DNA from: Chrysomallon squamiferum
Taxonomy: Eukaryota; Animalia; Mollusca
Direction: 5' to 3'
Length of the DNA: 64,000 nt
Assembly: GCA_012295275.1 (NCBI GenBank)
Contig: CM022671.1
Coordinates: forward strand, 25,110,001-25,174,000
Shown: piece after piece, positions 1-64,000 of the stretch
How positions within the stretch are numbered: position 1 is the first letter of the stretch
How the letters are laid out: each line of letters begins with the position of its first letter
The notes under the pieces: generated by a model
Told to the model about the DNA's origin: nothing
Seen by the model: only the letters and a program-made list of their open reading frames with translations
Database searches by the model: none
Program-made: the position numbers and the translations under genes

Positions 1-37
1 ATGGTAAGACGTTCAGTAAAACAAACGTATAACATAC

Positions 38-12733
<12,696 letters not shown>

Positions 12734-14020
12734 CTTCAGAGGTTGGTCAGACGTAAAGCGTAATTTTAAGTTTCTAAAACTTATAATATTGTGTATTTAA
12801 TATATTATATAGGTAGGTCTGCATAATGCGAAACGTCAGTCATCTTGTTAGTAAACTTTCTGTCAGCCGTCAATAACTCAACGACAGGGATGGGTAGTCA
12901 CAACACTGGGCGTGTCTTCTTGTTTATTGTTTGTTCATAACAATACCGGGTGCGACCAGATGAGAAATATACACTATGAGACATAAGAAAGTTAATAGAG
13001 TCCACTGCAGTGGCACGTGACACACAGGCTGACAAACGGACTAACATACAGACAGACAGACAGACAGACAAAGACTGTTACATTATTTGCTCAGCCAGTA
13101 AAACAAATCTAATTTATTAAAATTAAAAGCAACAAAAGCTTTCTTAATAAATAAAATTAAGCCAACAAATTAGAGAGTTATAAAAGATAAAAATTTAGTA
13201 ATAAAACATATTTATATAAAAAAAAAAACTAATATTTGATGAATAAACATTAAATGTATGAATACCATATGTATGTCTAAATAAATAATTAACAACAACA
13301 AAACGCAACAACAACAACAACAAAAATAATAATAATTTAAATAAATAATAAAACTATTTATGTATTTATGACAGACGAACACCGTTAAATAATATTAAAA
13401 TTATTTCGTTTTCTTACATTAAATTAAAATATCCTTAATGATTAAAGACTAGTTTTTATTAAAAAAAAAAAAAATTGCCTGGCTATATCTTTCTCAACGA
13501 TGCAATATAGCTTTTTAATTATATCTGCAAGTCAAACGTCAGTTTCTTTTTCTGTGTCTTACTGTCTTATTGTAATGTCTGCATCATTAACATATTCACT
13601 GCCGAAAGGATTTCGCTATTTAATTTGATCTATAGTATAGGCAAAACAATAATCAGACACCATACTGGACTGATGGACATAAGATGCACCATATCGGGTA
13701 TAATTTAAACGTCAACATGATCTTATTTGCAATAATGCATACTAGTTTTCAAATGTCGACATTTTCTTCTGTTTATTATTACATAATGCAAACGTCAAAA
13801 TTTTCAGTTTAATGAGTAATTCAAATTTCAGCATTATCTTATGCTCGTTAATGTCTAATTCAATGTCCATATTATCCCACGTGGTTTAATTTCTGATTCA
13901 AACGTCAAACGTTATCTAAGACAGATGATTGAGAAAATGTGAAAGAAACAGAGAAAAGACCGAGACAAAGAGACAAAGGTAAAACATTCAGAACTTTCAG
14001 AAAAGGAGAGAAATATATAC

Positions 14021-14111
<91 letters not shown>

Positions 14112-15214
14112 CATTTTCTTAATCGTTCCATTAAGTATAATTAAGTACTAAATGTTTAACAAAAAAATGACTAAACAAAAATCGTTCATAAAGACATTCG
14201 TGTTCATGTGTTTACTTATTAATAAAATAGTCTAATCCACAAATAAATATTTTAGCCGCAGTGTTTTGTGTACGTACAAGATGTAGATTAGTAAGTTCTT
14301 TGAACTAACCAGTCGCACCCACTGCTCGGCCCGGTGTGTAATCGGAGATAACCGTGTTTCACCAGAGGTACATTGTTGCCGAATATTTTGTTAGTTTCGC
14401 GGCATAATTTGTTGCAAGTGATTGAACTGCTTGTTCAAAGAACAGACCAGGATTTCGGTTGTTTGACAACGTGTCGACGGCAAAGCCAAGAGAAGAAACG
14501 CGATCCACGGGACGAGACGAAGCCGTTTCTGCTATAGAGGTACGAAAACCGCCATCTTGCCCGAAACGTGCGTGCAATAATGGAAGTATATCGTGCAAGT
14601 TCAAGTCTTTTGTCCTGCGAAAAGCCAACTTATTAAGTTTTTCCTAAATCATCACTAGAACGTGCGTGCGAGAAAGAAACTCTCTTCCCCTCGTACATAA
14701 TAATGATAATAATTCTTTCATAAACGATATATTTAATATTAATATAAAAGCCGTGGGAAGGGTTCCTTCATTGTAACCGTGCACGTGCTTCCAAGGCGGG
14801 TAACTCTGCAAACTGTGTAAAATCAGATTAAAGGACAAAGAGTGTACTGCGCCACAGAGAATACTGGATAGTTTTTTTTTTTTTTCAAAAAGAATTCCTG
14901 TGAGGCAGAAAACTGATAGCTTTGACTCATAATTTTTCTTTCTTTCTTTCTTCTACACGATATTTATTTCAGCACGACTGTGACAGCAGTGATCCATGTC
15001 ACACTGACACGCTAGCAAAACTAATTTCGAGTGCAGTAAGTGCTAGCGTTTTAAGAGTTCCTTAACATATGTTTAGTTCTCATATACCTTTAGGTATTAC
15101 ACATACATTTATAGATACATACATATCATCATACATACATACATACATACATACATAACGACATCTCCATATTTGAATTTCCTACTGTATATATAAGTAT
15201 GTATGTATGTACGT

Positions 15215-15247
<33 letters not shown>

Positions 15248-16355
15248 CATACACACACATATATACAGAGAAAGACAGAGATACCCAAATACACATACAT
15301 TTACACATACACATTCATACTAAAGGGCCATATTAACAAACGAAATGTCAAACTGACGCTATTATATAACAATGATACAATCCCTAGAATAAAATTCTTT
15401 TCTTCCTCTACTTCATTGTTTTTACTTATTTGTTTGTTTTGTTTTGTCTTATTAAATGTTTTTTTTTTGTTTTTTCTTTTTTTTTCTTTTTTTTTTCCCC
15501 GTTTTAGGTGAAAGAAATAAACAAGAAAACAATAATAGTTTCGTCATGCTTTTAAAATAAACTTACAGTTCTTCTTTTTCTTATCTTTTTTCTTTTCTTT
15601 TCTTTTCTGTCTTTTCTTTCTTTTCTTTTCTATTTCTTCTTTTTCTACTTTATTGTTGTTGTTGTTGTTTTTAATTCTTTTTTATTGGCCTATGGTTCTG
15701 TTGACAGTTCTCAAAAATATGGCATAGTAGGTCGAAGGATCAAATCTGCATGACGCAACGTCTGTTAAGATATTTCACTTTTCAGATTGATCCCAAGACT
15801 GACTTTGATCTACATCACAAGTGTTATCTAATCAGGGGCAGTAACAGAAATCCTTTGTATTATAAATATAAAAATTAAATATTAAATACTTAATTATCAT
15901 TATTTATTAATATGCTAAGGTATTAATAAAACATTTAAACTTATTATTTATTATTTATTTATTTTTTTTTATTTTTTTATGAATGTGTATTTTTATCTAT
16001 TTATGTATATATGTATATCTACGTATATTATATATGTGTGTACGTACGCATGTATATATGAATATACCAAATTTTTCTTTAATTATTCATCATTTTTTTC
16101 TTGTTTATTTTGTTTTGTTGTTGTTTTTTGTTTGGTTTTTTTTGTTTGTTTTTTGTTTGTTTTGTTTTTGTTTTTTTTCTTCTTTTATTTCTTAATTATT
16201 TGTTTTGTTATTTTTTTGTTTTTTTTTTTTCTATTCTGTTTTCCTGTGTTTGATGGGCGTGTGAGATACAGTAGTTATAGGGAGTGGCTTGGTGAATGAA
16301 GAAACCACGCCTTCATTTTCTGGATGAACTAAGTTCTGTTGCATAGCGAAGATTG

Positions 16356-16361
16356 TATAAA
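16356..16361 (+). promoter_or_regulatory. TATA box of the small CBM14 gene
   Basis: TATAAA about 65 nt upstream of the ATG at 16423. Confidence 0.5.
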
Positions 16362-16422
16362 TCACCATATTTTCAAATTAATAACAACCTCAGACATCGA
16401 GATTTTGTCTTCGACGACAAAG

Positions 16423-16564
16423 ATGGCCAAGCTTATAATTATTACTGTCGGTAAGTTCTATTTACAATAGAAATAATTCAAAGTCAGAAAAACAGTAAGA
16501 TAGTTTAATAATATAATCTCTATAGAGAACATATTAGGTCCGAAGAAATAATTAATTATAAACC

Positions 16565-16648
<84 letters not shown>

Positions 16649-19387
16649 ATCTCTCTATCTCTCTCTGTCTTTCTCTCTCTCTGTGTCTCTCTCTGTCTCT
16701 CTGTCTCTGTATCTATCTCTCTTTTTGAGTGCGTCTCTCTGTGTGTCTCTCTCTGTCTCTCTGTCTCTGTATCTATCTCTCTTTTTGAGTGCGTCTCTCT
16801 GTGTATGTGTCTATATACTTATATATATATATATATAGACACACACACACACACATACACACACATACACATATACATAAACAGAGAAAGAGCTTTCTAT
16901 CCCCATCCCTTTCTCCATCTTTCTCTCTTTCCCCTCTTGTTCTCTCTTTCTTTCTTAGTCTGTCAATCTCTATCTCATTTTTTTCCTTTCTCTGTGTCTC
17001 TTTCTTTTCACCTAAGACTTTAGGTTTTTGTATTTTCTCTTTATCCTCCAGTGTTTGCTACCTAGATAGTTAAAACCATATTTTTTACATATAACTAATG
17101 CTAAAGTTGTATATAAAACAGTTAGTTTTAATGGTTAGTAGATCTCGATAACTTTTTTTAGTCTGACAAACAATGAATCGCATGATCAAATCTAGATATT
17201 GCTGTTTGGCTAATACCAGTTCCAGGCACTGTCCTGTTACTGTTGGTAAATCGAAATATTTATGTATAAATATGTGATGAAAGATCGTTTAATTGTAAGT
17301 TACGATAATGTGAAGATTTACTTATTATTTTTATTTATTTATTTAGTTTTTTTAATAAAATTGCACAACTGCTTACTATAATACAGACAAGTAATATTAA
17401 AACATGCTAAGATTTCGTTAAATGAATATTCATTTTGTATTCTTGTAATCTAAAATATTGTTCTAATAAATTAATAAAAATCAAGAAAACAATAGATAAA
17501 TCATGCTAAATCTCTTTAATTATTTTTGTTGATTACAGCTCTGGCGATGCTTTTCGGTGAATGTCAAGGTCAAACGGAAGGCGCCGCGTGCTCCGAGTCG
17601 TCCAGCGTGATGAAAGCCGACCCAGCGGGAGACTGCTCCAAGTTCTTCCGCTGCGAGGCAAACAAATACATGTCCTACGTCTGCACCGCGGGCATGGTCT
17701 TTGACAACGACCACTGCACCTGGCCGGAGATGTCACGGTCGTCTTGCAAAAGTAATTTCTTTGTTTCTCTTATACAAAATATGACTACAGTTGTTGTTGT
17801 TTTTTTTTTTTTTTTTGTTTTTCGTCGGTTTAATAGTAAAGAGATGTATAATATAATATAACTGTATTATGTAGCTAGAAATGTCTTGTAACAAATATAT
17901 ATATAATATAATGTATAAGCTTGATAATACATATAATATATGTAACGGCAGCGTGCTTTGTAACAATAACATACATACTTTTGTTCATTTTTATTTTTTA
18001 TTTATTTTATTTTTTCTTCTAGAATTTCAATTTTAACATTTTATGTTACGAATTATATGGCATTCTTTTAGTCCGATAAAGGATGATGTTACAACAAACG
18101 TATTAATCTGTATCTACGTATTTAAGAAACACGGTAATCTAATATTTCACTGCCACAAATAATTTATTATATTTATGCGGGTTTTTTTTTTTACTTCGTC
18201 TGTAGAAGAACATAGAAATATAGCCGTCCAAGTTCGTAAAGAAAGGACAAGTAATGGAATTTAACACCCCATACTTTCTTCTGGCGATAACTGAAAAAAT
18301 GTTATAAAGATATTTTTTTGTTAATATTTTTTTAAATGAAAGCATTATCTAGCATTAAATTAATAAAATCAAATGAATATAAGGCCATATGACATATAGA
18401 AAATGTTTGGTATGTCATATTACAGTATGTTTGTTTTCGATTGCTTACTTATATTACAAAAAGAATATAATTTAATTTGTAATACGACATTAATTGATAA
18501 ATTATCTTTTGTGTCTGGGTTTCTGGTTGTGGGCGAGTGTGTGTAGGTATGCGTCGTATATATTGTATTATAACAACTGTATAGAATAAAGGAAGAGACA
18601 GAATATGAATAGGTCGAGCGTTATACAAATCACAGAATTCCAAAAATAATTAAATTTAAAATGCACGTAGTAGATCACTTTCACTGCAAGACAGGGAGGA
18701 GACAACCGGAATTCCAGATTTTCCAGTTTTTCAACCAAGGTTTAACATATAGCTACAACATAAAATGAAAAGTGAACAATGAAATTTCATTTAACAGTGG
18801 AAATTAATACACTTGGAAGCGGGATATCATAATCTTTGCATCACAACGCATTTAAGGCGAGCTAATTTTTCTATAATCTCTTAAACAAATGAGAACATTT
18901 TCCTGTTCATTCAACTGCGCTGTGTTTCTCTTCCATACCAAATTATCCTCTTCATTTATTGCTAGTACGTTTTCTTAGGAAGCATTTCCCATGAGCACAA
19001 CTTAAGTCGGTTAAGTTGGCAAAAGCAATTTGGCAAAAGCGATTTAACACTAAATCGGTAAGCACGAATACTGAATAAGATTGCAGTGAAAACAAATTGT
19101 CCGTAGCGTCAAACTAAGCCATTTAATTTTCGATCTGTCGGTTTCAGCATGGCTTCAAGCCGTTGCACTGACGATGTAAAATAAGAATACGACAACGTTC
19201 TTTTTGTGTCAGTAAAAGTTATTTTATTTTTATTTAACGCACTGGTGGAAACTCCATAAAGTGTACTTCGTCGTGTGGTAAAAATTGTGTAAATTTCTTG
19301 AAACTTTTTACTTGCCCCAGGGTGCGGTTTTGCATATAGTAAAAGTTAAGCCAATTACGTATGTTGTTGCTTTTTTCAATCAAGTAG

Positions 19388-19424
<37 letters not shown>

Positions 19425-20354
19425 TTTTTTATTTTTAATTTTTTAATTTTTTAATTTGTTTTTTGTTGTTGTTGTTGTTTTGTTGTTTTTGTTTGTGTTT
19501 TTATTGTTGTTTTTGTTGTTTTTTAATACATCGTTTCAAATTCGGTGGTTCTTATGTCTGAGATCTATGTAAAATTATCTACCAATAGTGCAATTCCCTG
19601 CAGATGTAAAAAGGTCCTGTAAATTGATCCTAATGGCCCCAAAAAAGTGAAGGAGATAGAGTATATTAATTTGTTGTTGAAAATACCTTTCCTTTAATGT
19701 GATTACCGAGCGTATTAAATTGCGATTGAAATAGTTTGTTTGAATGAGCGTATATATCTAATACATATTAATAGTTTTACACTGCGCTTTAAGCACATTT
19801 TAATCGTTTCTGATATAAATTAACTTGTTTTCTCTTCTATTTTCAGCGCCAACGAGATCTGGTGTACCGCTAATTTCCATCGATCAAACCACAAGTATGT
19901 ATTTTATTTTTATTTTATCTTTGTTATTAAACATTGCATTATTAACACATATGGGATAAAAACAAAATTATAACTGCGATATTTTTATACAATGTATGGA
20001 TCATGTTTTTATTTTAAGAATATTAAATGAATAAATTTCTTTATGTAATTTGGGGGTTTTATTTCCGCCAGACTGTTTGTTGTTGTTGTTGTTTCCGGGT
20101 TAGTGTGTATGTTTTTTTTTAGGGGTGGGGTGGGTTTTTTATTTTGTTTTTTTGGGTTGGTTTTTTTATTTTTTATTTTTTATTTTTTTTTTATTGTTTT
20201 TGGATTGTTTTTTTTTTTTACTGATATGAATTATAACTACTGTTTATTTTATTTATTTTTTATATATATTATTATTTTTTTTTTTTTTGCTGACTATATC
20301 TACAGTTTATTTAATTTTTTATTTTATTTTACTAATACGAGTTATAACTAGTGT

Positions 20355-20385
<31 letters not shown>

Positions 20386-20642
20386 TTTTACTGATACGCG
20401 ATATAACTAGAGTTTATTTTATTTCAGCCTGTGTTTATCAGTGTCCGGCGACACAGTCCACAGTGTATCCGGACTGGAACGACAACGGCAAGCTGTACAT
20501 CTGTAAAAGCGGGAAGCTGTACCTGGCGTCGTGCTCTGACCTTGGGACATCCCCGTCCTACTCCTACTTCGACCCAACCTTTAAGTCCTGCGACCAAATC
20601 CAGTCAAGCCGCAACGTGCACTTTGTGCAGTTCAGACGTTAA
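16423..20642 (+). CDS. Small secreted protein (167 aa) with one canonical and one degenerate chitin-binding type-2 (CBM14) domain
   Basis: Exons 16423-16450, 17539-17751, 19847-19894 and 20428-20642 (504 nt, all introns phase 1, GT-AG). Signal peptide MAKLIIITVALAMLFGECQG. Domain 1 is CSESSSVMKADPAGDCSKFFRCEANKYMSYVCTAGMVFDNDHCTWPEMSRSSC (six Cys). Domain 2 is CPATQSTVYPDWNDNGKLYICKSGKLYLASCSDLG...YFDPTFKSCD. Confidence 0.85.
16681..16800. repeat. 60-bp tandem duplication in CT-rich intron sequence
   Basis: 16681-16740 and 16741-16800 are identical except for the first base. Confidence 0.9.
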
Positions 20643-22005
20643 CCAATCAGAGGCGTGGAAAACGCAGCTAAGACGCTGTATCTGAAAATAATTTTCTTCA
20701 GTTTCTTTTTTTCTGTAAAATAAAAAAATAATAAAAGCAAAAACGTAATAAAATAGAAAGATAGAAAAATCAGAGGGGCTTTGATGTTCGTATTATGTTC
20801 TTGTATAAAATGATCGACTTTGCAAAATTATTATAATATAATGCCGGCAGTAATTGAATTAATATCTTAATGTTGTTCATTTTGCTAATGCGTGTCTGTA
20901 ATAAATTTAAAAACTAATTTATATCTGTATTCAAAAAGTTGTAATTAGAATGATCATTTGGAACCTAAATTGAAATCTTTTTTTATTTGTAGATTTTTTT
21001 TTTTTTTTTTTTTTTTTTAGTTTTTATTTTAAGAGAAATTTAAATTTGTTATAAACTTTTCCACATAGCCATTAAATTTGTGTTTAAATAAAATTATAAC
21101 CGCTGCTATTGGTATGTTATTATCAACTGTTTATGCTTAGTAAACAAAATAAATGAAGTAAAATTATTTAAAAAAAAACAAAAATAAATATAATTAAAAT
21201 AACTCTCTCTCTTATGAAGACTGAACACAATCATAGCTTCATAATGATGGAGGGGGTTAATAAAATGTAAAAATTTAAATAAAAAGACGAATAAGACTGG
21301 AAATAACGTACTATGCAGAACAAAATTATATATATATATGTCAGCTTCCTCAGTTATCTGACCATGATTTACATCACTTTTTTAATTGTTTAGCGACAAC
21401 AGTGAAACCAGTTAGTGTCCCAGAGTGAACCGTAAAACCAGTATCTGTTGTCTGCTACCATTTTTACAGACTCCAGTTAAACTAGTAGTATTTCATTTTT
21501 CAGAATAAAAACTATGAAATTCCAGAACTTAAACACGCACACGCATACACACACGTTCTACACAGATACACAAATGTCATTAGCATACCGTACGGTTAAG
21601 GAAGGATTGTTTCTATTTGTAGAATCTTCTTCTGTTCACGATTTAGTGTTAGCAATAAGCCAGTATTAATTTCATAAAGACAGCTAATCTTTTTCATTTA
21701 TCTGTTTATATTCTCTGTATTACTACTAATTAGCACTGTAGATTTTATTGTTCAAAATAAATCATCAGCAAATGAAGACTGCATATAAATTGTGGATTCT
21801 AATCTCTTTATCGATTGCAGTTAGCTGTTTAGTAATGAAATAAATAATTAATTAATTTATAATTTAATGAATTATAGATGAATTTAAAAATATAAATGTT
21901 TTGTGTTAAATTACCAAAACAATGCAAAATATCAAATTTATAATTTATTGTTAATGATTTCGTTTCAAAATTGTTTACATATTTAAAGATTATATGTTCT
22001 CGTAC

Positions 22006-22048
<43 letters not shown>

Positions 22049-23535
22049 GCAACAACAACAACAACAACAACAATATCAATAATAATAACGATAGTGATGA
22101 TGATTGTATATATCATACATTTTTATTTCATTTTATTAATTTTATTTATTTTTTTTTAATTAAGGCTATAGGTTTATTATGTTAATAACAAATACATCAG
22201 CAACGTACATAACGTAGACATCGATGGAACATCACACGAAATATTTGTGAATGAGCAGGAACAAGATCAAGACACCGAGTTTAAAATATGATATTTCATT
22301 GCCTGTTTACGAAACATTAAGCTATTTGTTATCAGTGAAACAATCGTTTAAGCAACGATTCCAGAATCTCAACCTCAACATTTGACATCTGATTTGATCT
22401 GAACTGAACCGTATTTACACTCTGGATGTATTTCAACGGCATTTGAGATACCCTGTATAAAATATAACAACATAATACATCACATTCCTTAAAGTAATGA
22501 TATATTCATACATTTATACATGTAAACAGGTTTATACCTACAAATGCGTCGTATATTATTTACAGACAGAGTATATATTTTACATAAAATTAAAATCATA
22601 AAAAAATATATATATTTCAGCCTTGGATCTTACAAATATTCATAATTTTTGGCAGAAAACTGTTAGCTTAATGGTGAAAAATCAAATTAATATTAATTAT
22701 GTATAAAATGCAAAACACGACTACAGTTAAGCGGGGAAAAATAACAATTTCCTGTTCGTAGAAATTGAGGGCAAAAAAGAAAAAAAAAGATAATTAAGTT
22801 AAGAGCGGTTGTGTTTTATGTGGTTCACAGAACAAGTATTTAAAATAGAAATGACAAAATCCATTATCTTAAACTAGAACATCATAAATATGAAATGTTT
22901 TTTTGTTATGGTTATAGAACATTAAAGATGAACAGGTTTTATTATAAATACAGAGAAAAATAATAAATACGGACTGACAAGTACTCCGTTTTCCTACAGT
23001 ATACTCACATATGATCTGACAGATACGAACTTAATTACCTTTTTTGGGTATATAAACATATATTTAAAAATTTAAATAACGACAAACGTACAGAAACATG
23101 TATTTAAATAACCTAATAAATGTTATATGGGATATTAAGAATAAATCAAAATGTAAGAAGTTTAGATGAACATTTTAACTTTAATTTATACAGAAGATCG
23201 TGTTTGAAAATGTCATGTACGCAAACTGTTTGATTCCGGCTACTGTTCATTTATCATTATTCATCAGCCATTAAAGCTCACATTGTACTGCAACAAGTGC
23301 ATTTCACGATCTGGTTTCTTGACAATGTTTATTTCCACGTGGAATTCAAGCTTGGAGCTTGTCATCAATTAACGTCCTGTTTTTCTTCAAGACGAGAATA
23401 TTGGCATTTAAGTAGAGCTACTTCAGAAGAATTTACATCTCTAACCAGCTCTCTCACTTAAATCGCCGCCGTAAAAGAAAGGAAAACATGAATAAAATAA
23501 ATAAAACATAGAGTCTGGGTTTTTTTTATTATTAC

Positions 23536-23574
<39 letters not shown>

Positions 23575-23892
23575 CATATTCGTCATCAAAACTCGTGCTT
23601 ATCGTAATAATAACGGTACACATTACTGTTGTCATTGTTTCTATTTTTAGAACTCCTAACGGTCGAGGGAAGTTAACGTGGTTATCGTTCCTTTTCTAAC
23701 ACCTGCACGTCTTCTATTGAATAAAACGAACAAAAAGCGTTACATATAGCGTCATGGCGTGTTCAGAAAGTCTACTGTCAGAGTCGACTCGATAAAACTC
23801 GGCTGAAATGAATCGGTAGGCTTTCATGATAAAATCCTGTCTTTTATTTTTCTTTTTTCTTTTTTATTTTTCACTCAAATTTATCTGTATGT

Positions 23893-23923
<31 letters not shown>

Positions 23924-24658
23924 TATTTTTTTAGAACTACTACTATTGTTGTTGTTATTGTATTTTTATTAGTATTACTAATATCGTATATAATACACAC
24001 ACACACACATATATAAATCTAATCCTGTCTTCTTTTTTAATTACATTTTCCTGATGAACGTCTGTTATTTTAGAACGTGATGCCGACACCACTTTCCCAC
24101 AGACGGTGAATCTGAGCTACACTTGCATTCCTCTGTGCTTGTCGACGTGTTGAACTTGCTACAAGACGGCTTTACAACTCCCGTTAACAAGTCGGTAATG
24201 GTCGATTTAATGTTTTCGTTTGTCTCAAGGGACTCTTCGTGCAGTGTGTAAAATGAAGAGGAAAATAAATTAGTAAAAACTATCGACTGACATTTCCGAG
24301 TATCCGATAACTGATAAACACTGTTCTCTAATGCTTTTCCGACCGAGGTAATTGATTATATTTATGTGCACGCTGGAGAAAAAAGAAAGAAAGAAAATAA
24401 AAACATTGTCTTGCTTTCTTCTAATAGATTAAAAGGCGAAAAAAAAAAACTAAAGGAGCGTTGTAACTGGTCTGGTGCGCTGCTAGCGGGGGGAAATGAT
24501 AGACAGTGCGGCGATAACCGAAGCCTGAGGATACAAAGCAAGTTTTGAGGTTTATGTTGATATACGCACGTATACGAGGCGGCGAGGAAGCGTAAAGTTT
24601 TATCTGGGTAATTCGGAGCACGAAACAACATGCCGTGGGCAAACCGTAACTCGAGGAA

Positions 24659-26322
24659 ATGCCGCTCAAGTTTGCTTGTCGCTGCAAAGTGAAGTCGTCC
24701 GTCGTCTGCATCGTTCTGTACATCGTCGCGTTCAACGTGCTCTGTCTGTATTACCTGACGAAGTCGACGTCGCCGTGGATGATGAGCCATGGGCCGTTCT
24801 ACATGCCCGGGCCGCGCTGGAACACCTGGACGTGTAAACCGGTGAGAATGTCGTCGTCACCGATGTCGCTGACAGCTCTCGCTAGTTTTCCGGGTTCGGG
24901 CAACACGTGGGTTCGACACCTGATACAACAAGCTACAGGTGAGTTGACGTATGCTTTGAATAAAGGGAGGGGATAACTGAATGAATGAATGAATGTGTAA
25001 ATGGATGGATAAATGGATGGATGGACGGAATTATATAAAAACAAACAAACATTTTTGACGTTACTGGGTGTCAAACGATACTAACTATATACTACTGCTA
25101 ATACTACTACTATTATTATCACTTAAAACAATAACTAATAATAATTCTGTGACTACTGTTATGAGTATTACTGCTACGTTATAACAACAACTCATTACTA
25201 GTTTTACTGTTACAGTAATAACCACTAGGCGGCCCACTAATTATACTACTGTCACTATCACTAAAACGACGACTATTAAATAATAATTAGAAAAACAACA
25301 ACAACAAAAACAACAACGATGTTTTTCTGTAATAGAATGTGTACATAACACGCGATATGCGCACGATCAATCGGCTTTAGTACTTAGACACGTTTAATTT
25401 CCGTTACAGCAAGGAACTTTACGCTTTTTTTGTTGTTTTTTGTAACTAGAGAAGATTTCATGAACTAATATTATCGATTAGCATCAGCACATAATCTGTT
25501 TGGTTTTTTTTTTGCACCTGCGTACCAGTAACCTAGTACATTATATTATCTTCAATAAAAGGTAAACAGCCTGAAGGCACAAAGAGAAGATCTGACTCCG
25601 AGACCCATCACGTTTCAATCACTCGGTTTTACAAATCAGTAACAATTCCATGCGTATTTACGACCGCAACAAAATATTATTGAAAAGAAAACCGATAAAA
25701 CTGTATGTGCCGTCAGGCAGCGCCGTACTGCAATACAAGCGAAAGAGAAACCGCTATGTAATATTTCAGAAACAAACAAACTTAAGTAAATTCCAAAACA
25801 AAGAAGAAAAAAGGAGTCTATGTCCGATGGGTCAGAACGACTCTCGGTTGTAAAAAGAGCCGTGTTCTTGTGTGAGTGAATGTTCTTGTGTGTACGTATG
25901 TAGATGTGTACGTAAACAGGTAGGCAGAGGTATACGTATATATATATATATATATACAGTTAATAACACATATAATCTCCTGTTGTGTCTGTATATTTTT
26001 ATCTATGTACACACAATACAGGTATGAGTTATACAGAATTATATATGTATAACCGACGACCGTGTTGCTTCTCTTCTTGCTCTGCTTGTTGGCATCTTCG
26101 TGTCAAAAGTGGCGATTTTATCAGCTTACTGTTATCATGGTACGATAAAGGACCTTCGTGCACAATCGGTGATATTCGTTTAATCAGAGCCAGATGTAGC
26201 GAGTCGAAACTCAAATAGGTTATCACTGATATCATGTAATACAGAATACAAATGTCAGGACGATGATAGCGACATTTGATACTGAAAATTGATTATGACG
26301 ACGATAGCCGTTTTATATATAT

Positions 26323-26355
<33 letters not shown>

Positions 26356-26686
26356 TCTGTACACACTGGACTATGGTAATGATGAATGTTTTACATACAG
26401 GTGATCACTGATGACGAAGGTGATGAAGGAGTTACATGTGGGATATTGATGATTATTACTGTTTTACAGACTAGATATTGATGATAACCAGTGCGCATTG
26501 GTTATCATAATATTTTTATATAATGATACTGATGATGATTGTTTTACGTTTTATTTTTGTATTCTGTCTCGGCTACCACTACTGCCACTACTACTACTAC
26601 TACTACTGCCACTACTACTATAACTGCTACTACTACTGCTACTACTCCTACTACTAATACTATTAATACTACTGCTACTGTTACTG

Positions 26687-26731
<45 letters not shown>

Positions 26732-27687
26732 ATAATAATAATAATAATAATAGTGGCAAATATGACTTCTAACAGAACTAACACACTAACGTACTAACAT
26801 ACCAGTGGAAGCATTCTCACGCAAGCCGCAAGTTATTCGCACGATTTTCCTCACACGCGTGTTCTTTTACTGCACCACTCGATTAACGAAACCACTGACC
26901 TGCAGCAACAGTTTGTTGTGTTTAATGACACAAGAGAAACACGTTAACAATGTTAACACAAGATTGTATCAGCACTTTCGTCAGCTCAACGACATGACAG
27001 GAACCCACTGATCACAATGCAATCAATAATTGTTTACGTTTAACGACACCACTAGAAGACTTGCGCTGATCACAGATTAGCGATGTTTTTATTTTCTTTA
27101 GCAGACGGTGTTAGGATTGTATCAAGAGTTTTGTTAGCAGCATTACTAGAAAATAATAATTAAACGGGGGAAATCTGTTCTCTGTTTATGTAGTTTACTG
27201 TCTGGATTGAATTGAATACGGCTATAAAGCAGTCTTTTGATCTTGATCAGCAAAGGCAGTTCATGACAAAATGGCAATGAATTTCCTTTTACATTCTTCG
27301 TTATTACGAAATAATACGTCTGTCATCTAATAAGGGAGATTGAATTACTAGACTGTTTAAAGTGCCTCGGACAAGGTATTTATAAACTGACTAATAAAAG
27401 TATTTGTGTTTCCAATTTATTATTTTATTGTTTTGACGCGACCTTTCATCGCTCAGAATAACGTGTAACAAAACAAAAATAATACTTTTAGTATAAAACA
27501 ATTTTAACGCCGCCATCTTATCGCTTCACAGTTAAATTCGTGTCGTCAATACATACGTGATCGCTGTATTTTTTTTTTCTGACGAAACATTTGAAAAAGA
27601 TTTTGAGAAAATTGGTCCACTCTGCATGCAATTCCTTCAAGAATTTTTTCAAGAATTTATTTTTTTTTTGAAAATAAAAATAAAAAA

Positions 27688-27719
<32 letters not shown>

Positions 27720-28266
27720 GTAAATAAATAAATAAATAAATAAATAAACAAAAATATTAATAATAATATCAAATAAACAAATGAATAATAATAATAATAA
27801 TAAAAGATAACTTTGAAGTATGCAGATTTTATCAATTTTATTTCTTCGTATCATCAAAGATATACTTTAATTTACACTCTAATATATTTATTTATTTATC
27901 TATTTATTTATTTATTTATTTATACTAAGCATTTACAAAACAGTACTGTCTTTTATTCATATGTTACGTGTCACTTGAAGCTGCACCTATAACCTGTATT
28001 CCTAAAGATATTCATAGAATATCCACGAACTGAATCTTAACGAAAATATTTAATATATAAATAGAATAATGAAAGATACTAATTCTAACACAAGAGAACC
28101 GTTGTATTGGTTGTTGGTGAACAAAATCGTTAAAGTATGGTTTGATTTTGTTGATAATCTCCCGGGGATAGTGTTCAAACAAACGCGGTGAAGCGTAAAT
28201 TCCACGTCCGATTGGGCTTAGAAATCAAATTACAGCAACCTCGACAACAACAACAACAATAATAAA

Positions 28267-28300
<34 letters not shown>

Positions 28301-31259
28301 GCAATAATAATAATAAGAATAATAATTTTAAACAGGAGCGTATTCGGGTTTTCCAAAGGGGAGAGCCTTATTACCGTCGATGTTATGTTCAAGATGAAAA
28401 TTAATAAGATTTGTTATAATATAAAAAATAAAAAAATAAAAATTCAGCAAAATAAATAAATAAGTATATTTTAAAATGCGGAGTCGGCGCTGTGCCTTGA
28501 TTTATTTATTACATTTATAGTTTAATTTATTTCTTAATTTTTCATTTTTGTCAATTTTTTATTTTTTATTTTTAACTCATTGCCAAGGGATTTTTTCATG
28601 TTTGATTTTTTCAAATTGCAAGAAATATATCTTATTTGCCATACGTAACCGCGGTTTTGATAATTGCTCTATTAATCTCAGTAAGAAGCAGCAGTCGTTT
28701 TCAGTTCTCTGCAGTTCTGTAAACTTTAAGCTCATAAATTAACGGGAGAGATTGCGTCTGGTTGTCATCAGAATCGTTCGTGGTAAAACTGATCGCATAA
28801 CTGATCTATCGGCATCATTTTCACGTTTGTATACCTCTGCAGGAATGGCTGGTGTATTTTTATTGTTTAGTAGTGTCATTAAACTTTGTAAATATGTTTG
28901 CCGAAGATGAGAGTGTATTTGTATGTCTGTATTTTTTTTCCAGTCCGTGTATAAAGAGACAGAGATAAGATTTGTTTTGGTTATTTAAAGATGTTGTCAG
29001 TCATATACACACTTAACGTATGTGTATGAATAATCTGAGATATAATCGAGGTTTTTACCTTACCTGTATGTGCATAAATAAAAGAATCGCAAAATAACCA
29101 AAACAGTTCGTCTCGGCTTAATTTACACACTCACAAAGAAACACACACACACACAAACACACACGCACGCATATTTATACATAAACATAAATATAAATAT
29201 ATACACACATGTACATACATACATATATAGACAGAAACACACACATACTTATACAAATATATGTACATAAAAACATACTGATAATACACAAATTAAATGT
29301 TTAATGATTCAAATATCACAAACTGTTTTGAAGTTAAGAATCACTCGAGACATTAGAGTTCTCTGAAACAGCAGAGTCAGCCTGAGCGATTATTAATAAT
29401 GTAGTGCGTTTATTTATATCGAGTTCCTGACTTGATCTTTCTTAAAATAGTGAAATGAAGCTCAGTGTGATAAGTGTTAAGGCCACTTCGCTACAATTTT
29501 TTTACTTTTTTTTTTGAGAAATCTGTTAATGTAGAAACCTAATACCATCTATGCTAAAAATACAATCTTCTAGATTGCGTTCCCGACAGAGATGGAAAGT
29601 GGAAGCGATAAACCATCTTGAGTTCATCGTGAAGGTTTTATTACAGTAAATACGTTTTTCCATACTTTTCATGCATTATTTACTCCAAAGAAAGCAGTTT
29701 TAAAATACGTTGAATGCGGTTTTGTTTTTGCTAAACTACTAAAAATTTCTGTTTATTTAGACAATATAAAAAAATATATATATATTATTATTATTAATAT
29801 TTTTAAAATTGTCAGGAATGTAAATTTTATAGTAATACTAAGGGAGAGAAAGAAAACTCGACGCCATCACATTACAAGTTATTTTTAACCAAAAATTAAA
29901 AACTGATTAGGTTTTTTTTTTTTTTTAAAGTACTATCTCATAAACAGGAAAACTCGATGTTAGAGACACCAGTAAGGCAGCACGGGTTGGAACTTTATAG
30001 AGCTCAGTAGCCACACCCTCGAGGACTGACCATCTGACCTCTCTCACTGTGTGAGTGTGTAAAAAATTAATGTGCTAATCAGATACTCTGTCGCAATCTC
30101 TCACTCTCGAGGCCATGTTTTTCAATACACACCAGTCACGGCGTATCGGTTGCAGACAGAAGTAGCTCACTGTGACAACTGTTAAGCTATTTATATTTTC
30201 ACTAATTATTTATCATGTTCACGTTAATCGGTTACTAAGGCAATTATTTAAATTAAAATACTCCACATGTACTTTCACTGAATCTGTAATCTGAAACTCG
30301 TACCATTTTATTTGCCATATTTTTTTTTTTCCGTGCGATCAATTTAACTTAACTCGACAAGTGACGACATTTAATTTACTTTTTCACACCAATTAAAGTA
30401 CACACGCAGGTTTATCTGACGTCTGCTACGGTTTTGTTTTATTCAAAATAGAAAGCATGTTGGTGAGAACAAAGTAATTGGAAAAGGCGATGCCGTCTTT
30501 AAGTGGAATTAACAACCTGAAATCGAGTGTAGAATATAGACCAGTTATAGAAATTCGATTTGTGTAGAACATTCTAATTCCAGGGTAAGATCGATTATTC
30601 AAAAGAAACATCAGATGGTAAGGGATTCTATTCTTGTAATCGTCATTACGAAAACGCTATTAGTACTGTAATCTTTGTAGTAATACTTGCAAACACGAAA
30701 CTCCGGAGTCCAAACTCTATGATGTATATTTATCAACCGTATGCAAGAGCCTCTAAAAGGTGGTAATATTAAAATGTGTTAATGATTTAATTATAATTAT
30801 GAGAAAATTTAAACTGTTTTTTTTATACGGTCGTCTCTGAGTTTCTACATCATCCTTTGCTTCCGGTTACCATAACTGCCGCTGCTAATACTGCTAGCTG
30901 CTACTGCTGCTACATTCATTAATATTATACTACTGCTGACTGTTATATTTCTCTGATTCTTTTTTTATTCTTTTTTTTTTTTTTTAATCGATAGTTTTAA
31001 CCACTCTTTATTTCTAAAGTCTAGTTCCACTCATACACAGATGATGCGAGGGACCATTGGATGATGAAGGATGAATCTTTGTTATCCGAGTTAGTTATGA
31101 CGATTTATATCACAATATGTTATCCATGTATATGTTATATTTAACTTAAAATAGACAAGATACATATTTTTTAGTTAGATGGCTTTCTTCAGTTTGGGAA
31201 CCTCTAAGCATCAGATTGCTTTGCATACCGGGATAATTCAGATAATGACGTTAACTAAA

Positions 31260-31316
<57 letters not shown>

Positions 31317-31960
31317 TTATTATTATTATTATTATAACAGGTATTGCAACAGGAAGCCTGTACAATGATACCAGTCTCAGACTGCACGGTTTTCCAGGTG
31401 AAGGTCAAGCAAACAGGAACGTAATCTTGGTCAAGAGTCACGAGTGGGGAGAAAAAATCCGCAGCAAATTCGAAAAAGCTATTCTGCTGATTCGCGAGCC
31501 GTACGGAGCTTTGTTAGCAGAGTTCCACAGACGTCACGGGGGCCACATGGGACACGCGAGAAAAAAAGATTTTCAAAACGGTATTCACTATAACAGTTTT
31601 CAAAACGAGTTGTCGTTCTTTTAGAAAATGCTATTACTACAGACACACATATATAGATAGGTATATGAAGGTCAAATACATGAGTGAATAGTTAAAGACA
31701 GACAAATACACAGACAACTCATAATTTAATAGGTAAACAAAAAGAGAAGTTAAATAGCTGAAAATATATGATGGTGGTGGTTTGACTGTATATGTCTGTC
31801 TAAACAAAAAATTAAAAATAATAAAGAAAAAAGAATTTCCATTATTATTATTATTATTATTGTTATCGTTATTCTTTCTGTTGCTGTTATTGTTATTATT
31901 TTAGTATCGCTGTTGATGTTATTATTGCTAATATTATTATTATTATTGTGATTATTATTA

Positions 31961-32018
<58 letters not shown>

Positions 32019-32410
32019 GCTGCTATCGCTGTTATTATATATAACCTTTCTTTCTCTTTTCTTTTCGGTTAGAATGGTATGATTACGTTCCTAATACAGC
32101 GAAAGCGTGGGCAGAACATAACATCGACTGGTTGAAATTCAAAGGCCCTCTCTACATAATGAACTACTCGGAGCTGCAAAAAAATTCAACCCAGTGCATA
32201 GAACAATTACTGAAATTCATTGGTGTCAGCGTTAGCCAGGCCGACCTGAAATGCATGGCTAAGAACTCAGAGGGCAGTTTCAAACGCCTCCATTTTCAAA
32301 TTATAGACCACGACCCATATACTATAGACATGAAGTATATCATTTCGAATTATATTCATAACGTATCCAAGGAAATCGAAGGTTATTATTACAAGAGGAC
32401 TATTAGATAA
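24659..32410 (+). CDS. WSCD: WSCD-family type II membrane (Golgi) sulfotransferase without WSC domains, 285 aa
   Basis: Exons 24659-24938, 31341-31580 and 32073-32410 (858 nt, in frame). N-terminal TM segment VVCIVLYIVAFNVLCLYYL. 5'-PSB motif [23 protein letters not shown], then GSLYND..L...GFPGEG, VILVKSHE and the 3'-PB-like AILLIREPYGALLAEF, all typical of WSCD1/2 and insect WSCD-family proteins. Confidence 0.88.
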
Positions 32411-32666
32411 TCAAAGCTCACAGAAGAGATATGAAAACCTGCCAGTCTGAATGGTTTTACTGGCTGTGCAAGAACGTGATGGTTATTTGCAAACCAGAAC
32501 ATCTTATGATTTATTGTCTTCCCTAATTATGTGGAGCCAGAGTTGGCTGCACCATTCCCGGCCATTTTGTATTTATATCTTTTTCTGTATTTATTTTGTT
32601 GTTGTTTTTCTTCTGGTTTTTTTTTTTTTTTTTATGGGGGTCGGGAGTGAGGTTTATAGACACGCA

Positions 32667-32719
<53 letters not shown>

Positions 32720-33238
32720 ACTGATGCAAATGAGACAAATATCTCATGCCGAAATTGATGATTTTCTTCTTCTTTTTTTTTTTTTTCTTTTTTTATACAA
32801 AGATTTTATTTAAAAAATATAAATTTAAATTTCGATAGAAACGATCATTAATTCGTTTATGTCTAAGGTTACCGTTTGAAGTCTGCTGACATCGTTGCGA
32901 TGAAAGACATAACTGACTTCAAAGAAATCAGACATCAAACAGGTTTATCGAACACCTGATGATTTAAGGCATACATCATCCTTTCCACACGTTTCAGTCT
33001 GAGTCCGGGTCTTGCCCTGATGCAGTGTATACTGTCATTTAGCGTCACGACAGTACTCCAAAAATTCGCCCAAATTCTATTGGCGATTAAGTATTTTTTT
33101 TATCTTCATTTCAAAAACTGTCTAGTCTATATAAATATTAAATTTATTTCCTTCTGCTTTTTCATCCCCCCCACCACCACCACGACCAATGGTCTTCCAC
33201 CACACTCTTGCAGATAGCCCCCGTTTGTTTACAATCAC

Positions 33239-33284
<46 letters not shown>

Positions 33285-33482
33285 ACTTTTTTGGTTCTTC
33301 TGATGTGTTTTTTTTTTTTTTTTTTTTTTGGAGTTTGCGCAGTCGCGGTACAAATCAGGTTTATCTGAGGCGTGGCTATTGATAGCTGAAAACTATTTCC
33401 TTGTATATCAGAACACTGAGAAAATTTTACAGTACATTACTGATAACGTCAACAAACAAGCCTTTACAAATTTTCCTTGTTA

Positions 33483-33513
<31 letters not shown>

Positions 33514-34421
33514 TTAAATTGTGTATTTTAATCTTTCAATACACAATGAATCTAAGTAACCAGCAGCCTAATGAATTAAATTATTAATAAATACCTGTTA
33601 ATAAGCAAAACGTTATGTATGCCACCCCAAACGTACAGCTACATACATTCATACACACATAATATATACATAAATGCATGCACATATACATGTAAACATA
33701 TACATAAATGTATACATACATGAACCAATGTATATATATACATAATTATATACATACATGCACGCACATATATACATATATAGGCATACAAACATACAAC
33801 CTATATAAATAATTATAAAAACAGTAATGCATTAAAGTCATTTTATTATACACTGCATACAAGATAATATATACTGGTTTTTACGGAAGAAGAACAAAAA
33901 GAAAAAGAAACAATTTCTTCCGTGAAACGACGCTTGCCTGTCAGTTCATAAACAAACAATACAAAACATATGATCCGTTTCTGTCAGATAAATGTGATAA
34001 TTACGTGTGTATGAGTCATCTTCAATCCGAAGAAAACACCAAAGCAGTTGTAGTAAAGTAATATGTCGATTTAGCTTTAAGAGAATCAGCCATCTTATAA
34101 AATTCACATCGTTCCGATGAAATAGCGAATTCGCGTCATCCGATTTAGAAAAACAAAAACAATATTTTAAAAATTATTATTATTATTATTATTATTATTA
34201 TTTCAGAGTACAATTTGCCATTTGATTGCATGAAATCTATATATAAAGGCTATATTTGATTTCATTGTTTTTGTTTGTTGTTGTGATGTTTATAATATTC
34301 TTGTTACTGTTCCTTCAGCTGCTGCTGCAGTTGTTGTTGTTATTGTTGTTATATATAAAATTTAACATATCTATGGTGATTCTGTTAGTAGGTTTTCGGT
34401 TTCAACTGCGCCTCACTGTAA

Positions 34422-34928
34422 TTACAGAATGGTGCAACCACTACTACTAGATTCAGTATTTCTTTGCGTCTCTCTGCTCTGTTGCTCGATAAGAAAATTC
34501 AGAGGCTGATAATAATAATATTCAAGCCAGACCCAATTAAAACACATGATTTGGGTAATCTGAAGTCTTTGGTTTCCTACAAGAATGTTTCGGGTTAATA
34601 CAAACCGATTCTGTACAGCGCTGAGTTCATAAAACTGATTGTCCCAATCTCCACATAGTGACGGCTCCGGAAAAAAACACTTGCCTATCAGTTTGTCCGG
34701 AGAAAATAGCGAACACAGAGCAATCAGCGTATTCGTTTCTTCCTCTGTAAGATAATAATATCTGCTATAATCTCTTAGCAGGAGCGTTTCTAAATCACTG
34801 TCCATCTGAAGAACATCGCATACACAGTCAAAATAGTACATCAGTTTAGCTGCAGGAGAATCAGGAACTATTACAGACCATCCTACCTGTCTGAAATATA
34901 TTTCGTTGTCACGAAACAGAAAGGCCAT
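34422..34928 (-). CDS. Intronless uncharacterised protein (168 aa) ending in a CaaX prenylation motif (CTIL)
   Basis: Non-repetitive ORF with globular composition (MAFLFRDNEIYFRQVGWSVIVPDSPAAKLMYYFDCVCDVL...). The first in-frame ATG is at 34928 and the protein ends SSSSGCTIL-stop. A TATA-like element lies near 35020 on the minus strand. I recognise no domain. Confidence 0.75.
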   Translation of the reverse strand: MAFLFRDNEIYFRQVGWSVIVPDSPAAKLMYYFDCVCDVLQMDSDLETLLLRDYSRYYYLTEEETNTLIALCSLFSPDKLIGKCFFPEPSLCGDWDNQFYELSAVQNRFVLTRNILVGNQRLQITQIMCFNWVWLEYYYYQPLNFLIEQQSRETQRNTESSSSGCTIL

Positions 34929-35280
34929 CTTGTCCAGTTTAGAAAACAAAAATACAATCTGTCACTATGATTTTATTTTCTTGAGTCCAGTCTATGATAT
35001 ACTTCACATTGCAGCTGTATATATAGGTTTACAAGAGACCTCATTTGCATAACTAAGGAAGACTCACTTGTGTATCTGTTGAAAACAGATAACACATAAT
35101 TGTTTTTTGTTGTTTTTTTTTTTTTGTAATGTCCAACCTGTGTTCAGTAGAGTTAGAACGTATCTTGTTAGACCTTAACAGGATATCATATATCTTATCA
35201 TAAACTGTCACGCGGTAATTTTTCCTTGAAAGTGACAAACGTATGTAATCAAACCGTATTAATATCTGAATAATCAAAGG

Positions 35281-35339
<59 letters not shown>

Positions 35340-35528
35340 AACAATGCATGTCATATTAAACGTCACATCCAACAAAGTGATTGTCCCTCATCTTTTCTGG
35401 TCGAGGGCCTGCCCTTGGTCTTCAAGTCATTTTCCTGTGAATTATAACATTCCTGCTTAGTGATAAACTATTTCTAGCCGGAACTGTTTGTTGCTATCTT
35501 TCTAATTTATGATAACATTTCATCTGCT

Positions 35529-35561
<33 letters not shown>

Positions 35562-36162
35562 TTTCTTTCTTTATCAGTGAATGAATGTTGACTATTGATC
35601 TCATAATTTTCCTTCGTGATCTTTGTACCATACACATATGTACACAAGACAGGTAAAAAGCGAGTTGTCTACATAATCAGGTCACGAGAGACGATCGAGT
35701 TAAAACTTTAAGAAAACTATGGGCGGTCATAAACAACAACCATTGTGCCACCAATATAATACCTACTAATAATAATAATAGTAATTATTATTATTATTAT
35801 TATTATTATTGAGACGAGAGATTACAGTCTACTAAGTTTTTATAAAAGTATGTCTCTCTCTCGACGTTTTGGGGTGTTTTTTTTTTTTTTTTTTTGACGG
35901 TATCATTGCAGTTAATAATAGGTAAATATTGTTGTTGAAACATGGTGTGGCAGTTAAGGTCGCCATCTAAATAATTTTACCATTTTATGTTTTACTATAT
36001 AATATGCATTTCTTTTCATATAAAATTTTATCGCGATCAAATATTATTTTAAAAGTCCCGAAGCCGTAAACAATTTTTTTATATATATATTTAAATCTAT
36101 ATTTCAAAATGTTCAGGAAATCTGTTAGTAAATGCGTGGTTCGACAACGCTAGTCTGATGCC

Positions 36163-36410
36163 CAGTGGCGTGCAGAGGGGGGCTAAAGGGGCGGTGGCCC
36201 CGCACATCCAAAGTTGGGAGGCATCCAATCAAAGAAAAGAACTTAATAAATTTGGTTGACTTATATTTAACTTATGTTCATCTGTGTTTAAATATTCAAA
36301 AGATCTTCCTTTCTCATAATATTTCGCAGTACCACGCGTTCTACTTGAGTCTTTGGGGCGTACAATCAAGGAGTTGGCTCCGGGCGTCACCAGACCTCTG
36401 CACGCCACTG
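36163..36410. mobile_element. hAT-superfamily MITE, 248 bp
   Basis: Perfect 16-bp TIRs CAGTGGCGTGCAGAGG (36163-36178) and CCTCTGCACGCCACTG (36395-36410). 8-bp target-site duplication CTGATGCC (36155-36162) / CCGATGCC (36411-36418) with one CpG-type mismatch. No transposase ORF. Confidence 0.9.
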
Positions 36411-36646
36411 CCGATGCCCCATAGAATCGTTCCGGCGGCCCTGAAACAACTTGTAATTGAATGCAACTATGACTGAGATGTTTAACTTATTAATGGGAAT
36501 GACGTTCTATGGCAGGGAAGGAAATCATAAGCGTAACAAATGCAGTATAAATCAATAAATATTAATCAGGCCTACAAGGGTTTTTGGATAGGTTGGTTGT
36601 TTTATTTTTACTTTTTTTTTTTTTTTTATTTATTTATTTATTTATT

Positions 36647-36715
<69 letters not shown>

Positions 36716-36831
36716 ACTAATCTGTCTCTCCGTCCTCCTTAAATTCTAGAATATTCTACGAAATAACATGCCCGTAAGTGTAAAAATCCATCGTTTCTAA
36801 AGAGTAGTTACTGTTTGCTGGTTTGTAACCA

Positions 36832-36854
36832 TTACGTCATACAATTTGACGTCA
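36832..36854 (+). promoter_or_regulatory. Tandem CRE/ATF sites upstream of the HSF-like gene
   Basis: TTACGTCA (36832-36839) and the perfect palindrome TGACGTCA (36847-36854), about 70-90 nt before the ATG at 36921. Confidence 0.55.
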
Positions 36855-36920
36855 GTAAAGAATACACTTGAAATAAAATTCCGCAAATATTACACTTTGT
36901 ATTGTTGTTTTGTCGCTAAA

Positions 36921-38042
36921 ATGACTTATCACATTAAAACAAACGATGGGACTAGACTCCGTTTAAGTTTAGATCCCAAGCAGCAGTTTCCTGAGAAAGT
37001 TTATGCTGTTGCAAACGATGGCTTTTTGATTCAGTGGAATAACAGTGGAACAGGTGTCATACTCTGTCAAGAAACTCAGTTTGAAAAAAATGTTATGAAA
37101 TGCTATCCTGGATTTGTTAAAATTCCAAATTATGCGAACATCAGGCGCTTGTTTCGAGAATATGGATTTGACTGGACGCTTGGAGAAGACGAGACACTTG
37201 AATTCCATCATCCCTTTCTTATTCGAGGAAAACCTGAACTTCTGTCACAAGTAAAAACCAGGCGCAAATCTCTTTCAAGCCCATGGTTACGAAGATCCAG
37301 GGTACACTTTCCAGGCAGACCTAGGAAGATTTTTAAAGCTGAACGTAGAATGAGAAAGCGAACACGCTGTATTCCCGAAGAAACGGAAAGTAACGAAGAC
37401 TGTGTACCGTCGTCATCTGAAAGTAGTTTAAAAACTGATGACAGCAAGTTGGAGATGAAGAAAGAAAACCCAGATCTGGATTCCGTGCTTACCGTCTATG
37501 CCAAAAATGAAATGACAGAAGATGAACTGGTAGATTTAATATACCAAAAATCATGCCAACTTAAATATTCCTCGAAAAGTAGCCCAAAAAGTGGTTATGA
37601 ATGGTTGTACAGCTACCCTCTGATTGATAATTCTGAAGATGTCAATGACTTTTTTCCCCAAAACGACCAACAACAGCCTTACTATGCAGACTATACCGAC
37701 TCAATGGGTTTTGATTATGCTCCGTCCGGAGTCCCAAGTTCACAAAGTGGAAGCCAGGAAAATGTTTATATGACTCCTTACATTAATGATGTTAATGTTG
37801 TAAGTTCAGAAGTATCAGAACACGAACCAAGTTTTCTGGATTGTCAAGATGAGTCAACCAAAGTATATGAAGAGCTGAAGCCAATACAACCAGGTTGTAA
37901 CCCTGAACTGAAAAATAATACTTCAGACGACACTTTGATTAATGCAGACATGGATTCACCACCTCAGAGCAGCACATCAGAGAATGCAGTTTTTTGCTGT
38001 GACTGCCATTGTCATAAGATAGCCATACTAACTGATATGTAA
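36921..38042 (+). CDS. Intronless divergent HSF-type DNA-binding-domain protein (HSF5/HSFY-like), 373 aa
   Basis: HSF DBD landmarks FPEKVYAVAND, IQWNNSGTG, FEKNV, YGF and EFHHPFLIRGKPELLSQVKTRRK. A basic NLS-like stretch and an acidic low-complexity C-terminus follow. First ATG at 36921. Confidence 0.85.
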   Translation: MTYHIKTNDGTRLRLSLDPKQQFPEKVYAVANDGFLIQWNNSGTGVILCQETQFEKNVMKCYPGFVKIPNYANIRRLFREYGFDWTLGEDETLEFHHPFLIRGKPELLSQVKTRRKSLSSPWLRRSRVHFPGRPRKIFKAERRMRKRTRCIPEETESNEDCVPSSSESSLKTDDSKLEMKKENPDLDSVLTVYAKNEMTEDELVDLIYQKSCQLKYSSKSSPKSGYEWLYSYPLIDNSEDVNDFFPQNDQQQPYYADYTDSMGFDYAPSGVPSSQSGSQENVYMTPYINDVNVVSSEVSEHEPSFLDCQDESTKVYEELKPIQPGCNPELKNNTSDDTLINADMDSPPQSSTSENAVFCCDCHCHKIAILTDM

Positions 38043-39619
38043 ATCATTTGTATCACTGTTCCTGACCATGTTTTTCTAAACATGGAAGAAACAAGCATTT
38101 ACCAAATGGATAGGGATCAAAAATCTCTCTCTCTCTCTCTCGTTCTCTCTCTCTCTCGTTCTCTTTCTCTCTTTAAATTTCAAATGAAGAAATTATATTA
38201 GGATTTTGCTTATTAAATATTTATTTTCAGATACATTAAGATACGTGTAAGTGTTTTAATTTCCTAGGGAAATAATTAATGCCAGCTACTAAAAACTACT
38301 AGTGAAAATAGCAAAAATATCTATATATGTATTGTTTTAAAGAAAACCTGGCATAGTAAGTCACTGAGTATGGCCATTTCACTGTAATAAATAACTGGTG
38401 CTAAAAATACAAAAAAAATATAAAACCAATAGAGATATTAGTCATAATCAGTTCAAAAGAAGTTATATTTTAAATACATATTTTTATAACCACCTTGTGT
38501 AAATAAATGTTTTCCAAAATATTTTGTTACTGTTATTATTCCATACATAAGCTAAGTTGTGTTCTCTATGTATATATATAAAGAGATTTTGATTATTATT
38601 TATTATTAACCAATTACTAAAAAAACAAAAAAAAAAAAAAAAAAAAAAAGATTCTATAGACATATTTTGGATACACTGATCTGGTTTGAAAATCTTCCAT
38701 CAAGAGAAAAAGAATTTTGCTAATAATAAAATGAAAAGCCACAAATGTTTATTTGTATTTTTTATCTCCAAATTCAAAATCAATATTTGCAAAGATTGTA
38801 TCAGTTACCTGATGTAATAAGATAATAACAAAAACTGTTTCTATCTGCAAAAACAGGAAACAGATATTAACTGCATGAGATGCTTCATGCAGAGGAAATA
38901 AGACTTTTTTTTCTTCCTAAGATCAAAATATAAAATAAGAATGCTTGGTATGAATGTGAAAAATAATGCAGATTGCCAATATATCTGCATAATCCAGTAT
39001 AATTAAAACAAAATGTTACTATCATATTTTACAAGTTTATTCAAAACTAGATTTTTATCAGTTCAAAGTACAGAACAACTAGTATAATCAGCTGAAGAAT
39101 GTTATTTCAAATCATGATATAAATAAATCCTGTGTATCTAAAGCCTAGTGGTCAACAATAAACTTTTCTTTAACAGAAGAATAAATATTTCTTTTTGAAA
39201 AGTGACGTATGTTTCTTACATCTTCATAAATTCATTTCTGAATTAATTAGGAATATGTTAGTATATTCTGAATTCAATAACCTTCTGACTGTCAGTATTC
39301 ATCCAGCTGACAGGTATTTTGATATAGAAATATATATTTGATATAAGTAAAATTTTGATATTTTGTTAGTGACACAGTTATCATCTATTCTAGACAACTG
39401 GCAACAAACAACACTCCTGAACTTTTCTCTGGATATCAAGGCAGATAAATAGAAGTCTTTCATATTTGCCATTATCATTATATAGCAATACAATAATTAT
39501 GCAAGCGATTTTCCATGTTTTAAACACTGGCTAAAATAACAAGCACAAAGCTATCAATATATGTGAGAAATACTTCATTTCTGACACATGAGTTCCACAA
39601 TGGCTCAACAGAAAAATTA

Positions 39620-42600
39620 TCATGAAGCACTTTTTACAGTTCTCACCAGTCCTTTCAAAATGGAGATTGAAGAACTTCTGTATCCTCCCCCAAAGTGATT
39701 CCTGAAAAAAAATTACAGATTATAAGCTTGCTTTTTTGTCCTGTTCAACCATACTAGAGTGATGTCAGATATTAAATGAAAAATGAATATCAAAGAACAA
39801 ATAAAGTATGTTGCAGCATGCTTATACTAAATTAGAACGCAAATACTTACTGGATAAAGGAATGTTTAATTATTAATTTTAATAGTAAAAATAAGAAAAT
39901 AAGAAAACAATTTTTTAAAAATCATTTTATAATGTTGTTCATGAATGTTTTGATGTTTAGGTATGCATCTTTTATTGTTGTTATCTGTATATGTATTTTC
40001 TTTTCTTTTGTTTTTTCTCTCTCTTGAGAATGGTAATTTCTGTTCAGTAGTTTAATTCTATTTATTTATTTTGAATAATTTCTGTTATTAAAATTTGTCC
40101 CTGAGCTGTTATTTTTTTAAATTTTGTATCTGCTATTGTTGATTATTTTTAGTTATTAGTTTTCTGGAAGGGTTTTATTGTTGTTTTCAAATACCGTTTT
40201 TTTTGGGGGGGTGCTATATATATATATATATAAATTCTTTTTTACTTCATGTTTTTGCCACATTTCAAATTTACAAGAAGAAAGTAAAATATTATTTCTT
40301 ACCAGTGGTTCATGTAATGAAAGAGCTGATAAAGCTCTTTTCTTGATTCATAGCCTGGTGATTTGGGAATCACCTGGAAATAGGCTTTGTAGAAGGCTGG
40401 ACTGAATCCTCCAAAAATGCCTGCTATTGCCAAATCATATTCTGAATGTCCATAAAAACTTGCTGGGTCATAGATAACTGTGGAAAAAAATATACATATA
40501 ATATGAGCTGTATTTAAAATAATGTTATAATTATTTCTGGAAAATGATGATACATGCATGTATTTGGCTGTCATTATTTTTATGTTTATATTGTTATATT
40601 TGAACACTTATTTGATGATATATTTCAACAATTTTTACTATTAATCATTTAATCATTAAAACTAAATGTTGTTATTAAAGCTGAAACCCACAGCTGTCAA
40701 TGAGCTATTCTTATTAATTAGCAGAAGGGAATTATTTTTATACCAACCTTCCCCTAGGTAGGAAGATACGTAGCACAGCCTTTAATAAACTAGTTGAGGG
40801 AACAGGAAATATAGCCCAGAGACCTACTGAGAACATTTGATCCTGCTATCTATTCTACAATTCTTAAAAGCATAGGAATAAAACTTCATTATCCCTATAC
40901 ACAGTTGCATATATGTGCACATGCAGACAGACAGACACACATCATACCAGGGCCTGATGAATCAGCTGAAACATTCCCAGACCACAGATCTCCATGAAGT
41001 AAAGCAGGTTTAACGTTAACATCTTTAAACAGTGTGTCTAGTTTTGGCACAACCTGCGACCACAAACTGCTGGCTTCCCTATCACCTTTCAGATACTCTA
41101 ACTGCTGATCAATCTTTCTAGCATAGAATGTTACCCAGTCGTCTCTCCATGTGTTATCCTGGGGGTAGTAACCACAGCATGTCTCCACATCAAAGCCAAA
41201 TTTATCAACAAACTTTGTGTCCTGTGATCCTTTGTGAACAGAGTTGTCTTTCTTTTTAAGTTCTTCACCAAGCTTCTCGTTCTTCAGATGAAGTCTGCAT
41301 GAAAATGTTAAAAAATAAAAAAGAATAATTTAACAAGAAGATCTAATGTGATGATAGTTAGTTGAATTATTTTTCTCATGAAACAGCCAAAAATATTGAT
41401 GATGTTAGCTTTCCAGCTATATTATTATTATTTTTTTTTTTTTATTAATTGTATTTAGACGAAAATGAAATAGCTTATTTTACATGACACCTTTTTAAAC
41501 ATCAGTTAAACCATATATAACAAAATGCTGATACCACATTATTTGATAAACCAGTTGTGGAATAATAGTTGGAACAGCTAACTGGCATCGTCAGAAGGAT
41601 AAACTGCATAATTCATCTCATCTAAGTCTTGTTTTCTAATCACTGAAACACTTGCACCTTCCCCTAACATTAGCCTATATTAAGATAGAGAGATATTGAT
41701 GTCTTATCAAAAACAGGATGAACAAATAATAAGAATCTCACTTCTTACTTAATTATCCAAAACCCATACAATAAACAATCTGACTAATGTCAAGTCAAAA
41801 CAAAAACAAATTTTAAATATTTTAAGAAATTAAATGTTTATTGGGATTTTCTACAATAAGTTGAATAAATATAAACCTTAAGTACTAAAATTTATATTAA
41901 TTTTGTTTGCAACTGAATTAACAAGTTATAAAATGTTAAAAATATACTTGAATGGTCTTGAAACAGTTAACTCAAAATAAAAGAAAAAAGAAATAATGAC
42001 TGTTATCACCATTCTTTTTTTTTTTTTTTTTTATCCTTCACCATGCTGTCTTCAAAATAATATAAAATTAAATCTTGTAATTACTATTAGGTCATTTAAA
42101 AACAAATATCTTTGCATGTGTGCATTAATGTGTGTATGTATATACAGGCAAACGCTTGTGTCTCTGAATGTGTGCATGTGTGTTTGTCTGTATGAACATT
42201 TACCTTGTTCTTCCATTATTTTAAAACACTGACTTACTGGTTAAGACTGTCATCCTAAATATACACAATTAACCTCTAAACTGACCTTGCTAACTGCTGG
42301 CCCAGAACAGAAGAATATTTAGAAACACTGCCTCTCAAGTCTAGGTATTCCATTGCAATTGCAGCTCCACCACCTGGTAAATTGAAAACCTTCCAAAAAA
42401 GAAAAAAATAATAAAAATAAAATATCCACTAGGGTATAATGGAATATATATAAATTTGATTTTTATGTTTTTAATTATCAAATATAAAAAGCAGTTACAA
42501 AAACAAGAAACAGTAGATAGAGAATAACAGAAATAAAAAAAATTTAACTAACAACATGTGAAATGTGTATTTCTGAAAAAATGAAATATCTGTTATATCC

Positions 42601-42701
42601 AAAAGAAAAGTATTGTGATTTATTTAATTGTGATCTGTAATTATATATCCAAATTCACAAAATAAATCAGTAAGTATATCTACCTAGCTACCTACCTACC
42701 C

Positions 42702-42788
<87 letters not shown>

Positions 42789-43509
42789 AATATCTATATA
42801 CCTACCTACCTATCTATCTATCTTTTTCTCTATCTTTATCTACATCTATTTCTGATTTTCTTACCTTCACTGGTTTGGGAACTTTTACTTCATTAGCTGT
42901 ATAAAGTGCCTCCAAACTTGCAGCTTCTCCGTCAAACATTAGCCGAGCCTTGGAAAATAATTTAAATATTCAAAATGCACACCATCAAATTGTTTTTAAA
43001 GCAAAAAATAATAACAAGAATAACAAGAATAAGAATAAGAAGAAGAAGAAGAAGAAGAAGAAAATAAATAAATTAGTTAAATAAAATCAAATCAAATGAA
43101 ACAGAATCTAGTGATAAATTTTGAAAATTTGAATAATTTAACACTGCTCCTTGATAATTTGTGGGTCTCAAACTGACTTTTTATTCAAATTTTATTTTAT
43201 CATTTATTTATTTATTTTATTTTCATTTGTTTGGGTTTTTTTTTTTTTTTTTTTTATATTATTATTATTATTTAATAATAATAATAACAGCTAAAAAAGT
43301 TAAATTATACAAATACATATTAAATAAATAAATAAATATAATTTTGAAAGTACAAATGTTATTACCTTTGATTCAGTGTTGACTTTAATAAAAACTCTGC
43401 CATGATCAGTTTCATAACCAGACCCCTGACTGATACAGCCAGAACCTCCTCCACCAAATGCTGTCAACGTTTTGGTATTTAGTTCTATCTTTAACAGTTC
43501 TTCATCCAT
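39620..43509 (-). CDS. FN3KRP: Ketosamine-3-kinase / fructosamine-3-kinase family, 311 aa
   Basis: Exons 43366-43509, 42865-42948, 42286-42389, 40948-41294, 40303-40477 and 39620-39701 (936 nt). Motifs [62 protein letters not shown] and [18 protein letters not shown] probable non-coding first exon ends near 43983. Confidence 0.95.
40660..40860. mobile_element. Decayed copy of an interspersed SINE-like repeat; related fragments at about 29840-30060, 41460-41660, 62140-62420 and, reversed, 15690-15860
   Basis: The fragments share ordered blocks (gagagaaaacc..., ctatt...attagcag.aagg, tcc...gacagga, ccttt.ataaac.agt). This resembles, from memory, an abundant gastropod SINE family; not verified by search. 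Confidence 0.4.
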
Positions 43510-43982
43510 CTCATTTCATTAGTTAATTCCTGAATTAACATTAAGAATGCATTAGAAATAAAAACATTGATTTCTGAAAGCATTGAGTGATATTTTTGTT
43601 ACTGAAAAGGAAATTAAAGTATGTCACCTAAAAACAATTCATAATAAATATTAAGTATATAATAGATCTTTACAACTCTATTATCTATATAGATTATGTT
43701 AAATTATTCTATATTTAAACCCAATCATGTTGTCATTTGCATCATTTAAGTCTTGTTGAATAATAATTTATGTTTTGTCTGTACTTTGAGCTTAGATAAT
43801 ATGGACATAAGAAATAATTTAAAATTAACCTGAGAATGATAAATAAATCAAATCAACAGCTCTTTAAATTCTGAAACGGTGGCACTGCTGGTGCACACAT
43901 ACGGATAACATTATTCGAAGCATAGGAATACTGACTGTTCATATAGTTATGTGTTATGTTTTTTTAAATGTAAAGCAATAAC

Positions 43983-44500
43983 CTGAACGCAGTATGATTT
44001 GTATTGCGGCATAAAATGAAATAACATTCATCGAGACGAAATAGTAATATCGTTCACTTCTTTTCGCTGTGCCTTGACATTTTTCTCTTGGTCTTCGAAA
44101 GGATTGAAAATAGGTCTACACCGGTAAAGTTTGTAGGTAGGTGCGCGCGTGCGTATGTGTGTATTCGTGCGTGCGTGGCCATGAAACTATTTAAGAAATC
44201 AGTAATTCTAAATGTTGTGTTCGGTTAATCGTATAACTTAAGGAAGAATGTAGGTGTATCATAAAAGAACATGCTAATAGTGTGAATTGTTCACATGTAA
44301 TTCTTTTTGCTTTATATTGTGCGAGGTTTTAAGTTTTTTAATTAAATTTTACAAAGTATATTTAATATTTATTTCATTTCATTTCATTTACCTGATCAAC
44401 ATAATAACCAGAGTGAAAACCATTTTAGACAATTAACTAAAACAACGGCATAGCTTTATTGTGGTTATTAATTGGCCCTACACCGGTAGTCAGAATCAAA
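43983..44500. promoter_or_regulatory. Bidirectional promoter between FN3KRP and SETD6
   Basis: Head-to-head genes with a local CpG-rich patch in CpG-poor surroundings. Contains an NRF1-like GTGCGCGCGTGCG (about 44141) and a duplicated CTACACCGGTA (44116, 44478). Confidence 0.7.
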
Positions 44501-47500
44501 ATGGAAAATGGAACAGGCAAGCATCAACTTAAAAGAGAAGAAATGCATGGCGATTGTCCCACTAAAGTATCAACAAAAGATGTGGATGATTCTCTTCTCG
44601 AGAAATTCCTCGCCTGGTGTGAAAACAGTAAATTTGGTATTATTGACAAGGTACTGAAATCCAAAGTTTTATGATTCCTGTTTGGGTTCATTTTTGGTGG
44701 AACAATGTAATCACAGTAATATTGACGTTTTGGGCGGATTTTTAAAGAAATGTTTTAATTGATAGTTTAATGTTCACTTTTTATGACAGTATTGTTTGAA
44801 AACCTTTATTGTAGCATTTAGTCATAAATTATATCATTATCTGTTCAAGTTGAGTAAAAGTTTGTTTTGTTTTTAAGACCTGGTTTAAAATCAAATCTTG
44901 ATCTATGCTAATGCTAGTGATACTGATAGTGATAAAGGCAAAGCTGTACCATACTTAGACTAGAACTTTTTTTTTTTTTTTTTTTTTATGTTATTAAAGA
45001 ATTTGGTACATATGAAAACCATCTTTCAGAAAAAACCAAATAAAAGAAATTTAAGATGATCATAAAATTTCTTAATAATGCTTTAATATAGCATAACTTC
45101 TAAAACTGAAAAATAAAGTAAAATATTTAAAATGTATTTATTTATTATTATTATTTTATTTTATTTTATTTTTTTTTTTTTTTGTGGTTTAATCAATTAA
45201 TGTTTTATTTATTATTTTATTTATTTATGTTTTTATTTTACATAAATAACTATTACTCTTATTATTATTATTTAAAATACATGATTACATTGTAGGTTAA
45301 AATCAGCAAGCAGGGTTCCTGTGCTCAGTATGGGATGATTGCTGTAGACAATATTGATGAGGGAACAGTGTTGTTTAAAATCCCACGACCCAATCTACTG
45401 TGTCCTGATACTAGTGGTATTGCAGAGCTACTCAAAAAAGGTATGTTGGTATGTACGTGTTTGAGTGTGTGTGTTGGTATGTACGTGTGTGTGTTTGTGT
45501 GTGTGTGAGTGTGTGTGTAAACAGTTTCCTAGAGTTTTGTTAACAATAAAATATTATCAGTACCACTTTTTTAAAAAGAATTTAAATTTTATTTATTTAA
45601 TAAAATAAATAAATGTCAGAAGAGAATATCTTCAGAACATAAGTAAATACTGCTTATATGTAAATATAATCAAAATAAAATTGTATTACATTTATTTTGT
45701 TTTTTGGGGGGGTTATAGTTGACCTTACTTTTTTATTTTATTCTTTCTTCTTTATTTTTTTTTTTTTTTATTATTATTTTTATTTTTATTTTATTTTATT
45801 TTTTTTTTTTTCAATCTATTGGGAATGTTAACTTGACTAAACTGATATATTGACTTTATAATAGCTTTTTAATTATATTCATGATAACCCACATTAGCTG
45901 AATAAGAATGATATGTTTAATTTGAAATTAAATATACTTTGTACTACTTCAGAGTCAAATGATCTTCAGAGTACAAGTGGATGGGTTCCTCTTTTATTGG
46001 CTCTGTTGTTTGAATACAACAATCCACAATCAAAATGGAGGCCATATTTAGATCTCATCCCAGATTTCAAGGAACTTGATTTACCTATGTTCTGGCCATT
46101 GTAAGTTGTATCAAAAGTGTAAAATAATTATATTCTGTTAAAAAAGAATTTGAATCAATCAACTAGAAATATTGGGCAGTCTTGTATAATACTGTTCCAG
46201 AATATTATTTTGGGATAGAAAGTTCCTGTTACATTGATATATTTCAGAAAAAATGAACTCCATTGCCACAAATCTATACAAAAAATAGAATAAATAATGG
46301 AACAGTAACTTAATATGTGTAAACCTTTGTTGAAGTGTTACCAATCATGACTACTCGTCTAGTGATAATTATTTTAAACTGGAAATACTTTGAGATATTT
46401 TGTTTGTAATAAATGATTTTTTAATGTAATCCAAAATAATCTATTCACTTTTATATATATATATATATGTTTTGAATTTTTAAATATTATTTTTTTATTT
46501 CTCATAATATATACTTTAATGTAAACAAATTACAGGTCAGACAGAGAGAATCTGCTGTGTGGTACTGGTGTCCAGGAATCAGTGGACAGAGACATGGCAA
46601 ATCTCACTAAAGAGTTCAACACATGTGTTTTACCTTTTGTCAGAAAACACCAGCAAGTTTTCAGGTACTGTCACTTTGTATATTTAGAGTACCTTCATTC
46701 TCCCTTTTTCCTTCATTTATATATATATATATATACTTTTTACTTCTTTCTTTTTGTTGTTTTTTTTTTTTTTTTTAAAAATAAGTATAGCCTTAATTTA
46801 CACATTTTTAACATCACTTTTTAAAAATAAAAAAATGTGTTATATTTCTGTTTTGTGATTTTGTTTTGTTTTCATTATTCTTATATGCACATTATTTTTA
46901 TTCCATTTGATAAAGTTTGTTTGTTTTTGTTGTTTTTGTGTAGATATATAGATAGAGAGATATTTTGTTGTAAAAATTAATATATATTATATTGTTTGCA
47001 CTAAAGATTTAATTTATTAATGTTTTTTACTTGGTATATTCCTCATTTTTAGTGCTGCCTGCCAGGATATAGAATTCTACAAAAAGATGGTTGCTTTTGT
47101 AATGGCCTACAGTTTTACTGAACCAGTAAATGAAGACAATGTGGATGATGATGATGTTGATACTGTAATCTCTCCACCCATGATGGCCCCTGTTGCCGAC
47201 ATTTTGAACCATGTTTCAAAAAACAACGCACGTCTTGCTTTTGATAAAGACTGTTTGAAAATGATCACTACAAGAAATATTGTTAAGGTGTTAAGTTTAT
47301 CCATTCATGAATTAATTAAATGTTATAAGCTTTTACTGGATGTTTTGCTTTGTTGATTTCAGTTTGCTATGTTGTTATCTCAATTTAACACAAATTAATG
47401 AAATATATTAATGTAATTTTTTCAATTCATTTTTTTTTTTTTCCTCTTATTGTTTTTTCATTCTTTCAAGTAATGTTATATAAAATTATAATTTTGTATT

Positions 47501-49856
47501 TATAAATGTTCAGATTAAGTATTGTTTTTAAATATATAATTTATTTAACAGGATGAAGAAATCTTCAATACTTACGGACAAGTTTCAAATTGTCACCTGT
47601 TACATATGTATGGTTTTGCAGAAGTATATCCAAACAACCTGTATGAAACGGTAACTAGTTGTGTATTCCATTGATGTATTATTTGAATTTGTTTAATAAA
47701 ATGTATTAAAATATTATTCATAACTTAATGAAAATTATTAAAATAATTATATCATGAAGCAGCTGAATTCAAATGACAAAGTTGAAGAAATGTAAGTGTT
47801 CAAAAAAAAAGTTTATATTTGTTTTTTAATAGATAAATGTGCATATTTTCAGTTTTAATGGAATAATTGTAGATTTCTTCAACTCACTTACTTATTAACT
47901 TTCAGGGAACATAAATGATGATATGTTTTAAAAGTTCTTACCATCTTGCTAGTACTTTCAGTTTTATATTTTCTTTTCAGTTAATTAAATTTCTCTTTAT
48001 TTAAAACAGGTTGATATTCCTATGAAAATGGTTTTTGAGGCAGCAAAAAGTTTACAACACAATAATGACAGTTTACTACAAGACAAATGGCAGTTCCTAC
48101 AAGCTATGGTAATATCACAATGTACATACTGATACAACAGAAAAAAAATAAGTTTTTTTTTAGAATTTCAAGAGGTTTTACTTTTTTGATATTTATTTCT
48201 CAGGTTAACAGATCTTTATCAGTTTCTCACATTTAGTCCTCATAGTAAATCATTCAGCTGTAGCATGTATCTAGTTTTGTCATTATTATATGTATATACA
48301 TATATTTAATAATAGAAAAGATAAATGAAGGACTTAGAATACAGATGAATTCATGAACATTTTTCTGTATCAATATGATTATTTCCAGGACCTTTCCTCA
48401 GATGATGTGTTTGTTGTTGGAATGGATGGCATCCTCACAGAAGATGAGATGTTTAACACCCTCAAAGTATGTATAATATAGATTGTTAAATAATTACTGT
48501 TCTTGTAAATTAATTATATGTTGTCACTGAGAAAAAAAGTAGGTATTGGCAGAGAAAACGAGCAGTTTCCTGTTACTTTTTGTATTTATTTTTTATTTAT
48601 TTATTTATTTATTTTTGTTTAGTATGCAAAATTATGTAAGTTGTGCATAATTATTACAGTATTTAAATTGTTATGACATAACAGTGGGCCCATTGATTAT
48701 GTCTTTTAACTTGCAGAAAAATAGGAAACATAATTGGTATTTCTGTTTAGATGTGATGATCCATATCATCTTTGAATGCATCCTAAAGATTCATAATAAA
48801 AGTTTCTTGAGACTGATGATGTCTTCTCACTTGTACAATTATTGTTATATTTTTTCTTTTCATTATTTTACAGTTCATTATAAATTTCCTTTAAAAGGAA
48901 ATTGAACCAAATTATCATGATTTTGATATTGTACATATCTGCTGATTTTTATTTAGTTTTTAATATACATTGTGTATTTTTATCTAAAAAAAATAATAAT
49001 ACTTTTTTTTTTTCCTCTAGGTTTTGGTGATGACAGAAGAAAAGTTCAAGGATCACAAAGAGAAAGAGGGTTGGAGTGATGCAGACAGCAATGACAGTGA
49101 AGATGAATCCCTTGGATTTGGTATGTCATTAATATACAATGAATTACTTATTACTTTTTAGGGATATCAATATATATTACAATATTCATTTTCACTATTA
49201 ATTTACTTTTAATATGGCCAGTGAAATAATGTTTATATTATTTATTTATTTTTGTAAACTTCATGTAAAGTTTTTAAGTATCAGGATATTTTGCTTTAAC
49301 TATTTATTTGATATAATGATGGACATATTAATAATACTTGCTTACTGATACTTATTATTGTAGTTACTTTGTTTTGCAAAAAGTTACATTCTTTTTACAG
49401 ATAAAATGGCAAATCTTCCAGATGACTGGAAACTGGTTCTTGCAAGGTAATTTGATATTTTTATCTTAAAATACATAGATAGAAAATATTGCTGTTTCTT
49501 CAGTTTTATTAAAGAATAATTGATTTAAAATTACCAGTGTATGGTTTTAATTTTTTTTTTTTTTTTCAAAATTCAATTATTTCAGTTTGTTTAGCATTTT
49601 GCTTGTGAAGAAAAAGTATTTAAAATAGACTGATGTTAAAAAATACATCATAGCAAGTGCTTTGTATCATTTCATACTTTATATTATTAGTTGTGCCAAA
49701 GCCAGTTTGACCAGATATAAAACCAGCCTTGCTGAAGATGAAGAAACTGTTTCTTCAGGCAAACTCAGAGATCTTCCTAGAAGACATAGATTTTCTTTTC
49801 TCACTTCTTACAGTCAAAAGAAACTGCTGCAGAAAATTATCGAATCGTGTAGATGA
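44501..49856 (+). CDS. SETD6: N-lysine methyltransferase SETD6, 464 aa
   Basis: 11 exons: 44501-44650, 45296-45440, 45953-46100, 46536-46664, 47053-47287, 47552-47650, 48010-48108, 48389-48466, 49021-49120, 49401-49446 and 49691-49856 (1395 nt). Motifs [48 protein letters not shown] and [29 protein letters not shown] at 49873. Confidence 0.95.
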
Positions 49857-52309
49857 CACTCAAGAAACAACCAATAAACATTTTTTTTTCTAAACATTTG
49901 GTCAGTTTTCATTTTTGCAATGGAGTGTTATTGATTTATTGGGGTTGCCTACATGAAGACTTCCTTTTTTTTACTGTCAGATTTGGAATCAAAGCTACTA
50001 GAAAGATAAATATATAAAGCAAAGCAAAAAAAAAAAAAAAAAATGAAATTTGAAAATGAAATGTTTATATATCTGTAAAAAGTAACATTTCAAATTAGTA
50101 TTCAACTCAGTAGGCTTTGCCAGGCTCCCCTTTTCATCATTTATTATTAAAATTAACTCAAAAATCATTTTTTTTCTGAAACTATTAAAAAACAAAAAGG
50201 ATGTTAATTTTTAAACATTTTAATCGTTTCATAATTTTACATATTCAACATCAAACAATATACAGAACAGAGAACAGATTTCCTATCCCAAATTAAACAT
50301 TTGCAAATCAACGTGTTAAAAGCTTCTCTTTTTTTTTTCTATAAATCTGATATTCAGTTCATGTATATACTAGAGGTTTAATAAATAAGTAATAAATATG
50401 CAAAATAATCTCAGAAATGATGCATATCTCAGTGAAATTACTGAGGAAAAGCATGATCAGACATTCCATAAAAAAATCAATTGCAAAAAAGTTCTGCATG
50501 ATTCATTTCACTTCAAACAATCATAAATGCTATCATGGGTTCCATTCACAATTTTGTTCTTAATGCCACTGTTTAATTTAAATTGTTTTCCAACATACTT
50601 ATGCTTTAACATGAAAGAATAAAGCCGTATATGCTCAAATTATAGCCATTATTTGAAACGTAACATGCAATTAAACAGACAAATTTTTAGATATTCAAGA
50701 TAAATCTGTAATAAGCTGCTTTGATTATCAAAACGGTTGTAATTTATGTAATTTTCAACCAATTAAATAAACATTAAAATATTTCAGAACAAAAGATATG
50801 CAGCAGACAAAAAAAAAAATCATTGACTAGTATCAGCATTTGAAATAGATAGTTTAATCTTGAATGAAAAAAGCAGCAAAGTTTCATAATATAAATCCAA
50901 AACATGCACTGATCCTGCTTAAGTTTTAAAATAATCTGTTGACAATTTCCTCAATTAAAATAAGACCTCTGCTTTGAAAGCACAAAATTAAAATCACCTT
51001 TTAATAAAAAACCATCATTTACAATTTGATGTCTATCACCAACATTTGAATCTCAATATAACAAACCTATTATAATTTTTGTTTCTGATGATGCCAATAT
51101 ACAAAAATATCACTATCTCAAAATGTTTTCTGATTACTTTAACATTCTTGTATCAAATGATATATCTTACAATAAATTACATTATAAATAAGTAGTCACC
51201 TTATGTAATTAGCACTACTAGATGATCAAGTTTCAAATTAAAAAATGGGTATCAGACAACTGTAATATCAAATGGTAAAATTTTGTTAATCTTACCAGCT
51301 TTTAAAGTAGAAAGAAAAAGAAATTCTGTCTTTGGATAAAATATATAAATTTCATAAAAATAACACTTTAATATGGTGGTATAAGTGGTTTTAGAAATGT
51401 GGATATAATCACAAAATGTCATTAAATATATTTTTAAAAAAACCTACTCATTCTCAGTTTAAATGTGCATTTTCTCTGCTTAAGGAAGCATTAAGAAAAT
51501 ATAAAAATCTGATTAAAAAGATAATATTTATGACAAAGAATCATTTCTGAAATTTGAAAATACAAAATAACAGAATTCATTTGAGATGTCTTTTCTTTCC
51601 CCCAGTAACATCTTTTGAAATGTAAAATAAAAATTAGTGCAATATTTTGTTGAAAAGTACAAACTTTCATTCAGTTTCTGAATTAATTAATCAGATGATT
51701 CATATGGTGACTGGCAAATGTATTACAATAGCACAGAATGTAAATATCACAACATAACACTGTGGGAAGACAACTTGGGCTGTTGCCAAAAATAGGTAAA
51801 AAGCATACAATTGTGTAACTAACAAAACTTTCTCTTTATACAGCACTGAAACTCACGTTTCAGTGAAAAATTTAATATTAGTAAAATTCTGAATATCATT
51901 TAGGAAATAACCTAATACTGAGTTTGTTAAAAAGAATACAATCAGCTGAATTTTTTTTATGTTAACGGAATTTTTTTTTAGTAATATATTTTTAATGCAC
52001 TGCTTCTATTAATTCAAGGTCTTCTTTTTGCCAAAAACATTAAATGTAATACATTTCCTCAGTTAAAGCCAAGTTTATTTCTTTTTGTGTGCTGTTCTTG
52101 TTGTTATAAAATTGTGATGGTTCTCTTTCTTGGCACATTTAACACACACATCAAACTTTCAATACTTCACAACAATTACTGCTGTTCTGTCATTGCCACC
52201 AGATTAGATTAAACTGCTGGATGAAAACACTTGTCACAGATTATGATGGATTAGCACATGGGGCACAATGTAACCACAGATTCGTTTAAAAACCACACTT
52301 ATCAACTTT

Positions 52310-55300
52310 TCAATCTTGTTCAGTTTTCTCAGTTTTTGGCACTGCATCACAGTCTGTCTCCTTATCAGCTGTATTGCTAGCTTTTGTATCACCGGAATCT
52401 TTCACAGATAGTTCTTCAAGTTTTTCAGAGATTTTATTTGCACCCTCTTCTTTTACCTCTGCATCTCCTCTTGAATCATCTTTAACATCATTTTTATCTT
52501 CAACTCCATCTGAACATTTAAAAAAATAATAATAATAAATTAAAAAAATAATAAATAATTTCGTTTTCTGTAATACTATACAATGCCATATAATTATTCA
52601 GTATTTTTTCTTTTGCACTTCTCAATCAAACTGATTAGCAATATTTACAGAAAAATATATTTTAAATTCAGAATGTTTTGGCTAAAGATGTCATTTAAAT
52701 TCAGATGTAAATTATGACTCTATAATGTAAAAAATGTTTTGAGGAAATTAATTTTGAAAGCGACATCTAACTTACTTTCATTTATTTTTGTGTTCTTCAA
52801 GACTTCCTCCATAATTAGTTTGCTTTCTTCAAACTTTTCTCTGAATTTCATAGCATCTGCAAACAATCAATATATTAACAATATAAAACATATTCTCAAA
52901 CGTAATTCAGCCACAGTATAAAAAAAATTTTTTATCAGCATCTTAATATTTAAAATAATTTAAAACATTTTTAAAAATACATGTCCAGGCTGCTTTAAAT
53001 TTTATTAAATATCTTTCAAAGTCGTTAAAAGAAAATTGAAAATTCTTACTTTCTGCATTAGCAAATCTGATGGCTAGCAACTCTGTTTTCTTTTCTTCAT
53101 CAGCAAAATCTGCCGTAGTTGTCCATACCCAAGCCTTGTCACTTCCACAGTTTGGCTTTAAATCCATAAATGGCATCACTATATAAATTCAAAAAAAATG
53201 TAAAATATAAATAAAATGTTGAGTTAAGTTGTAATTGGATCAGTATCACATTAATAGGTATTTCAACATCTAAAAACAGTTTTAATGAGAAAGAAAGCCT
53301 ATTCAATGTCAGAGAAAGTGACAATCATCAAATGAGTCAGACCGCCCGTCAAAATTCTCATCATACATGAAATAAAGAATACAAATGTCAGTTGAATTCA
53401 GTTTAACACTGAGAAAATAAATAATGTATGGGTAGGAATTAAATTTTCTTCAGAAATTATTTATTTATTAAAATAACATCTTCCGAGACTGAATGTTAAT
53501 ATCCATCTCTATATTAAAATTTTGAATCTTCAATTTACTGCTTATTTAATTACGATACAGATTCTGTTAGGAACAAATTAAATAGAAATATCTGCTGTAA
53601 CATTTTAGTGAAAGCAAACCTAACAAGCTGTTTCCTACTTTTTACAAATTTTCTGAGGAACATTTTCGGATCAAAAATATACAGTTTAATGTTAAATTAT
53701 AATACTTTTATTATTATTATATAACTTATTATTATTCAAATTTTTGAATTCATTAGTTAATGTTTTCTAATGTTTTTTTCAGTTTAGCAATTTATTTCTA
53801 ATATGTTTATCCAATAATTTCAATAAAATTAATAAGACCCTGAGAACAAAAACTGATAATTTTGTAAAATGTTTGTCAGAGGCAGTGACAGTCATCAAAC
53901 GTCAGACCGCCCGTCACATGATCTCATCACACAGAATATTTACAAACTTTGATGCTGATTACTTTAATAATATAAGCATCATTCAGTCTTAGTAATATAG
54001 ATAATTTCTTTCTAACAAAAGTCTATTTTAGGATCCTAATTACACATGATCTATTTGGTTTTTACTTTAGAACAATATTTAATAATAATAATAATAAATA
54101 AATAACAAAACAGATAACCAACCCAATTAATTCAAAAAAACAAAAAAAATAATAATAATAAAATGAATATTACACTTCTATTTTAGAACTGAATGATTGA
54201 CAAAATCAGAGCATGCTGATATGAACCACTCCTGTGAAAATCACACTCTCTGACAAAGGCAGGGGACATGTCTGACAGAATTTTATTTTAGAACTGCTAA
54301 TTAAATTATTTATAAAAAAAAAAAATAATTTTAAATTCTATGAAATATTTGTCAGAGGCAGTGACAGTCATCAGATTGTCAGACCGCCCGTCACATGATC
54401 TCATCACACAGATAATTTTGAAACGTTTATCACTTCATATGTCTTACATCTACAACTATTACACTTCAGAGTTAAGAAAATGGATAAATATAAACTGAAG
54501 GTAATGAAATGAAACTGATGTTAAATAGATGTTTCTATTGGAGTATTTTATTTGCTATTTTATTTTTAGCAACACTAACTATGAATATTTTAGTGTTTTT
54601 GTAGCAAAATGAAAGCACAACTATTTTTTTTACATTAACTGAATGGAAATTCAAGGTTTAAACCATGTTACCTCCAATGTCAAGATCAATTATTTTAGTT
54701 CTGTTCAATGCTATTCATTATGTTGTTGGTAAACTTCGAAATAAATCAGTTTCTAGGTCAGACACAAAAAGTTGATTTTATTTCTGCTTGTAATATTCAT
54801 CAATTTTAGCAGACTGTCCATCACATGATCTCATCATGCAGTTTTACAATTTTCTACAATGTCTCCTGTTTGTGTTATTTTCAGGAGAAAATAATTTGAA
54901 GAACTTAATTCCAAATAATTCAAAGATGTACACAATATTTCATGTTCTATGAATTACATGATACTAATTTTGTTTGTATTGAAAATAATACCAATTCTAT
55001 GAATTGGTGAACTTCAGTTTGAGCATTTAAATTTAATACAGTAATAGAGTATCTAAAATTTACTCCTAAAATGTGTTCTTTAATCTGCCAGTAATACATT
55101 TTAAAAATACATCTCTGTTCACAGCAAAGAACTGACATCTTTAAACTGATTATAATGAAAGTTAACTAAACAGAAATCTGATTATTTACAAAGGATATTA
55201 AGTTGTGTTTTTGAACTAATTTAAAAAATTAATAATACGTCTTTAAATAGAGAGATAAATTCTGTCTTTGGGATTATAAAAAAATTCTGGTAATGCTATC

Positions 55301-55529
55301 CAGAAATTGACTTCAGAAGTCATCAATACAATAAATGTTTATGCTGCTATTTCATTAGAATTTTAATCTAAAAGAATGAAGAGACGGCACATCAGAGAAT
55401 GTGACATTCATCAGTAACATCAGACCGCCCGTCACAAACATTTTCATCCTCTGTACCAATTCCAATAAAGGATTATTTTCATCAAAAGTAATTTAATAAC
55501 AAGTCATTTAAATAATAATCCTTACTATC

Positions 55530-55574
<45 letters not shown>

Positions 55575-57534
55575 ATGCTTATTTTTCATTTAACAGCAAC
55601 AATTTCCAAAATAAATCACATACAAAAAGTAAGGACAGAGTAGTTAAAAACCCAAGAGACATTCTGGGAACTCAAGATCTGGCAAACAATTATGCAACAA
55701 TTATTAAGCCAGACCACCAAGAAATATTAATTCAAGTTATAGAACAACGAAAATAATACCATAGTGATTAGCACAGAGCTTCAGTGTTTTATCCCTCCTC
55801 ATTACGATTCTTATCATTCGTGTAACTTTGTGTTTCATCAGCTTTACATCTCCAGTGCCTCGTTCTTTCCATTCAGCCGGCTCAGAGTCTTTATCAAATC
55901 TAAACAGCTTGGCTCGCCTGTTAAAATAAAACCAGTTAGAACACATCCCCAGAGATAAACTGAAGATAAAATGTACGTTTAAAAAAAAACCTGTGAAAAC
56001 TTTGCTCGTTATCTTTATCTTAAATTATAATAAATTTCATCTTCATTTTATTGGTTACTTCAAAGTCGAGTTAATTTTCATTGAGGATTTATTTATTTAT
56101 GAACATAAGTAGTTCATCAAGAGGAATCAGGTCTGCTGCATTTGTCAGTTAAGTGTTATGTACATAAAATGTTGCATTTTGGGGTAGCAGCTTTTATTTG
56201 AATATCACAAAAACTGTAACTGTGTAACTCATTTTGGTGATTGAAAATTTTTCAGAAGTAAAAATGCAGTAAATGTTAACTTCAGAATGTCTCACAGTTT
56301 CAGTATTTCTTCTTCGTCTTCTTCCATATTTTTTAATTCAACCTGAGGTAAATTCACAACTGGTTCAAAATGAATATCTGGTGATTCAGGAACTTCTTCC
56401 TGAAAAATATTTTAGAACACTTACAAAAGAAAAATTGAAGAACATAAAATATAAAGTATTACATTTGCTTTAAACCAAGAGAGAACAAAAAAAATTTAAA
56501 ATATAAAAATTTGGAGTATTGAGCAAAACATGGGATACTTGTAGTTAATGGTTTGCAGATTAGCAACAATATTTCCTCCCAGTATGAAGGTTCTCACATG
56601 TCTAAGCCATTTGAGGACGTATTAAAACAAAACAAAAAACAAAATGTCCAAATGTCCATGAAATAAACTGACATTTCTGTTATATTAATATACAAAGTTT
56701 ATAAAATTACTGTAGCTCAAAGTATCTAAAACTAAAAAAGTAAGTATGATTCCAATGGATTTCAAACCATATGAATAGACTAGAGGCAAATTTCATTTAG
56801 TAATCTTGCAGTTTAGATCTGCACCTTTTTATCAAGGGTTTTAGTTTCACAAAATGTTTTGCTATAAAAATAGTATAATTTATTGACTGTTGTGTTTATG
56901 AAGATATATAACCACCCTATGCTTTTTCAAATCAATCAGTATGAGTATTTTCTTTTCATTTGTAACAGTTGTGTGTTTATGTGCATTTAACGGGTTAAAA
57001 TTAAATTTAAACTTCTTTGAAATATTTGATTATTTCTGTTCGTCTTTTTAGTTTCCAGTGCATCAGATTGATATTTCTTCAGTATTTTAATAATGCTATT
57101 AGTATTACCATAAGGATTTTTAAAACCAATGAATATTTCTGATAAACAGTCTTGAACGAAAATGGCATCTACTTATCAGATGAATCACATTCAAACACTG
57201 AATCCGTGTTGGTCGGTCAGTTTTAATACGGCAGATCTGAACTACCATGTGAAAAAATCTTAGCAAAACATTCAATAAAATCACTGCTGAAAAGCATAGA
57301 TCTAAATTTTAAGACTATCAATAATTCAGTACAAAACATAAATAATTAGTATTGTTCTACCAAAATGATCTTGTATATTTGTATAACGGTTTTCTCGGCC
57401 TGAGCCTCCAACTTGTTCAGTTAATAAACGAACATTTTGCGTCAATCATACACATTCATTTTTCATTACTTCTATATTTTAAGAAAAACAAATCATTCCA
57501 ATAAGAAAAAGACAATAACCTTGTCATCTGCCAT
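52310..57534 (-). CDS. RANBP1: Ran-specific GTPase-activating protein / Ran-binding protein 1, 228 aa
   Basis: Exons 57520-57534, 56296-56399, 55760-55917, 53050-53178, 52776-52856 and 52310-52509 (687 nt). Single RanBD with [50 protein letters not shown] and [13 protein letters not shown]-terminal NES-like [10 protein letters not shown]. Confidence 0.96.
53305..53369 (-). ncRNA. SNORD43: Box C/D snoRNA, U43/SNORD43 (snR70)-like, copy 1
   Basis: Minus strand ATGATGA(C)-GAATTTTGACGGGCGGT-CTGA(D')-CTCATT-TGATGA(C')-TTGTCACTTTCT-CTGA(D). The guide GACGGGCGGT is complementary to the universal SSU rRNA sequence ACCGCCCGUC. Same strand as host RANBP1, in intron 3. Confidence 0.88.
53871..53935 (-). 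ncRNA. SNORD43: Box C/D snoRNA, U43/SNORD43-like, copy 2
   Basis: Minus strand GTGATGA-GATCATGTGACGGGCGGT-CTGA-CGTT-TGATGA-CTGTCACTGCCT-CTGA. All four boxes are canonical. Confidence 0.88.
54346..54414 (-). ncRNA. SNORD43: Box C/D snoRNA, U43/SNORD43-like, copy 3
   Basis: Minus strand GTGATGA-GATCATGTGACGGGCGGT-CTGA-CAATC-TGATGA-CTGTCACTGCCT-CTGA with a short terminal stem. Nearly identical to copy 2. Confidence 0.88.
54790..54840 (-). pseudogene. Decayed U43-like snoRNA copy
   Basis: Retains box C, the GATCATGTGA spacer and C'. The guide has mutated to GATGGACAGT, D' to CTGC, and no box D is present. Confidence 0.7.
55386..55457 (-). ncRNA. SNORD43: Box C/D snoRNA, U43/SNORD43-like, copy 4
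   Basis: Minus strand AGGATGA (variant C)-AAATGTTTGTGACGGGCGGT-CTGA-TGTTAC-TGATGA-ATGTCACATTCT-CTGA, with terminal stem GGTACA/TGTGCC. Confidence 0.8.
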
Positions 57535-58114
57535 ACTGATCAGAAGGATTCCTACAGATTAATTATCAATAAACTAAAACAAAAATCCCTGTCTTCCCGC
57601 TTTGAAGCACCAATTTCGATTTTCTGTTCCGCTAAAACCAATGTATAACCAAACATCTGTCGATTTCGGATCCGTCGAAACTGCGGACTATGAAGCACTC
57701 GTGTATCTTCAGCAAGTGATTGCATCGAAAAAATTACCTTACAGCTTGTTCCATTTTACCAAAAATAATCACCGAAGGTTTATTATACTATCGCTAATGA
57801 TATGTACACTTACCCCCAAAATTAATATTACTATTCAGTGTTGTTCAACAGCATTATGAAGAGTAGGGCCTACATTATATTATAATATTAGATGGTCCAT
57901 ATCGATTATTAATCACACAATTATTTAGAGATTTCGCCTTTTGATTAGTTATATGTTAACTAATATATTCATTTAAGTGCACTCATTTTTATTAGCGTCT
58001 TAAAAACTGTATATGTATATGAAAATTAGTTCTTTTAAAACGTAAAGAAAACAAACGAAGAAACGAGCAGGTGTGCTCCTTTGGTCGTGGAAATTAAGCT
58101 AAAGAATGCAAAAC
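57535..58114. promoter_or_regulatory. Bidirectional promoter between RANBP1 and TRMT2A
   Basis: About 580 bp between the RANBP1 ATG and the ATG in TRMT2A exon 1, CpG-enriched relative to the gene bodies. E2F-like TTCCCGC (57594-57600) abuts a CHR-like TTTGAA (57601-57606). Confidence 0.75.
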
Positions 58115-58682
58115 ATGGCAGCGTCCAGCGTGTAATAAGTTAATACTAAAGTGATTTCCAGGAGACTACATCATGTAAGTATTATTGCTATTTTAGATCA
58201 GCCAACATTTTTTTTTAAAATCACTTCATGCATAAAACTTATTTTTTTAATTTAAATTTCGGTATTTTTATATGATTATGATTATTAATATTATGATTAT
58301 CATTTTGATTTTTTAAATGAAATACAATAGAAATTATAGACGAATCGTATTAGTTTATTAAATTATTACATAATTACTTAATGTACTCAGCCAAAATGCT
58401 AGTGAAAAAAAAGATATTGTCAACTACATGTGTAGCTTAACATTTAAAAAACAACAACAAACAAACAAACATTGAAACAATAAAATTAATGTTTAAATCT
58501 TTAATTTTACATTTAATTCTCTGTTTTTCTTAATATTAAATATAGAAAATTATAATAACTATTAGTTGTTGTTGTTGAAAAACAAAAGAAATAAAATAAT
58601 TTGATGCCAATGGTTTTATATGTACGTATTTAATTATCATTTTCAAAATTTAAGATTGACTGTTGTCCATACAACTGGAGGA

Positions 58683-61600
58683 ATGGAAGTAGATAAAAGT
58701 TGCAACAATGCATCAGCAAATGACTCCACGGAACATAAAGAAGATGACAAAACAGAGGAGAATAATGTAACAGATCCATTTCAATATCTGGATCGAGGAG
58801 AATTTACATCAGAAAAATATAAAATTGAGATTTCAAATCTACCTAAACAATGCCGAAAACACTGTTATGCAGTAAGAAGCTTTTGCTTCTTTCTTTTTTT
58901 CTTTCTCTCTTCATACACACACTGGCACACGCATACAAATTTGCACACATAAGCACGAACATATCCTGGTAAAAATCATAAATACAAAACACAATTTTTA
59001 TCTTATGAAAGAAAAAGATTAAACATGAAAAGTTACTGAACTGAAGTAAATACTACTACCTAGTTGAACAATGAAGTTCCCAGATGACATAATCATGTAT
59101 TAATTTTCTGTGTTTCAGGAGTTGAAGAAAAGGCTGACAAAAACTCTGCATTTGAATCCTCACAAGATAAAGCCAATGGAGAGAATGCCATTTGCTTTCG
59201 TCACATTCAGGTGGGTTTTTCAAGAAAGGAAGTAAAGTGCATTTAGAACCATAATTTATCAGGTATGATTTTCATATGCACTTAACCCAAAAATTAAAAT
59301 AAAGTGATAAAACTTGGTAATGTGTTAGTTGCATATGCCCTGTCACTTTGGATAATGAAAAGAACACAATTTGTCATATCACACGCCACTATGTGTACTG
59401 CACCTGCAAATGCAGATATACTGAAATCACATTTTGGTGCACTGATCCAACATTATCCAAAAACAAAAGGAAGAATTTATCCTGGGTAACAGTCCAGGCT
59501 TAACAGAAAAATAAACATCACGAAGCAATGGGACAGCTTAAAGCCAACCAACAGATATACAACATCACTCAGTACTTTCGTGTTCATGACAGTACGATAT
59601 CAAGACTCCGAAAACCCATAAACCAAACTGGGCAAAATAGGTATTTAGTGATGTCATATCGACATCACAGGATCAAAAGTGCTTTATGTTTAGCCCCTGC
59701 TTTGCAGCAAACCACAGTACTACAATTCATGCTGAAACTGTCCATAACCATCTCCATGCAGCTGGATTACAACCAAGTCGTCCTGTTGTAGCTGTTCCCC
59801 TGACAGCGCGTCACATTGAGGAACATCTGAGATGGGCCAGAATACACCAACACTTTATCAGGCTTTATTCACAGACAAATTCAGGTTTTGTGTTCAGTTT
59901 ACGGATGGTAGGTGTCACATGTGGAATCGATGGAGAGGATGATATGATGCACACAAAGTCATTCAGCATGACCCATATTGCTGTGGCAGCGTCATGGTGG
60001 ACGTAAAACAGATCTCGTTTTTATTCACAGAAACATGACCGCTCAACGTTACTGCAACGAGATCATAACACCAGTGGCCATTCCATTCCTGCAGCAGCCT
60101 GGTTTTCCGTTTCAACATGGCAATGCTAGACAACATACCACTAGGCTAACTACTAATCTTCTTGAGCGGGACCACATCCAAGTGTTGAACTGGCCACCAA
60201 AGTCCCCTGACTTGACCATATTTGAGAAGGGCATTTGAAAACCATCCCCATAATCTTAATATCCATGACGTGCAAAATAACACTGAACTGGGAATAGAAC
60301 ACAATTACTGTTCCTGAGATTAATACTCTCATTAGAATCATGAGACAACAATGTACTGCTGTCATCAGTGCTGTCAACACTCATTGTTGAGCCTCTCTCA
60401 CCATTTTGGTAGATGTACCCCTCCATGTTTCATCAGCTGACATTACAGAAACAACATTGACATCATGATAAAGTGTTACTGCTGGCTACATTCAGAAATG
60501 AAATAATGTGTACAAATAAATTCAACATCCAATCAGGTTGTATTTCATATCTCATACGTAACTGCTAAACTTGTTTGGCACAATATATATATATATATAT
60601 ATACTAAAAATAAAAACAAGAAAGGGTGCACACTTACATGTAGTTATATTTTATTCAATTAATTCTTGATGTTTTCAGATAGAAATAATAATAATTATTA
60701 TTACATGTTGCTAGATGTGAAGAAGACAGAGAAGATGCACTGAAGAAAATTAATGGTCACAAGTGGAAAGAATCTGTTCTTGAAGCAAAGGTTTAGTAAA
60801 TATTATCTTTTCAGTCATATATCCTGCATACTGATTATGTGACAGTGGATACAGGGCTATTCTTATTGATAAAAATTATTTTTTTTGGTGTTATATATAT
60901 ATCACACACACACACACACACACAATAAACATACTATATATTTATTATGTATATTGTGTGTGTGTGTGTCCCTTAGTCAGGAGATAATTTGACTTGGCCT
61001 TAATAAATAAGTCTTATGGCTCAGAAAACCAAAAGGATTCAAAGTCAACCTACCTGAAATAAGTGTATCAAATCCCAAGACTGAGCACAGTATTAAACTG
61101 TTCAATTAGTATTTTTTAAATTTTGGTAAGTTAATAATTCTGTTGTTTTTACTCAAATACAAGTTTTAGGAAAATTAGCATAGAAGAATTTATTTCGACA
61201 TGATTTGATTAATTAATAACATAAAATTTTCAATAATAATTATTGTTTGTTACCAACTTTTCTATTTATTTGTTGTTGTTTTTTTTTCCCAGAAAGCCCA
61301 ACCATTGGCAGATCCTTTGCTTAAAAAGAGAAAACAGAAAGGTTTATATTTATTTTTCAATTTTGATTATTTACATTTACATAATATTAAACACAATATA
61401 TTTTTTATAAAATGAAAGACAAGTAATAGGCTTTGTTTCATTTAATTTTATTAAATATATGTTTTTTCTTTAATTATCCAGATTTATTTTTTAACATTAA
61501 ACAAGTTATTATTTAATAATACATATTTATCCAACATATTAACTGAAAACTGTTTACAAGTGATTTAAAACATTTGAATGAAATATTTATTTATCTGGCA

Positions 61601-62426
61601 TCATCAATAAGTAGTAATATTCATATTTAAGCTGATAGTGTTAAATTAGTCCTAACCGGTCTGTTGGTATCTATGTTAAATTGTTATGGATTGTTTTCTT
61701 ATGCTGTGCTAAAGAGGAAGGATCAGAACAAAATAACAAGAAGAAGAAATTGGAGGAAATAGAAGACAACACACCACCTGACATCAGGTTTGTAATATAT
61801 GACCATTCTTTACTATATGTTTCATATTCATCTGTGTGCAAGAACAGTGTGCTCCAATAAAAACTGAACTGGGTAAAAGATGTATAGTTTTCAAAAACAA
61901 ATAATTTTGTCCTCGTTTTGTCATAAAATATAATTTTAACCAAAATAAATTTACATCTAATTGTGGAAAAGATCTTTCAAAAATATTTAAAAATAAAAAA
62001 GATATGAATTTTTCAGACTTCTCATTGACAACTTTTTTTCACAGGCTGTACGTTCTATTTATTTTCGTGTACATGTAAAATAAAGTATGTGTGTTTGTGT
62101 TTGTTTTATATGGTTTTTATTCCTTAACAAGAAATGAATAATGAAACCAATATTTTCCTAACAACACCTTAGTATTTTTATTCTGTATGTATTGTTTGTT
62201 TATTAAGTGTCAAAAATGATTTTTTTTTTTTTTTTTTTTTTTGTTGTAATTATGATGTGAGAGAAAACCTGTTGCAGTTGTTCAATGCACTATTTTTAAT
62301 CATTAACAGCAAGATATAGTTTATATGTGTGAACCTTCTCATAGACAGGTAAAATGGAACCTTTGATAAACTAATGGGGATAAATCGTAGGAACCAGTGA
62401 AACAGTCTGCTTTTTCTGCTAGTAAA

Positions 62427-62471
<45 letters not shown>

Positions 62472-63648
62472 TAGACTGAAAAACAGTGTTACACCATTAT
62501 GGAATGTACCATATGAGGAACAACTAAAGGTGATTTTTGTTTTATTTATTTATTTATTGATTTTTTTTCCACTCTGTTATGAATCTTTTCTGTGTCTTAA
62601 TATAACACTGTTCCTCAACCATTAATCTTTGTACATTTTGAATTAAATGTTTACAAAAATGTAATGAATTATAACTTGGTTTATTTTTGTAAATTCATTT
62701 TTCTTCATCAATGAATTCAGAGTATTATCAGCAAAATTTTCGGGATTATTGTTCACACTCGTTTTTATTTTACATTTCAAAATTAGACATAATGTTTTAA
62801 GTATACATTGACCATCCTTTATAAATCATTGCTTTTTTATTAATAAAGGTTTGTAGACAAAAACTAATAAAATATTCATTTGCAAGCATAAAAATGCTAT
62901 TATGACTATTTCTTTGTCCACTATAAAGACATTTGATTAAGCAAATATAGAATATAACACATTGGTTTTTCTTTTTTCTTTTTTTATAGAAAAAGACTGA
63001 AGAGGCCATTCGACTGTTAAAATTTCTTGTACATAAACAAGAAACAAAAGAGTTTTTCATAGATCAGAGGTTTGTTATTATTTTATTTTACTTTGTTAAA
63101 TTTCATATATGTATGTATTTGTTATTAGGCAATAACTTGACATTTTCTTCTTCCTTATTTCAGAAAACAATTTAATGGCATGTGTTGTGAACTGCTGCCT
63201 GTAGTACCCTCAGTAAGTGTGCTCTTATAATTTTACATGCTTTATAAATTTAATTATCTTGTTAAAAATGACTTTCTCAGTTCTTCTTGTAATTTGAAAT
63301 ATATTCTGAATTGTTTCAACAGATACAAAGAATATAAGACCTTCGTCATTCATTTAGTGTCACCTGACACGTTTTCAGTCTAATAAAGCCTGAACATTGA
63401 GTCATAATTACAGTGAATCTTAGATTCTGGATTCATCTTGGAATGTAACGTCATTTTACTGAGGTAGGTGAATAGCAAAAATACAAACTATGATAGATGG
63501 AAATACCATTATACCTTAGTATATTATGACCACCAAAATAGGCACTTTAATTAAATTTTATTTATTTTGCTACTTTGACAACAGCCTATTCTTAAAGGGT
63601 ACAGGAACAAGTCAGAATTTTCAATTGGAATGGGTTTGGATGGAAAAG
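58683..63648 (+). CDS. TRMT2A: tRNA (uracil-5-)-methyltransferase homolog A, 5' part; continues beyond the window
   Basis: Exons 58683-58871, 59119-59210, 60715-60790, 61293-61341, 61715-61787, 62475-62529, 62990-63069, 63164-63212 and 63585-63648, all in frame. Motifs FTSEKYKIEISNLP (RRM), LNPHKIK, FAFVTFRCEEDREDALKKING, ADPL, VTPLWNVPYEEQLK and GYRNKSEFSIG. An upstream exon lies at about 58070-58174. Confidence 0.93.
59330..60586 (+). mobile_element. Degenerate Tc1/mariner transposon with a frameshifted transposase, in a TRMT2A intron
   Basis: Fragments in several frames: HTH (ITQYFRVHDSTISRLR), ETVHNHLHAAGL...PLTARHIEEHLRWAR, LFTDKFRF (D1 region), FQHGNARQH (D2 lost) and VLNWPPKSPDLTIFE. 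The right end abuts a (TA)n run. I could not find the left TIR. Confidence 0.9.
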
Positions 63649-63934
63649 GTGAGAATAAGATTTATGTTTGTTTGAGTATTTTCAAACTACACAAAACTGA
63701 AAAGTGTAGTAATAATGAAATTTTAAAGTTTATTTGTTGTTAATTACAAAAATCTTATAAGGAAATCAATGCCTCTATAACTGGGTAATATATATTTTTT
63801 CAATCAAACCAGTTTGCTTCGTTCCTCTTTTTTTATCTACAAAATCGTATAGTATATGTGATATAACAGATGCAAGGTGTACTTTATTGTAAAAATTTAT
63901 TTTACAATATGTTTGAATTTTGTTTTTCATTTTT

Positions 63935-63968
<34 letters not shown>

Positions 63969-64000
63969 TAATAATAAATAATTAAAAATAATAATAAAAT

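What the first reader, a model, noticed from the sequence alone, without database searches (positions are those of the whole stretch)
53305..55457. Five tandem U43/SNORD43-type C/D snoRNAs in one RANBP1 intron: a new host gene and a polycistronic intronic array
Seen: four intact copies (53305, 53871, 54346, 55386) and one decayed copy (54790) of an approximately 65-nt unit on the RANBP1 strand, all inside intron 3 (53179-55759). Each intact copy has boxes C, D', C' and D and an invariant D' guide GACGGGCGGT, while the spacers vary, which points to purifying selection. Established: by the D+5 rule the guide targets the first C after G in SSU rRNA ACCG[C]CCGUC. That is the decoding-centre residue equivalent to E. 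coli m4Cm1402, yeast Cm1639 (snR70) and human Cm1703 (U43, hosted in RPL3), and vertebrates normally carry one snoRNA per intron. Inference: only copy 1 is near the 3' splice site (about 126 nt). The others lie 0.7-2.2 kb away and would need endonucleolytic release from a polycistronic intron, or unannotated intervening exons. Dosage of this guide would be tied to a cell-cycle-regulated Ran-pathway gene.
Basis: partly seen in the sequence, partly recalled or inferred. Interest (0 to 1): 0.85.

Follow-up and report, generated by a model that had tools for sequence, protein, structure and literature searches.

The report
U43 snoRNA cluster in RANBP1 intron
One intron of the RANBP1 gene, likely of a snail, holds four intact and one decayed copy of a well-known small guide RNA predicted to methylate the ribosome's decoding centre, a clustered layout already known from flies and worms, and the guide family carries a predicted internal helix that hides part of its guide.

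Summary
Observation confirmed. Four intact box C/D units and one decayed paralog lie in sense orientation in RANBP1 intron 3 (53179-55759); 3 of 3 RNA runs splice that intron out as one 2581-nt GT-AG piece. The guide matches SSU rRNA at the E. coli C1402-equivalent site, so these are U43/SNORD43/snR70-type guides, although they score below Rfam's cut-off. How the copies are released is not shown; no cleavage hairpins or cryptic exons were found between them, and cell-cycle dosage coupling has no support here. Side result: a covarying internal helix pairs the first three guide bases with the sequence after box C' across eukaryotes (0 of 500 shuffles reach it; also visible in published fungal snR70 rows), which would leave a guide of about 7 nt. 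Verdict: real, new member of a known kind, interest 0.38.

The parts
53305..53369 (-). U43-type C/D snoRNA copy c1 (box C 53364, guide 53350-53341, box D ends 53309)
   Evidence: Rfam SNORD43 30.8 bits, E 4.9e-4, gathering score 45; independent model E 6.3e-11
53871..53935 (-). U43-type C/D snoRNA copy c2 (box C 53930, guide 53915-53906, box D ends 53876)
   Evidence: independent model E 5.5e-7; 95% identical to c3; flanking 8-bp external stem predicted
54347..54412 (-). U43-type C/D snoRNA copy c3 (box C 54407, guide 54392-54383, box D ends 54352)
   Evidence: independent model E 2.9e-8; Rfam SNORD43 17.6 bits
54783..54841 (-). decayed paralog c4: boxes C and C' intact, three guide changes, D' and D broken
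   Evidence: nhmmer E 2.6e-6; 10 of 12 substitutions against c3 are G/C to A/T; not found by the independent model at E 5
55386..55457 (-). U43-type C/D snoRNA copy c5 (box C variant AGGAUGA at 55450, guide 55433-55424, box D ends 55392), 6-bp terminal stem
   Evidence: independent model E 1e-7; Rfam SNORD43 19.4 bits, snoZ17 33 bits; fold
53179..55759 (-). RANBP1 intron 3, 2581 nt, GT-AG, host of all five copies
   Evidence: joint 53178/55760 in contigs of 3 of 3 RNA runs
55675..55715 (-). predicted 17-bp hairpin in the 5' part of the intron, upstream of c5; significance doubtful
   Evidence: z -3.55 for 55635-55730; best of 254 windows at z -2.9
57520..57534 (-). RANBP1 exon 1, coding part (ATG at 57534)
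   Evidence: joint 56398/57519; 228-aa frame
56296..56399 (-). RANBP1 exon 2
55760..55917 (-). RANBP1 exon 3
   Evidence: Pfam Ran_BP1 E 8.4e-21; best single-domain PDB match is Ran-specific GTPase-activating protein, E 1.4e-20
53050..53178 (-). RANBP1 exon 4
   Evidence: Pfam Ran_BP1 E 3e-9
52776..52856 (-). RANBP1 exon 5
   Evidence: 81-nt piece between joints; frame
50287..52509 (-). RANBP1 last exon and 3' UTR as far as RNA contigs cover it
   Evidence: table 8

Best explanation
The intron holds a same-intron cluster of four intact U43/SNORD43-type box C/D snoRNA genes and one decayed copy, which are likely cut apart after splicing into separate guides of about 60-70 nt that are predicted to direct 2'-O-methylation of the 18S rRNA cytidine equivalent to E. 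coli C1402. Shown: the units, their boxes, the single spliced intron, the match of the guide to SSU rRNA, and conservation of guide and boxes against diverged spacers. From established knowledge: fibrillarin snoRNPs methylate the base paired to the fifth nucleotide before box D', and intronic snoRNAs mature from the debranched lariat by exonuclease trimming. Inferred: the copies arose by local duplication after U43 moved into a broadly expressed host; because trimming from the two ends alone cannot separate loaded copies, at least one endonucleolytic cut per spacer is needed, by an enzyme not identified here. Predicted from covariation: the first three guide bases (GAC) and 1-3 bases before them pair with GUC.. 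just after box C', so the open guide is about 7 nt.
For: Motif count against shuffles; RNA joints; E. coli numbering, fifth base = C1402; the same decamer in an Rfam-confirmed eukaryotic SSU rRNA, duplex -22 to -27 kcal/mol for intact copies against -12.6 for c4; model from 30 non-window homologs finds 4 of 4 intact copies at E 6e-11 to 6e-7 and nothing else below E 0.8 in 64 kb; c1, c5 and c2/c3 are only 75-81% alike yet share a perfect guide, while spacers have lost homology and c4 has decayed; the most distal copy c5 has the best terminal stem; precedents for same-intron isoform clusters.
Against: No mature small RNA is shown for any copy; the runs are contigs of ordinary cDNA libraries. 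Best Rfam score 30.8 bits against a cut-off of 45. No spacer between copies has a hairpin clearly above shuffles (7, 5, 2 and 2 of 30 shuffles fold as well), so no cleavage signal is identified. In run X5 one contig changes box C of c1 at its second base (53363) and another changes the first base of box C of c3 (54407), which hints at relaxed selection on single copies. The organism's own 18S was not available. RNAalifold predicts no consensus pairs for the helix.
Confidence: 0.6

Rival explanations
1. One guide per lariat: usually only one copy on a given intron molecule is loaded with core proteins, and exonucleases trim through the unloaded copies from both ends, so no endonuclease is needed; the extra copies raise the chance of loading.
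For: No cleavage hairpin between copies; standard exonucleolytic pathway as reviewed; explains selection on every copy.
Against: Not tested; efficient loading of two copies would give trapped longer RNAs. No data on occupancy.
Confidence: 0.17
2. The stable product is a sno-lncRNA: trimming stops at c5 and c1 and leaves an RNA of about 2.1 kb capped by C/D snoRNPs with further guides inside.
For: Two C/D snoRNAs in one intron give such RNAs in mammals (PMC11028025; PMC10557570); the geometry here fits.
Against: Intronic RNA contigs are patchy and at depth about 3-4 against 44 for mRNA in X1, similar to intron 1 (contig depth is weak evidence); spacers are not conserved among themselves; the intact inner copies c2 and c3 are not needed for end protection.
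Confidence: 0.1
3. Rare alternative or nested splicing puts each copy in its own small intron, using cryptic exons in transcripts that NMD removes.
For: Four acceptor-like sites in the intron (55368, 54495, 54250, 53409), two of them 24 and 102 nt behind a copy; contigs drop rare forms.
Against: 4 sites against 1.9 +/- 1.4 in 500 shuffles; no strong donor pairs with them; 0 joints inside the intron in 3 RNA runs.
Confidence: 0.07
4. Only c1, the copy near the 3' splice site, is productive; the others are unexpressed leftovers kept alike by recent duplication or gene conversion.
For: Distance preference of vertebrate C/D snoRNAs for the 3' splice site (recalled, not read here); c2 and c3 are 95% alike; c4 has decayed.
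Against: c5 and c2/c3 differ from c1 at about 20% of core positions yet keep guide, boxes and both helices, c5 with changed pairs in its terminal stem; it is c1 whose box C is altered in X5.
Confidence: 0.06

Closest known systems
SNORD43/U43 (Rfam RF00221) and yeast snR70, clan CL00059
   Same: Box layout, D' guide, target site (Cm1703 human, Cm1639 yeast, m4Cm1402 E. coli; PMC2794176 passages; PMC8053127 passages).
   Different: Human U43 is mono-intronic in RPL3; chicken has two copies in separate introns (PMC2653536 table row); here four intact copies share one RANBP1 intron. Scores fall below the Rfam cut-off. No D'-C' extra pairing loop as in snR70.
Drosophila intronic snoRNA isoform clusters (Psi18S-525a-j in Arpc2, Psi28S-3316a-e in dom, C/D Or-CD11a-c in RpL28) and C. 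elegans K12D12.6-8 in top-2
   Same: Several snoRNAs, often isoforms, classed as intronic clusters in protein-coding hosts (PMC11028025 supplement rows).
   Different: Most fly rows seen are H/ACA, and fly C/D loci are described as one per intron (PMC3089462 passages); this is a four-copy C/D cluster of a conserved rRNA guide in a likely mollusc, with spacers of 0.4-1 kb.
SNORA77B/ACA63B in vertebrate RANBP1
   Same: RANBP1 as snoRNA host (PMC1687206 passages).
   Different: That is a single H/ACA RNA in intron 5; no such match was found in the other introns here.
sno-lncRNAs (15q11-q13, SLERT, LNC-SNO49AB)
   Same: Two or more snoRNAs in one intron.
   Different: Described from mammals; no long product is shown here.

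Membership tests
Box C/D snoRNA | Box C (RUGAUGA) near the 5' end and box D (CUGA) near the 3' end | tested here: met
   Box D 4 of 4; box C consensus 3 of 4, c5 AGGAUGA
Box C/D snoRNA | Internal D' and C' boxes with an antisense element before D' | tested here: met
   4 of 4 intact copies; c4 fails D'
Box C/D snoRNA | Terminal stem closing the kink-turn | tested here: met
   Predicted 6-7 bp in c5, 4 bp plus extension in c1, short stem plus flanking stem in c2 and c3; whole-unit z-scores are weak (-0.04 to -2.0)
Box C/D snoRNA | Accumulates as a small RNA bound to fibrillarin | not testable with these tools
   Only contigs of cDNA libraries were served
SNORD43/snR70 clan (CL00059) | D+5 target is the SSU cytidine equal to E. 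coli C1402 | tested here: met
   Decamer starts at E. coli 1398, fifth base C1402; present in eukaryotic SSU locus L122; the animal's own 18S was not available
SNORD43/snR70 clan (CL00059) | Rfam RF00221 gathering score of 45 bits | tested here: not met
   30.8, 19.4 and 17.6 bits for c1, c5, c3; c2 not listed for this family. 0 of 20 other U43-like loci reach it either, best 35.2, so the cut-off excludes divergent members
SNORD43/snR70 clan (CL00059) | Similarity to homologs outside the window | tested here: met
   Model from 30 non-window units finds 4 of 4 intact copies; those units were chosen by the guide pattern, so the test is not independent of the guide
Intronic snoRNA cluster | Two or more snoRNAs on the sense strand of one host intron | tested here: met
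   Single 2581-nt joint in 3 of 3 RNA runs
Intronic snoRNA cluster | Release of single snoRNAs from the common precursor | not testable with these tools
   No small-RNA or degradome data
RNase III-processed polycistron (Rnt1/Pac1 type) | Cleavage hairpins between the units | tested here: not met
   No inter-copy spacer clearly beats shuffles; one hairpin upstream of c5 is marginal after 254 windows
sno-lncRNA | Stable long RNA with snoRNA ends | tested here: inconclusive
   Patchy low-depth intron contigs; contigs cannot show ends

The most novel reading that the evidence does not exclude
U43/snR70-family snoRNAs, these four copies included, mask their own guide: an ancient helix between the 5' part of the guide and the sequence after box C' is kept by compensatory change from fungi to animals, so that the decoding-centre methylation is specified by an open seed of about 7 nt (or needs strand exchange), a structure absent from the Rfam model and not found described in the searches made here.
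Probability: 0.5. Interest if true: 0.55.

Novelty: new member of a known kind. Interest (0 to 1): 0.38.

Why it matters
How animals separate several C/D snoRNAs that share one intron is not settled in the reviews read here; this locus offers four sequence-distinguishable copies plus a dead control in one RNA-confirmed intron, so release, sno-lncRNA formation and position effects can be told apart with copy-specific probes. The target methylation affects reading-frame and stop-codon accuracy in yeast. The predicted guide-masking helix would refine how one of the oldest snoRNA families recognises its site and would improve a family model that now misses most non-vertebrate members. The organism is not a common model, and the layout itself has precedent, which limits the surprise.

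Tried and rejected
Rfam at gathering score: 0 hits in the window. No genome was held, so copies elsewhere in the genome and the animal's 18S could not be checked. No RANBP1 match in any fetched locus by tblastn, so intron 3 of other molluscs or annelids was not seen. Protein search with exon 3 was crowded by RanBP2 and gave no taxon; the ORF at 34425-34931 gave no hit; NCBIfam gave 0 of 5 for the TRMT2A pieces. A second guide before box D was rejected: the stretch varies between copies and its best duplex on a partial 18S is weak, -10 to -13 kcal/mol. The 13-nt match of c2, c3 and c5 to bacterial 16S was rejected as a target: the extra bases are the 5' strand of the internal helix. A new target for c4 was rejected: its changes are mostly G/C to A/T. 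Further snoRNAs in the other RANBP1 introns: none by Rfam or by a C/D motif scan. Loose ends and short intronic matches are AT-rich and were not used. Polymorphism in X5 was too sparse for a selection test. Huang et al. 2005 on Drosophila was not held and is known only through PMC3089462. Earlier-findings searches for U43 by words and by sequence gave nothing.

Full report
1. Observation. The decamer GACGGGCGGT occurs four times on the minus strand (53341, 53906, 54383, 55424) against 0.09 expected, and 0 of 100 shuffles reach four. Each sits in a unit of 55-59 nt from box C to box D with D' CUGA, C' UGAUGA and D CUGA; box C is RUGAUGA in c1-c3 and AGGAUGA in c5. A fifth unit (c4, 54783-54841) is found by a profile of the four at E 2.6e-6; 10 of its 12 substitutions against c3 are G/C to A/T, three hit the guide, and D' and D are broken. 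Core identities: c2/c3 0.95, other intact pairs 0.75-0.81, c4 0.64-0.71; none of 15 spacer pairs scores above its shuffles.

2. Host. Exons 3 and 4 match Pfam Ran_BP1, the best single-domain structure match is Ran-specific GTPase-activating protein, and six exons give a 228-aa frame. Five runs hold the stretch; four were laid. Contigs of 3 of 3 RNA runs join 55760 to 53178 (2581 nt, GT-AG) and show the flanking introns; no RNA joint falls inside intron 3. Contigs drop rare forms, so this shows the main mRNA only. Intronic contigs exist at depth about 3-4 against 44 for the mRNA in X1, in intron 1 as well as intron 3. The divergent gene from about 58683 matches TRMT2A of Gigantopelta aegis (94% over 49% of a 67-aa query, E 6.8e-16), so the animal is likely a gastropod; that gene's exons were not checked against RNA.

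3. Family and target. Rfam gives no hit at gathering score; in E-value mode SNORD43 scores 30.8 (c1), 19.4 (c5) and 17.6 bits (c3) against 45, and other C/D families score similarly through the boxes. The cut-off is narrow: 0 of 20 other U43-like loci reach it (best 35.2). A sequence-only model from 30 non-window units finds 4 of 4 intact copies at E 6e-11 to 6e-7 and no further copy; those units were picked by the guide pattern. The complement ACCGCCCGTC starts at E. coli 16S position 1398, so the D+5 base is C1402; it is also present in a eukaryotic SSU rRNA locus. Equivalence to yeast Cm1639/snR70 and human Cm1703, and effects on frameshifting and readthrough in yeast, are from PMC2794176 (passages) and PMC8053127 (passages).

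4. Release mechanism. Box D ends lie 130, 697, 1173 and 2213 nt from the 3' splice site. Four acceptor-like sites occur, against 1.9 +/- 1.4 in 500 shuffles, with no strong donor partner. The best 90-nt fold of each inter-copy spacer is matched by 7, 5, 2 and 2 of 30 shuffles; only the stretch before c5 beats 30 of 30, with z -3.55, but it is the best of 254 windows at z -2.9. So no release signal is identified. Selection on c5 and c2/c3 as well as c1 argues that distal copies are made, hence separate release is favoured; one guide per lariat, a sno-lncRNA, cryptic splicing and a single productive copy remain open. Against strict selection: run X5 has a contig with box C of c1 changed at its second base (53363, depth 37.1 of 37.1) and one with the purine of box C of c3 exchanged (54407, 24.8 of 52.1, possibly a cross-laid paralog), and a further change in D' of c4 (54810).

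5. Internal helix. Of 53 non-redundant units (49 from loci, 4 from the window, chance matches not removed), 36 have GUC shortly after box C'; it is complementary to the first three guide bases, and the pairing extends 5' of the guide by 76 pairs in all against 31.4 +/- 6.1 in 5000 partner shuffles, maximum 57. The pattern did not ask for this. On a structure-blind alignment of 35 rows (30 of the 49 units, chosen by eye to drop likely chance matches and near-duplicates, plus the 5 window copies) the 7-pair helix has covariation 0.389 against 0.174 +/- 0.024, 0 of 500 shuffles, slid controls at most 0.154; the pair next to the guide is C-G 11, U-A 9, A-U 7, G-C 1, U-G 1, unpaired 5; the outermost pair is not supported (29 of 34 unpaired). 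Shuffles ignore relatedness, and two of five measures were not above shuffles (76 and 258 of 500). RNAalifold gives no consensus pairs; single-copy folds give the helix in c1 and c5 (0.94-0.98), c2 (0.46) but not c3. Independent support, read by eye from the 40 fungal snR70 rows in the supplement of PMC3116282 (parts 14-15 as text): 17 of 17 budding-yeast rows have GACC before the guide core and GGUC after C', an insertion matched on both strands, and the other 23 rows keep a complementary pair of other sequence while losing rRNA complementarity there. That block carries no brackets for this helix in the text, but the paper names snR70 among RNAs with conserved structure and colours or underlines cannot be seen, so it may be partly anticipated. 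PMC3511168 (section 7) found no conserved structure for the clan with archaeal sR12. Searches showed no paper describing it; most subscription papers are not covered.

6. Comparison with what is known. RANBP1 hosts ACA63B/SNORA77B from human to fish (PMC1687206 passages; PMC11028025 supplement rows). U43 is in RPL3 in human and macaque; in my loci U43-like units lie between RPL3 exons (L007) and near RPL18, RPS3A, RPS8 and a proteasome subunit gene. PMC3511168 (passages) describes continual movement of snoRNAs among broadly expressed hosts, which is enough to explain RANBP1 without a cell-cycle link. PMC11028025 (passages, section 3 part 1, and 60 of 423 'intronic_cluster' places in a supplement that was cut when stored) lists ten Psi18S-525 isoforms in Arpc2, five Psi28S-3316 in dom, three C/D Or-CD11 in RpL28 and three C/D in C. 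elegans top-2. PMC3089462 (passages) states that fly C/D loci are one per intron while H/ACA loci cluster, so a four-copy C/D cluster is the less usual kind. Tandem U43 pairs occur in 3 of the 120 loci (L014, L020, L046); in L020 both lie before an RPS3A exon with no coding exon seen between them. A search for mollusc snoRNA organisation showed nothing on this locus (listing only). PMC12508059, PMC10557570, PMC5824354 and PMC6554986 were read as passages. The preferred distance of C/D snoRNAs from the 3' splice site is recalled, not read. Earlier AI notes of this scan report similar arrays in other genomes; they were not checked.

7. Verdict. Real and correctly annotated; a new member of a known kind. 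Interest 0.38: the layout has precedent, release is untested, and the helix is a well-supported but computational side result.

Noticed in passing
window 57534 (-) and 58683 (+): RANBP1 and a TRMT2A-like gene lie head to head about 1.1 kb apart, as in human and mouse where they share a bidirectional promoter (PMC6554986 passage); suggests an old conserved gene pair.
   Followed up: partly
window 53305-55457; loci L001-L120: Covarying helix between the 5' end of the U43 guide and the sequence after box C', across eukaryotes.
   Followed up: yes
L020 190-450: Two U43-like copies 194 nt apart before an RPS3A exon in an AT-rich contig (worm-like gene layout, by eye), a second likely same-intron pair; further pairs in L014 (138 nt apart) and L046 (263 nt).
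   Followed up: partly
window 55675-55715 (-): Strand-specific 17-bp hairpin near the 5' end of intron 3, single copy in the window; marginal after multiple testing.
   Followed up: partly
window 54783-54841 (-): The decayed copy still forms the internal helix through changed pairs; may be chance, as all changes run towards A/T.
   Followed up: partly
window 59490-60400: Broken reading frames that look like a Tc1/mariner transposase remnant inside a TRMT2A intron (read by eye).
   Followed up: no
window 31259-49890: Neighbouring genes: a sulfotransferase-domain gene (+, Pfam E 2.5e-4), an ORF at 34425-34931 (-) with no Pfam or protein hit, fructosamine kinase (-, E 2.8e-23) and a SET-domain gene (+, weak Pfam match, SETD6-like by recall).
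   Followed up: partly
window 55888-56324: An RNA contig of run X2 (depth 8.8) covers most of intron 2 with a 51-nt replacement at 56124-56176: a retained intron or DNA of another allele.
   Followed up: no
Rfam RF00221: The family model misses non-vertebrate members: 0 of 20 U43-like loci reach its cut-off.
   Followed up: yes
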